DNA from: Dehalococcoidia bacterium
GTDB lineage: Bacteria > Chloroflexota > Dehalococcoidia > Dehalococcoidales > SURF-40
NCBI GenBank assembly: GCA_003599745.1
Contig: QZJL01000058.1
Span: 1-54,464 of the forward strand
Length of the DNA stretch: 54,464 nt
Reading direction: 5' to 3'
In this document: in pieces, positions 1-54,464 of the stretch
Layout of the letters: each line of letters opens with the position of its first letter
How positions within the stretch are numbered: position 1 is the first letter of the stretch
Position numbers and translations under genes: made by a program
Notes under the pieces: generated by a model
The model's input: only the letters and a program-made list of their open reading frames with translations
The model's database searches: none
Told to the model about the DNA's origin: nothing

Positions 1-1
1 C

Positions 2-202
2 GTCCTTTCCACTCTGAATCCCCGGGAACAACGAATAATTCAACTGAGATTCGGGCTTGAAGATGGACAAAGCCGCACGTTAGAGGAGGTAGGCAAGGTG
101 TTTAACGTAACTAGAGAACGGATTCGTCAGATAGAAGCCAAGGCAATCCGTAAATTACGCCACCCCACCCGCAGCCGCAAACTCAGAGGCTACCTGGAAT
201 AG
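2..202 (+). CDS. rpoD: RNA polymerase primary sigma factor, C-terminal fragment (gene starts upstream of window)
   Basis: Frame 2 reads ..[62 protein letters not shown], with TAG at 200-202. This is the sigma-70 region 4 HTH signature. It is absent from the ORF track because no start lies in the window. Confidence 0.85.
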
Positions 203-243
203 GACTGGACTAGCAGGTGTCAGGAGTAAGGCAGGAGAAATAA

Positions 244-534
244 ATGAAAGATATTACAGAACTAATCGAAGAACTGAAACATAGGGATAGTAATGTCAGG
301 CAGAATGCCGCGGAAACGCTTGGAATGATAGGTGATGAAAAAGCAATCGATTCTCTCACGTTGGCCTTGAAAGACACAAACAGGTTTGTTCGACAAGATG
401 TAATAGCGGCGCTTGGCAAAATCGGAGGCGCAAGGCTAGCGGAATCTCTTACTCAAGCCTTCGAAGAAGAAAAGGATGAAGTTGTGAGAGATTCGATAGA
501 AAGAGCCCTGGAGAAATTGCAGAAAATAGCTTGA
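244..534 (+). CDS. HEAT-repeat (PBS-lyase-like) protein
   Basis: 96-aa ORF with three repeats of the type D.N.VR..AA.aLG.IGdekAi..L (HEAT_PBS pattern). ATG start. Confidence 0.7.
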   Translation: MKDITELIEELKHRDSNVRQNAAETLGMIGDEKAIDSLTLALKDTNRFVRQDVIAALGKIGGARLAESLTQAFEEEKDEVVRDSIERALEKLQKIA

Positions 535-878
535 TATGCACAGCATCACATACCGCGCTTAACATATGGATCCCGGCAATAAGCAAAGCGACCGTAAAGA
601 GGCGATTGCAAAGTTGTCTTTTTGTCACATACTCAAAATGGGGCTGGACTGCGGCCACTGTGGCAAGGTACAACGGCACAAGTGTAAAGAGGGCGAATCA
701 ATGCCGTCTTTTCATCCTGCCCTAGAAGGATATTATAAGATAAAAGGAAGCAGCAAGGGGATTTTGTCGCAAGGACAACAATCCCTCAGCCTCGTTACAC
801 TCCTTTCACCTATTGAAAAGCCCAGCCATCGGTGCTAGAATGCCCACATCAGGTAATCACGCCTGAAGGAGGCCAGCC

Positions 879-1292
879 ATGACCAACCACGCTAAAGTCG
901 GCGGGATTCTCTCCATCATCTCCGGCGCATTCGGCATTTTAGGGCTGTTCTGGTGCATCTTGATGCTCTATTTTTTCCAGCTAATGGTCAGTTACGCCCC
1001 ATACGCTTTCCCGTCCCCCGAGGATGAGCTGGCCTTACAGTTTATGTCACTCTATTTCGTGGTTATTGGCGTATTTTTGGCGATATTGGGCATCATTGCC
1101 ATCGTAGGTGGCGTCTATACCCTTAAAAGGAAGCTCTGGGGACTGGCTTTGGCCGGGGCGATTTGCGGCACCATCACTTTTTCCCCGACCGGCATCGCCG
1201 CCATAATTTTCGTGGTCATGGGCAGGCCGGAGTTTTACGCACCAGTACCACCGCCAGCTACTTCTTCTTCCGCCCCGCCAGCCGCTTCATAA
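879..1292 (+). CDS. small polytopic membrane protein with Pro/Ser/Ala-rich tail
   Basis: GAAGGAGG RBS 6 nt before the ATG. Three to four hydrophobic helices. No family recognised. Confidence 0.6.
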   Translation: MTNHAKVGGILSIISGAFGILGLFWCILMLYFFQLMVSYAPYAFPSPEDELALQFMSLYFVVIGVFLAILGIIAIVGGVYTLKRKLWGLALAGAICGTITFSPTGIAAIIFVVMGRPEFYAPVPPPATSSSAPPAAS

Positions 1293-1400
1293 TGGCGTCG
1301 GCATAAACCTTCGCCAGGTTTTTACCGTGCATCTGTATGCGCTCGCGCTTTTTGCGTAGCTTTGCCTCGCGCCGCGCCTGCCGGGTCTCGATGTCCTCGC

Positions 1401-3386
1401 TCACCTTCTGGCCACCTCGACAAACTCCAGCCCCTGCCGCAGCTCGTAGATGCGGTCGCGCATCAGCGCCGCCTTCTCGAACTCCAGGTTTTTGGCGGCG
1501 GCTTTCATCTGAACCTGTAAATCCTTGATAAGTCGGGCAATCTCCTCGCGGCCGGCGGGGGCGGTGTAAGACGCGCGCTCCTCGGCCACCACTTTCACCC
1601 GCTCGGTGATGTCCTTGATGGCCTTGCGGATACCCTGCGGGGTGATGTGGTGCTCTTGGTTATAGGCTTCCTGGATAAGGCGGCGGCGCTCGATTTCCGC
1701 CATCGCCCGCTTCATGGATTCGGTTACTTCGTCGGCGTACAAAATGGCGTGACCGTCAATGTGGCGGGCGGCGCGCCCCATGGTCTGGATGAGCGCCTGC
1801 TCGGAGCGCAAATAACCCGCTTTATCGGCGTCCAGTATTGCCACCAGGCTCACCTCCGGCAGGTCGAGCCCCTCCCGCAGCAGGTTGATGCCCACCACCA
1901 CATCATAGACGCCCATGCGCAGGTCGCGCAGGATTTCCACCCGCTCCAGCGTTTCCACCTCGGAGTGGAGGTAGTGGGTCTTGATGCCCATTTCAATCAG
2001 ATAGTCGGCCATCTCCTCGGCCATGCGCTTGGTGAGGGTAGTCACCAGGCAGCGTTCGCCGCGCGCCACCCGGACCTTAATCTGGTGCAAAAGGTCGTCA
2101 ACCTGTCCCCTGGTCGGCTTCACTTCAACAGTCGGCTCCAGCAGGCCGGTGGGACGCACCAGCTGCTCGGCCACCTGCTGGCTGTGCTGGTATTCGTATG
2201 GGGAGGGGGTCGCCGAGACGTAAATCACCTGCTTCAGGCGCTCGTTGAACTCGTCAAAGTTGAGGGGGCGGTTGTCGAAGGCCGATGGCAGGCGGAAGCC
2301 GTACTCCACCAGCGTCTCCTTGCGCGAGCGGTCGCCGTGGTACATGCCGCGCACCTGGGGCAGCGTCATGTGGGACTCGTCAATGAACATCAGGAAGTCG
2401 TCGGGGAAATAGTCCAGAAGGGTATAGGGAGCGCTGCCCGGGGCTCGTCCGGCAAGGTGGCGCGAGTAGTTTTCCACGGCGTTGCAGTAGCCGGTCTCGG
2501 CCAGCATCTCGATGTCGTAGTTGGTGCGCATTTCCAGCCTGGCAGCCTCCAGCAGTTTGCCTTTGGCCTTCAGTTTGACTAACTCCTCGGCCAGCTCCTG
2601 CTTGATGCCCTCGATAGCCGCCATCAGCCGGTCGTGCGAGGTGACGAAATGCTTGCCGGGATAGACGTCGATTTCGCCAAGCTCGGTTAAAATCTCGCCG
2701 GTGAGCGGCTCAATCCGGACGATGCGCTCAATCTCATCGCCGAAAAACTCAACCCGCAGCGCAATCTCCTCGTAGGCGGGCATCAGCTCCAGGGTGTCGC
2801 CGCGCACGCGAAACTTGCCCCGGCTCAAATCCATGTCATTGCGCTGGTACTGCATGTCCACCAGCCGCCTCAAAAGCTTCTGGCGGGGATAGCTCTGCCC
2901 CTTTTTAAGATTTAGGACAAAGCTGCGGTACTCCTCGGGCGAACCTAAACCGTAGATGCAGGAAACCGAGGCTACGATGACAGTGTCGCGCCGCTCGAAA
3001 AGGGCGCGGGTGGCGGCGTGGCGCAGCTTGTCAATCTCCTCGTTGATGTCAATGTCTTTTTCGATGTAGGTGTCGGTGGCGGGCAGGTAGGCCTCGGGCT
3101 GGTAGTAGTCGTAGTAGCTCACGAAATATTCCACCGCATTGCCGGGGAAGAACTCGCGGAACTCGCTGTAAAGCTGGGCGGCCAGGGTTTTGTTGTGGCA
3201 GAGCACCAGCGTGGGCCGCTGCACGCGGGCAATGACATTGGCCATGGTGAAGGTCTTGCCGCTGCCGGTGACGCCCAGCAGCGTCTGCTGCTTATAATTT
3301 TGCGCAAGGCCGCCCACCAGCTTATCAACCGCCTGGGGCTGGTCGCCGGTCATTTTGAAATCGGAAACTAGCTCAAACTGAGGCAT
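1401..3386 (-). CDS. uvrB: excinuclease ABC subunit B
   Basis: 661 aa. Starts [23 protein letters not shown], carries Walker A GVTGSGKT and helicase motifs, and has the C-terminal UVR domain ([16 protein letters not shown]). Confidence 0.97.
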
Positions 3387-3492
3387 TTTGTGACCTTTTA
3401 GAGTGGAGCTTGCTAAGAATAGTATAGGGGGAGAGAGGGAATGGATGCAATTAGAGGGGAACTACCAGATTTCTTTGGCCCCTTTGATCGAA

Positions 3493-4224
3493 TTAGAAGT
3501 CGGCGAATGTCTTACCCTTTAAATAGTCGGGAAAAGTGTAGATGCCAGTTACCTGTAACCAACACTTATTATCTTCTGCCCACGGCCGTGCCAGTCCCAA
3601 GCGTAGATATAATCTAACAGATTCCTGAAAAGTCTTCTTCAATTCTTCGGCAACTTTTTTCGGTTCTTTATGTTGTCTTATAACTTGCGAATAGCATCGA
3701 TTCCATAGCGTCAGATCACTTACAGGTCGGCAATATGTGCGCCTATTTTTGTCAACAAATGTGACCCTAGGCTTAGCATTCTTCCCGGTTAATTCAATAT
3801 CAACGATTCTAGCGCCTGACAAAGTAGCGATAGATCTGGTCTCAGTACCAGGTAATACCCAATCGTTGCCACTTAGATGTCCTTCAAAAATATCTTCTAC
3901 AGCATCAAACGAGGTTTGCTGCAACGCCCTCTCCCACTCGGCATTGGTACAAAATCCCTTGCCTGTAATTGAGTCAGGGTTGAAACCCATATCTTCGATA
4001 TGCGGAGGATTAACCTTAATGACATGTAGGTCAAATTCTACCTTAGCCGAAGGTCGTACAATTGCTAAATGGTTCCTTTTCAAATAATTTTTCTGAAAAC
4101 CACCATTACATATTAGCCTGACAGAATTCCCATCTTCATCAAGTCCAACAACGCAAACTTCATTTCCATTGCTGAATTCCCGAGGCATCTGGGTCAGGTC
4201 AGTTATCACAATTGTTTTGCGCAT
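3493..4224 (-). CDS. uncharacterised 243-aa protein, third gene of the DUF488 cassette (possibly a dual-OB-fold family, unverified)
   Basis: ATG begins 11 nt after the stop of the upstream DUF488 gene. AT-rich codon usage like its two neighbours. Two beta-rich halves and no catalytic motif recognised. Confidence 0.6.
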   Translation of the reverse strand: MRKTIVITDLTQMPREFSNGNEVCVVGLDEDGNSVRLICNGGFQKNYLKRNHLAIVRPSAKVEFDLHVIKVNPPHIEDMGFNPDSITGKGFCTNAEWERALQQTSFDAVEDIFEGHLSGNDWVLPGTETRSIATLSGARIVDIELTGKNAKPRVTFVDKNRRTYCRPVSDLTLWNRCYSQVIRQHKEPKKVAEELKKTFQESVRLYLRLGLARPWAEDNKCWLQVTGIYTFPDYLKGKTFADF

Positions 4225-4235
4225 TCTTGTTCTCT

Positions 4236-4676
4236 TTATAAATGCACAATTTCAGTTTTTGTTGGTATAATCCGAGCCAAATATTCCGCAGCTAGACGTC
4301 GATGACAACGGGTGGGTTTGGCTTCGGAACAAAGTAATACCACGCCCTCTTCCAACAATACCGACGAAATATGATTCTCGACTTTGCGTTGCCGTATCAA
4401 CTCTAGGTATCTCCGTTCATATTCTGCCCAATCACTTGTTTTTCGGTATTCCTTTAATATTGATTCTTCTGGTGCAAATATTGGGGACTCATGATATTCA
4501 ATGTTAACCAGATGCCTTAGAAAATAAGGCAGGTCGTTCCTTTTTGTAAATCCTGCCAGCTGAGAGTTATTACTAAGGCGAATATCCAGCAAGTGTTTCG
4601 CCCCGCTACTACGCAAAGCTTCAAAAAACTTCTCAGCAGTCTTTTTGGTGAAACCGATGGTATAAATATTCAACAA
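4236..4676 (-). CDS. DUF488 family protein (paralog B)
   Basis: Starts (TTG)LNIYTIGFTKK. Contains LDIR and C-terminal LLCSEAKPTRCHRRL, the DUF488 hallmarks. Begins 4 nt after the stop of paralog A. Confidence 0.8.
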   Translation of the reverse strand: MLNIYTIGFTKKTAEKFFEALRSSGAKHLLDIRLSNNSQLAGFTKRNDLPYFLRHLVNIEYHESPIFAPEESILKEYRKTSDWAEYERRYLELIRQRKVENHISSVLLEEGVVLLCSEAKPTRCHRRLAAEYLARIIPTKTEIVHL

Positions 4677-4680
4677 AATC

Positions 4681-5193
4681 TCACATCGGGAGTGGATATT
4701 GACTAGCTGCTACCCCTACTTTTTCTTTCCACAGGTCTTCATCCGTTTGGATGCGTCCATCGCCCCGAATATGAAATATTTTCACCCCAGCTTGACGCAA
4801 ACTGTCGGCGACTAACATGTTGCGATGGCAAGAAATTGGGTTCTCCTCTGCGCACATAATGCAAACTCTATATCTTTTAACCTCATCCAAAATTCGTCTG
4901 ATTCCGTACCTGTAGTTTTCTTTTCCTTGAATCAATTTATAATCTACTTTACCTGTTTGATTGTCGTAACTATCTAATTCTGACGGCCTCCCGCCTAACA
5001 TGTCGCCCAGGTAAATGTAGTGGATTCTAGCTAGCTTCAACACCTTTTCTAAGTTATCTTTATCTGCAAACGTCGCCCAGCGACTTGTAGGATTACTTCG
5101 CACGTCTACAAGTACTTGGATTTTCGTGCCAATCAGTAATGCTACGAATTGCTCTTGAGTATGGTTGCTATGTCCTATCGTATATATTTGCAT
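4681..5193 (-). CDS. DUF488 family protein (paralog A)
   Basis: Starts MQIYTIGHSNHT. Contains VDVR and IMCAEENPISCHRNML, the DUF488 hallmarks. Confidence 0.85.
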   Translation of the reverse strand: MQIYTIGHSNHTQEQFVALLIGTKIQVLVDVRSNPTSRWATFADKDNLEKVLKLARIHYIYLGDMLGGRPSELDSYDNQTGKVDYKLIQGKENYRYGIRRILDEVKRYRVCIMCAEENPISCHRNMLVADSLRQAGVKIFHIRGDGRIQTDEDLWKEKVGVAASQYPLPM

Positions 5194-5302
5194 TTAAGGA
5201 GTCCTGTCCAATGAATTGACTGTACACAAATAAATTAGCACAAATATTTAACTCGGGCAATTATCTGTCAGTGAAACAGCTTTCACAGCTCTTATAATTA
5301 TC

Positions 5303-5887
5303 TTACTTCCCCCCATAATATGAGAGCGCCAGCCTGATTTTCTCTTCCAGCCCCAGCTTCGAGTCTCGCGGCAGGCTGGAAACCGCCTGCGCTGCCTCGC
5401 TCGTCGAGTAGCCCAGCGAGACCAGCGCCGCCAGCACCTCGGCGTTCTCCGGAGCAAGCTCGGGGGCGGAGATGGCGAGCATCCCGGCGCTGACCTTATC
5501 CTTAAGCTCAAGGATGATGCGCTCGGCGGTCTTTTTGCCGATACCAGGTATCCGGGTGAGCATCAGACTGTTGGAGGTGGCGATGGCCGCCGCCAGCTTT
5601 TCCGGCTCCATCACACTCAACATCGCCAGGGCGAGTTTCGGGCCGATGCCCGAGACCCCGATGAGCACCTCGAAAAGCCCCAGTTCCTCCTGGGAGGTCG
5701 AGCCGAAGAGGCTGATGTTGTCCTCGCGGACGTGCAGGTGGGTAAAGAGCTTGACCTTGCCGCCAGGGCTGCCAATCTGACTTAAGTCGGAGTTCGGCAC
5801 AAACACCTTGAAGCCGACGCCGCCAACGTTGACGACCACCCAGTCATCGCCCATCGCTTCCAGTGTCCCGGTAAGGTTGCTAATCAC
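5303..5887 (-). CDS. ruvA: Holliday junction branch migration complex subunit RuvA
   Basis: I trimmed the track ORF to the GTG at 5887, which is preceded by GAGGAGG. The protein starts VISNLTGTLEAMGDDWVVVNVGGVGFKV (typical RuvA N-terminus) and has HhH motifs (IPGIGKKTAERI). The GTG overlaps the ruvC TGA (GTGA). Confidence 0.9.
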   Translation of the reverse strand: MISNLTGTLEAMGDDWVVVNVGGVGFKVFVPNSDLSQIGSPGGKVKLFTHLHVREDNISLFGSTSQEELGLFEVLIGVSGIGPKLALAMLSVMEPEKLAAAIATSNSLMLTRIPGIGKKTAERIILELKDKVSAGMLAISAPELAPENAEVLAALVSLGYSTSEAAQAVSSLPRDSKLGLEEKIRLALSYYGGK

Positions 5888-6396
5888 GATTCGTCCTCCT
5901 CCGCAGACGCGATTATCCCACCCAGGCGCACCATGCGCAGGTGGCAGATAGCACATGCAAGGGCGTCGGCGGCGTCGCTGGGCTGGGGAACCGTATCGAG
6001 ACCCAGCTGCAGCTTCACCATCTCCTGGATTTGCTCTTTAGAACTGGCGCCGTAGTCGGTCACCGTCTGCTTTATCTGTGCGGGAGTGTATTCAAAGCTC
6101 GGCAGATTCGCGCCGGCGGCGGCCAGGATAGCAACCGCCTGCGCCCGGCCGATGGCCAGGGCGGCGCGCACGTTTTTGGCGAGGAAGGGACGCTCGATAG
6201 CGACTGCCTCGGGGCGATTGGTAGAAATGATTTTCAAAAGCTCGCGGTAGTAGAAATAAAGACGCTCGCCGATGGGCGAACTGGCGGGGCGTCTCAGGGC
6301 GCCGTAACAAATCATAGTGATGTCGTCGCTGGCGTCCGACAGCACGATACCATAACCCATGCTCACCGTGCCGGGGTCAATGCCCAGGATTTTCAT
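5884..6396 (-). CDS. ruvC: crossover junction endodeoxyribonuclease RuvC
   Basis: I trimmed the track ORF to the ATG at 6396 (MKILGIDPGTVSMGYGIV, the canonical RuvC start containing the catalytic Asp). The C-terminal DAADALACAICH motif is present. Confidence 0.9.
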   Translation of the reverse strand: MKILGIDPGTVSMGYGIVLSDASDDITMICYGALRRPASSPIGERLYFYYRELLKIISTNRPEAVAIERPFLAKNVRAALAIGRAQAVAILAAAGANLPSFEYTPAQIKQTVTDYGASSKEQIQEMVKLQLGLDTVPQPSDAADALACAICHLRMVRLGGIIASAEEDES

Positions 6397-6610
6397 AGCT
6401 ATACTGTACCCGAAAAACATCAGAGATACAATGCGGGCGTATTTGGGGGGACGTATCATTTTGGGGCTGAAATCCGGGCAAGGTAGGGATGCGACCTTCC
6501 TCCCCCAGATTGCCACGTCACTTCGTTCCTACAATGACATTGGAGACAGGCCTTGGAATATCAATTTGATGCGCTGCCGCATTTCGGGATTTATTGAGCA
6601 GCTGCTGATA

Positions 6611-7381
6611 TTACCGGGAAGCGCTTTGCGCCTCGGCCTCGTGCTTGGCTAAAATCTCGGGAGAGAAGTCGGCGTTGGAATAGACGCCGTTGACATCATC
6701 CAGCTCTTCAAGGCGGTCGAGCAGCTTCAGCGCCTGGAGCCCCGGTTTTTCTTCCAGCTTGATGAGGGTCTTGGCGACCATCGAAAGCTCGGAAGAGTCC
6801 ACGTGCACCCCGGCGGCTTCCAGGGCTTTGCGCACCGCTTCTGTCTCCTCGGGCTTGGTATAAATCTCGATGTCGCCGTTGGACTGCTGGACGTCCTCGG
6901 CGCCGGCGTCAATCGCTTTAAGCTCAAGCTCCTCGACATCCCGGTCGCCGCCCTTGACGGTTATCATGCCGCGCGACTGGAAAAGCCAGGCGACGCAGCC
7001 GCTTTCTCCCAGGCTGCCACCGTGCCGGGTAAAGGCGTTGCGCACTTCCTGGAGGGCGCGGAGGCGGTTATCGGTCATCACCTGCACCAGGATAGCGGTG
7101 CCGCCCGGCCCGTAGCCCTCGAGAATGAACTCCTGGAGAGCGGCCCCTCCGCCCTCGCCGGAGCCTTTCCTGATGGCACGGTCAATGTTATCGAGGGGCA
7201 TGTTGGCGTCCCGGGCTTTCTGCACCGCCAGGCGCAGGCGGAAGTTAGCTTCGGGGCTGGGGCCGCCGGCGCGCACCGCCACGATGATTTCCCGCGCCAG
7301 TCTGGTGAAGAGCTGGCCACGCTTGGCGTCCGCGGCACCTTTCTGGTGCTTGATGGAAGACCATTTCGAATGACCCGACAT
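6611..7381 (-). CDS. YebC/PmpR family DNA-binding transcriptional regulator
   Basis: Starts MSGHSKWSSIKHQKGAADAKRGQLFTRLAREI, which is diagnostic of this family. Confidence 0.95.
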   Translation of the reverse strand: MSGHSKWSSIKHQKGAADAKRGQLFTRLAREIIVAVRAGGPSPEANFRLRLAVQKARDANMPLDNIDRAIRKGSGEGGGAALQEFILEGYGPGGTAILVQVMTDNRLRALQEVRNAFTRHGGSLGESGCVAWLFQSRGMITVKGGDRDVEELELKAIDAGAEDVQQSNGDIEIYTKPEETEAVRKALEAAGVHVDSSELSMVAKTLIKLEEKPGLQALKLLDRLEELDDVNGVYSNADFSPEILAKHEAEAQSASR

Positions 7382-7416
7382 GCCATGTCCCTCCGGGCGG
7401 TTTCACTGATATTCTA

Positions 7417-8028
7417 TCACAAACATTTCAGGTGCGAAACGTCATTGAGCAGGCGCAGAACACCGCCCGGCGAATAGGTCTCGATGATGCTGAGCGAGGC
7501 CAGTTCCAGACGGAACCGCCAGCGGTGCTCCAGCCCGATGCCCAGAAGACGGCAAATCAGGGTGCGCAGCGGGCCGTTGTGGGCGACCACCAGCAGCGTT
7601 TCACCGGCGGTATGCTTTTCGAGGCGTTTCGTGAACCGGCTCACCCGGCGGTTAAACGTAGCGACTGCATCCCCACCCGGGAACACCAGTTTTAGCGTGC
7701 GCTTCTTCCAGAGGCCGGCGACGTCGGGGAAGCGCTGCTCGATTTCGCTGAAAGTAAGCCCCTCAAGCTGGCCGAAGTCAATCTCGCGGAGCTCCGGGCA
7801 GATGGTCACACCAAGGCCGTGTCTTGAGGCGATGAGTTCAGCGGTGGTGCGGGCGCGGGCGAGAGGACTGGCGTAGATGGCATCAATTTTTTCCGAAGCC
7901 AGCCGTTCGCGCAGCCGTGCCGCCTGCTCAAGGCCGAGAGCGCTCAGGGCGACATCGGTCGCACCCCAGTAACGCTCGCTACTCTTTAATTCCGTCTCAC
8001 CGTGTCGTACCAGAAACAAACGTGCCAT
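7417..8028 (-). CDS. cobC: histidine phosphatase family protein, probable alpha-ribazole phosphatase
   Basis: Starts LFLVRHGETE (RHG motif) and has a second His motif VVAHNGPLR. Lies immediately upstream of cobS. Confidence 0.7.
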   Translation of the reverse strand: MARLFLVRHGETELKSSERYWGATDVALSALGLEQAARLRERLASEKIDAIYASPLARARTTAELIASRHGLGVTICPELREIDFGQLEGLTFSEIEQRFPDVAGLWKKRTLKLVFPGGDAVATFNRRVSRFTKRLEKHTAGETLLVVAHNGPLRTLICRLLGIGLEHRWRFRLELASLSIIETYSPGGVLRLLNDVSHLKCL

Positions 8029-8043
8029 CTATACCTCTAAATT

Positions 8044-8823
8044 TTAGGCCAGCCCGATGTGTACCAGCAGCGAGAGCATGACCAATGCCGTCGCCTCGGC
8101 AAGCTCGCCGACCGCGCCGTAAGCAGCAATGTTGAGACCGCCGAAACGGCTTTTCAAATAGAGGCCGAGCAGTCCTGCCACCGCAAAGACACCCGCCATT
8201 ATCACCAGCCCCGGCAGCCTCGCCAGGGAAAAGGTGACGCCGAGGGCGATAAGCGTGGCCGCCAGCATACCGTACCACCTTGCGCCGCGCTTGAAATCGC
8301 CGTCCGGCCCCGACGGGCGGGCGCCGCGGAAGCTGAAAATGGCATAGACCATCGCCCAGCGTCCCAGCACCGGGAAATAAATCAGGGCGTACAGCCACAG
8401 GCTCTGGCTCTGGGGCAGGCTGTCGAGCGCGACGTACTTGAGCAGTAACAGCGCTGCCACCGCGATGATGCCGAAGCTGCCGACACGCTTATCGTCGGTT
8501 ATCCGGAGACGGGTCTCCGGGCCGGCGTGACTGACCAGACCATCGGCGGTATGCGCCAGGCCGCCAAGCTGGCGGGCACCGGAAAATGCCGCCAGGCCGC
8601 CGATTATCAGCACATTGACCAGCGCCGATGGGAAAAGAAGCTTGAGCAGCCAGCCCGAAGCCGCCAGAAAGAGGCCGATGACCAGTCCAACCAGCGGGAA
8701 AAACAGGGCCGAAGCCCCGATTTCGCCCGGGCTGAGCGGGCGGCGTAGGGGCAAGGGGATGGTGGTCAGGTATCTTAAGGCTGCCAGGAATTTCAAACGG
8801 GGCTCCTCGGGTGCCGGTGGCAA
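8044..8823 (-). CDS. cobS: adenosylcobinamide-GDP ribazoletransferase
   Basis: Polytopic membrane protein with the N-terminal LRYLTTIPLP motif typical of CobS. Adjacent to the cobC-like gene. Confidence 0.85.
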   Translation of the reverse strand: MPPAPEEPRLKFLAALRYLTTIPLPLRRPLSPGEIGASALFFPLVGLVIGLFLAASGWLLKLLFPSALVNVLIIGGLAAFSGARQLGGLAHTADGLVSHAGPETRLRITDDKRVGSFGIIAVAALLLLKYVALDSLPQSQSLWLYALIYFPVLGRWAMVYAIFSFRGARPSGPDGDFKRGARWYGMLAATLIALGVTFSLARLPGLVIMAGVFAVAGLLGLYLKSRFGGLNIAAYGAVGELAEATALVMLSLLVHIGLA

Positions 8824-9034
8824 CGTTGCCGGTTAATATTGTAAACTAGACTATAGTAATACATTAACCGCTGGAGCTTCAATATCGCTTTACATATTAT
8901 TTGGCACTTCACAGCCAAATAACAACAAATACCGCCTATTCCACCACCGAACACAGTCCATTTATTCTGTAACACCTTGTCGGCGCTCCAGCACCGAGCA
9001 GGAAGACACATTCCCCCTGCACTCCTTTGCACCT

Positions 9035-9295
9035 TTACTCAGACTCTTCAACCGCATCTTCAAATCCGCTACATTGATTTACACCTATTGCCAGGTCAAA
9101 CTGGAACTCCTTATCCGTAACATACTTTTCCCTAATCCTTTTTTCCAACTTTACTAAAAGAACAGTTATTTCATCATTTATCTTCCCTAACTCTTCGTCA
9201 AACAGCCCGTGGACTACTTCGCTCACGTCCGAATTCCCCATATACGGGCACTCATCTTTACTATAAAAGTATTTACAACCAGCACAAGTACTCAA
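9035..9295 (-). CDS. hypothetical Cys-containing small protein (element, downstream of rep)
   Basis: 86-aa ORF 19 nt downstream of rep on the same strand. N-terminal CAGC..x9..C motif followed by an acidic coiled tail. Confidence 0.5.
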   Translation of the reverse strand: MSTCAGCKYFYSKDECPYMGNSDVSEVVHGLFDEELGKINDEITVLLVKLEKRIREKYVTDKEFQFDLAIGVNQCSGFEDAVEESE

Positions 9296-9314
9296 TTTCT
9301 ACACCATCCTAATA

Positions 9315-10364
9315 TCAATTTACGCAACGGAGCATACCTTCGCTTAGCTCTTCCACTACACCGCCACCAAGCAACGATGCTTTGAACCTCACCTTGCCAT
9401 CCGGCGCGGTGTAGGTACAGGCCTTCAGCGCGTCAAACAACACCACTCCCTTAAACGCCCATTCGCCAGCAGGAGACTCCTTGACGAATTCAGGTAATCG
9501 ATAACATTGCGAGTAACTATAAACCCGCTTTTTATAATACCATAGGTAAGACTGGCTTTCTTCAGTCCAACCTTCCAGCTTCGATACATACTTGCAACAA
9601 TACGAAGCTACATTTACCCGATTCTTATTCTCCAAACCACTACGCCCGTACTTCCATAATACAGACATTTCATCCTCTGCACGAACAAGAAATTGCAAAC
9701 CGGGGAAAAAGACGTGTAAATGAGGATATCCAAACGCCTCATTCCTTACCCTGTGCGACCCCTTTTTATGAGCATCACACTTTCTACCGTTAGCATCCTC
9801 AAAATGATACTCCGGTATCTCTTCAACCGCTTTCAAATATTTATAGCTATTCTTTTCTACTCTGAACCTCCGGGTATTTAACGTGTGCATTAACTTCCGT
9901 AAATGCACATTACAATCTCGCCACGCTTCCTCTTTAGTATAGCGTTTTGGGTCATAGGTCAGCGTCATCAACACTCCATCAGAAAACCACCTCGAACCTA
10001 AACGCTTCCGTATATTTCGTTGCATCAGCTTACGGCCACCAGCAAAATATCTTGATTTTTCCGCCGCCCTCACCACCATATAATCAGGAAAAGGCTTTTT
10101 ACTATCATACTTAGCTAACACGACCCCTTTGCTTTTCAACCTTTCTTTATGAGCTGCGAACTCAGCGCGGTCTTCTTTTGAAATCAGCGGTTTAACCCGT
10201 GACACATTAACTCTATTATGGACAAGGAAAGTAGGATTGTTTAAAAACTCTCCATTTTTATTACGCCAGCCCTGGGCGTACGAGCTTATCCCTTGCAAAC
10301 TAACCTGGGTCTGGTTAATTGATATATCTTCGGTTGACTCGGTTAAAAACGCCGTCTTTTTCAT
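9315..10364 (-). CDS. rep: rolling-circle replication initiator (HUH endonuclease, two-Tyr superfamily I)
   Basis: Three ordered motifs: VLMTLTYD (motif 1), GYPHLHVFF (HUH) and YCCKYVSK (Y-x-x-K-Y, as in phiX174 gpA-type Reps). AGAGGTG RBS. Confidence 0.75.
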   Translation of the reverse strand: MKKTAFLTESTEDISINQTQVSLQGISSYAQGWRNKNGEFLNNPTFLVHNRVNVSRVKPLISKEDRAEFAAHKERLKSKGVVLAKYDSKKPFPDYMVVRAAEKSRYFAGGRKLMQRNIRKRLGSRWFSDGVLMTLTYDPKRYTKEEAWRDCNVHLRKLMHTLNTRRFRVEKNSYKYLKAVEEIPEYHFEDANGRKCDAHKKGSHRVRNEAFGYPHLHVFFPGLQFLVRAEDEMSVLWKYGRSGLENKNRVNVASYCCKYVSKLEGWTEESQSYLWYYKKRVYSYSQCYRLPEFVKESPAGEWAFKGVVLFDALKACTYTAPDGKVRFKASLLGGGVVEELSEGMLRCVN

Positions 10365-10385
10365 CCACTACACCTCTTTTTAAGG

Positions 10386-10420
10386 GGTGGCGGATTAACC
10401 GCCACCACCTTTAATCCGCC
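10386..10420. promoter_or_regulatory. two mutually exclusive hairpins just upstream of the rep start
   Basis: GGTGGCGG-ATTAA-CCGCCACC (10386..10406) shares its left arm with the inverted repeat GGCGGATTAA (10389..10398) / TTAATCCGCC (10411..10420). Confidence 0.5.
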
Positions 10421-10623
10421 TTTCCTTTTTTAAGTGCACGGCATTGGCAGCACATACCGCCAGTTAGCCGTTTCCACTAATCTACACCGCAACTACACTA
10501 AAAACAAGTATCCAGTTTTCAAGGCTTTTACCTCATATCTTCTTTTTCCCTATTTACCCTATACCCTTTTTTCTTATTCATACTTTATACTCAAATCAAT
10601 TTAAAAATGAGTATATTCTTCTG

Positions 10624-10713
10624 TCGGGGAAGCACCGGTGCCGCAACCATACTCCGTATGGTCGTCTCGCTTTCCTGTAACCCAGCCTCACTTTGCGGCA
10701 GGCACTTCCCCGA
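10624..10713. other. 90-nt nested stem structure in the element control region
   Basis: Outer stem TCGGGGAAG (10624..10632) / CTTCCCCGA (10705..10713). Middle stem TGCCGCAA (10639..10646) / TTGCGGCA (10693..10700). Inner hairpin CCATAC-TCC-GTATGG (10647..10661). Confidence 0.4.
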
Positions 10714-10782
10714 CCTTACCATCCTTTCCGGTCTAGGTAATCCTTACTTCGCTATCACCATCTTTAATGGAACTATTCATTA

Positions 10783-10882
10783 TTGTCTGCCTGACCTTTC
10801 AAAGTTTATACCCTTGTCAAGGGACGCTACGCTCTAAAGCCCTTGACTTACGGGTTTCTTAAATTATTGAACAGGCAGACAA
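10783..10882. repeat. 11-bp perfect inverted repeat flanking the integrase promoter region
   Basis: TTGTCTGCCTG (10783..10793) and CAGGCAGACAA (10872..10882), each preceded by ATTATTG. The palindrome CCCTTG-T-CAAGGG lies between them. Confidence 0.5.
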
Positions 10883-10910
10883 GAAGTGCCTAGTTAAAGG
10901 AGAGTGAATT

Positions 10911-11780
10911 ATGGATAGAGCTCAGTACAGTACCTACGGAGAGATTATTTACCAAGACCTACTCGGCCGTGGCAAAAAACCATCTTCTGCCAAACAATGG
11001 GGAAGCATTATCACCAAGTTCGAGCAGATATGCGGCAACAAATCATCTTACGACCGGTCAGACGTCATCAAGTACCTTGCCGCCCGCAGACAAGCCGGTA
11101 TCAAGCAAAATACCATCAACAAAGAGTTACACGCTCTCAAGCTCCTCTGGCAATTGCTGGAAATCGATAAATTCCCGAAACTTAGTATGCCAAAAGTTAA
11201 AGACTCAGATATATCACGCCCTATCCTCGCCAAAGACCAGATAATACAGCTTATCCAGCGTAGCTTCGATACAGTCTCACCACGCTACCAGGCTTTCCTG
11301 GCCCTTGCCACGGTATACGGCATCCGCCGCGAAGAAATAACTCGTATCAACCCGAGCGAGCACATCAAAAACGGTCAGCTCACCATCCTTACCGCTAAAG
11401 GTGGCGTACCTACCAACCATATCATTCCTGAATGCCTACAACCTATCCTCAAGCACTTCGACCCTACCGATGTAATCTATCTAAGCTCAGTGTTCCGCAG
11501 GATTTGTCGCGCCTGCGGTATCAAAACAGGCAAGCGCTACGGCTGGCACAGCATACGCCGGGCACTCGTAACCGAGCTAGTCATATCCGAGGCATCAGGT
11601 CTTAATATCGTACGCTTTATGCGATGGAGCGACCAAACTTCCGGCAACGGCGAGTTCGGAATGCTCACTCTCTACGCCAAAAAAGACCAAGCTCAAATCG
11701 ATAAACAGATTTTCGCCGTTCATCCTTTCCTTCCAGTCTGGGAAAATCCCATCAACTTCAATACCAAAGGAGTAAAGTAA
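10911..11780 (+). CDS. tyrosine recombinase / integrase (paralog 1)
   Basis: Catalytic set in order: GIRREE (Arg), TAKGG (Lys), HSIRR (His-x-x-Arg), MRWSD (Trp), LYAKKD (Tyr). AAAGGAGAG RBS. Confidence 0.85.
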   Translation: MDRAQYSTYGEIIYQDLLGRGKKPSSAKQWGSIITKFEQICGNKSSYDRSDVIKYLAARRQAGIKQNTINKELHALKLLWQLLEIDKFPKLSMPKVKDSDISRPILAKDQIIQLIQRSFDTVSPRYQAFLALATVYGIRREEITRINPSEHIKNGQLTILTAKGGVPTNHIIPECLQPILKHFDPTDVIYLSSVFRRICRACGIKTGKRYGWHSIRRALVTELVISEASGLNIVRFMRWSDQTSGNGEFGMLTLYAKKDQAQIDKQIFAVHPFLPVWENPINFNTKGVK

Positions 11781-12670
11781 TGACCACCTGGTTAAGGTCT
11801 AAAAAAACATTTTCTCCCTACGGCGAAATGGTTTACCTTGACCTAATCGGTCGCGGCAAAACCTTACACACCGCCAGACAATGGGGGAACCTCATCTCCA
11901 ACTTCGAGCAGATATGCGGCAACAAATCATCTTACGACCGGTCAGACGTCATCAAGTACCTTGCCGCCCGCAGACAGGTCAACATCAACAACAATTCCCT
12001 AGTCCGCACTGAATTGGCCGCTCTCAAGCTTCTCTGGCAATTGCTTGAAATCGATAAATTCCCAAAACTCAATATGCCAAAAGTAAGGAATTATGACGTT
12101 CTACGGCCTATCCTCACCAAAGAACAAATCATCCAGCTTATTCAGTCAAGCTTCAACTCCGTTTCACTTCGTAATCAGGCTTTCCTGGCCCTTGCCACGG
12201 TATACGGCATCCGCCGCGAAGAAATGGCTCGCATCAACCCGAGCGAGCACATCAAAAACGGCCAGCTCACCATCCTTACCGCTAAAGGTGGCATACCCAC
12301 CAACCATATCATTCCTGAATGCCTACAAGCTATCCTCAAACACTTCGAGCCAATAGGGCCAACATCTCTTTCCACTTCCTTTCAGATTATCTGTAAATCC
12401 TGTGATATCCACCTCGGCCAGCGTTACGGCTGGCACAGCATACGCCGGGCACTCGTAACCGAGCTAGTCATATCCGAGGCATCAGCCCTTAACATCGTAC
12501 GCTTTATGCGATGGAGCGACCAAACTTCCGGCAACGGCGAGTTCCGGATGCTCGCACGCTACGCTAAAAAAGACCAAGCTCAAATCGATAAACAGATTTT
12601 CGCCGTTCATCCTTTCTTAAAATACTGGCAAACGCCAGTCAAAGCATACACCGAAGGAAAAGTAAAATGA
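11780..12670 (+). CDS. tyrosine recombinase / integrase (paralog 2)
   Basis: Same catalytic set as paralog 1 (GIRREE, TAKGG, HSIRR, MRWSD, RYAKKD). Its start overlaps the paralog 1 stop (TAATG). Confidence 0.85.
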   Translation: MTTWLRSKKTFSPYGEMVYLDLIGRGKTLHTARQWGNLISNFEQICGNKSSYDRSDVIKYLAARRQVNINNNSLVRTELAALKLLWQLLEIDKFPKLNMPKVRNYDVLRPILTKEQIIQLIQSSFNSVSLRNQAFLALATVYGIRREEMARINPSEHIKNGQLTILTAKGGIPTNHIIPECLQAILKHFEPIGPTSLSTSFQIICKSCDIHLGQRYGWHSIRRALVTELVISEASALNIVRFMRWSDQTSGNGEFRMLARYAKKDQAQIDKQIFAVHPFLKYWQTPVKAYTEGKVK

Positions 12671-12831
12671 CTAACGAAGCCGCCTGTATCACCTGCGAAT
12701 TTCTTACCAGCATCAATTGTCCTCGTCAAGATGAACTGGATAAATACGAGGACCCGGTAAAACCATTCTGCACCACTTGCCCTTTCTGGAAGCCATACAT
12801 TGACAAACGCTGCAAAATTACTCTATATTAA
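12667..12831 (+). CDS. 54-aa Cys-rich mini-protein (not in ORF track)
   Basis: The ATG overlaps the integrase-2 TGA (ATGA). Translation is MTNEAACITCEFLTSINCPRQDELDKYEDPVKPFCTTCPFWKPYIDKRCKITLY, with CxxC..C...CxxC..C zinc-ribbon-like spacing. Confidence 0.45.
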   Translation: MTNEAACITCEFLTSINCPRQDELDKYEDPVKPFCTTCPFWKPYIDKRCKITLY

Positions 12832-12867
12832 CTCACACAGAGGAATATATTCCTAAAGGAGTGCTAA

Positions 12868-13092
12868 ATGCAACTGATATTGACTCTCACCAGTCCACCA
12901 TATAATACCAGCCCAGCTATTCACACCTACTACTTGCACCGCAAAAACAAACACAGGCTATTATCCCTCAAAGTTACCACCTGCGAAATACCGCCATCCG
13001 GTTATACCTTCGCCGAGAAAATAAACGCCAATAATCCCGAAGAAGCCTGGGCTATCGCTAAAAAAATCACAGCAAAATCACTACTTCCATAA
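12868..13092 (+). CDS. hypothetical 74-aa element protein
   Basis: AAAGGAG RBS. Very AT-rich. Shares a ~25-aa module (INANNPEEAWAIAKKI) with the next ORF. Confidence 0.4.
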   Translation: MQLILTLTSPPYNTSPAIHTYYLHRKNKHRLLSLKVTTCEIPPSGYTFAEKINANNPEEAWAIAKKITAKSLLP

Positions 13093-13102
13093 ATACCGGC
13101 AG

Positions 13103-13741
13103 ATGCCAATCAAAATGAAGCACAAAACCAAAACTTACTTCGTATATATCTATACCACGGCAAAATCAATGCGCCTTGACCTATCCTCACATTATTACGA
13201 AAATATTGGGAAAGGCTACCGGCTTTTTACCAGTATCAACGCATCATCATTTGACTCGGCCATAGACCGACTCTCCCACCTCTTCAACACAACATTCTCT
13301 TTCGAAAATCCAGTCACCAACTCCACATACTTCTTGCTTCATTTAAAAACCCAAAAGCCTAACCATAACCTAATCAGACCAACAAATCTTAAAATATTGC
13401 ATTGGAGCAAAATAACTAAAAAAATGCTCCAATCATCAACCGTCCTCTCAAGAATTGAAGCACGCTCTTATGAACAAGCCATTAATTGGTTTATATCTGA
13501 ATTCGATACCACACGCGAAATAAAACAATACCTTCTACACCTCGACATCTACAAACAACTAGCCATTGAAAACCACCAAAACAAAATACTTGAACTTTCA
13601 GGTCTTAAATACGTATGCAATCCTAAAATAATCACTAGAAATAACAGAAACGTTTTAATATCAATTGGAGGACATTTCATTAAAATCGGCAACGAAGAAC
13701 AAATTTACAGACCAGTGGAAGACCCCTTTAGTATCTATTAA
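13103..13741 (+). CDS. hypothetical 212-aa element protein with two copies of the same module
   Basis: Contains INASSFDSAIDRLSHLF and IEARSYEQAINWFISEF. No family recognised. Confidence 0.5.
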   Translation: MPIKMKHKTKTYFVYIYTTAKSMRLDLSSHYYENIGKGYRLFTSINASSFDSAIDRLSHLFNTTFSFENPVTNSTYFLLHLKTQKPNHNLIRPTNLKILHWSKITKKMLQSSTVLSRIEARSYEQAINWFISEFDTTREIKQYLLHLDIYKQLAIENHQNKILELSGLKYVCNPKIITRNNRNVLISIGGHFIKIGNEEQIYRPVEDPFSIY

Positions 13742-13901
13742 AAATTGACCAAAACCCCTCAGTCCACTTATACTAGAATATGAACAACCACGCTCGCTCA
13801 GTATACTTTTAGCTTCAACAGTCTAAACTATTTTAGGGTGGAGTAATAGTCTCTGGCCAACCGTCCGGTCGGGACCAAATTAATTACCCACTAAAGTCGT
13901 T

Positions 13902-14573
13902 ATGGAAATTACGCTGTTAATCGCCTTCTCCGCAGGTTTACTGGCCTTTCTGTCGCCATGCGTTTTGCCGCTGGTACCCGTCTATCTTGCCAGCGTCTGC
14001 GGCCCGCAGGTCTTTGACCCCGCCGTCCGGCCCGGGCATCTGGTGATATTGCGCCACACCCTCGGCTTCATCCTGGGTTTTTCCCTGGTCTTTGTCGCGA
14101 TGGGAGCCGCCGCCGGCTTCGCCGGTTTCGTCCTGAACTCCAGTGCCACTGTCCGCAGCGTCGGGGGCGGCCTGATGGTTCTTATGGGGCTATTTGTCCT
14201 GGCCGGTCTGAAATTCCCCTGGCTGAACTACCAGCGGGGGTTTCACCTTTCCCCGGGCAACATAACCGGCTCCCTGCGCTCCCTGGTAGTCGGGGCGGTC
14301 TTTTCCCTGGCTTGGGCGCCGTGCATTGTCGCCCTGCTGGGGGGCACCCTGTCGCTGGCGCTGAGTACCGGAGGGTGGTGGCAGGGCAGTTACCTGCTGG
14401 CCGCCTTTTCACTGGGCATCGGGCTGCCTTTCGTCATTATCGGTCTCGCCTTCGACGCCCTTTCTCCCCGTATTAAACGTCTCGGACGATACTCCCTGCG
14501 GTTGCACGCCGCCAGCGGTCTGCTGATGATAGCGGTGGGCATCAGTATTCTGGCGGGCTGGCTGGGAAGCTAG
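13902..14573 (+). CDS. ccdA: cytochrome c biogenesis protein CcdA (DsbD transmembrane domain family)
   Basis: N-terminal FLSPCVLPLVPVY motif, a second conserved Cys (WAPC), and six TM helices. Confidence 0.85.
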   Translation: MEITLLIAFSAGLLAFLSPCVLPLVPVYLASVCGPQVFDPAVRPGHLVILRHTLGFILGFSLVFVAMGAAAGFAGFVLNSSATVRSVGGGLMVLMGLFVLAGLKFPWLNYQRGFHLSPGNITGSLRSLVVGAVFSLAWAPCIVALLGGTLSLALSTGGWWQGSYLLAAFSLGIGLPFVIIGLAFDALSPRIKRLGRYSLRLHAASGLLMIAVGISILAGWLGS

Positions 14574-14682
14574 ATGTATTTGAAACCAAAGCCGTGCTCC
14601 GGGCAAAACCCGGCGACGGCAGCGCGTTTGCCAGGTTAGAAACCAGTATCGCGGGCGTGTGCCCCGAACAAGGAGGCCTGAA

Positions 14683-15015
14683 ATGAGTGATGTTTTAGAC
14701 GAAGCCTACGCTATCGCCCGGTGCAAGGACTGTCCCTGGTACAAAACCTGCGTTTCACCGATGAAGTTCACCGCCGAAGACCTGCAACGCCAGATGGAGC
14801 AGGGCGGCGCAGTCCCCGGCATGCCGGTAGACCCCGGCGCCCAGAACCTCATCGCCAGCATGGCCACCGCCGCCCAGAACTCGCTGCTGGAAGCCTGCCC
14901 GGTTTTTATAAACCGGTTACGTTCAAGCCCCAGGCTGGCCCAAATCCTGAAGAAAGCCATGATGGAGTGGGGGTCATCGGAAAAGCCGCCGGTTGACCGG
15001 CTACCGGATTCCTGA
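14683..15015 (+). CDS. hypothetical Cys-containing protein
   Basis: I prefer the ATG at 14683, which sits behind AGGAGG at 14671, over the GTG used by the track. Contains CKDCPWYKTC plus a later EACP. Confidence 0.55.
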   Translation: MSDVLDEAYAIARCKDCPWYKTCVSPMKFTAEDLQRQMEQGGAVPGMPVDPGAQNLIASMATAAQNSLLEACPVFINRLRSSPRLAQILKKAMMEWGSSEKPPVDRLPDS

Positions 15016-15058
15016 TAACGTAAGGCTGCCGGAGCGCTAATAGCTATCAGGCGGACAG

Positions 15059-15736
15059 ATGGCGGTAAACCCCGAATCGCTGAAACGAAGCCCGTACTTT
15101 GCCGGACTTTCCCGGGCAGAAGTCGAGGCCATAGGCCGGCATTTTTTCGAAAAAGTACTCACCCGGGAAGAAATCATTATATTGGAAGGCGAACCGGCCA
15201 GCGCCCTGTATTTCGTGGTCTCGGGAGCGGTAAAGCTTTTGAAGACCTCCGCCGGTGGCAAAGAGCAAATCCTGGACATTGCGTTGCCCGGGGCCACTTT
15301 CAATGATGCCATCATGTTCACCGGCGGGACGAATCGCTACAGCGCCCAGGCAATGGGACCGGCGGTCGTCTACGGTCTGCCCGGAGACAAACTCGAAGCA
15401 ATCTTGCGGGACTACCCCGTAGTCGCCCGCAACCTCATCGGGGTGCTCGCCGGCCAGCTGCTGCGCCTTACCTCGCTGGTCGAAGACCTCTCATTCCGCA
15501 CGGTGACCGGTCGCGTCGCCCGAATTCTGCTGGACTATGCCGCCGACGGTGGCACCGGCGGGCGCTTTCTCACCCAGCGCGAGATGGCAGCCATGGCGGG
15601 CACGGTGCGGGAAGTGGTGGGACGCTCGCTCCGAGACCTGGCAGACCGGGGCGTCATTACCATTGACCATCACCGCATCGCCATCAGAGACCGCAAAGCC
15701 CTGGAAAACATCGCCGGGACCGCCGATGAGACATAA
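15059..15736 (+). CDS. Crp/Fnr family transcriptional regulator
   Basis: cNMP-binding beta-roll (LYFVVSGAVKL) followed by a C-terminal HTH (LTQREMAAMAGTVREVVGRSLRDL). Confidence 0.9.
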   Translation: MAVNPESLKRSPYFAGLSRAEVEAIGRHFFEKVLTREEIIILEGEPASALYFVVSGAVKLLKTSAGGKEQILDIALPGATFNDAIMFTGGTNRYSAQAMGPAVVYGLPGDKLEAILRDYPVVARNLIGVLAGQLLRLTSLVEDLSFRTVTGRVARILLDYAADGGTGGRFLTQREMAAMAGTVREVVGRSLRDLADRGVITIDHHRIAIRDRKALENIAGTADET

Positions 15737-15790
15737 GTCACATACCGCAGAGGAAGACAGGTGTTATTATGAAATCTAGAGGTTGCGGAA

Positions 15791-15991
15791 TTGTGTGATA
15801 GACCGTTAATCGACCCGGCGAAGTGCGATGGCTGCGGTGTCTGCGCCGGTGTTTGTCCCCAATCTGCCCTGGTCGTGACCGGCGGAAAGGTAAACTTCAC
15901 CATGACCGCGGGTTGCTCCTGGTGCGGCGAGTGCGAGGCGGTCTGTCCCAGCGGCGCCATCGGCTGTCCCTACGAAATCGTCTTCGGATAA
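15791..15991 (+). CDS. 2x[4Fe-4S] ferredoxin
   Basis: Two cluster motifs, CDGCGVCAGVCP and CSWCGECEAVCP. TTG start. Confidence 0.8.
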   Translation: MCDRPLIDPAKCDGCGVCAGVCPQSALVVTGGKVNFTMTAGCSWCGECEAVCPSGAIGCPYEIVFG

Positions 15992-16123
15992 TTCCCCGCC
16001 CGTAAAGGTTTTCCCTCTCCGAATGAGATGAAAGTCACATACAAACCCCGCCGTTCGGCCTAAAATGTTTATTTGAGAAGCGACTTCTGCCTGAGATAAG
16101 AACTTCTCGAACGGGGTGACATT

Positions 16124-16387
16124 ATGGCGATAAGATTAAAGAGCTGTCCCAAGTGCGGCGGCGACGTCCGCATTGACCGCGACGAGTACGGCTGGTTCGA
16201 GCAGTGTATCCAGTGTGGCTATGAACGCGACCTGGAAACCATCGTGGTGAAGCCGCAGCATCCGCAAAGAGGCGAGCCGCAAAAAGGCGGGAACTGGCAC
16301 CACGGAAATGTCGAGCTTGGCCCGATTGTGCCATTCTCTCTGCCGTCGGAAGATCTCCGCAAGGAAAAGAGGGCACGGACGGCTTAA
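16124..16387 (+). CDS. zinc-ribbon protein
   Basis: Contains CPKCGG..x19..CIQCG. No further family recognised. Confidence 0.5.
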   Translation: MAIRLKSCPKCGGDVRIDRDEYGWFEQCIQCGYERDLETIVVKPQHPQRGEPQKGGNWHHGNVELGPIVPFSLPSEDLRKEKRARTA

Positions 16388-16458
16388 ACCGGGTTTCCGT
16401 GCCGCAGTTACTGGAGTGATGCGCCCGGCGTCTATTGTTCACATCTGGCAAAAGACGA

Positions 16459-17211
16459 CTAGAAGCCGGTCGGCGGCTGCCAGCGGATAACGCGGCCCGT
16501 CCAGACCTGCCTGATGGCGGCTGCCAAAGTCGCCTGCCCGGGATGGCGGATATCCAGGCGGTAAGGCAGGACACGCTGGGCAAGCCGCCCGCTGAAAGCA
16601 CACTCTTTCTGGAAAGCCGCCAGGGTGAATTTTTCACCGCCGTAGACCATATAGTCCATTTCCCGCAGGTGCGACTCGAAATGCTCACGCATATGGCCGC
16701 ATACCCGGCTAAAAAACGACTCCGCCTGCTTTTCCCGGTGACGGCGAAAACGCGCCGCCGAAGAGCCGCCCTGGCGGTGGCGGGCGTGTACCAGGCCGGT
16801 ACCCACCTTGCTCGACACCAGTTTTTCACCATCGAAAACGCCAACCGCGTAGGCCCCGAGGCGCAGGAGCACGATGCCAATGGTGGACTCGGTTTCGAGC
16901 ATTAACCTGAGCGGTTCAACGGTGTAGCCACCGAAAATTGCCTTTTCTTTAACCGGAAAGGGCGGCAGCACCACAAGGCGGTAAGGCTCACCCCAGAAAA
17001 CCACCGCACCTGTCGGAGCGCTTAAAAACCCCGCCAAATCGGGCAGGGCTTCTGCCAGCCCCGGCACTCTGGCGGCCAGCCCGGCGGCTTCATCGGACGG
17101 ACAATCCGGCAGCAGGTAAAGCGACCCGGCTTCGCCGTCGGCGGCTTTAATCTCGCCGAGCAGGTCGAGCAGGTGCCGCCTTTTCAGTCTTTCCTCACCG
17201 GTAACCGGCAT
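16459..17211 (-). CDS. Vms1/VLRF1-like (acVLRF1-type) putative peptidyl-tRNA hydrolase
   Basis: The core GAYAVGVFDGEKLVSSKVGTGLVHARHRQGGSSAARFRRHREKQ matches my recollection of the bacterial VLRF1 signature (GGYAVGVF..L..SKVG...GG.S..RF.RRRE.Q). Its ATG overlaps the mutS2 TGA by 1 nt. Confidence 0.6.
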   Translation of the reverse strand: MPVTGEERLKRRHLLDLLGEIKAADGEAGSLYLLPDCPSDEAAGLAARVPGLAEALPDLAGFLSAPTGAVVFWGEPYRLVVLPPFPVKEKAIFGGYTVEPLRLMLETESTIGIVLLRLGAYAVGVFDGEKLVSSKVGTGLVHARHRQGGSSAARFRRHREKQAESFFSRVCGHMREHFESHLREMDYMVYGGEKFTLAAFQKECAFSGRLAQRVLPYRLDIRHPGQATLAAAIRQVWTGRVIRWQPPTGF

Positions 17212-19553
17212 CAGGACTCCTTCAGGCTGACCACCGTCGCCCCATCGCCGCCCTCGCCACGGCCACCCGAGCGGAAGGATTTGACCAGGGGATGGCCGGC
17301 AAGTGTCTCGCGGACAATCTGGCGCACCACCCCGGTACCGAAGCCATGGATGATGCGTACCCCGTCAAGATTGGCGAGGGTGGCGTCATCGAGGTAGGCG
17401 CCGACCGCCAGGGCGACCTCGTCCGCCCGCCGGCCACGCAGGTCAAGTTCCATCGGCACGGTTTTGGCGGGAATCTGTGACCGCAGCCTCGCGGATGGTT
17501 TGCCTGCCGGCGCGCCACCCACCTTCGTTACGCTGTCCAGGCTGACCCGGGCGCGGGTGGCCCCGGCCTGGACTTCGACCTGGCGTTTTGTTTTATCCAC
17601 CGAGAGGATGGTGGCTTCGAGACCGATGTCACCGAGCAATACCCGGTCTCCGGTCTTAACTTCCGCTGGTGTACCGGTCTGGACGGTCGGGGGCGCCGTC
17701 TTCCTCAATCTGCCGTGCACCGAGGCCAGGGCTTCACGCGCCTGCGCCAGTCCTTCTTCAGTCTTCGTTTTCTTTAAGTCAGCCGCCGCCTGGCGGATGA
17801 GCCGCTGAAGTTCAGCGGCCTCGGCGACCACCCGGTCCCTGGCTTCGCTCAGCACCGCCGCCTCGCGCTCTTTGAGATTTTGCCGGGCGGTTTCCATCTC
17901 CAAGCCCAGCGCCTGCGCCTTGGCACTGGCATTTCCCAGGTCGTGGCGCTGGACTTCCAGGCGCTGCTTCTCCTGATTCAAATCGTTAAGCAACTCTGCC
18001 AAATCCTGGCTGGCCTTGCCCAGCAAGCCCTTTGCCAAAGCCGCGATTTGTTCTGGCAGGCCCAGACGAACGGCGGTGGCAAGGGCGTTTGAGCCGCCGG
18101 GGATGCCCAACACCAGGCGATAGGTCGGCGCCAGTGTCACCGGGTCAAAATCTAGAGACGCGTTCTGCAGGCCCGGCGTGCGGTGGGCAAAGACCTTAAG
18201 CTCGTTAAAATGCGAGGTGGCGACTACCAGCGAGCCGCGCTCAAGGAAATAGAGTAACAGCGCCCGGGCGAGCGCGGCACCTTCCTCGGGGTCGGTGCTT
18301 GAGCCAAGCTCGTCCAAAAGCACCAGGCTTTTGGCGGTCGAGTTTTTAATGATGCGGACGATGTTGCCCATGTGCCAGCTGAAGGTGGAGAGTGTGCTCT
18401 CGATGCTCTGCTCGTCACCGATGTCGGCAAAGACGCCGTCAAATACCGGGATGAGGCTGCCGCTTGAGGCGGGGATGGGCATCCCCGCCAGGGTCATCAA
18501 GGCCGTCAAGCCGATGGTTTTGAGTGCCACCGTTTTGCCGCCGGTGTTGGGGCCGGTGATGACCAGCCCGGAAAAATCGCGGCCGATCTCCACCGAGAGG
18601 GGAACAGCCTTGTCCCCGAGTAAAGGGTGGCGGGCATTAACCAGCTTCAAAACCTTCTCGGCGGTGATGGCGGCTTCTTCGGCCTTGAAGCGGGCGGCGA
18701 ACCGGGCCTTGGCCAGCGCCAGGTCAACCGCCGCCATTCTGGCGACGTGTACCGCTATTTCGTTAACGTTTGCCCCGACCTCGGTAGAGAGTACGAGGAG
18801 AATGCGTTCCACCTCGCGCTTTTCGGCAACTTCCAGCTCCCGTAGCTCGTTGCCCAGCTCGACCGTCACCAGCGGTTCGATAAAAACGGTGACACCGGTG
18901 TTGGAAACATCGTGGACGATGCCCCGGAACTCCTTTTTCATCTCCGCTTTTACGGGGACGACGTAGCGCCCGTCGCGCTCGGTGATGACCGCCTCCTGCA
19001 AAAAGCGCTGGCTGCGGCCGGACTTGACGATGGCATCGAGGCGGGCGCGCAGGCGCTCGCGCTTTACCCGCAGTTCGCGGCGCAGGCGGCCAAGCTCCGG
19101 CGAGGCTGAGTCCAGCACCTCGCCGCCCGGGGCGATGGCGGAAGCGATGTGCTCTTCGATATAAGCCAGAGGGACAATATCTTTAGCCAAATCCCATAAG
19201 AGGGGAAACCCGTCGGCACGTTTTTGCAGTCCGTCGCGGACGCGGCGGGCAATAGCCAGCGTCTCGCGGACGGCGTGCAGGGTCTGGGGCTCTAGCATCT
19301 TGCCCTTCTGCGCCATCTCCGCCGCTTCGCGGACATCGCTCGCACCGCCCAGTGAAAGCCCTGCCTCCTGGGAGAGCAGACGGCGGGCTTCAGCGGACTC
19401 TCCCAGCCACCGGGTGACGGTCTCCGCATCAGAGGATGGCACAAAGTTGAGCGCCAGTTCTTTGCTCGCGGTAAAGGCGGTAAAACCGGCGAGCAATTCT
19501 CGCACCTTGGGAAATTCCAGGATTTCGAGACTCTTGGTATCCAAAAAAACCAC
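17211..19553 (-). CDS. mutS2: endonuclease MutS2 (Smr-domain; RqcU-type)
   Basis: 780 aa with Walker A GPNTGGKT, the MutS ATPase core, a coiled-coil linker and a C-terminal Smr domain (LDLRGRRADEV...IIHGFGTGVVRQ). Confidence 0.95.
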   Translation of the reverse strand: MVFLDTKSLEILEFPKVRELLAGFTAFTASKELALNFVPSSDAETVTRWLGESAEARRLLSQEAGLSLGGASDVREAAEMAQKGKMLEPQTLHAVRETLAIARRVRDGLQKRADGFPLLWDLAKDIVPLAYIEEHIASAIAPGGEVLDSASPELGRLRRELRVKRERLRARLDAIVKSGRSQRFLQEAVITERDGRYVVPVKAEMKKEFRGIVHDVSNTGVTVFIEPLVTVELGNELRELEVAEKREVERILLVLSTEVGANVNEIAVHVARMAAVDLALAKARFAARFKAEEAAITAEKVLKLVNARHPLLGDKAVPLSVEIGRDFSGLVITGPNTGGKTVALKTIGLTALMTLAGMPIPASSGSLIPVFDGVFADIGDEQSIESTLSTFSWHMGNIVRIIKNSTAKSLVLLDELGSSTDPEEGAALARALLLYFLERGSLVVATSHFNELKVFAHRTPGLQNASLDFDPVTLAPTYRLVLGIPGGSNALATAVRLGLPEQIAALAKGLLGKASQDLAELLNDLNQEKQRLEVQRHDLGNASAKAQALGLEMETARQNLKEREAAVLSEARDRVVAEAAELQRLIRQAAADLKKTKTEEGLAQAREALASVHGRLRKTAPPTVQTGTPAEVKTGDRVLLGDIGLEATILSVDKTKRQVEVQAGATRARVSLDSVTKVGGAPAGKPSARLRSQIPAKTVPMELDLRGRRADEVALAVGAYLDDATLANLDGVRIIHGFGTGVVRQIVRETLAGHPLVKSFRSGGRGEGGDGATVVSLKES

Positions 19554-19565
19554 CCGATAAAGGGT

Positions 19566-20063
19566 CTAAAAGAGACGGAGCTTCGCCGGCGGGCGGCGGT
19601 AACCCTCATCGCGCGGCCAGCCCGAGGCCTTCGCGGTCTCGTTGGCAAGCCGGTCGCAGCGGAGATTCTCGGCGCTGGTATTATGTCCCCGTACCCAGCG
19701 GAAGGCGACTTCGTGACGCTCGCAGACTTTTAGCAGCCTTTCCCAGAGGTCGGGGTTACGGGCGGCCTCGTTCTTGTTGCGCCGCCAGCCCATTTTCTGC
19801 CAGCGTTTTGCCCAGCCTTTTGTTACGGCGTTCACCAGATAAGACGAGTCGCTGTAAAGTTCCACCCGGCACTTTTCGCCGAGCGTCTCCAGCGCGGTGA
19901 TGGCGGCTATCATCTCCATGCGGTTGTTGGTGGTATCTTTGAAGCCGCCCTTAAGCTCGCGACGCTGGCCGTCGGCGATGATGAGGGCGGCGTAGCCTCC
20001 CCGGCCGGGGTTACCCAGGCAGGCGCCGTCGGTGTAGATGGTGACCGCTTTCAATTTTTCCAT
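19566..20063 (-). CDS. rnhA: ribonuclease HI
   Basis: I trimmed the track ORF to the ATG at 20063 (MEKLKAVTIYTDGACLGNPGRGGY). The DEDD catalytic residue context is present. Confidence 0.93.
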   Translation of the reverse strand: MEKLKAVTIYTDGACLGNPGRGGYAALIIADGQRRELKGGFKDTTNNRMEMIAAITALETLGEKCRVELYSDSSYLVNAVTKGWAKRWQKMGWRRNKNEAARNPDLWERLLKVCERHEVAFRWVRGHNTSAENLRCDRLANETAKASGWPRDEGYRRPPAKLRLF

Positions 20064-20092
20064 ATCGTTAGCATTATAGCACGAAATCCTGT

Positions 20093-20122
20093 TTGCCCTC
20101 TTATCCCCCGCTTTGCTATAAT
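20093..20122 (+). promoter_or_regulatory. sigma-70-like promoter
   Basis: TTGCCC (20093..20098), an 18-nt spacer, then extended -10 TGCTATAAT (TATAAT at 20117..20122). Lies 34 nt upstream of the small ORF. Confidence 0.45.
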
Positions 20123-20155
20123 GTGCGGGTATTCTGCTAACAGCGAGAAAGAAAA

Positions 20156-20290
20156 ATGCCTGCAAAGAAAAAGGTAGAATCTAAGCTTCCCGACCTCGAG
20201 ACCTTCGTTGCCGGGGTAAACAAAAAGTCTCACGCCTACGGCAAGAAAGTCCGCTTCGGCTTCACCAAGCGCAAGCGCATCCGGGGTTAA
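20156..20290 (+). CDS. 44-aa highly basic mini-protein (not in ORF track)
   Basis: Translation is MPAKKKVESKLPDLETFVAGVNKKSHAYGKKVRFGFTKRKRIRG. It fills an otherwise empty 230-nt gap behind a good promoter. The RBS is weak. Confidence 0.35.
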   Translation: MPAKKKVESKLPDLETFVAGVNKKSHAYGKKVRFGFTKRKRIRG

Positions 20291-20296
20291 ACCCGT

Positions 20297-21277
20297 TTAG
20301 TCCGGCACAAAGGGCGAGCCTTCACGCGCGAAGTCGGGCAGGTAGCTTTCCGCCGAAGCCATTTCCTGCACCCAGCCATTGATGATGCCGAACTCTTCCA
20401 GCAGGCCAGTTGTCTCACGGTATTCCTCAAGCGAAATCCGCCTGGAAAGCAAAGGGTGGCTTCGGGCTTGATTCGCCGGGTGATACTGCGACATCAGGCT
20501 CACGGTGACACCGGACGAGACTTCCCGCGCCAGCCACTTGAGCGAACTCCGGCTGCCCGCCAGACCGCCGGGCAGGACCAGGTGGCGCACGATAAGGCCA
20601 CGCTCGGCAACGCCCTCATCATCAACCTTGAGATTCCCAACCTGGCGGAACATCTCCCTGATGGCGGCGCGGGCATTGGCGGGGTATTCCGGGGCTTGCG
20701 ACAGCTTGCGTCCCCAAACTTCATCGGCATACCTGAGGTCGGGGAGATAGATGTCGATGATGCCGTCCAGTTCTTTCAGAGTTGCCACCGAGTCGTAGCC
20801 GCTACTGTTATAGACCAGAGGCAGAGTCAGTCCGAGTGATGCTGCTTCGAGCACCACCCGCACCATCTGGGGGACGAAGTGCGAGGGGGAGACAAAGTTT
20901 ATGTTGTGGCATCCCTGTTCCTGCAGCCAGAGCAGCTTTTCGGCAAGAGCACTAAAACTCGTCTCACCGGATTTCAGAACTGCCCTTTCCTGGCTTATCT
21001 GGTAGTTCTGGCAGTAGATGCAGGCCATGTTGCAGCCGGCAAAAAATACCGTTCCCGAACCGCCGCTACCCGACAGTGCCGGCTCCTCGCCGAAGTGGGC
21101 GCAAACCGAAGCCACCGATGGCAGATAGCCTGCCCGGCACCAGCCCTTTTCGCCCGCCAGGCGGTTAGTGCCGCATTTTCGGGGGCAGAGGTCGCAGGCG
21201 GCCAGACGGGCTTTGAGACGTTCAAGGCGTTGCGCCAGTTCGCCCGAGCGGTAAAGTTCAAGGTAACCGGCGGTCAT
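20297..21277 (-). CDS. radical SAM protein (PflX / COG1313-like)
   Basis: Contains CDLCPRKCGTNRLAGEKGWC followed by FFAGCNMACIYCQN (CxxxCxxC). I trimmed the ORF to the ATG at 21277 so it does not overlap ubiX. Confidence 0.85.
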   Translation of the reverse strand: MTAGYLELYRSGELAQRLERLKARLAACDLCPRKCGTNRLAGEKGWCRAGYLPSVASVCAHFGEEPALSGSGGSGTVFFAGCNMACIYCQNYQISQERAVLKSGETSFSALAEKLLWLQEQGCHNINFVSPSHFVPQMVRVVLEAASLGLTLPLVYNSSGYDSVATLKELDGIIDIYLPDLRYADEVWGRKLSQAPEYPANARAAIREMFRQVGNLKVDDEGVAERGLIVRHLVLPGGLAGSRSSLKWLAREVSSGVTVSLMSQYHPANQARSHPLLSRRISLEEYRETTGLLEEFGIINGWVQEMASAESYLPDFAREGSPFVPD

Positions 21278-21278
21278 C

Positions 21279-21845
21279 CTAACCCTCGGACATGCCCTCC
21301 CAGCGCCGGTAGCACCGGTGCTCAATGCCGAACTGCTCGAGGACCTTCCCTACCGTCTGGTCAACGATGTCGCTAACTGTACTGGGGGAATGGTAGAAGG
21401 CTGGCATTGGCGGCAGAATTACCGCCCCGATTTCGCTGGCCTGCGCCATCAGCCGGAGATGCCCCAGGTGGAGGGGCGTTTCCCGTACTACCAGCACGAG
21501 CTTACGCCTTTCCTTCAAGGTTACGTCGGCAGCGCGTACCATCAGGTTGTGGGCGTAAGAGTTCGCCACCGCCGAGAGTGTCTTGATGGAGCAGGGGATG
21601 ATGACCATGCCGCTGGTCTCAAACGAGCCGGAGGCGATGCGGGCGGCGATGTCTTCGCTCCCGTAATGAAAGCGGGCGAGCGCTTCGATGCGGCGGCGCG
21701 TCCAGTCGGTCTCCGCCCTGATGGTGGCGGCTGCCGCCTCGCTGATGACCAGGTGTGTCTCAATCCCTTTCTCCTTAAGCACCTGGAGCAGCCGGATGCC
21801 ATAGATAGCACCGCTCGCGCCGGAAATCCCTATGACCAGTTTCAA
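21279..21845 (-). CDS. ubiX: flavin prenyltransferase UbiX
   Basis: Starts MKLVIGISGASGAIYGIRLLQ and contains the ..IIPCSIKTL.. motifs. Confidence 0.92.
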   Translation of the reverse strand: MKLVIGISGASGAIYGIRLLQVLKEKGIETHLVISEAAAATIRAETDWTRRRIEALARFHYGSEDIAARIASGSFETSGMVIIPCSIKTLSAVANSYAHNLMVRAADVTLKERRKLVLVVRETPLHLGHLRLMAQASEIGAVILPPMPAFYHSPSTVSDIVDQTVGKVLEQFGIEHRCYRRWEGMSEG

Positions 21846-21910
21846 TTCAATCTCCTTGATGAGCCAGCCATAGACATGATATCACAATTGGCGGCGATTA
21901 CGCCTACCGG

Positions 21911-23020
21911 CTACTCAGCCTTAATCTCCTCGACCTCGCACACCGCCCCCGCAGTTTCCGCAGTAAAAAATTTTCTCCGGAAATAGAGCGCCACATTCAC
22001 CAGGCTGATTAAGACCGGCACCTCGACCAGCGGGCCGATTACGGCGGCGAACGCCTGCCCCGAGCCGATGCCGAAGACCGCCACCGCCACGGCAATCGCC
22101 AGCTCGAAGTTGTTGCTGGCGGCGGTGAAAGCGATGCTGGCCGTCCGGGGATAGTTCGCGCCGATTCTCTTTCCCATGTAAAAAGAGACCATGAACATGA
22201 TAACGAAGTACAGGAGCAGCGGGACGGCGATGCGCACCACGTCCAGTGGTATCTGCACGATCAGCTCACCCTTCAGTGAGAACATCACCACGATGGTAAA
22301 GAGCAGGGCGGCCAGGGTGACGGGGCTAATCCTGGGGATGAACTTTGTCTCATACCACTGCCGGCCTCGGGAACGGATAAGCCAGAAGCGTGTGAGCATG
22401 CCCCCGAAGAAAGGGATGCCAAGATAGATGAGCACGCTCCGGGCTATTTCGCCGATGGTGACATGGACGACGGAGCCTTCAAGGCCGAACCAGCCGGGCA
22501 GTATGGTGATGAAGATATAGGCGTAAACTGAAAAAAAGACAATCTGGAAAATGGAGTTGAACGCCACCAGTCCGGCGGCATATTCGTTATCGCCCCGGCA
22601 GAGCTGATTCCAGACGATGACCATGGCGATGCAGCGCGCCAGGCCTATCATAATCAGGCCGACCATGTATTCCGGGTAAGGCCAGATGAAACCGAGAAAC
22701 AAAATAGCCAGCAGGAACATGAGAATTGGCCCGATGACCCAGTTCTGCACCAGCGACAGTCCCAGCACCTTCCAATCGCGGAAAACACTGCCAAGTTCCT
22801 CATATTTAACTTTCGCCAGCGGCGGGTACATCATCAGGATGAGGCCGATGGCGATAGGGATGGAAGTGGTGCCCACCGAAAAATAGTCAATGGCGTCGGC
22901 GACGGCGGGTATAAAATAACCCAGCCCCACCCCGAAACCCATCGCCAGAAAAATCCAGAGAGTAAGAAAACGGTCGAGGAAGGATAGCCGTCCCGCTACG
23001 CTTTCTGGTGCTTTACTCAT
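21911..23020 (-). CDS. acr3: ACR3 family arsenite efflux transporter
   Basis: 369-aa 10-TM protein containing GLARCIAMV (the conserved Acr3 Cys). Located in the ars cluster. Confidence 0.9.
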
Positions 23021-23040
23021 ACTCCTGTTTCCTTTCTGAT

Positions 23041-23250
23041 TTACTTGTTGGGCTGGATAAACCCTTCTACGGGACTAGCGGCATCGAGGTGGGACTTGAG
23101 CCTGCCCTGCTGCGCGCGGATGATTCGCTCATAGACACACTTTCTCAGAAACCGGAGCGCCTCTTTTTCGTCGCCGTCGGTGACAATCCTTTCCAACTCC
23201 ATCAGATCTTGTTCGTCCAGGGAGACGGCGGCTTTTCTAATCTCCAGCAT
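23041..23250 (-). CDS. hypothetical 69-aa protein in the ars operon
   Basis: ORF wedged between arsC and acr3, overlapping the arsC 3' end by 14 nt. Charged and helical. Confidence 0.45.
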
Positions 23251-23659
23251 TTTCAGCCTCCGGGGCTATCTCCTCAATCAATCTCATCACTCTTTTCTTG
23301 ACCTCATCCCTGATTTTTCTGACCGCCTCAATGGGCTTATCGTGAGGGTCGGCGAGCGCCCAGTCCTCGGTCTCGATGAAGCTCGCCGGGCAGACCGCCT
23401 GCGCGTCAGCGCCGCAGCCCATCGTTATCATCCGGCTAGCCTTCTCCACCATATCCATGGTGAGTGCCCTGGGTTTGTGGCTGCTGATGTCTATGCCAAC
23501 CTCGCGCATCGCCTCGACAACCACCGGATTCACCTCTTCGGCGGGTTGTGTGCCTGCGGAAATTGCCTGCGCCTCTCCCTTTGCCAGCTGGTTGAAGAAA
23601 GCCTCGGCCATCTGGCTGCGGCCCGAGTTGTGTACGCAAACGAAGAGGATGCTTTTCAC
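23237..23659 (-). CDS. arsC: arsenate reductase (LMW-PTPase / thioredoxin-coupled type)
   Basis: Starts MKSILFVCVHNSGRSQMAEAFF (CX5R P-loop), with downstream Cys residues. Confidence 0.9.
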   Translation of the reverse strand: MKSILFVCVHNSGRSQMAEAFFNQLAKGEAQAISAGTQPAEEVNPVVVEAMREVGIDISSHKPRALTMDMVEKASRMITMGCGADAQAVCPASFIETEDWALADPHDKPIEAVRKIRDEVKKRVMRLIEEIAPEAENAGD

Positions 23660-24207
23660 GACGATGCCTCCTTTTTTTGACCGCCGTCACGGACTTCGAA
23701 ATGCCGGTTTTTCAGGTAACGTTCCATTAAATACCCGATGCCGATGAAGAGGGGCAGAGACACCAGCGTGCGCACCAGCGAGAATTCGATACCCAGGTAG
23801 CCAATTTCAATACCGAGCATTGGAATCTTTATGGAAGAGAAAGCTCCCAGGTAAATAAAGATATTCCTGATGCCGGCTCCTTTTCGATAAAGCAGGTAGG
23901 CCACCGGGAAGGCCCCGTACAGCGGTCCTGCCTGGAGCATGGCAAGCAGCACCACCAGTGCGATGCCCTTGATGCCGGACCCCCGCCCGATGTGTTTCTG
24001 AATCCTTTCTTTAGGCACCCAGACATCAAAAAGCCCGACGATGATAAAAAGGAAAGGCACGAAGGTGACCATTTCGACAAGAGACTGTGTGAAGCTGGTA
24101 AAGATGGTCTTACCGGGATTGAAGCCAAGTACAAAAGACAGGACGGTAAGGACGGCGTAAGCCGCCACCCAGATGTAGCCACGGTGCTTTGAGAAAAACT
24201 TTTTCAC
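23656..24207 (-). CDS. permease, C-terminal-half-like subunit of a split DUF318-type permease
   Basis: Five TM helices. ATGA-type 4-nt overlaps with both neighbouring genes. Confidence 0.7.
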   Translation of the reverse strand: MKKFFSKHRGYIWVAAYAVLTVLSFVLGFNPGKTIFTSFTQSLVEMVTFVPFLFIIVGLFDVWVPKERIQKHIGRGSGIKGIALVVLLAMLQAGPLYGAFPVAYLLYRKGAGIRNIFIYLGAFSSIKIPMLGIEIGYLGIEFSLVRTLVSLPLFIGIGYLMERYLKNRHFEVRDGGQKKEASS

Positions 24208-24698
24208 GACAATAAACCCAGTATCAGGCCCACCACCAATCCGATAATCAGCGCGGCTACGAAATTCATGGCATTCCGGGTGATGGCCACGGCTTTACCA
24301 AAATACTTAATCTCCAGCGGCAACGTGATCATCCCCACCATCATCAAGGTGGTCATAAATACCGCGACCACCGCGTAGGAAGCGCCCTGCTGGATAAGAC
24401 CGGCGGCAATCGGGTAGGAGATGAAACCGGGAATCAACGTGATAGAACCGACCAGCGCCGCTATCGCGAAGCCAAGTACTCCTGATTTTGCGCCCAGGTA
24501 TTGACTGATGACGTTTGGAGGAATGAAATACAGTACGACACTGATTAAAATCAGGATATTCAAAAAAGGGAGCAGCACATTCCGGAACATCTTCCAGCCT
24601 CTTTTGAATCCCTCCAGCGTCTTTTTTCTGTCGAGGGCGAAAGATAACCCCGACAGGATAGCGCTAAGTGTTATGAAAATGACGGCATTAGTACTCAA
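24204..24698 (-). CDS. permease, N-terminal-half-like subunit of a split DUF318-type permease
   Basis: Four to five TM helices. Overlaps the following gene by 4 nt. Confidence 0.7.
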   Translation of the reverse strand: MSTNAVIFITLSAILSGLSFALDRKKTLEGFKRGWKMFRNVLLPFLNILILISVVLYFIPPNVISQYLGAKSGVLGFAIAALVGSITLIPGFISYPIAAGLIQQGASYAVVAVFMTTLMMVGMITLPLEIKYFGKAVAITRNAMNFVAALIIGLVVGLILGLLS

Positions 24699-24717
24699 AA
24701 CTTAATTCAGACCCCCC

Positions 24718-24966
24718 CTATTTATTGGTCAGGGCCGTCGTGATGAAAGTGGTTACCTCTGCCTTCGAGGGCACTCTGCCGGATACCACCAGTTTCTCGT
24801 CAATCACCAGTCCCGGCGTAGTGAGAATGGGATACTCCATTATCTTCTTGATATCCTTGACATCTTCGATTTCAGCCGTGATGTCAAGCTCCTTGACCGT
24901 TTCCCTGACAGTCTTTTCCAGAGCCTGGCACCTGGCACATCCGGTTCCAAGAATTTTGATTTTCAT
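24718..24966 (-). CDS. thioredoxin-fold redox-active disulfide protein
   Basis: Starts MKIKILGTGCARCQALEKTV (CxxC), 82 aa. This type is commonly found next to DUF318 permeases. Confidence 0.85.
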   Translation of the reverse strand: MKIKILGTGCARCQALEKTVRETVKELDITAEIEDVKDIKKIMEYPILTTPGLVIDEKLVVSGRVPSKAEVTTFITTALTNK

Positions 24967-24991
24967 GTTTTATCCCCCTTTGGTTACTCTC

Positions 24992-26026
24992 TCAGGCTAT
25001 CAAACCGAAGACGTAGCCAGTGGTAGTCGCCATGACCACTACCAGGGCAACGTAGGTGAGCATCTTCTTCGTCCCCATAACGTTGCGGATAACCAGCATG
25101 CTGGGTAACGAGAGGGCTGGCCCTGCTAAAAGCAACGCCAACGCCGGCCCCTTGCCCATACCGAGGTCCATGAAAGCTCTAATGATGGGCACTTCGGTTA
25201 GGGTGGCAAAGTACATCAGGGCACCGGCGAACGAGGCGATAAAACTCGCCGGCAGGCTGTTACCGCCAACATATCGCGTTACGATTGATTGAGGAATGAC
25301 CACCGTCAGAATACCGGCGATAAAGACACCCACCAGCAGCCAGGGGATAATCAGGCGGGTAAAATGCAGCGTCTCTTTCAACCACCGCACAATCTCACCT
25401 TTTGTAAACCAGCGCCACAGGATTACAGCTGCCGCCGCCAGGAAGATGACCATTACAATCCAGTTCTTAGAGGCGGCGAAGACGAGCACGCCCACCAGAG
25501 ACCCGATAAAAAGAACCTGTTGCCAGATGCTCTTACCAGCCGGGTCGCTGGCCAGCATGGCAAACGCCTGCGCGTCAGCCTGGGACTTTTCTTTGCGGTA
25601 TATGAAGGCCATAATCAGGCCGATGATTACCGAAAAGGCAATCGCACCAATCGCTCTGGCGAAGCCAATATCAAAACCAAGCAATTTAGCCGAATAGACA
25701 ATCGCCAGGACGTTAATGGCCGGGCCTGAGAAAAGGAAGGCGATAGCCGGGCCCAGGCCAGCCCCCTTTTTATAGATACCCGCAAACAGGGGTAACACCG
25801 TGCAGGAGCAAACTGCCAGTACCGCACCCGAAACGGAGGCCACGCCATATGAAACCGGCTTCTTGGTCTGCGGGCCGAAATACCTGAGAACGGCAGCCTG
25901 CGAAACGAATGCCGCAATCGCTCCGGCGATGAACAGCGCCGGCACCAGGCAGGTTATAACATGAGCGGACAGGTATTCTGTCAAACCGTTGATTCCGCCC
26001 CGAAAAAGACTGGCAATTGTCTCCAT
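24992..26026 (-). CDS. DUF318 family permease (ArsP-like)
   Basis: 344-aa polytopic protein with the AVCSCTVLPLF vicinal-Cys motif. Confidence 0.85.
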   Translation of the reverse strand: METIASLFRGGINGLTEYLSAHVITCLVPALFIAGAIAAFVSQAAVLRYFGPQTKKPVSYGVASVSGAVLAVCSCTVLPLFAGIYKKGAGLGPAIAFLFSGPAINVLAIVYSAKLLGFDIGFARAIGAIAFSVIIGLIMAFIYRKEKSQADAQAFAMLASDPAGKSIWQQVLFIGSLVGVLVFAASKNWIVMVIFLAAAAVILWRWFTKGEIVRWLKETLHFTRLIIPWLLVGVFIAGILTVVIPQSIVTRYVGGNSLPASFIASFAGALMYFATLTEVPIIRAFMDLGMGKGPALALLLAGPALSLPSMLVIRNVMGTKKMLTYVALVVVMATTTGYVFGLIA

Positions 26027-26054
26027 GGTTAACTCTTACCTGCTATGCAGACTG

Positions 26055-26435
26055 CTAAGCTTCGGAGGATAAGCCAATCGTGCATATTTTCCCGGCACAA
26101 CTCGAGCCCACGCGCTCGGCCTCCTGGAGCCGCTCTTTGTCAATGGCAGCAAGCTTGTTGTCCTTCAGCGCTTCTTTTGCGGCTTCAATCAGTCGAATCT
26201 GGTAGTCCTTGAGACCATCGCTATCTATCGAATAGTTTGTCCAGAGCCCTTCCCTTCTCATTTTAAGAAAACCCGCGTCGCTCAGGATTTTCAGGTTCCG
26301 CGAGGCCCTGGTCTGAGAAATCCCGAGTGCCTGCATCACCTCGCAGACACAAGCCTCCCGTTCCAGAAGCAGGTTCAGAATACGGAGACGGGTCTCGTCG
26401 GATAGGGCTTTAGCGGCCTTAATCAATTCTTTCAC
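26055..26435 (-). CDS. arsR: ArsR/SmtB family metalloregulator
   Basis: Contains LSDETRLRILNLLLEREACVCEV (wHTH with a CVC metal site). The start is uncertain. I prefer the GTG at 26435, because 26441..26460 upstream is AT-rich and palindromic (ATATAA-CC-TTATAT and ATGCGCAT), like an operator. The track uses 26480. Confidence 0.8.
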   Translation of the reverse strand: MKELIKAAKALSDETRLRILNLLLEREACVCEVMQALGISQTRASRNLKILSDAGFLKMRREGLWTNYSIDSDGLKDYQIRLIEAAKEALKDNKLAAIDKERLQEAERVGSSCAGKICTIGLSSEA

Positions 26436-26579
26436 GGCAAATATAACCTTATATGCGCATCTATGCTTATAGTTTAGCACCGGGTGAGCGCAATGTCAAA
26501 AGAGCGGGGATGCAATCCCGGGGGAAAATATCTATAATGGTTTTTGTAGGCAGCAACACTAAAACCGGCAGAGGATAAC

Positions 26580-27167
26580 ATGGATATTCGTGCGGCAAGC
26601 TTAAAAGCGTCTTTTCCACGTGTACTGCGGTACACCGACCTCCGCAGCTACCTTTTCACCATCGTTTTTGTGGCGGCGGGCGTGGCGGTGCCCTGGGGCT
26701 TCCACCGGTTCCACCTGGCAGGGGCGACCTTTTTGCCGATGCACCTCTTCGTGCTGGCGGCGGGGCTGGCCTTCGGCTGGCGGGCGGGGTTAGTCACCGG
26801 CCTACTGACACCCCTGGTGAGTTTTTCCGTTTCGGGAATGCCGCCACTGGCGATTTTGCCCCAGGTGATAGCGGAAATCGCCGCCTACGGTCTGATAGCA
26901 GGTTTACTCAGCGAGAAATATCATCTGGGAACGGTCAAGGCGCTGCTCGGGGGAATGGCCGGCGGGCGGCTGGCACTACTAGTTTTCCTGCTGGTCAGCT
27001 ATCTCATAAGCGGCCAGAGCCAGAGCCCGCTCGGGGCGGAGACCAGCCCTTTAGCTTCAGCATGGGCAACCGTCAGGCTGGGCTGGCCGGGAATTCTGCT
27101 TCAGCTAACTATCTTGCCGCTTGGCTTCTGGCTGGCCGGACGTTCAATCACCCGACGGGCGAAGTAG
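26580..27167 (+). CDS. polytopic membrane protein, ECF-transporter S-component-like
   Basis: Five to six TM helices. TATAAT at 26533. The family call is a weak recollection only. Confidence 0.5.
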   Translation: MDIRAASLKASFPRVLRYTDLRSYLFTIVFVAAGVAVPWGFHRFHLAGATFLPMHLFVLAAGLAFGWRAGLVTGLLTPLVSFSVSGMPPLAILPQVIAEIAAYGLIAGLLSEKYHLGTVKALLGGMAGGRLALLVFLLVSYLISGQSQSPLGAETSPLASAWATVRLGWPGILLQLTILPLGFWLAGRSITRRAK

Positions 27168-27168
27168 T

Positions 27169-27591
27169 ATGTACCCCCGCCTTTTCTATGACTTTCTCAC
27201 AAGTAACGACAGTTTGTGGGTCTACCGGGAAAAGGAGCTTATTTTCAGCTCGACCGAAGACCGGCTGGTGCCCCTGATGACCTATCTCGACCGCTTTGAT
27301 AATGAGGCAAACCCGGTCGTCTTCGATAAAATCGTGGGCAACGCCGCCGCCCTGCTCGCCGTCAAAGCCGGTTGCCGCGAGCTTTTCAGTCCCTTCGGCA
27401 GCCAGCACGCGGTGGCTACCCTCGAAAAATACGGCATCAGGCATCACCTGGGCGAGGTCGTGCCCGCCATCATGCAGCCCGGCGGCAAAGAAATGTGCCC
27501 GATGGAAAAGCTCTCGCTGGGCAAAGAGCCGGAGGCGTTTTACCTGCTGATGAAGGAGAGACTCTCGGCAAATAGGAGGCGGCTAAAATGA
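27169..27591 (+). CDS. DUF1893-like protein
   Basis: ATG 1 nt after the upstream stop. Contains ..VFDKIVGNAAALLAV.., which resembles the TM1506/DUF1893 family. Confidence 0.6.
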   Translation: MYPRLFYDFLTSNDSLWVYREKELIFSSTEDRLVPLMTYLDRFDNEANPVVFDKIVGNAAALLAVKAGCRELFSPFGSQHAVATLEKYGIRHHLGEVVPAIMQPGGKEMCPMEKLSLGKEPEAFYLLMKERLSANRRRLK

Positions 27592-28505
27592 AGAAAGCCT
27601 CAGTCACTCTCCTTATTTTGTTATTAGCTGGCATTCTGCTAGCGATAAGTTGCGGAAGAGCTACAAGTCAAATTGTCTTTTATTCCGGTGGTTATATGGA
27701 CGATGGGAAAATGTATTTAATAAACGCCGATGGCACTAACCAAACGCTTAACCTTAGTTACGATGGCTATTGGACCTACTGGGGCCCGACATTATCACCT
27801 GACGACACCAAGATTGCTTTTGGTTCAATGTCTAGTGGCGAACTTGATTCTCCGGTAGATATCTATGTTATGAACGCCGACGGTAGTAACCTTATAAAAC
27901 TTACAGATGGAGGAAATAATTTCTCACCGGCTTGGTCACCAGATGGGGCAAAGATTGCCTTCGTGTCTGGGCGTGATGACAACTTTGAAATATACATCAT
28001 GAATGCAGACGGGAGCAACCAGATAAGAATAACCGATATCGATGGTAGCAATAACTTAGAACCGGCCTGGTCACCAGATGGTGCACAGATTGCCTTTGTG
28101 TCCGAACGTGATGCCAATCCTGAGATATACATTATGAATGTCGATGGTAGTAATCGAATGAGACTAACGGATAACGACTGGTACGATTTTCATCCTGTAT
28201 GGTCACCCAACGGTAAGAAAATAGCCTTCGTATCCCAACGTGGCGGTCCAAACAAGGGTGGCAATAGGGGGATATACGTTGTGAATACTGACGGCAGCAA
28301 CGAAATAAGATTAACCGATACCGATGGCGGTGATATGGAACCAGCTTGGTCGCCTGATGGAAGCAAGATTGCCTTCACGCGCGGCGATAATGGCTATGCT
28401 CAAATATATGTAATGAATGCCAACGGTAGCAACCAGAAGAGGCTCACAAACAATAAGTTTGATGCAAGAAATCCTCAGTGGGTGTCTAAATCAATCGGGC
28501 GATGA
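27588..28505 (+). CDS. TolB-like PD40 beta-propeller repeat protein, probable lipoprotein
   Basis: Signal peptide with LLAISC lipobox. At least five repeats of SPAWSPDGxKIAFVSxRDxNxEIYIMNADGSNxxRLTD. AT-richer than the flanking genes. Confidence 0.85.
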   Translation: MKKASVTLLILLLAGILLAISCGRATSQIVFYSGGYMDDGKMYLINADGTNQTLNLSYDGYWTYWGPTLSPDDTKIAFGSMSSGELDSPVDIYVMNADGSNLIKLTDGGNNFSPAWSPDGAKIAFVSGRDDNFEIYIMNADGSNQIRITDIDGSNNLEPAWSPDGAQIAFVSERDANPEIYIMNVDGSNRMRLTDNDWYDFHPVWSPNGKKIAFVSQRGGPNKGGNRGIYVVNTDGSNEIRLTDTDGGDMEPAWSPDGSKIAFTRGDNGYAQIYVMNANGSNQKRLTNNKFDARNPQWVSKSIGR

Positions 28506-28508
28506 ATG

Positions 28509-30350
<1,842 letters not shown>

Positions 30351-30362
30351 AAGTTTACGAAC

Positions 30363-31751
30363 CTATTTCGAAATATCTTTGGCAAGCGCGTATAATGCCG
30401 CGAGCATGGCCTCGTCGTCTTCGGGCAGGACGGAGCGCGGGTCGAGCAGGAGGACGTCCTCGCTGATGCGCCCGATAACCGGGATGACCGGGGACTGGCG
30501 CAGCCGACGAGAAAGCGCCTGGGCGCTCTGCCCCCGCTTGTTGCCTGGGCCGACTGCCACCAGCCGGGTCTTGAGGGTCTCGCCGGGCAGACTGCCGCCG
30601 CCGATGGTGCTTTCGCCATCCTGTAACCTGGCAAGGCCGCCGAGCGCCTCCACCCAGCGCCTGGCGCGGCGACTAAGTTCTTCGGGAGAAGCCGAAATCA
30701 TGCGCCAGACGGGAATTTCTTGCGGTGCTTCTTCCCTGAGATAGTGAACCAGCGTGGCCGCCAGACCCGCGAGGCGCACTTTATCAATGCGCACCGCCCG
30801 TGCCAGCGGGTGCTTTTTCAGCCTGTCAACCGCAGCTTTCTTGCCCGCGATGATGCCCGCCTGCGGGCCACCGATGAGCTTGTCGCCGGAGAAAAAGGCG
30901 AGGTCGGCACCCAGCTTGATACTTGCCTGTACCGTCGGCTCGGGGGCAAGGCCGTAAGTCGCAGTATCCAGCAGGCAGCCGCTGCCCAGGTCGTCAAATA
31001 CCAGAATATTATGATTGCGGGCGATAGTTACTAACTCGGCCAGCGTCACCTCGCTGGTGAAGCCGGTCACCCGAAAGTTCGAGGTGTGGACGCGCAGCAG
31101 CGCCGCCGTGCGCTCGGTGATGGCCTGCTCGAAGTCGGCAATATAGGTGCGGTTGGTGGTGCCGACCTCGACCAGCTTCGCCCCGCTCTGGCGCATCACG
31201 TCGGGGATGCGGAAGCCGCCGCCAATCTCCACCGCCTGCCCCCTCGAAACGATGACCTCCTTGCGCGAGGCAAGGGCGCTAAGCCCCAGCAGTACCGCCG
31301 CCGCATTGTTATTCACTACCAGCGCCGCCTCGGCGCCGGTGAGACGGCAGACGAGCGGCTCGATAAAGACCTGGCGCTCACCGCGGCTGCCAGTACTCAG
31401 GTCGAACTCAAGGTTGGAAAAGCCGCGCGACACCGCCGCCATGGCGCTGATGGCGGCACGGCTTAAAGGCGCCCGCCCCAGATTGGTGTGCAGGATGACA
31501 CCGGTAGCGTTGATGACCGGTCTCAGGCCGGGCTGGACTAACGCCTCAACATGGACGGCTACCGCCCCGGCAATTTCATCGAGGGAAGGGACAGGCTTAC
31601 CTACGGCAATGCTGCGCCGGGCATCTTCGAGACGCTCTCTTGTGAGATTTAGCAGCAAATCGTGGGAGAAAGAGTTGCCAAGCTCTTTCAGACGTTCGCC
31701 GGCAAGCACGCGGTCAACGCTGGGCAGATTTCGCAATTCACCGCTGGGCAT
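30363..31751 (-). CDS. selA: L-seryl-tRNA(Sec) selenium transferase
   Basis: 462 aa. N-terminal LRNLPSVDRVL, then INATGVILHTNLGRAPL, and the PLP Lys context FSGDKLIGGPQAGI. Confidence 0.95.
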   Translation of the reverse strand: MPSGELRNLPSVDRVLAGERLKELGNSFSHDLLLNLTRERLEDARRSIAVGKPVPSLDEIAGAVAVHVEALVQPGLRPVINATGVILHTNLGRAPLSRAAISAMAAVSRGFSNLEFDLSTGSRGERQVFIEPLVCRLTGAEAALVVNNNAAAVLLGLSALASRKEVIVSRGQAVEIGGGFRIPDVMRQSGAKLVEVGTTNRTYIADFEQAITERTAALLRVHTSNFRVTGFTSEVTLAELVTIARNHNILVFDDLGSGCLLDTATYGLAPEPTVQASIKLGADLAFFSGDKLIGGPQAGIIAGKKAAVDRLKKHPLARAVRIDKVRLAGLAATLVHYLREEAPQEIPVWRMISASPEELSRRARRWVEALGGLARLQDGESTIGGGSLPGETLKTRLVAVGPGNKRGQSAQALSRRLRQSPVIPVIGRISEDVLLLDPRSVLPEDDEAMLAALYALAKDISK

Positions 31752-31816
31752 AAGGCTATTGTATCATGACACTGGCAAAGCTGTTTAGAGATTCGCAAAA
31801 TAGATACTGCTTAGTA

Positions 31817-31850
31817 TTGACAATTATACTATAGCATACTATAGTATAAT
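31817..31850 (+). promoter_or_regulatory. promoter-like region with 10-4-10 palindrome
   Basis: TTGACA at 31817. Palindrome TATACTATAG-CATA-CTATAGTATA at 31825..31848 overlaps TATAAT at 31845..31850. The -35/-10 spacing is non-ideal. Confidence 0.4.
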
Positions 31851-31883
31851 TCAGTGAATATTCATTAGCTAAGGAGTACAAGC

Positions 31884-32258
31884 ATGGACAATAATGAAAG
31901 GGCTGCGTTATTGATTAGGGTTGCCCAACAAATTAGAGATAGCGTGGATAAGCAAGCTATACTATCGTGGGCAGAAGAACTTATCTCTAAAACTTATGCG
32001 CCTGCGCAAAATACAAAACAACAAGAAATCACTTACCCTATTGATGTTTTTGCACGGTACAAAAACATCTTGTATCACGGAAAGTTGTTAAATGATGGGA
32101 AAATAGAACGGAACGGTGACTCGTTCAGCCCTTCAAAGGCAGCTATAAATATCACCCATAATTCCGTAAACGGCTGGAGATTCTGGCGTTACATGAACAA
32201 AAATGGTCAAGAACGAGCAATAGATACTTTGCGTACCTTTCGCTTAAATAGGAAATAA
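31884..32258 (+). CDS. orphan protein with C-terminal RAMA/DUF4357-like motif
   Basis: The AT-rich 124-aa ORF has an AAGGAG RBS. The C-terminal GDSFSPSKAAINITHNSVNGWRFWRY matches the F.SPS.AA......NGW..W signature of domains associated with restriction-modification enzymes. Confidence 0.55.
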   Translation: MDNNERAALLIRVAQQIRDSVDKQAILSWAEELISKTYAPAQNTKQQEITYPIDVFARYKNILYHGKLLNDGKIERNGDSFSPSKAAINITHNSVNGWRFWRYMNKNGQERAIDTLRTFRLNRK

Positions 32259-32286
32259 TCCAAGCTGGCTAATTCCAGCGCAATAG

Positions 32287-32583
32287 TTACTTCTTTATCT
32301 CCACCCGCAGGGTGTTAATCTGGCTCACCCCTTTGAGGCTGCTTGCCAGGCCGAAAAGCGTGTTGGTGATGACCCGGCTCACAAAAGGGTTGGTGGGCAC
32401 CGCCGCCCCGTTCACCTTCAGGTTGACGCCGGCGGGGGCGACCGAGAGGTCAACCGTATCGGGTGTGCCGGTTCCCTCAAGGGCTTCGAGAATGCCCCTC
32501 ACCACGTGGTCAACCAGGCTCTGGGCAAAATAATCGAGCGGGATAGCGGCGTCGTTAACCGTCAGGGCAACTTTCGTGGTCAT
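32287..32583 (-). CDS. hypothetical 98-aa protein downstream of tusA
   Basis: I trimmed the track ORF to the ATG at 32583, which is preceded by GAGGGAGG. Confidence 0.55.
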   Translation of the reverse strand: MTTKVALTVNDAAIPLDYFAQSLVDHVVRGILEALEGTGTPDTVDLSVAPAGVNLKVNGAAVPTNPFVSRVITNTLFGLASSLKGVSQINTLRVEIKK

Positions 32584-32623
32584 CTTGTCCTCCCTCGTTG
32601 CACGTTTTAATGTAATAATCAAG

Positions 32624-32680
32624 CCGTTCGTGGTGAGCCTGTCGAACCACGACGCCCTTCGACAAGCTCAGGGCGAACGG
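32624..32680. repeat. REP-like nested palindromic element
   Basis: Nested arms: CCGTTCG/CGAACGG, CGTGGT/ACCACG and GTCGAA/TTCGAC. The sequence family (..GTGAGCCTGTCGAACCAC..CTTCGACAAGCTCAGGGCGAACGG) is one I recall as a widespread intergenic repeat. Confidence 0.4.
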
Positions 32681-32715
32681 AATTGCAATGCTAATTGCCA
32701 CAGGTAAGTACCTGC

Positions 32716-32943
32716 TTACTTCTTCTTGACGTAGACCTTGTATTCGCCGCCGGACTCTTCAATCCCCAGACACTCGTTGCCGGTGGACTTGCACCATGCC
32801 GGCATATCCAGCTTGATGCCCTTGTCGTCGGCCACCACCTCAAGCACCTCGCCCGGCTTCATCTCCTTGATTTTCGCGGCGGTTTTGACGATGGGCATCG
32901 GGCAGTAGAGACCCACGCAATCAAGAGTTTTATCGGCATTCAT
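32716..32943 (-). CDS. tusA: TusA/SirA-family sulfurtransferase
   Basis: Contains LDCVGLYCPMPIVKTAAKIKEMKPGEVLEV, with the conserved CPxP motif. Confidence 0.88.
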   Translation of the reverse strand: MNADKTLDCVGLYCPMPIVKTAAKIKEMKPGEVLEVVADDKGIKLDMPAWCKSTGNECLGIEESGGEYKVYVKKK

Positions 32944-33042
32944 ATTATGGTAACCTCATCCCGACAATCCCTCTCAACTCTTAGAGGCTCCTTTTATAAT
33001 TTGATTAAGAGGCTCCGCGCCTCCTATGCTTGGTTCCTCAAG

Positions 33043-33540
33043 CTAAACGAACAGCACTACTTTTGAATCGCGCGCCTCGCTCAGGAAATAGGCTGCCCCC
33101 GCCAGGCTGGCAACCTCCGCCCGGAACGCCTTTTCCGGTACCCCCATCACCCCGCAGGAGGTGTTGCAGGCGATGAGCTTGACCCCCATCTGCTCGGCCA
33201 TCTTGATGAACTCCTCGACCGACGGCATATTGACGTCTTTCATCAGGCGTTTCATCATCCAGGTGCCCAGTCCCATCATGTTGAATTTGGACAGGGTCAG
33301 CCTTTTCGCACCGCCGCGGTTCATCCAGTTGAGCATCTTGCGCATCAGTCCCTTGCTGCCTATGCCGCCCTCGTTCTTCTTGATGACATTCAGTCCCCAG
33401 AAAGTGAAGAACATGGTGACGTCCATGCCCATTGAAGCGCCGGTGGTCGCCAGCATGAAAGCCGCCAGCGCTCGGTCGAGGTCGCCGCTGAAGACCACGA
33501 TGGTGAGCTTTTCCTTTTTTTCAGCTTCGGCTTCGGCCAT
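33043..33540 (-). CDS. DsrE/DsrF-like family protein
   Basis: Contains LTIVVFSGDLDRALAAFMLA and ..LIACNTSCGVMG. Adjacent to tusA. Confidence 0.8.
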   Translation of the reverse strand: MAEAEAEKKEKLTIVVFSGDLDRALAAFMLATTGASMGMDVTMFFTFWGLNVIKKNEGGIGSKGLMRKMLNWMNRGGAKRLTLSKFNMMGLGTWMMKRLMKDVNMPSVEEFIKMAEQMGVKLIACNTSCGVMGVPEKAFRAEVASLAGAAYFLSEARDSKVVLFV

Positions 33541-33550
33541 TCGTCACCTC

Positions 33551-34147
33551 CTAGCCCGCCGGTTTCAACTCCGCCCCGCAGTGGGGACACTGGGTGGCGT
33601 CGCGGGCGACCACCTCGCCGCACTTGGGGCAGAAAACCAGCTTCACGCCGCAGGCCTGGCAGAAGGGCAGGTCGGCCGCGCTAACTTCACCTTCGCAGAA
33701 TGGGCAGACGTGCAGCTCTCCCTCGTGCGAGGCAACAGCAGGCTTGGCGGCGACCGGGATGGCGACGCCCCTGGCCTGTTGCTTTGCCTGGTAGTCCTCG
33801 ATGGCCTTGTGCAGCGCCTGGGCGCCCAGGTTGGAGCAGTGGAACTTGTTCTTGGGCAGCCCTTCCAGCTCATCAGCCACCGACTTCGGGGTGATTTTCA
33901 GGGCTTCCTCGATGGTCTTGCCCATCGCCATTTCGCTCACCATCGAGGAAACGGCGATGGCCGCCCCGCAGCCGAAGGTTTTGAACTTGACATCTTCCAG
34001 ACGGTTATCCTTGACCTTGATGTAGAAGGTCATCATATCGCCGCAGACAGGGTTGCCTTCCTCGCCGACGCCGTCGGCGTCGGGAATCTCGCCCACGTTG
34101 CGCGGGTTGGTAAAGTGGTCCATCACTTTCTGGCTGTAGACCGGCAT
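33551..34147 (-). CDS. nifU: Fe-S cluster scaffold (IscU/NifU N-terminal domain) with C-terminal double zinc ribbon
   Basis: Contains NPVCGDMM..FKTFGCGAAIA..HCSNL (the three scaffold Cys residues), then a tail with CPFC..CQAC..CPKC..CPHC. Confidence 0.9.
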   Translation of the reverse strand: MPVYSQKVMDHFTNPRNVGEIPDADGVGEEGNPVCGDMMTFYIKVKDNRLEDVKFKTFGCGAAIAVSSMVSEMAMGKTIEEALKITPKSVADELEGLPKNKFHCSNLGAQALHKAIEDYQAKQQARGVAIPVAAKPAVASHEGELHVCPFCEGEVSAADLPFCQACGVKLVFCPKCGEVVARDATQCPHCGAELKPAG

Positions 34148-34151
34148 AACA

Positions 34152-35336
34152 CTAGCCTCCCTGTTTTACGAATTTGGCATAAAGCGGTGACATCTGCCGC
34201 AGGCGCTCGACGATGGGCGGCATCACCTCAAGGACGTAATCAACATCGGCATCGGTATTTTGAATTCCCAGGGTAAAGAGCACCGAACCCTGGGCAAGCT
34301 CGTGGGACAGCCCCATCGCCAAAAGCACGTGCGAGGCCTTGAGCGCCCGCGAGGTGCAGGATGAGCCGCTGGAGACGGCCACGCCCTGCATGTTGAGCAT
34401 CATCAGCATGGACTCGCCCTCGACAAACTGGACGCAGAAAGAGCAGTTGCCCGGCACCCGTTTTTCAGGGTGGCCGGTGACGACCACGTGCCCGACTTTT
34501 TCCGGCAGCTCCTTGAGCAGGCGGTCGCGCAGCTTGCTCACACGGGCAACCCTTTGCGATATGTCAGGCTGCGCCAGCTCCGCCGCCTTGCCCAGGCCGA
34601 CGATGGCCGGAACGTTCTCGGTACCCGCCCTTCTCCCGCCTTCCTGCACCCCGCCATCGAGCAGGGGCATGATTCTTACCCCCTGGCGCACCCATAGCGC
34701 ACCGACCCCTTTAGGCCCGTAGAACTGGTTGCCCGCCAGGCTCAGGGCGTCAACGCCCAGCTCTTTGACATTAACCGGGATGACGCCTGACGCCGCTACA
34801 GCATCGGTATGAAAGGGGATTTTATTTTCCTTGGTGATTTTGGCAATCTCGCCAATCGGCTCCAGGCTGCCGACCTCGCCGTTAGCCATCATCACCGAGA
34901 CAAGCACGGTATCTTTGCGGATAGCCTTGCGCACCTCTTCGGGGTCAACGATGCCCTGCCCGTCCACCGGCACGAGCGAGAGCTCAAAACCCAGCTTTTC
35001 CAGCGTCCGGGCGGAGTTGAGTACGGAAAAATGCTCGACGGCGGAGACGATGACATGTTTGCCTTTTTGCTGGTTGGCAAGCGCCAGCCCCTTGACAGCG
35101 GTGTTATTGCTCTCGGTGCCGCTGGAGGTAAAGATGATTTCCTCGGGGTTCGCCGCCCCGATTAGCGCGGCCACTTTTTCCCGCGCTCCGTCAACCGCTT
35201 CGCGGGCGGCGTCACCCCAGTCATGCAGGCAGGACGGGTTGCCAAAGGCATCGCCCAGATAAGGCAGCATCGCCTCGCGGACTTCGGGTAAAAGCGGTGT
35301 GGTCGCCCCGTTATCGAGATAAACCTGTCGTCCCAT
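34152..35336 (-). CDS. nifS: cysteine desulfurase (NifS/IscS type)
   Basis: I trimmed the 472-aa track ORF to the ATG at 35336 (MGRQVYLDNGATTP). Contains ..FHTDAV.. and the active-site loop SSGSSCTS. Confidence 0.93.
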   Translation of the reverse strand: MGRQVYLDNGATTPLLPEVREAMLPYLGDAFGNPSCLHDWGDAAREAVDGAREKVAALIGAANPEEIIFTSSGTESNNTAVKGLALANQQKGKHVIVSAVEHFSVLNSARTLEKLGFELSLVPVDGQGIVDPEEVRKAIRKDTVLVSVMMANGEVGSLEPIGEIAKITKENKIPFHTDAVAASGVIPVNVKELGVDALSLAGNQFYGPKGVGALWVRQGVRIMPLLDGGVQEGGRRAGTENVPAIVGLGKAAELAQPDISQRVARVSKLRDRLLKELPEKVGHVVVTGHPEKRVPGNCSFCVQFVEGESMLMMLNMQGVAVSSGSSCTSRALKASHVLLAMGLSHELAQGSVLFTLGIQNTDADVDYVLEVMPPIVERLRQMSPLYAKFVKQGG

Positions 35337-35373
35337 AGCTAATCCATCCTTGCGGCTCGTGTTTGGCTCAAAT

Positions 35374-35583
35374 TCAAGGGTAAAGCTGGTTGCCCTCGTC
35401 ATCCTCGACGATGATAGCCTGCTCGGGGCAACTGTCGGCGGCGTCGAGCAGCGTTTTCTCGTCCACCGAGGCCGGGTCAAGCACCACCGCCTTGTTTTCG
35501 GCGTCAAGGGCAAAGACGGTAGGGGCAAAAGCCACGCAGTTGCCAAGTCCCCGGCAGAGCTCGCGGTCAACCTTCACCCTCAT
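35374..35583 (-). CDS. small single-cluster ferredoxin
   Basis: Starts MRVKVDRELCRGLGNCV and has ...DSCPEQAI near the C-terminus. GGAGGT RBS. Confidence 0.8.
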   Translation of the reverse strand: MRVKVDRELCRGLGNCVAFAPTVFALDAENKAVVLDPASVDEKTLLDAADSCPEQAIIVEDDEGNQLYP

Positions 35584-35749
35584 ACGTTACCTCCGAGGCT
35601 GTTTCTAGCCTTATTCTATCATAAAACGCCCGCAACAATATGATATTTGTCGCAAAACGGCGAAAATACGGCGTACTGCCACAGGGCTGAGAACCCCGCC
35701 CAAAATGCCAGATGATGAGTACGGTCGGAGCAGAGGATAGAGTCGCAGC

Positions 35750-35989
35750 TTATTTGGCGAGCAGCTCTTCGAGCTTGGGCTGGTTGAAACCTACCACCAC
35801 CGCATCGTCAACGGTGATGACCGGTACGCCCATCTGGCCCGACTTCGTAATCATCTCCTTGGCTTTTTCCCGGTCAGCGGCCACGTCATACTCGGTGAAA
35901 ACGATGCCTTTGCGCGAAAGAAACTCTTTCGCCCGGTAGCAATGCGGTCAGGTATTTGTGGAGTAAATTACCACCTTTTTTTCAGCCAT
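35750..35989 (-). CDS. glutaredoxin-like selenoprotein (in-frame TGA = Sec at codon 14; not in ORF track)
   Basis: GGAGG RBS then ATG at 35989. Translation is MAEKKVVIYSTNT-U-PHCYRAKEFLSRKGIVFTEYDVAADREKAKEMITKSGQMGVPVITVDDAVVVGFNQPKLEELLAK with TAA at 35750. The TGA (35950..35948) sits exactly where Grx/NrdH proteins have the first Cys of CPxC. A hairpin lies 15 nt downstream, and selA/selB are 4 kb away. Confidence 0.8.
35914..35932 (-). promoter_or_regulatory. candidate bacterial SECIS hairpin
   Basis: On the mRNA: UGA, then 15 nt, then GCGAAAGA-GUU-UCUUUCGC (perfect 8-bp stem, G/U in the apical loop). An outer extension UUGC/GCAA is possible across a 6-nt bulge. Confidence 0.6.
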
Positions 35990-36066
35990 TTTCCGCCTCC
36001 TAAACTTAATCCGAAAAGCCTTATAAACCGGCTGAAACAGCCCGGTATCAGCCCTTGAATAAATTA

Positions 36067-36750
36067 TTAACCGGCCACTCCGAACTTGGGCCGGTTACGC
36101 GCCCGCCACTGCTCCAGGTAGCGCACCACATCATCATCGCTTAAATCAAACCAGTGACGGTAATAATCGGCGACGTAGAACCGGGGCGGGTTGACCGTGG
36201 CAACCGTGACCACCCGGTCGGCCACTTTTTCAAGTCGCCTGGCGGCGAGAGCCGAAGCCACCGGCGCCGCCGCCACGATGCTCCCCGGCCGCCGGGCGCG
36301 CACCGCTTCCACCGCCGCCGTCATGGTAACACCCGAGGCAAGACCGTCATCCACCACGATGACGGTGCGGTTACCCAGCCGGAGCGGCAGCCGGTCAACC
36401 TGGTAGAGCAGGCAACGTTTCTTGATTTCCGCCTTCACCTTGCTCGTCTCGTAATCAAGCTGTTCCTCGGTCAGCCCGACGTGCCTGACCGCCGCCTCGT
36501 TGAGATAGACCGTGCCGTCCTCGGCCACCGCCCCCAGCCCGCCTTCCGGGGCCAGGGGAATGGGAATTTTGCGGCAGACGGTCACCCCGAGTTCGGCACC
36601 GAGCGCCGCGGCAAGCTCCATACCCACCGGTACGCCGCCGTTGGGAATGGCCAGCACCACCACCCGCTTCCCCCGGTAGCCGGCAAATCCGGCGGCCAGC
36701 TTCCGCCCGGCATCGTGCCGGTCTTCGAAAAGGACTTCAGGGGTCACCAT
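36067..36750 (-). CDS. type I phosphoribosyltransferase family protein (COG1926-like)
   Basis: Contains VVLAIPNGGVPVG and the PRPP loop VIVVDDGLASGVTM. 227 aa. Confidence 0.85.
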   Translation of the reverse strand: MVTPEVLFEDRHDAGRKLAAGFAGYRGKRVVVLAIPNGGVPVGMELAAALGAELGVTVCRKIPIPLAPEGGLGAVAEDGTVYLNEAAVRHVGLTEEQLDYETSKVKAEIKKRCLLYQVDRLPLRLGNRTVIVVDDGLASGVTMTAAVEAVRARRPGSIVAAAPVASALAARRLEKVADRVVTVATVNPPRFYVADYYRHWFDLSDDDVVRYLEQWRARNRPKFGVAG

Positions 36751-36801
36751 TTAAATATGCTCTCCGCCAGCATGACTCAAAAGGCCTCGATAAGTATATT
36801 A

Positions 36802-36838
36802 TAAAAAGCGGGGAGTACTTATAACAAGTACCCCCCGC
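36802..36838 (-). terminator. intrinsic terminator or attenuator ~50 nt upstream of the PRTase start
   Basis: On the minus-strand RNA: GCGGGGGGUACUU-GUUAU-AAGUACUCCCCGC followed by UUUUUAU. Confidence 0.7.
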
Positions 36839-37040
36839 CGGGTTATCTTCCTCGGTCTTCAGCCCAAATCACGGTAATTACTACCGCACGGGGTTTTGCC
36901 CCTTACACTATGCGAACTGAGATCGAGTTCCGCTTGCCCCACGTTGCCGTGGGGCGCCAACTGTCAACCTGCCATACTCGGTAAAGTACTTGAAGCTTCA
37001 TAGCGCACCTCCCGATTAATCAGGGCACCATGGCTCCCTA
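36839..37040 (-). promoter_or_regulatory. riboswitch-like structured 5' leader (class unassigned; some cobalamin-riboswitch-like motifs)
   Basis: Hairpins at 36937..36954 (GCAA loop), 36914..36930, 36890..36902 and 36872..36886. GGGCUGAAGACCGAGG at 36865..36850 resembles a B12 box, and GGUAGGGAGCC..GGUG lies near the 5' end. A possible antiterminator segment AAGUACU lies at 36991..36985. Confidence 0.35.
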
Positions 37041-37046
37041 CCAGAG

Positions 37047-37075
37047 ATTTAACAATATTCACCGGTTCCTGTCAA
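37047..37075 (-). promoter_or_regulatory. near-consensus sigma-70 promoter (minus strand)
   Basis: TTGACA (37075..37070), a 17-nt spacer, then TTAAAT (37052..37047). Confidence 0.45.
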
Positions 37076-37192
37076 GTGCTGAAGTATTAGCAGGTTTCTC
37101 CGGTAAAGAGCGTGGGGGCCGGCGGCATTATCACCCTTATTTACCGCTGTGCCGCTACCAGTGCTTCCCAGCCGTTCTGCGCAAGTCTTGCC

Positions 37193-37232
37193 AAAGAAAA
37201 AGGCCGGACAACCCGAGTTCGAGCTACCGGCC
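37193..37232 (-). terminator. intrinsic terminator after the DUF5679 gene
   Basis: On the minus-strand RNA: GGCCGG-UAGCUCG-AACU-CGGGUUG-U-CCGGCC followed by UUUUUCUUU. An A-run on the other side also makes it usable bidirectionally. Confidence 0.6.
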
Positions 37233-37254
37233 TTTTTTATTTCAAGCAGTAAGG

Positions 37255-37395
37255 TTATTTGCTGCCGATTCGGAACATCTTGGTGCCGCAGACGGGGCAA
37301 ACACCCTGGGTCGCCGGCTTGCCATTTTTCATGGTAATCGCCTTGGCGTTCTTGATTTCCCGCTTGGTGCGGCATTTCACGCAGTAAGCTTGCAT
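37255..37395 (-). CDS. DUF5679-like zinc-ribbon mini-protein (46 aa; not in ORF track)
   Basis: GGAGGTGAAA RBS then ATG. Translation is MQAYCVKCRTKREIKNAKAITMKNGKPATQGVCPVCGTKMFRIGSK, followed by TAA. Confidence 0.75.
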   Translation of the reverse strand: MQAYCVKCRTKREIKNAKAITMKNGKPATQGVCPVCGTKMFRIGSK

Positions 37396-37507
37396 TTTCA
37401 CCTCCTTCCTTTCGTTTTCAGCACCGTTTGAGATTGAAACATGATGTTGGCCTCAAATGTAGCCCATCTCACCGGGTATTGTCAAGAGGGACGAGCGCAA
37501 ATCCGGG

Positions 37508-37831
37508 CTAAGTAAGCCATTTCTCTACCAGGTTACCGACCAGGGGCAGGCGGTACTGGAGGCCGAAGTAGGCGGCCGCCATCAACCAGACCCAGCAAAG
37601 CGCCCCCAAGAAGAGTAGGATGCCAAAGAAATAGCCGGTGTCGGTCAGCAGGCCGACCGCCAACAAAATTACGGTGAGTACGCCGAAGACCACGATTGAC
37701 TGCAGCGCCTGGAAACGGACGAAACGGTTCTTCGGCTCGATAACGAGGAAGATAAGCCCGGTTATCCAGCCTAGGAGATAGCACAAAAAGCCAGCTACGT
37801 TCTCTTTAAGACGTACCGAAGTCTCGCCCAT
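37508..37831 (-). CDS. DUF4870-like small membrane protein
   Basis: I trimmed the track ORF to the ATG at 37831. Contains ENVAGFLCYLLGWITGLIFLVIEPKNRFVRFQALQS. Confidence 0.65.
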   Translation of the reverse strand: MGETSVRLKENVAGFLCYLLGWITGLIFLVIEPKNRFVRFQALQSIVVFGVLTVILLAVGLLTDTGYFFGILLFLGALCWVWLMAAAYFGLQYRLPLVGNLVEKWLT

Positions 37832-38037
37832 TACACTATCCCCCACCGTGTTTTGAATGTGTATAAGCCTATACCAGAACGGAAAAGATGTCAATAGCGA
37901 AGTTTGGCTTAAGCGATATCGGTATGCTAAGCTATTATTATGTACCACGACGCTATCCAGCAAGTCAGGCTGCCGGTGCTCTTCTCAAAGTATTTCGGCG
38001 CTATCCGCGATTTTGTTACCAGACTGGAGGCCCGGCG

Positions 38038-38613
38038 ATGAGGCGTTACCCCTATCAGGGACCGGGGTTGAACCCACTCTGGGCAATAATGGGCATCAAC
38101 CTGCTGGTTTTCATCTTCGTCCTGATTAACTGGCGGGCAACCTTCGACCTGCTCGGGCTGATGCCCGCCCTCGTCGCTCAGGAACCATGGACGGTCATTA
38201 CCAGCATGTTCGTCCACGCCGATTTCTGGCACATCTTTGCAAATATGCTCACTTTGTACTTCTTCGGCTCGTTCCTGCTGGGGTTGGTCGGCGAAAGGAA
38301 ATTCTTGCTGGTGTATTTTGGCGGCGGTATTCTGGGGAGCATCGCCTTTATCCTGCTGGGCCCGCCGCTCGCCACCGTGGTCGGCGCTTCCGGGGCGGTA
38401 TTCGCCGTGGGCGGGGCACTGGCGGTATTGGCCCCCAATACCAGGGTGTTTTTATTTTTCTTTCTGCCGCTGCCCCTGTGGGTCGCCGTACTGCTCGGGT
38501 TTCTCATTATCAGCCCGGGAATCGCCTGGCAGGCGCACCTCGGGGGGCTGGTTTTCGGGCTTATCGCCGGCTACATTTTCCGCCGGCAGCAGTTCCGCCG
38601 CGTGCGCTGGTAA
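38038..38613 (+). CDS. rhomboid family intramembrane serine protease
   Basis: I trimmed the track ORF to the ATG at 38038. Contains FVHADFWHIFANM (H..H..N), GASGAVFAV (the GxSG serine) and a later AHLGG His. Confidence 0.88.
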   Translation: MRRYPYQGPGLNPLWAIMGINLLVFIFVLINWRATFDLLGLMPALVAQEPWTVITSMFVHADFWHIFANMLTLYFFGSFLLGLVGERKFLLVYFGGGILGSIAFILLGPPLATVVGASGAVFAVGGALAVLAPNTRVFLFFFLPLPLWVAVLLGFLIISPGIAWQAHLGGLVFGLIAGYIFRRQQFRRVRW

Positions 38614-38759
38614 GGCAAAGCCCCAATAGAAAAAGCCGGATAACAACAAGCCGTGACTGGCTAACGGGGCGTCTAAGAGGGGTGCAGACCCTCTTATTAA
38701 ATTCATTCCCCTTCTCTTAAATTCGCAGGAGAAGGGGTTTAGGGGATGAGGTTACAGGT

Positions 38760-39332
38760 CTAGCCCGTACCAGCTGCCAGTCGCCTGCCCAGCTCGAAAG
38801 CCTCTTTGAGAGCCGCCGGGTGCTCTTTGATTTCCGCCTTCTGGTCAACTCCCCGTATCAGCAGCTCATCCGCGTAATCAACACCGATGGCGCTGAGAAA
38901 ATACTTCACCACCAGCACCGAGCCTTCAAACAGCTTTGCGCCCCTGGTCGCTCCTACCCCGATGAACGCCCCCTTGCGCCCCGGCGCTCCCAGCGGCTGT
39001 TTCAGAATGTGCTTGCGCGCCCAGGTCGCCTGGCAGCGGTCAATGAGGCATTTCAACTGACCGGGCAGACCGTAGAAAAAGATGGGCGAGGCGACGATTA
39101 CCGCGTCAGCCGCAAGTAGCTTCGGATAAATGCCGTCCATGTCGTCGCGGATGACGCAGTTGCCGTCTTTGAAACAGCCGTAGTATTCCTTGCAGGGGGT
39201 GATGTGCAGCCTGTCAACCACCAGCTTTTCGACTTTCGCGCCGCCGCCTGCCGCGCCCTTGAGTGCCTCATCGAGCAGGAGGTCGGTGTTACCCCCGATT
39301 CGCGGGCTGCCCATGATGCCGAGCACTTTCAC
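38760..39332 (-). CDS. flavodoxin-like FMN reductase / iron-sulfur flavoprotein family
   Basis: Starts MKVLGIMGSPRIGGNTDLL and contains ..ASPIFFYGLPGQLK. Confidence 0.85.
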   Translation of the reverse strand: MKVLGIMGSPRIGGNTDLLLDEALKGAAGGGAKVEKLVVDRLHITPCKEYYGCFKDGNCVIRDDMDGIYPKLLAADAVIVASPIFFYGLPGQLKCLIDRCQATWARKHILKQPLGAPGRKGAFIGVGATRGAKLFEGSVLVVKYFLSAIGVDYADELLIRGVDQKAEIKEHPAALKEAFELGRRLAAGTG

Positions 39333-39429
39333 CGGACACCTCTCTTAATGGCTAAGACGATAATATCACAAAACCCGGCATATGCGCTCGACTTGTGTTG
39401 ACGCTCCAACAGGCCTATGCTAATATGGA

Positions 39430-40377
39430 ATGTTAAACAAGATAATGACCACTGAACGAGAACTGTCCCTGGTAAAACCCGAAAAAGACACGCTGCTGAC
39501 CGTCGGCATTTTCGACGGGGTGCACCGGGGACACCAGCATCTGCTCGCCGAGCTGGTAAAAGAGGCCGGCAAGAAAAGACTGTTAAGCGGGGTGGTCACC
39601 TTCCGCCAGCACCCCCAGGCGGTGCTCATGCCCGGTAGTAAGCTGTCGTTTCTCACCAACCTCGGGGAACGTGAACGGCTCTTAAAAGATGCCGGGGTCG
39701 GCTTTGTTGTCGCATTATCCTTTACCCGGGAGCTTGCCCGGCTCGGCCCCGAGCGGTTTGTGGATTGGCTGAGAACATATCTCCGGATGCGCGGCCTGGT
39801 CATCGGCTATGACTTCGCCCTGGGCAGCGGGCGGGCGGGCGACACCGAAAGCCTGCAAAGGCTGGGGCAGGTAATGGGATTCAGCGTCAGGGTGGTTGCC
39901 CCGGTGACGGTCGGCGATGAGGTGGTAAGCTCCACCGCCATCCGCGAGGCGCTCGAGCGGGGTGACATGGCAAAGGTTAGCCGCCTGCTTGGCCGCCCCT
40001 TCAAGCTCAGCGGCAGGGTCGTAACCGGCGCCAGCCGTGGCAAAGGGCTTGGCTACCCCACCGCCAACCTCGGGGTTGACCCCTGCCAGGCTTTGCCCGC
40101 CGATGGGGTCTATGTGAGCCTGGTGCATATCGGCAACCAGAGTTACCCGGCAATGACCTACATCGGGCGTAGACCCACCTTCGGGGAAAAACAGGAAGCC
40201 GTCGAGAATTACCTTCTGGACTGGAGCGGCGACCTCTACGACCGGGAAATCACTATCGAAATAAAACACTACCTGCGTGGCGACCGCAAGTTCGAGTCGG
40301 CGGAAGAATTGAGCAGGCAGATTGCCGCCGACGTGGCCGAGGGACGCAGACTGCTCACAAAGACGGGAAAGAATTGA
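39430..40377 (+). CDS. ribF: bifunctional riboflavin kinase / FAD synthetase
   Basis: Contains VGIFDGVHRGHQHLL and the C-terminal kinase motifs GYPTANL and ..LRGDRKFES.EEL. The start could alternatively be the ATG at 39445. Confidence 0.92.
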   Translation: MLNKIMTTERELSLVKPEKDTLLTVGIFDGVHRGHQHLLAELVKEAGKKRLLSGVVTFRQHPQAVLMPGSKLSFLTNLGERERLLKDAGVGFVVALSFTRELARLGPERFVDWLRTYLRMRGLVIGYDFALGSGRAGDTESLQRLGQVMGFSVRVVAPVTVGDEVVSSTAIREALERGDMAKVSRLLGRPFKLSGRVVTGASRGKGLGYPTANLGVDPCQALPADGVYVSLVHIGNQSYPAMTYIGRRPTFGEKQEAVENYLLDWSGDLYDREITIEIKHYLRGDRKFESAEELSRQIAADVAEGRRLLTKTGKN

Positions 40378-41669
40378 TGGCTGACTTCGAGTATATCTTA
40401 AAGCGGGGTGTGGCCGAAATCATCATCGCCGATGAGCTAAAGACGCTGCTCACGTCAGGCCGCAAGCTCCGCCTGAAAGAGGGCTTTGACCCCAGCTTCC
40501 CTGATATTCACCTGGGGCATATGGTGGGACTGCGCAAGCTGCGCCAGTTCCAGGAGTTAGGACACCAGGTAGTGCTCATTGTGGGGGACTGGACCGCCCA
40601 GATTGGCGACCCCAGCGGGGCTTCGGTCACCCGGCCGATGCTCACCGCCGAAAGGGTCAGAGAAAACGCCGAGACCTACATGAAGCAGTTTTTCAAGGTG
40701 GTTAGTCGCGAGAAGACCGAGGTCAGGTGGCAGAGCGAGTGGTTCGGCAAGTTCGACCTGGGCGATGTTATCCGGCTCGCCTCGAAGTTCACCGTGGCGC
40801 AGGTGCTCGCCCGCGATGATTTTAATGAAAGATTCCGCGCCGGCAAGCCCATCACCATTACCGAGACCCTCTACCCGATGCTCCAGGCCTACGACTCGGT
40901 GATGGTCGAGGCCGACGTCGAGTTCGGCGGCACCGACCAGAAGTTCAACCTGCTGATGGGACGGGAACTCCAGGGCATGGTCGGCCAGAAACCCCAGCAG
41001 GTATTGATGACGCCGCTTTTGGTGGGCACCGACGGCCAGCGTAAGATGAGCAAGAGCCTGGGCAACTACATCGGGGTTAGTGAGCCGTCCCGCGAGATGT
41101 ACGGCAAGCTGATGAGTGTACCCGATGACCTGATGTTTTCTTATTTCGAGCTTTTGACTGACGTGCCTGATAAAGAGCTTGGCGAAATGAAGGCGGCTAT
41201 GGCAAGCGGCGCGACAAACCCGATGAGCCTGAAAAAACGGCTGGCGCGGGAAATTATCGGCCAGCTTCACAGCGAGAGCGCCGCCAGCGAAGCCGAGGAT
41301 TATTTCGAGCGCACCGTCCAGAAAAAGGAAGTGCCGGAAGATATCCAAGAAGTTAAGATAAATAACGGGTTACTGCAAAAAATCAAGGCCCGTTTACATG
41401 GCGAAAGAAAACCTGTAGTTAGCATTACGGAAGTTGGCAATCCCGAGACCGAGGAATGGGGGGTATCGGTTCCCCTTCTATTATGCGAAATAGGACTTTC
41501 CAAAAGTCGCAGCGATGCCAGACGCCTTGTAGAACAGGGGTCTGTTCGTGTCGATGGCAAAACGGTTGATCCGAGTGAAGAAGAACATTGGCATATTAAA
41601 ATAGGCAGCATCATAAAAGTAGGCAAGCGGCGTTTCGTGAAACTGGTTGGTCCTGATATAAAGTCGTAA
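40374..41669 (+). CDS. tyrS: tyrosine--tRNA ligase
   Basis: HIGH-type PDIHLGH, KMSKSLGN, and a C-terminal S4 domain (SRSDARRLVEQGSVRVDG). ATGA overlap with ribF. Confidence 0.93.
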   Translation: MMADFEYILKRGVAEIIIADELKTLLTSGRKLRLKEGFDPSFPDIHLGHMVGLRKLRQFQELGHQVVLIVGDWTAQIGDPSGASVTRPMLTAERVRENAETYMKQFFKVVSREKTEVRWQSEWFGKFDLGDVIRLASKFTVAQVLARDDFNERFRAGKPITITETLYPMLQAYDSVMVEADVEFGGTDQKFNLLMGRELQGMVGQKPQQVLMTPLLVGTDGQRKMSKSLGNYIGVSEPSREMYGKLMSVPDDLMFSYFELLTDVPDKELGEMKAAMASGATNPMSLKKRLAREIIGQLHSESAASEAEDYFERTVQKKEVPEDIQEVKINNGLLQKIKARLHGERKPVVSITEVGNPETEEWGVSVPLLLCEIGLSKSRSDARRLVEQGSVRVDGKTVDPSEEEHWHIKIGSIIKVGKRRFVKLVGPDIKS

Positions 41670-41713
41670 GTACTAAACGGACTGAGCCAAAGCTGGCTCC
41701 AGGAGGGGCTGAA

Positions 41714-43288
41714 ATGAAAGTCCTTGTTACCGACAGCATTTCCAGTGAAGGCATTGACATCCTGCGCCAGGCCGCCGAGGTTGACGTCAAGCTGGGCATC
41801 AAGACCGATGAGCTGATTAACATCATCGGCGACTACCAGGGGCTGGTGGTGCGCAGCCAGACGCAGGTCACCGCGCCGGTCATCGCCGCCGGCAAAAATT
41901 TGATTGTCATCGGTCGCGCCGGCGCCGGCGTGGATAACATTGACGTGGAAGCCGCCACCAAGCACGGCATCCTGGTGGTGAACGCCCCCGGCGGCAACAC
42001 CATCTCCGCCGCTGAGCACACCATTGCCCTGATGCTGGCGCTGGCACGTCATATCCCGCAGGCCAGCGCCTCGCTCAAAGGGGGCAAGTGGCGGCGTAAC
42101 GACTTTATGGGCATCGAAGTGCGGGACAAGACGCTGGGTATCATCGGCCTGGGACGCATCGGCACCGAGGTCGCCAAGCGCGCCCAAGGGCTGCAGATGA
42201 AAGTCCTTGCCCACGACCCCTTCATCGCCAGTGACCGTGCCAAGAGCCTTCAGGTGGAGCTGGTGGCGCTTGAAGAAATCTTCCAAAAGGCTGACTTTAT
42301 CACCCTGCACGTGCCTATGACCGCCGAGACCAAAGAAATCATCGGCGAAAAAGAACTGGCGCTGGTAAAGCCGGGCGTGCGCATCATCAACTGCGCCCGC
42401 GGCGGCCTCATCAATGACGACGCGCTGGCAGCGGCGCTCAGGGAAAAACGGGTGGCGGGCGCCGCCATTGACGTCTTCGCCACCGAGCCGACCACCGAGA
42501 GCATCTTCTTCGGTATGGACAACGTTATCGTCACCCCACACCTTGGGGCATCCACCACCGAAGCCCAGGCGACCTCGGCCACCGACGTCGCCGTCCAGAT
42601 GGTCGCCATCTTTAAAGGGCAGCCGGCCACCTATGCCGTCAACGCCCCGCTCATCCCGCCGGAGACCGCCTCGCTGCTGGCGCCGTTCGTCCCACTCTGC
42701 ACCACCCTGGGGCGGCTGGTAAGGCAGCTCGCCGACGGCCAGATGAACGCCATCAAGATACAGTACCAGGGCGAAATCTCCGGCCACGACACCAACGCCT
42801 TAAAAGCCGCCATTTTAGGCGGCCTGCTCGAAGGCATCAGCGAGGAAAGGGTCAACCTGGTCAACGCCAACATGATTGCCAGCCAGCGCGGTCTCTCGGT
42901 GGTGGAGCAGAAAGAGGCGGGCTGCGTCAACTACGCCAGCCTCATCACGGTGGAGGTCACCACCAGCAAGGGGCAGACGGCGGCCGCCGGGACGGTGCTG
43001 CGCGACGAGGCCCACCTCGTGCGTGTGGGCGGTTACTGGCTGGACATCGTGCCCGCGCCGGGCTATTTCCTGTTTGCCGAGCACCGCGACCGGCCCGGCC
43101 TCATCGGGGCGGTGGGCAAAATCACCGGCGACGCCGACATCAACATCAGCGCCATGCAGACCGGGCGGCTAAAGCCCAGAGGCGAGGCGATGATGATGCT
43201 GGCGCTGGACGAGCCGCTCACCGAGGCGCACCTGAAGAAGATTAAGGCGCTCGGCGACGTCTATTCCGCCAAAATAGTGAAGCTATAA
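41714..43288 (+). CDS. serA: D-3-phosphoglycerate dehydrogenase (long form with ASB and ACT domains)
   Basis: Contains GIIGLGRIGTEVAKRA (NAD site), ..CARGG.., ..TPHLGAST.., and a C-terminal ACT domain. Confidence 0.95.
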   Translation: MKVLVTDSISSEGIDILRQAAEVDVKLGIKTDELINIIGDYQGLVVRSQTQVTAPVIAAGKNLIVIGRAGAGVDNIDVEAATKHGILVVNAPGGNTISAAEHTIALMLALARHIPQASASLKGGKWRRNDFMGIEVRDKTLGIIGLGRIGTEVAKRAQGLQMKVLAHDPFIASDRAKSLQVELVALEEIFQKADFITLHVPMTAETKEIIGEKELALVKPGVRIINCARGGLINDDALAAALREKRVAGAAIDVFATEPTTESIFFGMDNVIVTPHLGASTTEAQATSATDVAVQMVAIFKGQPATYAVNAPLIPPETASLLAPFVPLCTTLGRLVRQLADGQMNAIKIQYQGEISGHDTNALKAAILGGLLEGISEERVNLVNANMIASQRGLSVVEQKEAGCVNYASLITVEVTTSKGQTAAAGTVLRDEAHLVRVGGYWLDIVPAPGYFLFAEHRDRPGLIGAVGKITGDADINISAMQTGRLKPRGEAMMMLALDEPLTEAHLKKIKALGDVYSAKIVKL

Positions 43289-43393
43289 AAGACTTTTTCT
43301 CTTTGAAATTCGGGGGCTGATTTTGCTTTGAGTCGGCCCCCGGAAAAACTCATTGACAAAGTTCCACTTCCGAATTACTCTTTAGACAAGCGC

Positions 43394-43834
43394 ATGGAAA
43401 TCAGAGAAATAGCAGAAGCCGGGCTTGGCGAACTTCTCGCTCTCTACGGGCATTTGCACGCTGCTGACGACCCGCTACCGGAAAAGGCCAGAGTCGAAGC
43501 CCTCTGGCGGGAAATACAGGCCAACCCGAACATAAAATACTTCGGCGCTTATGACGACGGCAAGCTCGTTTCATCCTGCGCCATCGCCATCATCCCCAAT
43601 TTGACGCGCGGACTGCGTCCCTACGCAGTCATCGAAAACGTCGTTACCCATCGCGATTTCAGGCGAAAAGGCTACGGCAGGGCTGTTTTAAAGCACGCAC
43701 TGGACTACGCCCGAAGCCGTAACTGCTATAAGGTCATGTTAATGACGGGCAGGAAGGACGAGGGAACATTCCACTTTTACGAGTCGGCGGGATTCGACCG
43801 CAACGCCAAGCAGGCGTTTGTGGTGAGATTCTAA
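43394..43834 (+). CDS. GNAT family N-acetyltransferase
   Basis: I prefer the ATG at 43394. Contains the acetyl-CoA motif VVTHRDFRRKGYGRAVL. Confidence 0.85.
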   Translation: MEIREIAEAGLGELLALYGHLHAADDPLPEKARVEALWREIQANPNIKYFGAYDDGKLVSSCAIAIIPNLTRGLRPYAVIENVVTHRDFRRKGYGRAVLKHALDYARSRNCYKVMLMTGRKDEGTFHFYESAGFDRNAKQAFVVRF

Positions 43835-43891
43835 GAACAGGTTAATCGTACCCCGATTGTCGTAAATAAACGAACTTTAAGATACCAACCT

Positions 43892-44809
43892 TTAATCTGC
43901 TTCCCGTCCTTTCAAAATATCTTTCAATCTTTCCAGTTCTTCATTACTATCAGAGTAGATTTCACGCTCGCAGTAAATCGCTTTTAGAGAATTCATCGCC
44001 TCCACTTCTCCCTTATTGAATTCTCTTATCTCGTATTCTTTTGTGGTTGGGGCAAAGATGACTTCTTTTCTAAACATATAAATCATATATTCTGGTGCTA
44101 TGGGAAAGTAGACTTCATATGGAAGGCTAAATTTTCTTAGCTCATATCTTTTGACAAGACTTTTGTGAAGATAAGGAGGAAAGTCACTTGTCACAAATTT
44201 TTTATCAGGAGGAGCCTTTGCTACAACCCACCTGTAATCTAGGAACATATCACGAGACGGGTCATTGTGGGGGTTATGAGGAGTGCCAATAGCACCTGTT
44301 AAAACGTCCCTGACTGTAAACATTGTCATCACTGATTCCCGAAACTCCTTCTCAGAAAAGCCATTCTCTTTTATGAGGTTACCACTTGCATCCATTATCT
44401 TATCGAACGATTCTTCCCCAATCCTGTTGCGCATAAACGTTTGAGGCACAGCATGCCTCATCATCTGTGACCCAATAAACTCGGCTAAACCCCAACGTGT
44501 TTCCTCATCAATTTCGTCTTTCGCACCGCCCAAATAAGCTATCATTGTTCGTAAACAACCAGCAAAACGGTTGTCTAACTCGCTTAAAGCTCTCTCAAAA
44601 AAATCTTTCCCAAATATTGTGCCTTTTAGCATCCCTACGTTAAACAAGTTGTTTCTGCCACCCACGTTTCTAGTCTTTTGTTTTCTTATCTCAAGCCGTC
44701 GCTTGTCAAGCACAAATATCTCATCATTCTCACTATTGTCCTTTCTATCTATAGCCCAATAGTTCAAATAAAACTGGGGAACCATATGTTGGTATTTACT
44801 TTCACTCAT
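43892..44809 (-). CDS. DUF4238 domain protein (AT-rich orphan)
   Basis: N-terminal HMVPQFYLNYW matches the DUF4238 H.VPQFYL signature. AT content is clearly higher than in neighbouring genes. Confidence 0.7.
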   Translation of the reverse strand: MSESKYQHMVPQFYLNYWAIDRKDNSENDEIFVLDKRRLEIRKQKTRNVGGRNNLFNVGMLKGTIFGKDFFERALSELDNRFAGCLRTMIAYLGGAKDEIDEETRWGLAEFIGSQMMRHAVPQTFMRNRIGEESFDKIMDASGNLIKENGFSEKEFRESVMTMFTVRDVLTGAIGTPHNPHNDPSRDMFLDYRWVVAKAPPDKKFVTSDFPPYLHKSLVKRYELRKFSLPYEVYFPIAPEYMIYMFRKEVIFAPTTKEYEIREFNKGEVEAMNSLKAIYCEREIYSDSNEELERLKDILKGREAD

Positions 44810-44908
44810 GGGATGATTTTAATAACAGTTATCCGTACAGTCAAATGATAACATCCTACATAAAAATAACTAGGGAGATAAAACAGCTAATGTAAATTAG
44901 CTTTCTTT

Positions 44909-44963
44909 TACCCCATCTTGTAGAAGACCAGCCCCGAGGGCAGCTTGGGGTAGAAACAGGCGG
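44909..44963. repeat. 55-bp direct repeat, copy 1
   Basis: TACCCCATCTTGTAGAAGACCAGCCCCGAGGGCAGCTTGGGGTAGAAACAGGCGG has 4 mismatches to 48421..48475 by manual alignment. Confidence 0.85.
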
Positions 44964-45007
44964 CAAAGAATCCTTGCCGGGGTTTGGCGGGTATCCACTC
45001 AACCTTT
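44909..45007 (-). pseudogene. remnant of a DUF1015-gene 3' end
   Basis: The reverse strand reads ..KVEWIPAKPRQGFFAACFYPKLPSGLVFYKMG*, compared with the intact gene end ..RMPRKATYFYPKLPSGLVFYKMG* at 48420. There is no upstream ORF body. Confidence 0.6.
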
Positions 45008-46489
45008 CTAGATGCGGGCGGCGGCGACCTTGCGGAAGTGGTAGCCATACACCGAAAGGACGATGAACCTGGCAAACTTGGCGGGGGAACTCAGCAGATA
45101 GGTAATGAACAGCCGCCAGTAGTGCCTTCGCCCCTTGCCGCGCAGGCCCAAAAACCAGATGGAGCGGAAAAAGGCCTTTACTTGATGTGACTGTATCTGG
45201 GGCTTACGGTGCCCCGGCGGCCGGTACACCTTCATGAACGTTCTGATTCGCTCGTAGTAATACCTGGGAGAATAGATAGTATCCAGGACGTGCTGGTAGC
45301 CGGCAACTAATTTATCGGCGTTCATTTTGGGGATGAAGTTGAGGGAAAAGTCGGTGTTGTTGCCGGTAAAGGTCTTCAGGAGGCGGTTTTCCTTCTCCAA
45401 CCGGTGGTAAAGCCTGGTTCCGGATGGGGCGTTAAGCAGCCCTACCATAGCCGTGACGATGCCGCTTTTCTGGATAAAGTCTATCTGGGTCTGGAAAATC
45501 GTCTCGGAGTCGCTGTCAAAGCCGATGATAAAGCCGCCTTGCACTTCCAGACCGGCCTTCTGGAGCTTCTTTACCGAAGCGACCAGGTCACGGTTTTGAT
45601 TCTGGGCTTTGGTGCATTCCACCAGGCTTTTCTCGTTAGGGGTCTCGATGCCGACAAACACCACGTCAAAGCCGGCGGCCACCATCAGCCGCATCAGCTC
45701 GTCATCGTCGGCCAGGTTAACCGACACCTCCGTGCAGATGGCAAACGGGAAGCGGTGGCTTTTGCGCCAGGCGATGAGAGCGGGTAATATCTCGGCCTTC
45801 AGCTTCTTTTTGTTGCCGATGAAATTATCATCAACGATGAAAAGGCTGCCGCGCCAGCCCCGGGTGTAGAGAGCGTCCATCTCGGAAATCAGCTGCTCCC
45901 GGCTCTTGGTGCGCGGCGTGTGGCCGTTCAGCAGCACGATGTCGCAGAATTCACAGTCGTAAGGACACCCCCGGGAATACTGCAGGTTCATCGAGGAATA
46001 GTTTTTGATGTTTATCAGGGACCACATCGGAATGGGGATGTTTGTAATCTCCGGGCGCTCGGAGGAAACGTAAATATGCCTGGCACAGCCTTTTTCAAGG
46101 TCTGCCAGGAAAGGCTTCAAGCTGGCTTCAGCCTCGCCCAGGACGAAGTGGTCAATTCCCTCGAACTGCTCGTGCCCGGTGGTAAACAGCGGCCCGCCAG
46201 CCACGGTTTTAGCGCCGAGTTTCCGGCACTGGGCAACCACTTTTTTCACCGATTCTTTCTGCACTTCCATGGCGCTGATGAATACGTAGTCAGCCCACTT
46301 GATGTCCCGGTCGTTAAGCCGGCTGACGTTCATGTCCACCAGTTTTTTCTCCCACACCTCGGGGAGCATGGCCGCCACCGTGAGCAATCCCAGAGGCGGG
46401 AAAGCGGCTTTCTTGGAAACGAATTTCAGGGCGTGCTTGAAGCTCCAGAAAGTATCAGGGTAATTGGGGTAAACGAACAGTATTTTCAT
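45008..46489 (-). CDS. B12-binding domain-containing (class B) radical SAM protein
   Basis: The N-terminal domain has the cobalamin-binding-domain pattern (MKILFVYPNY..PPLGLLTVAAML). Also contains YSRGCPYDCEFCD (CxxxCxxC) and a long C-terminal extension. Confidence 0.9.
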   Translation of the reverse strand: MKILFVYPNYPDTFWSFKHALKFVSKKAAFPPLGLLTVAAMLPEVWEKKLVDMNVSRLNDRDIKWADYVFISAMEVQKESVKKVVAQCRKLGAKTVAGGPLFTTGHEQFEGIDHFVLGEAEASLKPFLADLEKGCARHIYVSSERPEITNIPIPMWSLINIKNYSSMNLQYSRGCPYDCEFCDIVLLNGHTPRTKSREQLISEMDALYTRGWRGSLFIVDDNFIGNKKKLKAEILPALIAWRKSHRFPFAICTEVSVNLADDDELMRLMVAAGFDVVFVGIETPNEKSLVECTKAQNQNRDLVASVKKLQKAGLEVQGGFIIGFDSDSETIFQTQIDFIQKSGIVTAMVGLLNAPSGTRLYHRLEKENRLLKTFTGNNTDFSLNFIPKMNADKLVAGYQHVLDTIYSPRYYYERIRTFMKVYRPPGHRKPQIQSHQVKAFFRSIWFLGLRGKGRRHYWRLFITYLLSSPAKFARFIVLSVYGYHFRKVAAARI

Positions 46490-46509
46490 TTTATGCCTGC
46501 TTTTTAAGG

Positions 46510-47742
46510 TTAGCGTGTGTTGGCCGCGGTTACCCAGCCGCCGCGTGCGGGAGCGAATCGGCGCTCCGGGTTAAACCGGCGGTTTTGCCCGGGGCGGGCA
46601 CTCACCCTGGGAGACGGCGGCGTCCCGTAGTTAAAGTTTTCCAGCGTGCGCCGTTCGATTTTCTTTTTCAGGATTTTCTCAATGGCGTTAACCACCTCGG
46701 TGTCTTCGCTGGTTGCCAGCGTCAGGGCGTCACCATTGTTATTCACCCGCCCGGTGCGGCCGATGCGGTGGATATAGGCATCGGTGGTATCGGGCATATC
46801 GTAGTTGATAACGTGTGAAATGCTCAGGATATCGAGGCCGCGGGCGGCGATGTCGGTGGCCACCAGAATCTTGTAGGAGCCGTCGCGGAAACCGTCAAGC
46901 GCTTCCTGCCGACGGTTTTGCGCCAGATTGCCCTGCAGCGAAGTTACCCGGTAGCCGTCCCTTTCCAGTTGCTGCGCCAGGCGCTCCGTCCGGTGCTTGG
47001 TGCGGGTGAAAATAAGCACCGAGTCGGTTTTGACGCTTTTCAAAATTGCTTTCAGCAGCGCGGTCTTAAGGTGCGGCGACACCGGGTAAAGGGCGTGCGA
47101 CACCGATTTCGCCGGAAGCGTCTGGTCGACCTGCACGGTTACCGGTTTATCCATAACCTCAAGCACCAGCTTGCGGATGTCATCCGGCATCGTCGCCGAG
47201 AAAAGCAGTGTCTGGTGTTTGTGCAGGATGCACTTCAGGATGTTCCGGGTATCGGGCAAAAAGCCCATGTCGAACATGCGGTCGGCCTCGTCAATGACGA
47301 GGGTCTCCAGCTTTTCCAGATTCAGCGTGCCTTTCCAGAGATGGTCAAGCAGGCGGCCGGGGCAGGCCACGACAATATCCACCCCGGCGCGCAATTTTCG
47401 CGTCTGCTGTTCCATGCTTACGCCGCCATAAACCGCCAGGCTCCGCAGCCCGGTCTTGCCGCCCAGCCCGCTGATAACTTCACAGGTCTGCTCCGCCAGT
47501 TCGCGGGTAGGCGAGATTATAAGGGCCCGGATGCGTCCCCTGGGACCTAGCTGCAGGCGCTGTAAGATAGGCAGTATGAAAGCGGCGGTCTTACCGGTGC
47601 CGGTTTGCGCCTGCCCGATGACGTCCCGCCCTTCGATAATCGGCGGGATGGCCTTTGCCTGGATTGGTGTGGGTTCAGAGTAGCCAAGCGCCCGCACACC
47701 GGCCATGACGCTGGGATGAAGATTAAAGGTTTCGAAATTCAT
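46510..47742 (-). CDS. DEAD-box ATP-dependent RNA helicase
   Basis: Q motif, AQTGTGKT, DEAD (VIDEADRM), SAT, HRIGRTGR, and a basic tail. Confidence 0.95.
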   Translation of the reverse strand: MNFETFNLHPSVMAGVRALGYSEPTPIQAKAIPPIIEGRDVIGQAQTGTGKTAAFILPILQRLQLGPRGRIRALIISPTRELAEQTCEVISGLGGKTGLRSLAVYGGVSMEQQTRKLRAGVDIVVACPGRLLDHLWKGTLNLEKLETLVIDEADRMFDMGFLPDTRNILKCILHKHQTLLFSATMPDDIRKLVLEVMDKPVTVQVDQTLPAKSVSHALYPVSPHLKTALLKAILKSVKTDSVLIFTRTKHRTERLAQQLERDGYRVTSLQGNLAQNRRQEALDGFRDGSYKILVATDIAARGLDILSISHVINYDMPDTTDAYIHRIGRTGRVNNNGDALTLATSEDTEVVNAIEKILKKKIERRTLENFNYGTPPSPRVSARPGQNRRFNPERRFAPARGGWVTAANTR

Positions 47743-47860
47743 TAATATCCTTTGTTAAATTACAGGCCAGGCGGTTGATTTACCGGTCACTTTATGCGAA
47801 ACAGCGATTTCTGATTTCCTTCCCAATCGCTAATTCTATGACAAGACTCGCCTGACCTTA

Positions 47861-47898
47861 GGTAACGTCCGGATTGGTTGCCCAACCCGGACGTTACC
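47861..47898 (-). terminator. 12-bp-stem hairpin downstream of the zinc-ribbon gene (no clear U tract)
   Basis: GGTAACGTCCGG (47861..47872) pairs with CCGGACGTTACC (47887..47898). Confidence 0.4.
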
Positions 47899-47911
47899 GG
47901 AAGGTTTTGCC

Positions 47912-48241
47912 TTACCTTGAAGGCTTTACTGTGCGAAAGCAGTCGCTGCAATATACCGGCCGGCCGCTGCGCGGCTCGAAGGGTACTTCAGTCTGTTTGC
48001 CACATGAGGCGCAAGTCGCGGGGAACATCTGGCGCGGTGAGCCGTAGCCACCGGAGCCATAGCCACCGGAACCATAGCTGCCGCTTCCGGCACGCTCTGA
48101 CTTCCTGGCCTGACGGCAATCGGGGCAGCGCTTGGGCTCATTGGTGTAGCCTTTGGTCTGGAAAAACTCCTGGTCCTGAGCGCTGAAGGTGAATGTCTTG
48201 CCGCAGTCGGCGCACTGAAGGGACTTATCCTGAAAACTCAT
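47912..48241 (-). CDS. zinc-ribbon protein with CxxC-x17-CxxC domain and Gly/Ser/Tyr linker
   Basis: Contains CADCGKTFTF..CPDC, then GSGSYGSGGYGSGGYGS, then CASCGKQTEVPFEPRSGRPVYCSDC. Confidence 0.8.
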   Translation of the reverse strand: MSFQDKSLQCADCGKTFTFSAQDQEFFQTKGYTNEPKRCPDCRQARKSERAGSGSYGSGGYGSGGYGSPRQMFPATCASCGKQTEVPFEPRSGRPVYCSDCFRTVKPSR

Positions 48242-48419
48242 CGGATGACCTCCTCTCTTTTAGATTAGTTAGAGTTCGGGTCATCCAACACTTGAGAACA
48301 ATCGGCTGAGGAAGTTTCTGTTGCGCTTGATTAACCTAAACTTTGAACTTACCATAAATTATACTACAAATAGAACGACTTGGCAAATGGCGCTAAACCG
48401 TTGGCTGAAAAGTAGCCTC

Positions 48420-52480
<4,061 letters not shown>

Positions 52481-52484
<4 letters not shown>

Positions 52485-52951
52485 AAGAACTGATACCAAT
52501 TTCAGTCATTGGCGCCGGGCAGTGCAGCAAACGGGAAGCCAGGCTCGCCGAAGAGGTGGGAAGAGAGATTGCCCGCGCCGGGGCGGTGCTCATCTGCGGG
52601 GGGCTGGGCGGCGTCATGGAGGCCGCCTCGCGAGGCGCGAGCGTTGCCGGAGGGCTTGTCGTCGGCATACTGCCGGGCGAAAATCCCAAGCAGGCTAACC
52701 CCTACGTAAAGCTGGCGATTGCCAGCGGCGTTGGCCGCGCCCGCAATATGGCAATCGCCAAGTCGGCAAGGGCGGTGATTGCCGTGGGCGGCGGCTACGG
52801 CACCCTCTCCGAAATCGCCTACGCCCTGCAAAGCGGCATTCCGGTCATCGGCTTAAATACCTGGGAGCTTATTAAAAACGGCAAGCCGCAGGATGTCATC
52901 ATCAAGGCCGAAACCGCCGCCGAAGCGGTGAAAATAGCGATGAAGACATAA
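52481..52951 (+). CDS. TIGR00725-like (LOG/DprA-fold) protein
   Basis: Contains ISVIGAG...LICGGLGGVMEAASRGA...GGGYGTLSEI. Confidence 0.8.
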
Positions 52952-52979
52952 AGAAAACCGGCAGCAATGGAAGTGCTAT

Positions 52980-54464
<1,485 letters not shown>

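Follow-up and report, generated by a model that had tools for sequence, protein, structure and literature searches.

A horizontally acquired DUF488-DUF488-DuOB operon between ruvA and uvrB of a Dehalococcoidia bacterium: a candidate DNA-directed module

The interval between ruvA and uvrB in the Dehalococcoidia contig QZJL01000058.1, of which we analysed a stretch of 54,464 nucleotides (the window), harbours a three-gene operon encoding two DUF488 proteins, here D1 and D2, and a 243-aa protein assigned by homology and modelling to the DuOB (dual-OB) family. The operon has been acquired horizontally and is one copy of a conserved, mobile module. Starting from the operon itself, the families of its products, their co-conservation, the D1-D2 fusions, the OB-type fold, the DuOB fusions and the foreign composition, all of which are directly supported, we propose that the module is DNA-directed and that DuOB targets a DUF488 heterodimer for DNA-end processing or modification, a reading that we hold with as much doubt as confidence. 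The features of the block, in window coordinates, are as follows.

4681..5193, minus strand: D1, canonical DUF488 protein of 170 aa, first gene in the operon (PF04343, PDC-M45B)
4236..4676, minus strand: D2, protein of the DUF488-N3a subclade, 146 or 145 aa (PF04343, PF22751, PDC-M45C)
3493..4224, minus strand: DuOB-family protein of 243 aa with two predicted OB-like beta-barrel halves, last gene in the operon (orthologues, AF2 fold)
5194..5302, minus strand: AT-rich 109-nt leader from the ruvA stop to the D1 start (sequence reading)
5271..5243, minus strand: putative promoter-like site in the D1 leader (consensus promoter match)
5271-5286: 6-4-6 palindrome GTGAAA-GCTG-TTTCAC in the D1 leader (sequence alone)
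3387..3492, minus strand: 106-nt spacer from the DuOB stop to the uvrB start, the downstream border of the low-GC block (composition)

The ORF list places the trio on the minus strand between ruvA and uvrB (5193..4681, 4676..4236 and 4224..3493), and these coordinates confirm the tight operon described in the first-pass annotation, which gave gaps of 4 and 11 nt: D2 and DuOB are separated by 11 nt, and D1 and D2 by 4-7 nt depending on the start of D2. The latter may lie at TTG 4676 (146 aa) or at the next TTG, 4673 (145 aa, 7-nt gap), the second being more likely since it is called in a second assembly and since the family consensus begins MKIYTIGFT. As for the flanks, uvrB was verified at 1401..3386, its product scoring 939 bits to PDB UvrB, and the identities of RuvA and RuvC are backed by precomputed Pfam matches. 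A search of Rfam yielded no RNA family in the leader or the rest of the region, and no palindrome is shared upstream of D1 across 67 loci.

Window and codon calculations give the trio a GC content of 0.41-0.42 and a GC3 of 0.37-0.41, as against 0.59-0.64 and 0.71-0.82 for uvrB, ruvA, ruvC, yebC and the next two genes, so that, given this difference in GC3, the earlier argument for an acquired block that is AT-richer than its flanks stands. Over the 79 loci compared, the GC of the trio falls below that of the flanks by >0.03 in 36 and exceeds it in one, and the neighbours are unique in most loci. The block shows no sign of an integrated mobile element with defined ends: direct repeats flanking its edges occur at chance level only, no tRNA target was found and the ORF list holds no recombinase or integrase within it. 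DuOB retrieved nothing by tblastn from GenBank phages or PLSDB plasmids and a single locus from IMG/VR; a phage-like 86-kb contig carries a single copy of the system internally.

The uvrB/ruvA repair neighbourhood had been taken as a functional clue, a hint that is probably misleading, for in the nearest relatives (L090, L091) the same interval carries unrelated cargo. Given this other cargo at the same position, the interval is probably a variable-cargo site and the repair neighbourhood of the window copy incidental; a functional tie of the trio to ruvA/uvrB in the window is accordingly rejected. Close relatives yielded other cargo and no truly empty ruvA-uvrB site, the nearest RuvA being merely 63% identical.

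The trio is far from confined to the window. Among 74 evaluable genome-contig loci, almost all from Chloroflexota, it is adjacent and complete in 70, in the order D1>D2>DuOB in 62 of these, which bears out the co-conservation that the first-pass annotation had wished to see checked; it is present as well in L001, L003 and L085, and complete Dehalococcoidia genomes with the trio include OZ252229.1, OZ244722.1 and OY760867.2. The association is maintained down to 30% sequence identity, with intact ORFs, tight spacing and fusions, and the incomplete loci comprise DuOB alone (L017, L035), D1 and DuOB without D2 (L073) and a D2-DuOB deletion chimera (L068). Neighbouring genes are mostly of the ordinary housekeeping kind. 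In L001 the trio is preceded at short distance by a ThsB-TIR gene and a UvrD-type helicase with an OLD-family ATPase, in L003 it has DprA close downstream and an ADP-ribosylglycohydrolase gene ~2.5 kb upstream, and in L089 parAB lies upstream of the system and an AP-endonuclease gene ~3 kb downstream. One Dehalococcoidia clade keeps the trio stably between Fur/ZnuABC and ruvB. At 8 Dehalococcoidia loci the gene next downstream is a convergent ruvB, synteny is conserved and GC is close to that of the host, and we retain this ruvB association, in a clade other than that of the window, as a lead.

Both upstream genes had been read as DUF488, and HMM searches agree: D1 scores 72.2 bits and D2 72.6 bits to PF04343 (gathering cut-off 22.2 bits). 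The subclade model PF22751, DUF488-N3a (cut-off 27 bits), is passed by D2 at 39.2 bits, and D1, at 14.7 bits, falls outside that subclade. The motifs noted earlier (IYTIGHS / IYTIGF, DVR / DIR and C.E..P..CHR) are present, and for most of them conservation reaches 95% or more across the 72 orthologues compared per protein. Conserved at that level in D1, which retains every canonical DUF488 motif across its orthologues, are G7, H8, D30, R32, P35, S37, C114, E116, P119, C122, H123, R124 and H141; the D2 family keeps T6, G8, F9, D31, R33, Q39, C116, S117, E118, C124, H125, R126 and R127, the Phe (F9) replacing the canonical His of the G-H-S motif. At 27% identity, and with a separate conserved orthologue family for each, the two proteins are by sequence comparison old paralogues. 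These separate families, together with fusion into one polypeptide in many lineages, fit the hetero-oligomer that had been preferred over a recent duplication. D1-D2 is a single protein in L057, L063, L065, L066 and L089, and likewise in ~65 of the best 120 database matches, at identities down to 34% and with one archaeal case. Modelled with AF2, a natural fusion shows well-predicted domains (pLDDT 87), and its pTM of 0.57 does not fix the packing of D1 against D2. Foldseek with this model returned weak, unspecific matches (KaiC and, below it, RapZ and tetrapyrrole-methylase-like folds, the last with probability 0.8-0.9), and no solved structure related by sequence to D1 or D2 was found in the PDB.

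Direct searches with the 243-aa protein gave no match in Pfam, NCBIfam or PADLOC, the DuOB model PF22557 ("dual OB-containing domain", gathering cut-off 27 bits) being silent even at E<=10. The family is nevertheless reached through its relatives, for orthologues at 50-67% identity pass PF22557 (P0002, at 67% identity and 39.4 bits, and P0003, P0043, P0051 and P0120), and P0179, itself at 63.7 bits to the DuOB model, is retrieved at E 3.6e-43 by a profile that includes the window protein. The AF2 model (pLDDT 94.2, pTM 0.90) comprises the two beta-rich halves read earlier from the sequence, and Foldseek matches it to tandem-OB proteins: in the PDB, TEBP-alpha (1k8g, E 2.7e-4) at the top, then Teb1, CTC1/CST and POT1, and among viral structures the ssDNA-binding protein LEF-3 and DNA-ligase OB domains. 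Homology and predicted fold together thus support assignment to the DuOB family, though the protein itself lies under the Pfam threshold. The guess that this is the family that PGAP calls dual OB is borne out as to membership; the name stays unverified, as NCBI lists a 'hypothetical protein' and no NCBIfam model matches any trio protein.

The likeness of DuOB to Oxytricha TEBP-alpha, Tetrahymena Teb1, CTC1 of CST, human POT1 and baculovirus LEF-3 lies in the tandem OB-like barrels (Foldseek probability 0.97-1.0) and is one of fold, not of family, since identities are 6-13% and TM-scores 0.25-0.40. Unlike these binders of ssDNA ends, DuOB has invariant motifs of its own, TDxTxM, PPHxED, RxGLxR and QxTG, and no solved structure related by sequence to its profile was found. 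The invariant polar residues H75, E77, D78, R36, R208 and R213 suggest that DuOB may itself be catalytic rather than a passive binder. Natural fusions add a functional context: DuOB is joined to full RecQ with Zn-binding, RQC and HRDC domains in L050, L052 and P0179 (in L052 D1 and D2 remain upstream), to RQC and HRDC in P0245, to HRDC in P0189 and P0194, to a UDG-superfamily domain in L021, and elsewhere to HEAT repeats or an HTH-like tail. These fusions with helicase and glycosylase-superfamily domains support the earlier suggestion of a nucleic-acid-directed system and, with it, a DNA-directed role.

The trio is already covered by the Pfam DuOB and DUF488-N3a models and by the PADLOC candidate PDC-M45, and by these matches the window operon is an additional, Chloroflexota-rich instance of a computationally described system rather than a new class. 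The DUF488-N3 / DuOB three-gene system was reportedly defined by Burroughs & Aravind (2023, NAR Genom Bioinform), who are said to predict DNA-end processing in virus-host conflicts and to group DUF488 with RapZ-C and DUF4326 in the rhodanese-phosphatase superfamily. The window operon resembles that system in that D2 passes PF22751 ('Active DUF488-N3 subclade'), DuOB orthologues pass PF22557 and a second DUF488 paralogue sits inside the same tight operon, and differs in the sub-threshold score of its DuOB. Calling N3a the 'active subclade' implies that its partner is inactive, yet it is D1 that keeps all canonical motifs and D2 (N3a) that has lost the G-H-S His. In PADLOC, whose PDC systems are candidates for phage defence, D1 corresponds to PDC-M45B (E 6e-49) and D2 to PDC-M45C (E 7e-56; PADLOC-DB v2). 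The third component, PDC-M45A, has no match in the window DuOB or in 14 further DuOB proteins and a weak one in the DuOB fusion P0141 (E 0.003, 160 residues of a 230-position profile). Our literature search found no paper mentioning PDC-M45, and no biochemical, genetic or phage-protection report for any trio component.

How might such a module operate? DuOB would be the targeting subunit, its tandem OB barrels binding ssDNA, a DNA end or a junction, and would associate with D1 and D2, themselves forming a heterodimer or pseudo-dimer. The Cys-containing active-site loop of D1/D2 (C-x-E...C-H-R) would then act on the bound nucleic acid at a terminal phosphate or sugar-phosphate, with DNA-end processing or modification as the predicted outcome. 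This chemistry is suggested by the rhodanese-phosphatase superfamily, whose enzymes carry out Cys-dependent removal of a terminal phosphate (PMC9503650). D1 and D2, candidate relatives of its RapZ-C / DUF4326 branch, carry a conserved Cys and Arg in a loop that follows a beta-strand; the loop itself reads C-x-E-x2-P-x2-C-H-R instead of the classical C-x5-R. More tentatively, the DuOB-guided heterodimer could be a new type of DNA-end-modifying enzyme which, together with RecQ-type helicases, attaches a phosphate-linked group to ssDNA ends or junctions or takes one off, a conjecture that we consider doubtful.

The most likely use of a DNA-end-processing module would be conflict with phages or other mobile DNA, as the ThsB-TIR/OLD context of L001, the copy on the phage-like contig and the PADLOC listing of components B and C suggest. 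The mostly housekeeping neighbours and the stable Fur/ZnuABC-ruvB placement, the latter atypical of a defence island, weaken a defence role, and the silence of GenBank phages and PLSDB plasmids weakens a mobile or phage-conflict one. An accessory role in DNA repair would be nearly as plausible. As a full alternative to defence, where forks stall or break DuOB would sense ssDNA or blocked ends and the DUF488 pair would clean the termini for RecQ- or Ruv-type machinery. The fusions of DuOB to canonical RecQ, to a lone HRDC and to a domain of the UDG superfamily speak for such an accessory, as do the syntenic, nearly host-like ruvB loci, the DprA of L003 and the parAB and AP-endonuclease genes of L089. 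RecQ-like helicases are, however, known in defence too, the helicase of the DuOB fusion scoring highest on the PADLOC models DpdF and PsyrT. The position of the window copy between ruvA and uvrB also speaks for repair, but the cargo of L090 and L091 makes this adjacency look like a hotspot effect; the trio is moreover patchy in distribution, AT-rich and variable in context, and LexA boxes (GAAC-N4-GTTC) upstream of D1 are not enriched (6/67 loci vs 4.5 +/- 2.0 in shuffles). On this evidence we judge a purely repair-directed accessory possible and on the whole improbable.

The DUF488 pair might instead act on a nucleotide derivative, for example an ADP-ribose/NAD derivative or a signalling nucleotide, with DuOB as the sensor or effector coupling it to DNA. 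The sister family DUF4326 likely processes a ribose-linked phosphate, phosphates on ADP-ribose derivatives having been proposed (PMC9503650), and the ADP-ribosylglycohydrolase gene upstream of the L003 trio points the same way, as does the RapZ match of the D1-D2 fusion model, which is weak (E 3.5e-3, TM 0.21) and scored below unrelated KaiC matches. Against this, no conserved ligand-making partner (cyclase, TIR, ART or SLOG) lies beside the trio across 80 loci, and all informative fusions point to DNA-handling domains, so that a small-molecule substrate appears distinctly unlikely. That the three genes are mere neighbours or a decaying remnant, as the rare exceptions L017, L035, L073 and L068 might suggest, is refuted by the co-conservation data, the trio being retained in 70/74 loci although sequences diverge to 30% identity, its ORFs intact and its genes tightly spaced or fused, and has next to no probability.

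DUF488 occurs in thousands of genomes and includes E. coli YeaO, and to our knowledge no activity has been demonstrated for any member of this large family. An activity assigned to the DuOB-DUF488 trio would therefore give DUF488 its first biochemical function and would settle whether PDC-M45 truly serves defence or belongs to repair. The locus and its ~80 relatives offer a compact three-protein system for experiments, in which the D1-D2 fusions lend themselves to expression, the DuOB-RecQ, DuOB-HRDC and DuOB-UDG-superfamily fusions point to the substrate, and the invariant residues can be mutated. If true, DuOB-guided end modification would be a new means of blocking phage DNA replication or of restarting damaged forks.

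Between ruvA and uvrB, the ORF calls on the window, which is the entire 54,464-bp contig of a Dehalococcoidia MAG, give three minus-strand genes (the trio, or cassette) spaced by 4 and then 11 nt:

5193..4681, minus strand: D1, a DUF488 protein of 170 aa
4676..4236, minus strand: D2, a DUF488-N3a protein of 146 aa
4224..3493, minus strand: DuOB, a protein of 243 aa
1401..3386: the flanking uvrB, 939 bits against UvrB in the PDB

The identity of RuvA and RuvC comes from Pfam. The cassette has a GC of 0.41-0.42 and a GC3 of 0.37-0.41, against 0.59-0.64 and 0.71-0.82 in the six flanking genes, and the AT-rich block described in the first-pass annotation is thereby borne out in full. D2 probably starts with TTG at 4673, one codon downstream of the first call, since both the gene call of a second assembly and the family consensus favour this position. 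The cassette leader also contains, 17 nt past the ruvA stop, a perfect 6-4-6 palindrome (GTGAAA-GCTG-TTTCAC, 5271-5286) adjoining a promoter-like site (5271..5243); this palindrome, not conserved at other loci, may be an operator or the stem of a ruvA terminator.

Searching one genome per species yielded 80 loci with a DuOB relative (30-56% identity), nearly all in Chloroflexota (Dehalococcoidia, Anaerolineae, Thermomicrobiales, Chloroflexia), with a minority in Desulfobacteraceae, Poribacteria, Bacteroidetes and Bacillota.

Gene content and order at the loci with a DuOB relative
D1, D2 and DuOB complete: 70 loci
Order D1, D2, DuOB on one strand: 62 of the 70 complete loci
D1 and D2 in a single ORF: 4 loci
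DUF488 pair divergent from DuOB: 2 loci
DuOB as first gene: 2 loci
Locus cut by contig end: 6 loci
D2-DuOB deletion chimera: 1 locus
DuOB alone: 2 loci
D2 missing: 1 locus

With the six contig-end loci left out, the full set is kept in 70 of 74 evaluable loci, and it recurs at three further metagenome loci, so that the trio, whose absence elsewhere would have spoken against the original proposal, is indeed co-conserved. Neither solitary DuOB gene (L017, 6001-6807; L035, 5836-6732) has a DUF488 gene within 6 kb, and because the genes flanking L035 are shared with L033, a locus with the whole trio, L035 has apparently lost D1 and D2.

Both D1 and D2 belong to DUF488 (PF04343; 72 bits each, cut-off 22) and correspond in PADLOC-DB to components B (D1, E 6e-49) and C (D2, E 7e-56) of the phage-defence candidate PDC-M45. 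D2 passes the threshold of PF22751, the 'Active DUF488-N3 subclade' (39 bits, cut-off 27), and D1 falls below it. Orthologue comparison shows in D1 the full canonical motif set (G-H-S, D-x-R, C-x-E...P..C-H-R) and an additional C-terminal H-I-R-G-D-G segment; in D2, Phe replaces His (T-I-G-F-T), while D-x-R and C-S-E...C-H-R-R are retained. The two share only 27% identity, each has its own orthologue family, and their fusion into single ORFs of 310-400 aa is common, occurring in about 65 of the 120 best matches to the fusion at locus L057 (identity down to 34%), one of them archaeal (Bathyarchaeia). Such frequent fusion provides strong indirect evidence that D1 and D2 act as a hetero-(pseudo)dimer, in support of the hetero-oligomer first suggested from their divergence. 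An AF2 model of one fusion has both domains well folded (pLDDT 87) around a disordered linker, the pTM of 0.57 leaving the D1/D2 interface open; its Foldseek matches are weak and unspecific, RapZ and tetrapyrrole-methylase-like folds among them.

The window DuOB has no direct match in Pfam, NCBIfam or PADLOC. A first search nevertheless found 288 homologues, a 28-protein profile reached 995 cluster representatives at E<=1e-3, and orthologues 50-67% identical to the window protein pass PF22557, 'DuOB, dual OB-containing domain'; the first-pass suggestion of a dual-OB family was therefore right in substance, although no source gives the protein itself that name. The AF2 model is confident (pLDDT 94.2, pTM 0.90) and consists of two beta-rich halves. 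Its top PDB matches are all tandem-OB holders of ssDNA ends (Oxytricha TEBP-alpha, Teb1, CTC1/CST, POT1), at Foldseek probabilities of 0.97-0.99 but TM of only 0.25-0.38; among viral proteins it best matches LEF-3, which binds ssDNA in baculoviruses, and DNA-ligase OB domains. Because the family has invariant motifs of its own, including PPH-x-ED, R-x-G-L-x-R and Q-x-T-G, DuOB may do more than bind.

A complete RecQ, including the Zn-binding, RQC and HRDC domains, is joined to DuOB at L050 (78-2744), at L052 (5902-9588, there with TPR repeats and with D1 and D2 retained upstream) and in the homologue P0179; at L021 (166-1398) the partner is a UDG-superfamily domain, with the tail end of D2 upstream. 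Further partners are RQC plus HRDC, HRDC alone, HEAT repeats (P0254, P0166) and, as judged by eye, a short HTH-like tail. These partners, together with the DUF488 genes upstream of fusions, argue that the system works on DNA. Separately, a 96-aa ORF upstream of uvrB (244-534, plus strand), in a lower-GC stretch, resembles HEAT or PBS-lyase repeats by eye.

DUF488 was reportedly placed in the rhodanese-phosphatase superfamily by Burroughs and Aravind in 2023. From this placement, and from a published account of the superfamily and the related DUF4326 (PMC9503650), we infer the chemistry of a D1:D2 enzyme. DuOB would bind ssDNA, a DNA end or a junction and recruit D1:D2, whose conserved Cys/His/Arg loop would act on a terminal phosphate-linked group of the nucleic acid, either transferring it or taking it off, perhaps together with a RecQ-type helicase; DNA binding, formation of a D1:D2:DuOB complex and catalysis are all predicted.

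By its foreign composition the cassette looks like an acquired block. It occupies the same position in another contig (99.8% identical) from this population. The closest relatives as judged by RuvA (58-63% identity) retain the order yebC-ruvC-ruvA ... uvrB, but what lies between ruvA and uvrB in them is 2.9-4.2 kb of unrelated genes, some of it AT-rich, without DUF488 or DuOB. The cargo at this site thus varies, and the repair neighbourhood, initially read as a functional clue, is probably incidental. In the nearest relative (L090, 4030-4761) the interval includes, after a conserved 147-aa gene missing from the window, a 243-aa ORF of GC about 0.35, unrelated to DuOB. The flanks show no more repeats than chance would give, and neither a tRNA nor an Rfam RNA was found at the cassette, nor a recombinase inside it. 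Across loci, trio GC lies more than 0.03 below the flanks in 36 of 79 and above them in one, and gene contexts are mostly unique, a combination that fits repeated transfer.

The window has other low-GC DNA. Between cobS and a DsbD-like gene, some 5 kb of AT-rich sequence (8849-13823, GC about 0.40-0.49) resembles a polymorphic integrated element; L084, a contig from the same population with 99.8% identity, lacks it. This block contains:

9318-10364, minus strand: Rep ORF2/G2P-like protein
10911-11777 and 11780-12667: two weak tyrosine-recombinase-like ORFs

Likewise, a DUF4238 gene (43895-44809, minus strand; E 1.7e-34) lies in a low-GC patch (0.40-0.47), suggesting a further acquired gene.

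The trio may serve DNA repair, as the fusions of DuOB to RecQ, HRDC and UDG-superfamily domains indicate. In one Dehalococcoidia clade it sits stably, at near-host GC, between Fur/ZnuABC and a convergent ruvB, the latter adjacent or at most two genes downstream in eight genomes, with Fur/ZnuABC-type genes upstream in several:

L018, L020, L026, L029, L030, L032, L036, L044, about 6750-8750: ruvB-linked loci

Gene order this stable suggests that the trio has long resided, by vertical descent, beside a Holliday-junction gene. Other loci have DprA or ParAB neighbours; LexA-box enrichment was looked for and none found. Neighbours are heterogeneous (138 Pfam families in 150 proteins), RuvB being the commonest specific family. 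The trio may instead serve conflict with phages or mobile DNA, given its AT-rich, mobile pattern, the PADLOC-DB listing of its components, the OLD-family ATPase, UvrD helicase and ThsB-TIR genes beside it at L001, and a copy inserted in the manner of a moron into a phage-like contig of 86 kb (L087, IMGVR_UViG_3300006094_000039), where a D1-D2 fusion and DuOB (10001-11931) lie within a long series of unannotated genes, on the opposite strand, one of those genes matching PF09979 (Pa193_gp24). Among neighbours generally, defence-model matches are only scattered. The same molecular model serves both roles alike.

The window trio corresponds to the system behind the Pfam DuOB and DUF488-N3a models and to PDC-M45, with strong matches to B and C, while the sole tie between PDC-M45A and DuOB is a weak match of the homologue P0141 (E 0.003). 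The Pfam designation 'active' sits uneasily with D2: this protein is the one without the motif His, and it is D1, the partner, that has the complete canonical set. The trio thus adds a new member, from Chloroflexota, to a system already catalogued and known from computation, and the class itself is not new. The first-pass finding was real, clearly bounded and rightly interpreted; of moderate interest, the trio offers a tractable way in to DUF488 function.

Follow-up and report, generated by a model that had tools for sequence, protein, structure and literature searches.

A probable integrative rolling-circle replicon with tandem integrases in a Dehalococcoidia genome

In the AICEs, actinomycete elements of the pSAM2 type, an integrase gene (with xis) accompanies a rolling-circle rep gene, and excision of the element is followed by rolling-circle replication. 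These elements are 9–24 kb long and also encode an FtsK-like Tra protein, which serves the conjugation of double-stranded DNA, and spread genes. Short tyrosine-recombinase paralogues arranged in tandem are represented by XerC/XerD and by TnpA/TnpB of Tn554. Other described elements include the filamentous-phage satellites RS1 and TLC-phi of Vibrio cholerae and pDolos, a rolling-circle plasmid that rides an inovirus (bioRxiv 10.1101/2023.11.28.569023; PMC6744903), as well as archaeal cryptic integrated elements such as the thaumarchaeal NitAQ6f-E2, which has a rolling-circle Rep (PMC6563490). The IME1 elements of Dehalococcoides, which are 21–28 kb long, have been proposed to be filamentous or budding viruses; the integrase is the first gene in elements of this type, and the short XerCD-type integrase family to which it belongs is said to be widespread in Chloroflexota (bioRxiv 10.64898/2026.09.15.751708).

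How does the present locus compare with these systems? We analysed a 54,464-nt stretch of contig QZJL01000058.1 (the window), in which a compact block of foreign composition lies between two host genes. We consider it probable that this block, at ~8.8–13.9 kb, is an integrated element that is not self-transmissible, and that it is a variant of widespread ‘integrative rolling-circle replicons’ of 4–5.6 kb in Dehalococcoidia and other Chloroflexota.

A compositionally foreign island between cobS and ccdA

At most, the integrated element spans a low-GC, strand-skewed island at 8824–13901. The initial annotation had described an abrupt AT-rich drop between cobS and ccdA, and this description holds: the GC content of the whole block is 0.44 versus 0.59–0.61 in the flanks, the GC profile falling from ~0.60–0.66 to 0.36–0.52 at ~8.8–13.9 kb, and Pfam confirms the identity of both flanking host genes, which lie outside the element (cobS, 8044–8823 on the minus strand, CobS 3.8e-34; ccdA/DsbD_TM, 13902–14573 on the plus strand, DsbD_TM 1.5e-18). 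Every ORF of the layout proposed there, with divergent operons around a 546-bp non-coding centre, is likewise present. Maximum-likelihood change points were placed at 8833 and 13921 for GC and at 8877 and 13828 for GC skew. The island is compositionally foreign, and its boundaries are sharp. Because the intergenic GC of the host ranges from 0.33 to 0.69 on this contig, the outermost ~130 nt on each side may be host promoter DNA; the true ends would therefore lie within 8797–8968 and 13760–13901. Homologues of cobS align from 8796 downstream. The left non-coding end (8824–9034) has no credible ORF and an element-like skew of -0.34, and a promoter scan located a promoter-like site pointing to cobS at 8925–8896; the right non-coding end (13742–13901) contains, by the same scan, a promoter-like site pointing to ccdA at 13745–13774.

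No att repeats were detectable at the ends, the best alignment score of 20 being at chance level (18.3 ± 2.4 in shuffles). The best direct end-to-end match, in which 13 of 15 positions are identical at a spacing of 4806 bp, gives candidate att cores of low confidence at 8954–8968 (plus strand, CAGTCCATTTATTCT) and 13760–13774 (plus strand, CAGTCCACTTATACT). No tRNA genes were found across the whole contig. A comparison with an empty site, which the initial annotation had recommended, yielded none: metagenomic relatives of CobS do not exceed 50% identity and have other host genes in the gap, and the genes that fill the ccdA–cobS gap in distant relatives, which are of host GC, are missing from the window. 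The near-identical copies found were only the same element in other assemblies, and the same block with host-like composition, which would have marked it as immobile, was not encountered in a related genome.

The Rep protein, its relatives and the cargo genes

The rep gene (9315–10364, minus strand) encodes a protein of 349 aa that scores 32.1 bits against Pfam PF23343 (REP_ORF2-G2P), above the cut-off of 27.8. The motifs quoted in the initial annotation (TLTYD / HLHVFF / YCCKYVSK) translate exactly as given, and its HUH assignment withstood the profile search. All three motifs lie on the minus strand: motif I, TLTYD, at 9951–9965; motif II (HUH), GYPHLHVFFP, at 9702–9731, with invariant H215 and H217; and motif III, YCCKYVSK, at 9579–9602, with invariant Y255, Y259 and K262. 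They are invariant in the 40 family members compared, in which the patterns SRYF..GR, TLTYDP, GYPHxHxxFP and YxxKYxxK are conserved throughout. Rep has two catalytic-type tyrosines and is of the stand-alone nuclease type, without a helicase domain. Its AlphaFold model (pLDDT 82.5) gave 64 Foldseek matches to viral proteins at E<=1e-3, the named ones all being Reps; the best match in BFVD was protein 1 of the pleolipovirus HRPV-1 (2.6e-8), and microvirus Reps also matched, at about 1.6e-4. Against solved structures, Foldseek returned nothing significant (best E 0.025), and a virome search, also suggested initially, found no relative of Rep in IMG/VR. We identify the 349-aa protein, from its motifs and modelled fold, as an HUH replication initiator with the fold of a viral Rep.

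HUH Rep-like proteins act as relaxases in some IMEs and ICEs and as Y2 transposases in IS91. The locus could accordingly be read as an integrative mobilizable element, whose HUH protein would be a relaxase acting at an oriT with a conjugative helper, or as an IS91/Helitron-like rolling-circle transposon with a two-tyrosine transposase; the two tyrosines of Rep, spaced YxxxY, would suit such roles. We regard this reading as very improbable, because Rep matches neither relaxase nor Y2_Tnp/IS91 families and resembles viral replication proteins in its fold, the Rep neighbourhoods examined contained neither a T4SS nor a coupling protein, and the relatives end in tRNA att repeats of the integrase type, not in IS91-type ends.

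The relatives are informative in other respects. The Rep family comprises 153 cluster representatives, and 14 of its 17 genomic loci lie in MAGs of Dehalococcoidia or other Chloroflexota. Six relatives are discrete insertions of 4823–5622 bp between direct repeats of 42–87 bp, each matching a tRNA-Lys gene over its 3′ half (at one locus, L021, ARAGORN calls the adjacent tRNA Gln). These att-delimited relatives of like size strengthen the initial proposal of a minimal integrative rolling-circle plasmid or satellite. A module of HTH, Rep, Xis and Int recurs in the relatives with one to three cargo genes, among which are the defence systems AbiLi/AbiLii, NsnA- and NsnB-like, Ppl-like and GmrSD. 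Large serine recombinases are also paired with close relatives of Rep. This family of mini-elements is previously undescribed and common in Dehalococcoidia, and several of its members carry anti-phage defence genes.

In the window element, a small ORF follows rep, as small Cys-rich proteins repeatedly do in the relatives. This 86-aa ORF (9035–9295, minus strand) has an N-terminal CxxC...C arrangement and weak, sub-threshold matches to Zn-ribbons (Spt4/RpoE''); the JGI annotation has a 68-aa product at its site. Downstream of the integrases, a 54-aa Cys-rich ORF with two CxxC motifs (12667–12831, plus strand), whose start overlaps the int2 stop, falls in a locus-tag gap of the NCBI annotation. 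It is followed by a 74-aa ORF (12868–13092, plus strand) and a 212-aa ORFan (13103–13741, plus strand), in which GC reaches its minimum (0.36) and third-position skew is at its strongest; its AlphaFold model was unusable (pLDDT 40), and its only homologue among 5.8 billion proteins was itself. As noted initially, this cargo cannot be placed: searches of Pfam, PHROGs, PADLOC and NCBIfam assigned the 74- and 212-aa ORFs to no family, and the 54-aa ORF had only a sub-threshold zf-HIT match in Pfam. All three are candidate cargo genes in the slot that holds defence systems in the relatives. The reported absence of capsid, relaxase and conjugation genes was also borne out, in that no element ORF matched capsid, Zot/pI, relaxase or T4SS families in the same four collections or contained a transmembrane segment.

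Might the locus instead be a decayed provirus, that is, the immobile leftover of a small single-stranded DNA or membrane-containing virus that has lost its virion genes? The models for such an ancestor would be a pleolipovirus- or inovirus-like phage, or the 8.3-kb contig L023, on which the closest Rep homologue lies within a virus-like gene set, all on one strand, that encodes six membrane proteins and an SSB. The viral type of the Rep family and fold, the lack of detectable att repeats in the window copy and the ORFan cargo agree with this explanation, which we nevertheless consider unlikely. At least six genomes have the same compact plan, at 4.8–5.6 kb and with the att repeats intact; the ORFs of the window element are all intact and tightly packed, with overlapping starts and stops; and fragments of virion genes, like transmembrane proteins, are absent. 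The selection on the integrases and the centre, described below, argues in the same direction.

Integrases, central region and strand skew

Int1 (289 aa; 10911–11780, plus strand) is a short tyrosine recombinase of the Xer/Cre type that matches the integrase family phrog_1 (6.3e-17) and retains all of the catalytic residues R139, K163, H213, R216, W239 and Y255. The int2 gene (11780–12670, plus strand; phrog_1, 8.2e-13), whose start overlaps the int1 stop, encodes a tandem paralogue of 296 aa with 74% aa identity to Int1 and a full catalytic R-K-H-R-W-Y set. The family profile matches XerA (4a8e) at 2.6e-8, and the claim of two integrases is thereby upheld for both genes. A sister copy from another metagenome, L105, is 92% identical and has kept the tandem pair; relative to it, dN/dS is 0.06 for int1 and 0.15 for int2 (475 nt available). 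By these sequence features, Int1 and Int2 are intact tyrosine recombinases under purifying selection.

The divergent intergenic centre (10365–10910, 546 bp) is structured and conserved. Folded as single-stranded DNA, it gave z = -8.2 and -8.6 on its two strands; an Rfam search produced no match, and no non-coding motif common to the window element and its relatives was found. Folding predicts a GC-rich hairpin directly upstream of the rep start codon (10382–10427), a long imperfect hairpin of ~90 nt (10621–10714) that is nearly invariant in L105, and a hairpin of ~100 nt with a nested inner hairpin just upstream of int1 (10780–10885). Comparable GC hairpins upstream of rep, which may be terminators, occur in L010, L011, L014, L016 and L019. 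The segment 10606–10910 has diverged by 4.3% from L105, with a dS of 0.30–0.38 in the adjacent genes. This strong purifying selection on the centre and on both integrases, maintained between two diverged copies, speaks against a decayed provirus. We regard the centre as the candidate site for one or more replication origins and for the divergent promoters.

In the window the integrases lie mid-element, and their usual place adjoins an element end. This arrangement raises the possibility of a composite, in which a Rep–orf86 remnant (8.8–10.6 kb) would lie beside a separate integrase-led islet (10.6–13.9 kb) with its att site in the centre. Integrases of this family normally occupy the element edge by a tRNA or pseudo-tRNA (L014; IME1 criteria), relatives of the window-type integrases are also found in larger elements without Rep, and the L105 contig stops at 10606, within the centre, all of which could be accommodated by a composite origin. 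We judge it improbable all the same. An independent JGI assembly crosses the centre unbroken, tRNA and Rfam scans detected no tRNA-like sequence there, and L014 unites the short window-type integrase with the Rep family in a single 4.1-kb unit adjoining tRNA-Thr. Furthermore, the GC content and the unusual strand skew are common to both halves, third codon positions included.

GC skew on the plus strand is negative throughout the block (-0.2 to -0.5), irrespective of gene direction. This uniformity was not remarked upon in the initial annotation. Expressed on the Rep-sense strand, the skew is +0.28 in the island versus ~0 in the flanks, and in the window element it persists at third codon positions whichever strand a gene lies on. 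Every delimited element has a strong excess of G over C on the Rep-sense strand (+0.15 to +0.39), with flanks of ~0; because the genes of most relatives are co-oriented with rep, their skew could be due in part to transcription, and only in the window element are the two separable. We read the skew as a rolling-circle signature.

Proposed life cycle and comparison with known systems

We propose that the integrative replicon would be excised as a circle by the Int1/Int2 pair, possibly as a heteromer like XerC/XerD. Rep would then introduce a nick into one strand, at an origin within the centre, and prime unidirectional rolling-circle replication, with helicase and polymerase supplied by the host. 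At a hairpin single-strand origin, the displaced Rep-sense strand would be made double-stranded again, and the circle would be re-inserted by the integrases. Because virion, packaging and conjugation genes are missing, spread between cells is probably helper-dependent, or else might proceed by vesicles or transformation. The helper could be a small Chloroflexota virus, either membrane-containing or filamentous, its possible type being illustrated by the gene set of L023; filamentous or budding Dehalococcoides viruses have been reported (bioRxiv 10.64898/2026.09.15.751708).

Like RS1, TLC-phi and pDolos, the window element is a few kb in size and has a rolling-circle initiator without morphogenesis genes, and it shares chromosomal integration with RS1 and TLC-phi. 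However, these two lack a recombinase of their own and rely on the host XerCD at dif, pDolos does not integrate, and the Rep of filamentous-phage satellites is Rep_trans or Cri, not PF23343. Their spread needs a helper virion; a helper, a packaging signal and virion association are not known for the window element. Complete viruses offer a further parallel: the Reps of Alphapleolipovirus (HRPV-1), Microviridae and Inoviridae/Plectroviridae resemble the window Rep in their HUH and two-tyrosine arrangement, fold and lack of a helicase domain, but sequence identity is below 20% and these viruses have capsid, spike or coat genes. IME1 shares the host class, the short XerCD-type integrase (its HOG02 likened by type only) and, as L014 illustrates, insertion beside a tRNA or pseudo-tRNA, but it is four to five times larger and has primase-helicase replication, a pI-like ATPase and membrane proteins, all missing here.

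The archaeal cryptic elements of the NitAQ6f-E2 type likewise combine an integrase and a replication protein with a few unknown or defence genes, without virion or conjugation genes, and their att sites are sometimes too short for detection. In contrast to the present case, their host is archaeal, the Rep of NitAQ6f-E2 is SNJ1/IS91-like, and neither the tight size class of the window element's relatives nor its tandem integrase pair is a feature of that group. With AICEs, the element shares the module of int and rolling-circle rep, the proposed course of excision and then rolling-circle replication and, in its relatives, integration targeted to tRNA genes, whereas the FtsK-like Tra and spread genes are lacking. 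Finally, Int1 and Int2 resemble XerC/XerD and TnpA/TnpB in being side-by-side paralogues, both conserved and catalytically intact, which may, as a conjecture, act jointly; at 74% aa identity, they are much closer to each other than the members of those pairs.

Boundaries and class of the low-GC block

Where does the element begin and end? The contig, 54,464 bp of a Dehalococcoidia metagenome-assembled genome (NCBI tags C4555_*), does show the sharp AT-rich drop reported in the initial annotation, the GC content falling from ~0.60-0.66 to 0.36-0.52 between two flanking host genes, cobS (8044-8823, minus strand; Pfam CobS, 3.8e-34) and ccdA (13902-14573, plus strand; DsbD_TM, 1.5e-18). Likelihood-based change points lie at 8833 and 13921 for GC content and at 8877 and 13828 for GC skew. 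Because host intergenic regions of this contig vary in GC content between 0.33 and 0.69, composition narrows the ends of the element only to 8797-8968 and 13760-13901. Homology to CobS begins at 8796, and the TTG annotated as the start of the gene, at 8823, is thus possibly too far upstream (interval 8797-8823). A perfect 12-bp palindrome, GGCAACGTTGCC, lies at 8818-8829, across this annotated start codon and exactly at the left compositional boundary.

The open reading frames previously listed for the element were recovered exactly: orf86 (9035-9295) and rep (9315-10364) on the minus strand and, beyond a 546-bp non-coding centre (10365-10910), int1 (10911-11780), int2 (11780-12670), orf54 (12667-12831), orf74 (12868-13092) and orf212 (13103-13741) on the plus strand. 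An independent JGI assembly, L001, also contains the junction between cobS and the element, rep, int1 and the start of int2. Two further low-GC islets occur in the contig: one at 4236-5193 (GC ~0.41 vs ~0.60), with two adjacent DUF488 genes beside ruvA, and one at 43892-44809 (GC ~0.40), where the gene for a DUF4238 protein (Pfam 1.7e-34) lies next to a B12-binding radical-SAM gene.

What kind of element is this? No ORF matched a virion, packaging, relaxase or conjugation protein and none has a transmembrane segment, in agreement with the earlier statement that structural and transfer genes are absent. The exclusion of known classes made on that basis also held. For a filamentous prophage (Inoviridae), a pI/Zot-like morphogenesis ATPase and small hydrophobic coat proteins were sought in Pfam and PHROGs and, like transmembrane segments, not found; for a Microviridae prophage, no ORF matched the major capsid protein F/VP1, and only Rep and the integrases are long enough to be one; and for an ICE, IME or AICE, neither Pfam nor NCBIfam revealed a relaxase, T4SS, coupling protein or FtsK-like Tra. 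The IS91/ISCR transposons are characterized by a Y2_Tnp transposase with an N-terminal Zn domain and by ori-IS and ter-IS ends. We rejected this class, since no Y2_Tnp or Zn_Tnp_IS91 match was obtained and the relatives of the element bear tRNA att repeats instead.

Such att direct repeats are present in six relatives with the same Rep family. In the present copy, searches of both ends for direct and inverted repeats yielded none above chance, and the contig contains no tRNA gene. The best end-to-end match, CAGTCCAyTTATwCT at 8954 and 13760 (13/15, spacing 4806 bp), is at chance level and is kept as a low-confidence candidate att core. No empty site could be inferred from the metagenome CobS relatives, all of which are ≤50% identical to the CobS of this contig. 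In distant relatives, ccdA lies 2.4-7.5 kb upstream of cobS, and the intervening genes have host GC content and no homologue in the window. We also observed that, in several distant Dehalococcoidia (L027, L028, L039, L061, L066, L091 and L101), co-oriented genes of ~306 aa and ~356 aa precede cobS, the latter abutting or overlapping it; both have host GC content and lie between ccdA and cobS. Neither has any homologue within the 54 kb of the window; the slot between ccdA and cobS is occupied there by the element.

Rep and the tandem integrases

The 349-aa Rep had been proposed as an HUH protein from its motifs, which our translation reproduces, and it matches Pfam PF23343 (REP_ORF2-G2P, 'Replication-associated protein ORF2/G2P') with 32.1 bits (E 1.5e-7), above the curated cut-off of 27.8. 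Among 5.8 billion proteins, a word-indexed search returned only Rep itself; a full HMMER scan of 1.84 billion representatives yielded 153 relatives, 105 of them at E<=1e-10, the closest being just 40-53% identical. No relative was found in IMG/VR. In an alignment of 40 family members, four features are invariant: an N-terminal SRYF..GR, motif I LTLTYDP (TLTYD in the Rep of the window), motif II GYPH215xH217xxFP (here H215-L-H217) and motif III YxxKY, with Y255, Y259 and K262. In HUH Reps generally, motif I has the pattern uuTu, the His-hydrophobic-His of motif II serves to bind metal, and motif III supplies the catalytic tyrosine, as YxxxY in two-tyrosine Reps, followed by a lysine. Two-tyrosine Reps, among them those of phiX174-type and filamentous phages, have this layout. 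An AlphaFold model built from the 40-member alignment (pLDDT 82.5) gave 64 matches at E<=1e-3 among predicted viral structures (BFVD); the best was to the Rep (protein 1) of HRPV-1, an ssDNA pleolipovirus (2.6e-8), and others included microvirus initiators and 'ORF2/G2P domain' proteins. Comparison with solved structures, by sequence or by fold, yielded nothing significant, and no helicase domain was detected in Rep. Sequence, motifs and predicted fold agree in placing this Rep in the HUH superfamily.

A small Cys-rich protein, often with CxxC...CxxC, recurs directly downstream of Rep across the family, without detectable mutual homology: besides orf86 (9035-9295), examples are found at 7740-7979 in L023, 5167-5370 in L106, 8905-9228 in L007, 2616-2939 in L011, 8846-9307 in L006, 5650-6072 in L015 and 8854-9273 in L022, all loci encoding Rep relatives. 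The product of orf86 shows no similarity to its positional counterparts after Rep in L023 and L024. The small protein may be a Zn-ribbon partner of Rep.

Both tyrosine recombinases recognized in the initial annotation carry the full catalytic set (R139, K163, H213, R216, W239 and Y255 in Int1, with equivalents in Int2), and these R-K-H-R-W-Y residues are invariant or nearly so in 25 members of the integrase family. Int1 and Int2 match the 'integrase' PHROG phrog_1 (6e-17 and 8e-13), and score 20.7 and 22.3 bits, under the cut-off of 27.1, against Pfam PF00589 (Phage_integrase). The family, which comprises >400 members, mostly from Dehalococcoidia and subsurface metagenomes, has a profile that matches archaeal XerA (4a8e, 2.6e-8) and Cre. 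Judged from their sequences, Int1 and Int2 are probably short Xer/Cre-type enzymes without an arm-binding domain.

The two genes are tandem paralogues with 85-87% nucleotide and 74% amino acid identity, the start of int2 overlapping the stop of int1. A sister copy from a different metagenome (L105, a 1,651-bp contig, positions 1-1651, JGI 3300038436) aligns colinearly with 10606-12255, with 92.4% identity, and likewise has the integrases in tandem. Comparison of this copy with that of the window gave a dN/dS of 0.06 for int1 and, over the part of int2 that L105 covers, of 0.15. The dS between int1 and int2 is 0.44, which places their duplication before the divergence of the two copies and implies that both genes have been maintained. 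Relatives of these integrases also occur in larger ParB/DnaB_2-type elements without Rep. One of these, L004, encodes a 700-aa protein whose matches, all faint, are to fn3 and purple-acid-phosphatase N-terminal families; this recalls the IME1 elements recently proposed as filamentous or budding viruses of Dehalococcoides (bioRxiv 10.64898/2026.09.15.751708).

The non-coding centre and strand asymmetry

On the plus strand, C exceeds G across the whole element (skew -0.2 to -0.5), in genes of either direction and in every non-coding part. Similarly, the GC skew of the Rep-sense strand is +0.15 to +0.39 in 8 of 8 delimited integrated elements and ~0 in nearly all of their flanks. In most relatives, the genes run in the direction of rep, and transcription could contribute to the skew. 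The element of the window has its integrase and cargo genes on the strand opposite to rep, and yet their third codon positions have a skew of the same absolute sign (-0.38 to -0.65 on the plus strand). This third-position skew, present regardless of gene strand, suggests a mutational bias linked to replication, of the kind expected where one strand is repeatedly single-stranded.

Folded as ssDNA, the 546-bp centre gave z scores of -8.2 and -8.6 on its two strands relative to shuffled sequences; its long hairpins span 10621-10714 and 10780-10885, and a GC hairpin (10382-10427) adjoins the start of rep. The part of the centre covered by L105 is 4.3% diverged, compared with a dS of 0.30-0.38 at neighbouring synonymous sites of the integrase genes. 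With this conservation, we regard the centre as functional non-coding DNA and as the natural place for candidate double- and single-strand origins and the divergent promoters. An HUH Rep nicks its origin at a specific site and becomes covalently joined to the DNA through a 5'-phosphotyrosine; the hairpins within 10365-10910 are candidates for such an origin. No ncRNA or riboswitch was found there in Rfam, no nick site emerged from motif, hairpin and blastn comparisons with related loci, and the three non-coding parts, when compared with every related locus by sensitive blastn, gave no match. A 10-mer of the centre, TGAAAGGTCA, is present in 9 of 17 related elements and was considered as a shared origin motif; in the relatives it constitutes the first codons of the long integrase gene (ATGAAAGGTCAT...), and we therefore regard the match in the window as chance. 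A GC-rich hairpin upstream of rep is also found in several relatives, where it is followed by T-runs and preceded by an upstream gene, and where it may be a terminator rather than an origin. The combination of an Xer-like pair with long hairpins brought to mind the ssDNA hairpin integration of CTX-phi; this is not supported, because the integrated copy has its hairpins in the middle and not at an end.

A family of small integrative replicons and its possible helpers

A scan of one genome per species for relatives of Rep identified 17 loci, 14 of them in MAGs of Dehalococcoidia or other Chloroflexota; the MAGs that contain the other three carry the labels Pirellulales, Peptostreptococcaceae and Brocadiaceae. 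When neighbouring ORFs were clustered and searched against Pfam, a recurrent module emerged, consisting of a LuxR/GerE HTH protein, Rep, an HTH_17 (excisionase-like) protein and a 424-aa tyrosine integrase. In six loci, this module and one to three further genes lie between direct repeats of 42-87 bp that correspond to the 3' half of a tRNA gene, spaced 4823, 4892, 4910, 5070, 5508 and 5622 bp apart. ARAGORN identified the tRNA as tRNA-Lys in five of the six and as tRNA-Gln(ctg) in L021, whose other repeat copy is Lys. In another locus, L014, a short integrase of the window type (43% identity), Rep and a GmrSD gene immediately follow tRNA-Thr(GGT), and a tRNA-Thr-like fragment lies ~4.1 kb downstream. 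Lastly, the closest-but-one homologue of Rep (P0125, in L106) is located between two large serine recombinases in the same orientation (34-1821 and 6353-7846), which represent either a second doubled recombinase or two elements in tandem. From the tRNA-bounded loci, L014 and the pairing with serine recombinases, we infer that Rep travels with interchangeable integrases in units of ~4-5.6 kb. The 5.08-kb block of the window is another of these units, one in which the genes are arranged divergently and the integrase is duplicated.

The cargo of these relatives often consists of anti-phage defence genes, encoding AbiLi (4.5e-74)/AbiLii (4.4e-24) at 9555-11403 in L007, NsnB-like (2.7e-62) at 2315-3670 in L019, NsnA/GmrSD-like (1.3e-42) at 876-1940 in L009 and Ppl-like (1.2e-18) proteins at 5152-7359 in L018, and GmrSD at 8300-9367 in L014; the family thus behaves as a carrier of defence genes. 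The cargo of the window could not be placed in any family by Pfam, PHROGs, PADLOC or NCBIfam, as had been the case at first reading, and a search of 5.8 billion proteins with the 212-aa protein returned only that protein. Its single-sequence AlphaFold model was unusable (pLDDT 40), and no similarity was detected to the 211-aa protein of L014, or between orf74 and orf212.

Collections of known phages and plasmids contained no DNA or protein match to the element, and a full-text literature search joining Dehalococcoidia or Chloroflexota with rolling-circle terms found no paper. The ~150 Rep clusters form a coherent and apparently undescribed family of 4-5.6-kb integrative rolling-circle replicons. 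We rate the element as a member of this family, which is found in Dehalococcoidia and other Chloroflexota, distinguished by its maintained tandem integrase pair, its non-tRNA location and its ORFan cargo. The original reading of a minimal integrative rolling-circle plasmid or satellite is thus supported.

Might such elements depend on a virus? The closest homologue of Rep (P0122) is encoded on an 8.3-kb contig, L023 (Logan SRR20958211_3685, 1-8279), whose 13 genes lie on one strand and include those for an SSB (Pfam 29.8 bits, cut-off 26), a weak AAA match, a GerE HTH protein, Rep, a Cys-rich 79-aa ORF and six consecutive membrane proteins, one of which has 701 aa, a signal peptide and a C-terminal anchor. 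No terminal repeat indicating circularity was found. From its gene content, L023 resembles the complete genome of a small ssDNA virus, filamentous or budding, of a type not described before, so that the Rep family would have viral members that could act as helpers, and the element might be packaged in helper virions as a phage satellite. We can extend this speculation into a fuller picture, in which the ~5-kb Rep-integrase units would represent minimal satellites, or 'defence shuttles', of a new class; their helpers would be undescribed small ssDNA membrane-containing viruses of Chloroflexota with a pleolipovirus-like Rep, L023 being the candidate type; the variant in the window would enter a non-tRNA site by a heteromeric pair of its own Xer-like recombinases; and the ORFan operon that it carries (54, 74 and 212 aa) would encode a new system directed against phages or the helper. 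That all of these propositions hold together seems to us rather unlikely.

Dehalococcoidia are difficult to culture, have small genomes, are relevant to bioremediation and possess a little-known mobilome. Minimal self-replicating and self-integrating units could serve as genetic vectors for Chloroflexota, could mark an unseen lineage of ssDNA viruses and could be searched for new defence genes, and their significance would rise if the element were shown to depend on a helper, to use a heteromeric integrase or to provide a new defence function. Furthermore, an element-wide strand skew that is independent of gene orientation should provide a simple computational signature for rolling-circle elements integrated in chromosomes. 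Among known systems, the element is functionally similar to the filamentous-phage satellites RS1 and TLC-phi and the inovirus-riding plasmid pDolos, to the int-xis-rep core of the actinomycete pSAM2-type elements, and to the archaeal 'cryptic integrated elements' with a rolling-circle Rep (PMC6563490).

Follow-up and report, generated by a model that had tools for sequence, protein, structure and literature searches.

Two adjacent genes in a Dehalococcoidia bacterium raise the question of whether some bacteria possess a dedicated factor for the release of nascent chains from stalled ribosomes. Release is the least understood step of bacterial RQC. In B. subtilis it is performed by the housekeeping enzyme Pth (PMC11317155, PMC8012679) and, Pth aside, bacteria have no known factor dedicated to RQC termination (PMC11317155). 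In the stretch of 54,464 nucleotides analysed here, referred to below as the window, a mutS2 gene is followed directly by a gene that an earlier note had interpreted as encoding a homologue of the release factor-like protein Vms1, the two together forming a candidate ribosome-rescue module. A canonical Pth is also encoded within the window.

The two genes and their junction

Both genes are on the minus strand. The upstream gene, mutS2 (rqcU-type, 17211..19553), starts with GTG and encodes a protein of 780 aa that matches TIGR01069, and the downstream gene (16459..17211), here called vlrf1, starts with ATG and encodes a predicted acVLRF1-family protein of 250 aa (Pfam PF18859; Vms1-like, aeRF1 superfamily). 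Read on the minus strand, the junction is AGCCTGAAGGAGTCCTGATGCCG, in which a single A is common to the mutS2 TGA (17213..17211) and the vlrf1 ATG (17211..17209), and the one-nucleotide overlap TGATG that had been claimed at 17209..17213 is exact in its coordinates. The Shine-Dalgarno sequence for vlrf1, AAGGAG (17217..17222, minus strand), lies within the last codons of mutS2, 5 nt 5' of the ATG. One-base overlaps between genes are commonplace on their own, and the feature of this locus that exceeds chance is not the overlap but the retention of the mutS2-vlrf1 pairing in other genomes.

MutS2 is colinear with the B. subtilis protein

In a family HMM scan, the 780 aa protein scored 810 bits against the TIGR01069 mutS2 model (cut-off 400), and its MutS_V, MSSS and Smr domains all scored above the Pfam cut-offs. 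MutS domain V, the ABC-type ATPase, covers residues 330–510 (18024..18566, minus strand; PF00488, 105 bits), in which the alignment to B. subtilis MutS2 shows GPNTGGKT as the Walker A motif and LVLLDELG as Walker B. It is followed by the MSSS or KOW-like SH3 domain at residues 635–674 (17532..17651, minus strand; PF20297, 30.2 bits, cut-off 26.8) and by the Smr domain at residues 703–778 (17220..17447, minus strand; PF01713, 80 bits), which includes DLRG and HGFGTG motifs. Residues 6–778 align to residues 3–785 of B. subtilis MutS2 (PDB 7qv3/8qpp) with an E-value of 6.6e-148. The description of this protein in the earlier note as an RqcU-type MutS2 with an Smr domain is thus borne out, and it is a full-length orthologue, colinear with the disome-bound B. 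subtilis protein. The Smr motif is DLR rather than DxH, the state also seen in B. subtilis MutS2 (alignment; PMC10897456), and, of the MutS2 proteins encoded next to a vlrf1 gene, all those with a readable motif have D[LI]RG. The mRNA is not cleaved when B. subtilis MutS2 splits disomes (PMC10897456), and ribosomes that still bear peptidyl-tRNA are among its known substrates (PMC10897456, PMC11317155). The Dehalococcoidia MutS2 probably also splits collided ribosomes in an ATP-dependent manner.

The downstream protein has a predicted release factor fold

The 250 aa protein is listed as hypothetical in its database record, and a relative sharing 72 % identity is named 'Vms1/Ankzf1 family peptidyl-tRNA hydrolase'. 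Residues 110–241 match positions 2–129 of the 130 in the Pfam acVLRF1 model PF18859 with a score of 90.3 bits (gathering score 27.1), and the baeRF_family10 and eRF1_2 models were further matches in the family scan. The score against the NCBIfam acVLRF1 model NF041024, 102.6 bits, is below its cut-off of 125. The peptide LGAYAVGVFDGEKLVSSKVGTGLVHARHRQGGSSAARFRRHREKQ, which had been put forward as the VLRF1-like core, is found in the translation. The HMM and structural comparison with Vms1 and eRF1 that the earlier note had suggested returned matches. When a profile of the protein was compared to the PDB, it matched aRF1 (4af1, E 2.6e-15), its GGSS falling opposite GGQS in the alignment. An AF2 model (pLDDT 84) used as a Foldseek query matched aRF1 at 2.4e-9, as well as eRF1, Balon and Pelota, and matched the Vms1 structures 6r84 (Vms1-60S) at 2.9e-4 and 5whg at 3.3e-3. 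Hence, on profile and model evidence, the claimed VLRF1-like release factor homologue is best described as an acVLRF1-family protein with the predicted fold shared by aRF1, eRF1 and Vms1 (aeRF1).

The N-terminal 85 residues align to the N-domain of aRF1 with the NIKS-bearing segment deleted, and nothing lies C-terminal of the M-domain. Because the N-domain is truncated and the C-domain is absent, the protein would be unable to read codons or to bind a GTPase or ABCE1. The combination typical of Pelota/Dom34, namely a degenerate GGQ loop together with retained N- and C-domains, was not found. An activity on large-subunit complexes, either as a peptidyl-tRNA hydrolase or in cleaving the tRNA, would be a candidate function.

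The GG loop is conserved and its glutamine is not

The loop equivalent to GGQ, RHRQGGSSAARFRRHREKQ, spans residues 144–162 (16726..16782, minus strand). The motif of the acVLRF-1 family is GGxSQ (PMC6514570) and the sequence here is GGSSA, with Ala152 at the position of the family Gln and a Gln at −1 (Q147), so the reservation expressed earlier about the catalytic Gln was well placed. In an alignment of relatives, R144, H145, G148, G149, S150, S151, R154, F155, R157, H158, R159, K161 and Q162 are invariant, and position 152 is occupied by A, Q, S or E. Of 78 species-representative loci, 36 have Q there and the other 42 have A, S or E. Relative to the GG, 75 of the 84 species in the clade have a Gln at either +3 or −1, and the remaining nine have none at −1, +1 or +3; among the 120 closest protein clusters, 43 have no Gln at any of these three positions. 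In the wider family, about two thirds of the representatives at 50 % identity have GGxSQ. As Gln is missing from all of these positions in some members, classical Gln-assisted hydrolysis cannot be a requirement that is conserved.

Pairing of mutS2 and vlrf1 in Chloroflexota

The earlier note had implied that the adjacency would extend beyond one genome, and gene contexts were surveyed in Chloroflexota/SAR202 members of the acVLRF family; by their source names, the proteins of the GGWSQ group also come from Chloroflexota or SAR202. For the clade that includes the window, 80 species-representative Chloroflexota genomes were used, of which 74 gave informative loci, with 800 nt or more of sequence upstream. 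In 65 of these 74, the gene immediately upstream of vlrf1, and on its strand, is mutS2, with a median gap of 31 nt. In a second Chloroflexota clade the order is reversed, with vlrf1 preceding mutS2 in 22 of 23 loci, and at some of these loci, in genomes of 3.3–5 Mb, the genes overlap by 7–10 nt. The pairing is limited to these two subclades, and MutS2 was not found within about 6 kb of the gene in a third, large marine clade. The coupling proposed earlier therefore stands as a recurrent pairing and not as a retained stop/start overlap, as the gaps in most relatives are 4–90 nt.

Synteny is otherwise decayed. Of the remaining genes of the window, those tested (ORFs of 100 aa or more) each recur in no more than 5/80 loci. 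ORF clustering in both locus sets revealed no third conserved partner and no other real family in more than 15 loci, the next most common neighbours being a sirtuin (15/80 loci), a rubrerythrin-like protein and a small Zn-ribbon protein. A RAYT-like transposase gene has been inserted between mutS2 and vlrf1 at some loci and both genes have been retained. Gaps of 500–700 nt at five loci (L003, L006, L008, L009 and L011) had been candidates for a third gene of the module, and the ORF in them encodes a RAYT/IS200-like transposase; the gap in L019 holds a small membrane ORF. In-frame MutS2-VLRF1 fusions called by script in L038 and L045 were rejected on translation, as a stop codon lies between the genes, and no family representative among the 150 listed is longer than 306 aa. 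At loci of the window's clade with no upstream mutS2, an alternative splitter was not seen, the neighbours being unrelated genes such as those for DinB, transporters and response regulators. In other subclades, the gene adjoins those for RsmI, MetRS or AlaRS, which is consistent with a translation-related role. We conclude that mutS2 and vlrf1 form a conserved gene pair, found in two gene orders, that is not due to chance. Of the earlier reading, every part open to in silico analysis was supported, and neither of the outcomes named in advance as refuting it, a failure to match VLRF1/eRF1 models or an adjacency unique to this genome, was observed.

VLRF1 is not, however, an obligate partner of MutS2, since the marine clade has no MutS2 nearby and the acVLRF family has also been placed in Actinobacteria (PMC6514570), in which mutS2 is present in 0/3,213 genomes (PMC11633108).

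Possible roles of the gene pair

The association of a splitter with a release factor homologue in two gene orders points to a bacterial route of nascent chain release that has not been reported. The account that we favour, with moderate confidence, is that, once MutS2 has split collided ribosomes, the VLRF1 homologue frees the nascent chain from the 50S-peptidyl-tRNA. Collided ribosomes would be sensed by MutS2/RqcU via its KOW-like and Smr domains and the stalled ribosome would be split by its ABC-type ATPase. The presumably co-expressed 250 aa protein would dock on the resulting 50S-peptidyl-tRNA, and its GG loop would be inserted towards the peptidyl-transferase centre and detach the nascent chain, either by hydrolysis of the ester or by cleavage at the 3'-end of the tRNA, as for Vms1/ANKZF1. 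Splitting by this MutS2, the substrate of its partner, the sequence of steps and the release chemistry are all inferred.

Counting against the mechanism are the Ala in place of the family Gln, the missed NCBIfam cut-off, the unpaired marine clade and the presence of Pth in the window.

Roughly half of the species in the clade have lost the family Gln, and some have none at any nearby position, which would also suit a protein that is not catalytic. Like Pelota, which works with the ABC ATPase ABCE1, or the non-catalytic aeRF1 homologue Balon, the VLRF1 homologue could occupy the A site or the intersubunit face, mark or hold the stalled ribosome or 50S, and assist or license MutS2. Foldseek matches to both Balon and Pelota, the ABC type of the MutS2 ATPase and the precedent of inactive eRF1-family members that act in subunit separation (PMC10897456, discussion) are in keeping with such a role. 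We nonetheless regard it as unlikely, though not far-fetched. The pattern RH..GGSS..RF.RHR.KQ is invariant, which would be unexpected in a decayed loop, the C-terminal domain by which Pelota and eRF1 touch their ATPase or GTPase partners is absent, the decoding region of the N-domain is missing, and no such partner is needed by B. subtilis MutS2 to split disomes in vitro (PMC10897456). The same conserved eRF1-like loop and the same gene linkage would also be accounted for if release came before splitting, with the VLRF1 homologue, a small protein made up mainly of an M-domain that could fit the A site of a 70S ribosome, acting like ArfB on the stalled member of a collided pair and MutS2 then recycling the vacant ribosome. 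However, the protein has neither a basic C-terminal tail nor a decoding domain with which to sense an empty mRNA channel, the characterized VLRF1 member, Vms1/ANKZF1, works on the 60S subunit after splitting (PMC7026593, PMC11317155), and MutS2 splits ribosomes that bear peptidyl-tRNA (PMC10897456, PMC11317155). This order of events seems to us quite unlikely.

A role away from the ribosome is very improbable indeed. The annotated name of the protein remains 'endonuclease MutS2', and the window has an RNase HI gene 12 nt upstream; the pair might represent a DNA recombination or repair endonuclease with an RNase-H-fold neighbour acting on nucleic acid intermediates, or else an inherited gene order of no functional consequence. 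But RNase HI is the neighbour in only 1/80 loci, the pairing outlives all other synteny and is also present in the reverse order, the partner has a loop and fold of the release factor type, and the partner MutS2 proteins that could be read carry DxR and not DxH, as does the non-nucleolytic B. subtilis MutS2 (PMC10897456).

Returning to release after splitting by MutS2, a broader form of this account can be put forward tentatively, and with more doubt than conviction. Many Chloroflexota may complete RQC in a eukaryote-like manner, with MutS2 as the splitter and the Vms1-type factor encoded in its operon as a dedicated 50S release factor, perhaps in place of tailing by RqcH/RqcP. As the Gln shifts between −1 and +3 or is absent in a loop that is otherwise fixed, Gln would not be required for the chemistry; one option would be ANKZF1-like cleavage at the tRNA 3'-end, after which CCA repair would be needed.

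Implications

Searches of the literature on acVLRF1, on VLRF1/Vms1 together with MutS2 and on RqcU operons did not find the pairing reported; it is not mentioned by Park et al. 2023, and the main text of Burroughs and Aravind 2019 (PMC6514570) does not mention a linkage to MutS2. We rate the mutS2-VLRF1 module as a variant of bacterial RQC whose pairing is unreported in the literature found. The predicted operon offers a concrete candidate for a dedicated bacterial RQC termination factor and suggests a 'split, then Vms1' logic in bacteria like that of eukaryotes. The variation of the Gln in nature (Q, A or S at +3 and a compensating Q at −1) supplies a mutational series in itself, which could help to decide whether VLRF1-type factors are hydrolases or tRNA nucleases. 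Pairing with VLRF1 may also account for the presence of MutS2 without RqcH in certain lineages, such as part of the Chloroflexota, in which mutS2 was found in 35/41 genomes and rqcH in only 26 (PMC11633108, Table 1). Most surveyed genomes of the FCB group (Fibrobacterota, Chlorobiota and Bacteroidota) are, by the numbers in the literature, a second possible example, and the related bVLRF-1 family is predominantly from Bacteroidetes.

Comparison with known systems

[quoted passage not shown] It shares with them an M-domain of the RNase H fold whose loop contains Gly, with the match of its predicted fold to 6r84 noted above, and, by analogy, a proposed role in releasing nascent chains from the large subunit after splitting. 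However, at 250 aa it lacks the zinc finger, ankyrin, VIM and treble-clef domains, is nearer in sequence, and also in fold, to archaeal aRF1 than to Vms1, has Ala in place of the motif Gln, and is partnered by MutS2 instead of RQT or Pelota-ABCE1 as the splitter. Within its own family, it resembles acVLRF-1 (Burroughs and Aravind 2019, PF18859) in having a short N-terminal region and no stop codon-reading or C-terminal domains, and differs in the replacement of GGxSQ by GGSSA at a position that is variable in its clade.

The B. subtilis pathway, in which MutS2/RqcU is followed by Ala-tailing by RqcH/RqcP and then by Pth, has an end-to-end orthologous MutS2 with the DLR/HGxG Smr and KOW-like domains, and Pth is shared with the Dehalococcoidia window, but in the window mutS2 is genetically coupled to a factor of the eRF1/Vms1 type, and this factor has no counterpart in that pathway. 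In the Pelota/Dom34 and ABCE1 system of archaea and eukaryotes, an aeRF1 superfamily protein is likewise paired with an ABC-type ATPase by which stalled ribosomes are split. Yet MutS2 and ABCE1 are unrelated beyond the ABC fold, and Pelota has lost the GGQ loop and kept its N- and C-domains, whereas the VLRF1 homologue has kept the GG loop and has no C-domain. PrfH-RtcB and ArfB also involve small proteins derived from release factors, with PrfH in a two-gene rescue operon (PMC6514570), but theirs is the unrelated peptidyl-hydrolase fold of the bacterial release factors, their partner is an RNA ligase or none, and their targets are 70S ribosomes.

A coupled mutS2–vlrf1 gene pair

The mutS2 gene (17211..19553, 780 aa) and the acVLRF1 family gene vlrf1 (16459..17211, 250 aa) are both on the minus strand. 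At their junction, AGCCTGAAGGAGTCCTGATGCCG (minus strand), a single A is common to the mutS2 TGA (17213..17211) and the vlrf1 ATG (17211..17209), as described in the earlier note, and the VLRF1 peptide cited there was found in the 250 aa translation. A Shine–Dalgarno sequence, AAGGAG, lies 5 nt 5′ of this ATG, within the final mutS2 codons. The database protein identical to the VLRF1 homologue is named 'MAG: hypothetical protein C4555_06030 [Dehalococcoidia bacterium]'. An 87 aa Zn-ribbon protein (16124–16387, plus strand; CPKCGG…CxQCGY; weak Lar_restr_allev match) is encoded convergently to vlrf1.

Identity of the two proteins

The 250 aa protein exceeds the Pfam acVLRF1 cut-off (PF18859, 90.3 bits versus 27.1), with weaker matches to baeRF_family10 and eRF1_2, and misses that of NCBIfam acVLRF1 (102.6 versus 125). 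A profile of 32 VLRF1 homologues matches archaeal aRF1 (4af1, E 2.6e-15) and eRF1, placing RQGGSSAARF opposite RKGGQSAQRF of aRF1. The AlphaFold2 model (pLDDT 84, pTM 0.81) is of low confidence at loop 141–148, as expected for a GGQ-type loop, and matches the structures of aRF1 (E 2.4e-9), eRF1, the hibernation factor Balon and yeast Vms1 on the 60S subunit (6r84, E 2.9e-4; 5whg, E 3.3e-3). The likeness to VLRF1/eRF1 proposed earlier is therefore borne out by family, profile and fold matches, including that to Vms1. In the profile alignment, the N-terminal ~85 residues (1–85) align to the aRF1/eRF1 N-domain and lack its NIKS-bearing segment, and the C-domain is absent, in agreement with the published description of acVLRF-1 (PMC6514570). 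This region, the 'distinctive N-terminal extension' of acVLRF1, appears to be left over from the domain that reads stop codons and not to be a novel addition.

The 780 aa protein is MutS2 (TIGR01069, 810 bits; cut-off 400), with MutS_V, MSSS (KOW-like) and Smr domains and the motifs GPNTGGKT (Walker A), LVLLDELG (Walker B), and DLRG and HGFGTG (Smr). Residues 6–778 align without large indels to Bacillus subtilis MutS2 as seen in structures of collided disomes (7qv3 and 8qpp/8r55; E 6.6e-148), and together with the TIGR01069 and Smr matches this end-to-end alignment upholds the RqcU-type assignment. B. subtilis MutS2 binds collisions via its KOW and Smr domains and splits ribosomes by ATP hydrolysis, leaving the mRNA uncut (Park et al., PMC10897456); its Smr motif, like that in the window, is DLR, not DxH (PMC10897456). 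Partner MutS2 proteins from the other loci examined have D[LI]RG wherever the motif is readable, never DxH, and Walker A and B are found in nearly all full-length ones.

Conservation of the pairing

One genome per species (GTDB) was scanned with the family alignment and 80 loci were kept (clade 1), all from Chloroflexota/Dehalococcoidia MAGs and encoding VLRF1 homologues 43–73 % identical to that in the window. In 65 of these, mutS2 lies directly 5′ of vlrf1 and on its strand; counted against the loci whose upstream sequence spans 800 nt or more, this is 65 of 74. As a synteny control, all window ORFs located between 6 and 30 kb and no shorter than 100 aa were searched against the 80 loci: MutS2 recurred in 64 and a radical-SAM gene in five, and the remaining neighbours (RNase HI, Crp-type regulator, UbiX, transporter and others) in one locus each, the closest relative. 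All-against-all ORF clustering likewise recovered only VLRF1 (79 loci) and MutS2 (65 loci) as widely common real genes, the next cluster being a sirtuin (15 loci). Though the end of the RNase HI gene (19566–20165, minus strand) is separated from the mutS2 start by 12 nt and this gene could be co-transcribed in the window, it is outside the module because it is kept in only 1/80 loci. In 11/80 loci, Zn-ribbon homologues are encoded a few kb or less from the pair, in varying position and orientation, and this linkage is loose.

The median distance from mutS2 stop to vlrf1 start is 31 nt (≤50 nt in 46/65 loci), and the exact TGATG overlap is thus a trait of the window genome, not of the clade. 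Two loci seemed to encode a MutS2–VLRF1 fusion, but this arose from a script artefact, as translation revealed a stop codon between the genes. In five loci from related genomes, a RAYT/IS200-like tyrosine transposase ORF of ~190 aa (…YDYSQAGAYFITICT…MPNHxHGI…WQRNYYEHVIRNE…) lies exactly in the intergenic site on the strand of the pair (locus-internal coordinates L003:5428-5991, L006:1723-2292, L008:2166-2633, L009:1302-1892 and L011:2545-3135), and both genes are retained; the spacer seems to be a recurrent transposase landing site.

Distant family representatives were also aligned, and scanning metagenome contigs with that alignment gave a further 80 loci. The majority belong to a marine clade with metabolic neighbours (SDR, RpiB, Abhydrolase_10), in which MutS2 was not found, and in 11 loci MutS2 is encoded immediately 3′ of VLRF1 on the same strand. 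A protein search extended the latter clade with five contexts in long contigs or genomes of 0.5–5 Mb; all five have acVLRF1 followed by a MutS_V+Smr gene, overlapping by 7–10 nt in three lineages and separated by 72–278 nt in two. Clustering of 171 loci by VLRF1 sequence separated three groups: clade 1 (81 members, the window among them; mutS2 then vlrf1 in 66), clade 2 (23 loci from about a dozen different lineages; vlrf1 then mutS2 in 22) and clade 3 (60 loci; no pairing). The adjacency pointed out in the earlier note is thus widespread, and because the pair occurs in two gene orders, is tightly spaced and outlasts the decay of other synteny, it bears what we take to be the classic marks of a functional operon, one apparently conserved in two Chloroflexota clades, in one gene order in each. 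In further subclades, VLRF1 follows the 16S rRNA methyltransferase gene rsmI, and MetRS or AlaRS genes are close by, which gives the family a second setting that is likewise related to translation; acVLRF1 lies directly after rsmI (2′-O-methyltransferase) in two loci of a Chloroflexota subclade (L172:4107-5750, gap 3 nt; L174:4071-5768).

The GG loop

The acVLRF-1 family loop is GGxSQ (Burroughs and Aravind, PMC6514570), whereas the window protein has GGSSA. When it was aligned with its relatives, R144, H145, G148, G149, S150, S151, R154, F155, R157, H158, R159, K161 and Q162 were invariant and position 152, the family glutamine (+3 relative to GG), was A, Q, S or E. Among 78 clade 1 loci with a readable loop (one genome per species), 36 have Q and 42 have A, S or E at this position; a glutamine just before GG (RQGG, position −1) is present in 33 of the 42 versus one of the 36. 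A neighbour-joining tree was built from 84 sequences; by parsimony, position +3 changed a minimum of 12 times on it and position −1 a minimum of 16 times, with glutamine at +3 only in 40, at −1 only in 34, at neither in nine and at both in one. The displaced glutamine suggested earlier therefore finds real support as a recurrent, mutually exclusive pattern, but the pattern is not absolute, as a glutamine is missing from −1, +1 and +3 alike in nine species and in 43 of the 120 closest protein clusters. Across the family (50 % identity representatives) GGxSQ is kept in about two thirds, and some members also have the classical GGQ (GGQSQ). In our reading, the loop appears to be under strong selection and a glutamine at a fixed position would not be required. 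In bacterial release factors, substitutions of the glutamine lower hydrolysis only modestly. The pattern is compatible with backbone-mediated hydrolysis, and also with tRNA-nuclease chemistry as reported for ANKZF1/Vms1 (PMC7026593).

Other features of the window

A Rep-like ORF (9315..10364, minus strand; weak REP_ORF2-G2P match) is followed by two tandem ~290 aa ORFs with weak phage-integrase matches (10911..11780 and 11780..12670), and region 9315–12670, flanked by cobS and dsbD-like genes, may represent a small integrated element. Two half-length ArsP_1 permease ORFs (23656..24207 and 24204..24698, minus strand, 4 nt overlap) adjoin a full-length ArsP_1 gene (24992..26026, minus strand) and are either a split or frameshifted paralogue or a genuine two-piece permease. 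Of the selenocysteine machinery, selB (613 aa) and selA (462 aa) are encoded side by side (28509–31751, minus strand); ARAGORN found no tRNA genes, including tRNA-Sec, across the 54 kb window.

Proposed mechanism and alternatives

MutS2 would, by orthology, sense and split collided ribosomes, and the presumably co-expressed VLRF1 homologue, which is predicted to be incapable both of decoding and of binding a GTPase or ABCE1-type partner, would then act on the resulting 50S-peptidyl-tRNA and detach the nascent chain. On balance we favour this order of events as the probable one, and as far as sequence analysis reaches it supports the rescue module envisaged in the earlier note. It is unlikely that the VLRF1 homologue is instead a non-catalytic helper of MutS2 resembling Pelota, in which the loop has decayed, whereas here it has not; a purely structural role for the loop is compatible with its pattern, though less so than hydrolysis or tRNA-nuclease chemistry.

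Peptide release on the 70S ribosome preceding the splitting step is a still more doubtful alternative. That the linkage is DNA-related or non-functional we regard as very improbable.

Relation to known systems

Both protein families have already been described. The main text of the acVLRF-1 paper (PMC6514570) does not mention MutS2 or Smr, and the MutS2 structural paper (PMC10897456), which shares its comparative-genomics authors, is silent on VLRF1, Vms1 and gene neighbourhoods. A full-text literature search found no report of the pairing, which appears to be unreported so far.

In a published survey, Chloroflexota had mutS2 in 35/41 genomes and rqcH in only 26, the FCB group (Fibrobacterota, Chlorobiota, Bacteroidota) had mutS2 in 1,781 versus rqcH in 404, and Actinobacteriota had neither (PMC11633108); the related bVLRF-1 family is predominantly from Bacteroidetes (PMC6514570). 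These literature counts raise the possibility that VLRF1-type factors take over where MutS2 is present and RqcH is not; they show, too, that MutS2 is not needed for VLRF1 to occur. In B. subtilis, release in ribosome-associated quality control is performed by Pth (PMC11317155). The window genome encodes both the VLRF1 homologue and a canonical Pth (51903..52484, plus strand; PF01195, 225 bits), the latter directly after an NAD-dependent DNA ligase gene. Pth is expected here since it is a housekeeping enzyme, and hence the VLRF1 homologue would supplement Pth, not replace it. The pairing would represent a new form of bacterial ribosome-associated quality control assembled from known parts.

Follow-up and report, generated by a model that had tools for sequence, protein, structure and literature searches.

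A stretch of 54,464 nt (contig QZJL01000058.1 of a Dehalococcoidia bacterium, referred to as the window) most probably carries a glutaredoxin-like selenoprotein gene, grxU, whose reading frame is split by one in-frame UGA. The product is assigned to the small thioredoxin-fold thiol/selenol-disulfide oxidoreductases of the glutaredoxin-like YruB family; selenocysteine (Sec) is its predicted attacking residue, with a probability of about 0.93 for the selenoprotein reading. Observed here were the gene structure, the family membership, the Cys/Sec pair among relatives, the TGA-specific conservation of a hairpin within the gene, and the presence of selA and selB in the window.

The grxU reading frame was located at 35989..35750 (minus strand) and comprises 79 residues including U (direct translation: MAEKKVVIYSTNT*PHCYRAKEFLSRKGIVFTEYDVAADREKAKEMITKSGQMGVPVITVDDAVVVGFNQPKLEELLAK*). 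It starts with ATG (35989..35987), ends with TAA (35752..35750) and is preceded, at a distance of 6 nt from the ATG, by a Shine-Dalgarno sequence AGGAGG (35996..36001, minus strand) that was identified by inspection. The frame contains one internal stop, a TGA at codon 14 (35950..35948, minus strand), which is predicted to be read as Sec and opens the U-P-H-C redox motif (U14-P-H-C17). In homologues the aligned column holds Cys, TGA or a mistranslated W. The C-terminus of the product reads ...ELLAK and is free of U. An earlier reading, made without database searches (the sequence-only reading), had described a split gene with only an antisense ORF listed, a 79-residue Grx-like read-through product with good ribosome binding site and ATG, and a UGA at the first redox-motif position; each of these points was reproduced. 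In the mechanical ORF list, the antisense ORF (35712..35939, plus strand, 75 aa) is the sole entry of at least 60 aa at the locus, and the sense side is left with a 44-aa C-terminal fragment with GTG start (35750..35884, minus strand). The antisense ORF is regarded as a shadow of grxU and not as a gene: the conserved protein family lies on the opposite strand, and the exact antisense product was not found in a collection of 15 billion proteins. Between the grxU stop and the downstream ferredoxin gene, a consensus scan alone returned a weak stem that resembles a terminator and has a T run after it (35629..35656, minus strand; 10 pairs, 3 of them G-C). Terminator-like sites in the window are no commoner than in shuffles, and this one is therefore uncertain.

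The 44-aa fragment is also what public gene calls contain. The JGI/IMG record of grxU is protein P0122, 'glutaredoxin', with 44 aa starting VAADREK. The identical gene, TGA included, recurs on JGI contig Ga0104756_1006280, another public assembly record, where a 44-aa call is likewise the only one made between the phosphoribosyltransferase and ferredoxin genes. The gene had been termed unannotated, which holds for the full gene, missing from the public calls, but not for its fragment, which is called. That standard pipelines would miss the gene was borne out by this truncated call and by orthologues in which the TGA was translated as Trp.

Family searches were performed with Cys in place of U14. 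The substituted product matched PF00462 (Pfam Glutaredoxin) at 1.1e-18 and 67.5 bits (gathering score 22.9), with residues 6-64 aligned to profile positions 1-59 of 60. It matched TIGR02196 (NCBIfam glutaredoxin-like protein, YruB-family) with 91.6 bits (curated cut-off 88.55) over profile positions 1-73 of 74. As with this score, length and motifs agree with the Cys forms of the YruB family, from which grxU differs in having Sec for the first Cys and in its AKE[YF]LS codons, which are fixed as a SECIS hairpin. Scores for other models were under their cut-offs: NrdH-redoxin (TIGR02194) 48.1 bits versus 85.75, Grx3, and the UXX-star models NF041212 (63.2 bits versus 66) and NF041114 (46.9 versus 72). 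UXX-star proteins are likewise thioredoxin-fold selenoproteins of anaerobes and show weak profile similarity (the 63.2 bits to NF041212). Their Sec is part of a C-terminal UXX-stop motif, three residues from the end of the protein, unlike the grxU product with its scores under cut-off and its Sec in the N-terminal redox motif.

Among structures, the grxU product matched PDB glutaredoxin 7c10 (7e-22, residues 4-78), whose active site is NTCPHC versus NTUPHC here. It also matched 4tr0/4tr1 at about 1e-9 (4tr0 9e-10), which we take to be Clostridium (Alkaliphilus) oremlandii Grx1, with 4tr0 as its Sec-to-Cys form. C. oremlandii Grx1 is a selenoprotein (U13, C16) that regenerates the selenoprotein MsrA (PMC4479559). 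The grxU product shares with it the Pfam family, an N-terminal UxxC Sec (U14/C17 here, U13/C16 there), an in-gene SECIS and the small single-domain build; it differs by its YruB subfamily, its UPHC and VVGFNQ motifs and its host (Dehalococcoidia, Chloroflexota).

The closest relatives of grxU are from Dehalococcoidia. The best 120 protein homologues are 68-79% identical to its product, and the named ones among them are Dehalococcoidia; identity to Cys-containing Dehalococcoidia proteins annotated as 'glutaredoxin-like YruB-family protein' is 70-78%. At the UGA column, Cys was found in 101 of these 120 proteins and 'W' in 19. Two of the 'W' homologues were checked at DNA level and both have TGA, and all 19 appear to be TGA codons translated as Trp by gene callers. 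When 161 loci (window counted) were read as DNA, 130 had a Cys codon and 31 had TGA, with the frame intact on either side. W entries aside, no gap or unrelated residue was present at this column among the best 120 proteins or the 161 DNA loci, in line with the Cys alignment anticipated by the sequence-only reading. When genomes were scanned at one per species, 10 Dehalococcoidales/Chloroflexota MAGs had TGA at the codon 14 position and 70 further genomes had a Cys codon there, and a separate metagenome scan added 18 more TGA forms and 60 Cys forms. All TGA forms have intact frames, starts and stops. They are mutually 63-97% identical and interleaved with Cys forms by similarity, which shows the TGA to be old and maintained and not a recent lesion.

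The order of genes in the window is phosphoribosyltransferase (PRT), grxU, ferredoxin, nifS, nifU, dsrE2-like, tusA and orf111. Beyond orf111, a RAMA-domain gene has been inserted in the opposite orientation, and selA and selB follow it. All genes from grxU to orf111 as well as selA and selB are on the same strand. The ferredoxin next to grxU has 69 aa and is identical to RJQ37666.1. A syntenic relative (L001) has the same order from PRT to orf111, with neighbours 72-91% identical, and retains at the junction an 88-codon N-terminal remnant of a TrxR-like gene. In most Dehalococcoidia relatives, the next gene after grx, at a distance of under 400 nt, is a TrxR/AhpF-C-like gene (304 aa, CAIC redox motif). 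Among loci with enough downstream sequence it was present at 14 of 23 TGA loci and 15 of 121 Cys loci. The 304-aa flavoprotein resembles thioredoxin reductase as well as AhpF (C-terminal part), with scores under the equivalog cut-off in either case. This partner gene is absent from the window itself, and the reductant of the grxU product is therefore proposed from the relatives.

Such pairing with a thioredoxin-reductase-type gene in relatives suggests that the grxU product is probably a TrxR-dependent, glutaredoxin-like redoxin. In this pairing, in the Grx-like fold and in size it is similar to NrdH-redoxin, from which it is set apart by its score under the NrdH model cut-off and by its surroundings, as no ribonucleotide reductase genes were seen beside grx in the window or in the inspected neighbours. 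Coupling of grxU to the NifS cluster was considered as a conserved feature and was downgraded in view of the TrxR-like remnant at the L001 junction. Since L001 keeps this remnant, the adjacency of grxU to Fe-S/sulfur-relay genes looks like a secondary rearrangement. It is improbable, at roughly the level of an outside chance, that in this lineage the Sec-Grx, having lost the usual TrxR-like partner gene, has been recruited into persulfide/perselenide trafficking instead of acting as a general disulfide reductase. In such a role, it might release or reduce NifS/TusA-bound S or Se, possibly feeding Sec synthesis.

Downstream of the UGA, the sequence can form a perfect 8-bp hairpin with all Watson-Crick pairs, GCGAAAGA-GUU-UCUUUCGC (35914..35932, minus strand; 5' arm 35932..35925, loop 35924..35922, 3' arm 35921..35914). 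Its first nucleotide is located 15 nt past the UGA, and the stem falls within codons 20-26 (A K E F L S R). These coordinates confirm the 8-bp, GUU-loop hairpin 15 nt past the UGA that had been proposed from the letters. The hairpin sequence is single-copy in the window (0.02 matches expected by chance). Folding of the 23-nt hairpin gave -10.8 kcal/mol (z = -2.9; 0 of 200 shuffles as stable), and folding of 61 nt around it gave -18.8 kcal/mol (z = -1.6). Single-sequence folding is only mildly to moderately unusual. A lower-stem extension seen in the 61-nt fold was dropped, as it is not conserved among orthologues.

The hairpin was compared with the bSECISearch consensus model for bacterial SECIS elements as given in PMC13188914. 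In that model the apical loop has 3-9 nt, the upper stem 4-16 bp, and the distance from UGA to loop is 16-37 nt; one of the first two loop nucleotides is a G, mostly within a pair-closed G[G/U], and the minimum free energy does not exceed -7.5 kcal/mol (PMC13188914). Here, the GUU loop has 3 nt and the upper stem 8 bp, the distance from UGA to loop is 23 nt (15-nt spacer plus 8-nt 5' arm), the loop starts with G-U and is closed by A-U, and the energy of -10.8 kcal/mol is below the limit. The hairpin is within the bacterial SECIS range on all counts; for its position past the UGA this had been claimed from the letters. Pairing, folding energy, conservation in TGA forms and these published criteria together make it a SECIS-like candidate. 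Similar to SECIS elements of the E. coli fdhF type, it is an in-ORF hairpin just downstream of the UGA with a small GU-starting loop and a stable upper stem. It differs from them in the very short 3-nt loop, the lack of a bulged U, the near-invariance across the clade and the lack of an Rfam match. Rfam searches gave no SECIS, tRNA-Sec or other family for the whole window (gathering scores and E <= 1) or around grxU (E <= 10). Hits around grxU were chance snoRNA only, with E around 5.

Two genes for trans-acting Sec factors are present in the window. selA, encoding L-seryl-tRNA(Sec) selenium transferase (30363..31751, minus strand), matched TIGR00474 over its full length with 562.5 bits versus 267.9. 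selB, encoding the Sec-specific elongation factor and presumed reader of the hairpin (28509..30350, minus strand), matched TIGR00475 with 375.4 bits versus 242.25, over positions 2-579 of 581 with the C-terminal part included. Both genes are intact and above the NCBIfam equivalog cut-offs. Their distance to grxU is about 4.0-7.2 kb, and the earlier figure of 4-6 kb was about right. In the 54-kb contig, no tRNA or tRNA-Sec was detected that could represent selC (ARAGORN, 0 tRNAs; Rfam at E <= 1, no match), and a motif search of the contig gave no SelD motif. Three codon/GC3 heuristic scans, which are weak for short pieces and of which the first two missed grxU itself, gave no convincing further TGA-split genes in the window.

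The presence of this machinery and the use of TGA elsewhere bear on how codon 14 is read. TGA ends 9 of the 33 long ORFs in the window and is an ordinary stop codon here. That UGA encodes Trp or Gly in this organism (codes 4 or 25), or is read through by a near-cognate tRNA to give a residue other than Sec, is very improbable. The W entries described above, 2 of the 19 confirmed as TGA in DNA, speak for such a reassignment; against it stand the nine ORFs ended by TGA and the active site itself, as Trp or Gly at the CxxC nucleophile would inactivate the fold and the non-TGA homologues all have Cys. Reassignment would furthermore leave the SECIS-type hairpin and the presence of selA and selB unexplained. 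UGA is not known to be reassigned in Dehalococcoidia, the class of the closest relatives. Decoding of UGA-14 as Sec is preferred.

For the hairpin, it is the comparative evidence, and not the folding of one sequence, that is decisive beyond chance, as judged from aligned sequences. The hairpin is present in exact register with 7-8 contiguous pairs in 30 of 31 TGA forms (window counted). In the remaining form (L147) the stem, of 7 bp and with an AGUU loop, is shifted to another register, and no TGA form among the 31 lacks a hairpin in the 16-37 nt range. Loops in the 30 TGA forms other than grxU are GUA (27), GUU (2) and AGUU (1, in L147). At least 7 contiguous pairs were found in only 2 of 130 Cys forms (L086 and L103), the other 128 having fewer than 7. 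Conservation of the hairpin in orthologues had been put forward as a check, and it is kept in TGA orthologues and lost in Cys forms (Fisher test, p = 4e-29, in which relatedness is ignored and independence overstated, as the TGA forms are related).

An argument at synonymous sites is stronger than this association, because relatedness matters less for it. Thirteen TGA forms were compared, and their codons +6 to +11 read GCG / AAA / GAG / TAT or TTT / CTT / TCG. The only synonymous change in these six hairpin codons is AAA/AAG, with AAG occurring twice and the G-U pair kept. Elsewhere in the gene, nearly all other conserved residues of the 13 forms use 2-5 synonymous codons. Within the hairpin, 13 of 13 forms have CTT for Leu and TCG for Ser; outside it, three Leu positions show 4-5 codons and Ser shows 3. 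A Cys form with the same RAKEYLS peptide (L002) uses GCG AAG GAA TAT CTT TCC and has a degraded stem. At the protein level, TGA forms have [AT]KE[YF]LS over the hairpin with four single-residue exceptions (L105, L112, L138, L147), and the peptide of Cys forms varies (AKDFFK, AKDYLT and others). This pattern suggests that the RNA element constrains the local protein sequence and not the reverse. Selection at synonymous sites, as read from the codon alignment, keeps the hairpin essentially only where TGA is present.

Covariation was also analysed. Only 2 double changes were found, in one sequence each (a compensatory C-G to U-A in L105, and one in L147), and several sequences have wobble changes with pairing kept. 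Pairs are formed in 95.8% of the cells of the hairpin alignment versus 33-64% when partners were slid. Covariation is sparse because the hairpin is nearly invariant; it is too weak alone, and reliance is therefore placed on synonymous-site conservation and on the association with TGA.

These comparisons also decide between a maintained Sec codon and a damaged gene. Inactivation of a glutaredoxin gene by TGT/TGC to TGA mutation, with an incidental hairpin, is hardly credible and effectively refuted by the comparative data. TGA is one substitution from TGT or TGC, public pipelines handle the locus as a fragment, and the sharing of the hairpin by two Cys forms with TGT (L086 and L103) shows that state changes occur. 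The same TGA nevertheless recurs in 30 further loci, of which 10 belong to distinct species-level genomes, over the range of 63-97% identity and with frames, starts and stops intact, and the similarity comparison excludes that the TGA forms share one recent ancestor and have not diverged since. Amino-acid conservation extends over the gene on either side of the TGA, and synonymous-site selection acts on the hairpin essentially only together with TGA. Equally far-fetched is a hairpin that is a by-product of the conserved R-A-K-E-Y/F-L-S peptide and has no RNA function: the stem is wholly coding, over the conserved helix after the active site, and covariation is weak, but Cys forms that encode identical or similar residues do so with different codons and no longer have the stem (L002; 128 of 130 below 7 contiguous pairs), synonymous positions are frozen in exactly the six hairpin codons of TGA forms while the rest of the gene varies, and the mostly [AT]KE[YF]LS peptide of TGA forms is opposed to variable Cys forms.

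The two exceptional Cys forms, L086 and L103, both have the codon TGT, one substitution from TGA. Their hairpins look like fossil SECIS elements, comparable to the 'remnant SECIS' cases that were described for Sec-to-Cys conversions (PMC1794560). The SECIS module appears to be near-invariant and to permit repeated one-nucleotide switching between TGA and TGT, with fossil SECIS elements in Cys forms. L086 and L103 illustrate this Sec/Cys interconversion.

From these data a route to the mature protein can be proposed. A ribosome would reach UGA-14, and the hairpin that begins 15 nt further on would expose the G-U that opens its loop, 23 nt past the UGA. SelB with GTP and Sec-tRNA(Sec), the latter presumably made by the SelA encoded on the same contig, would bind the hairpin, and Sec would be inserted in place of termination. 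The mature protein would then cycle between selenol/thiol and selenenylsulfide and reduce disulfides or sulfenic acids of partner proteins. Judged from the gene neighbourhood of relatives, its reductant would most likely be a TrxR/AhpF-C-like flavoprotein, as for NrdH, and not glutathione, which would be a further difference from C. oremlandii Grx1. Electrons may pass through an NrdH-like two-component chain from NAD(P)H to the flavoprotein, to the U-x-x-C Grx and to target disulfides or sulfenates. In this scheme, the actual insertion of Sec, the binding of SelB, the nature of the reductant and the substrates are predictions from sequence comparison.

Sec-containing glutaredoxins are not a new family, as the sequence-only reading had already acknowledged. 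Grx (PF00462, UxxC) is listed among the experimentally verified prokaryotic selenoproteins (PMC13188914), and early surveys predicted Sec-Grx in Geobacter sulfurreducens, Moorella thermoacetica and Alkaliphilus metalliredigens (PMC1794560). Dehalococcoidia MAGs with 46-49 selenoprotein genes are reported in BSepDB, and Dehalococcoidia are reported to be among the selenoprotein-richest organisms (PMC13326102). Both the Sec-Grx family and the selenoprotein richness of Dehalococcoidia are already known, and nothing here changes the knowledge of selenoproteins. Specific to this case are the occurrence of the YruB-type subfamily among Dehalococcoidia, a SECIS that is nearly invariant, the fossil SECIS in Cys forms and the conserved TrxR-like partner gene. 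The element is an unusually clean example of a bacterial SECIS, and the signature TGA-N15-GCGAARGA-GUW-UCUUUCGC could recover such genes. The result is mainly an annotation correction: a real 79-residue redox enzyme has been recorded as a 44-aa fragment, and its orthologues have been given Trp at the catalytic position. Because the gene is truncated and its orthologues are read as Trp, counts of selenoproteins, redox motifs and pseudogenes in Dehalococcoidia that rely on such calls would be skewed.

Downstream (3') of grxU, the 79-residue glutaredoxin-like gene with an in-frame TGA codon predicted to encode selenocysteine, the minus strand of the window carries a same-strand gene cluster (32287..35583) heading towards selA-selB. 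It comprises genes for a 4Fe-4S ferredoxin (35583..35374), NifS (approximately 35336..34152), NifU (34147..33551), a DsrE2-like protein (33540..33043) and TusA (32943..32716), followed by orf111, a conserved ORF of 111 aa (32622..32287). The order ferredoxin, NifS, NifU, DsrE2-like, TusA, 111-aa ORF is shared with L001, the closest syntenic relative. There, a truncated thioredoxin reductase (TrxR)-like gene, an 88-codon N-terminal remnant (L001:6272-6532, plus strand), is located between grxU and the ferredoxin gene, whereas this stretch has been lost from the window (35749..35584). The junction of grxU with the ferredoxin-NifS cluster is therefore a secondary rearrangement. Proximity of the glutaredoxin-like (grx) gene to selA was observed again, but in a different arrangement, in L006, a Cys-form locus of another Dehalococcoidales MAG, where a selA 63% identical to that of the window (L006:4531-5892, plus strand) lies about 4 kb from grx.

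Between orf111 and selA, the segment 31756..32260 is AT-rich (GC3 0.38 vs approximately 0.75 in adjacent genes) and contains, on the plus strand, an ORF of 124 aa (31884..32258) whose product carries a RAMA domain (restriction enzyme adenine methylase associated). The segment appears to be inserted foreign DNA that interrupts a longer same-strand gene run. Several further genes of the window (3493..5193, 9315..10364, 13103..13741, 27588..28505 and 43892..44809) have a GC3 of 0.37-0.45 vs about 0.7-0.8 across the rest of the contig, and were probably acquired horizontally. One of them, encoding a PD40/WD40-like beta-propeller protein (27588..28505), abuts the end of selB.

Among the 120 best protein matches to the read-through product, 19 are recorded in public protein collections with 'W' at the catalytic position (P0003, P0004, P0010, P0014, P0017, P0020, P0021 and others). 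Both 'W' orthologues checked at the DNA level (L081, L082) have TGA at the catalytic codon; gene callers used a TGA = Trp code on short contigs, so that selenoproteins were mis-recorded. In two metagenome loci with a Cys codon (TGT; L086 and L103) the full 8-bp SECIS-type hairpin is still present; both loci probably changed from Sec to Cys recently and retain a fossil SECIS. A 6-bp hairpin remnant was found in the Cys form L002. The most divergent TGA form, L147, has a hairpin of altered sequence (GCUAAGG-AGUU-UCUUGGU; L147:1031-1091, plus strand; 7 pairs including G-U) with a 4-nt loop carrying G in second position; its stem is located at the same place as in other TGA forms.

A conserved gene pair occurs among relatives: less than 400 nt beyond grx lies a gene for a 304-aa flavoprotein that resembles TrxR and the AhpF C-terminus, has a CAIC motif, and scores below the equivalog cut-offs for TrxR and AhpF. 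This TrxR-like gene is at 6274-7185 (plus strand) in L008 and also lies directly 3' of grx in L002, L005, L007, L009, L011, L014, L020, L022, L073, L084, L085, L087, L090-L092, L095-L100, L105, L112, L115, L138 and L147, with Sec and Cys forms of grx alike. The window contains no gene for the 304-aa TrxR-like flavoprotein. The conserved pairing suggests that Dehalococcoidia use grx and the flavoprotein together as a dedicated two-component redox system.

In many Dehalococcoidia relatives (L003, L006, L008, L010, L011, L020, L022, L073), the grx gene or grx-trxR pair is adjoined by an opposite-strand gene for a CopA-type copper P-type ATPase (e.g. L008:7239-9899, minus strand). A YHS-domain gene adjoins grx in L082 (453-602), and an SO_0444-family Cu/Zn efflux-like gene is located in the window about 10 kb from grxU (24992..26026, minus strand). 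Judged from these gene neighbourhoods, the grx-type redoxin may possibly be tied to copper handling.
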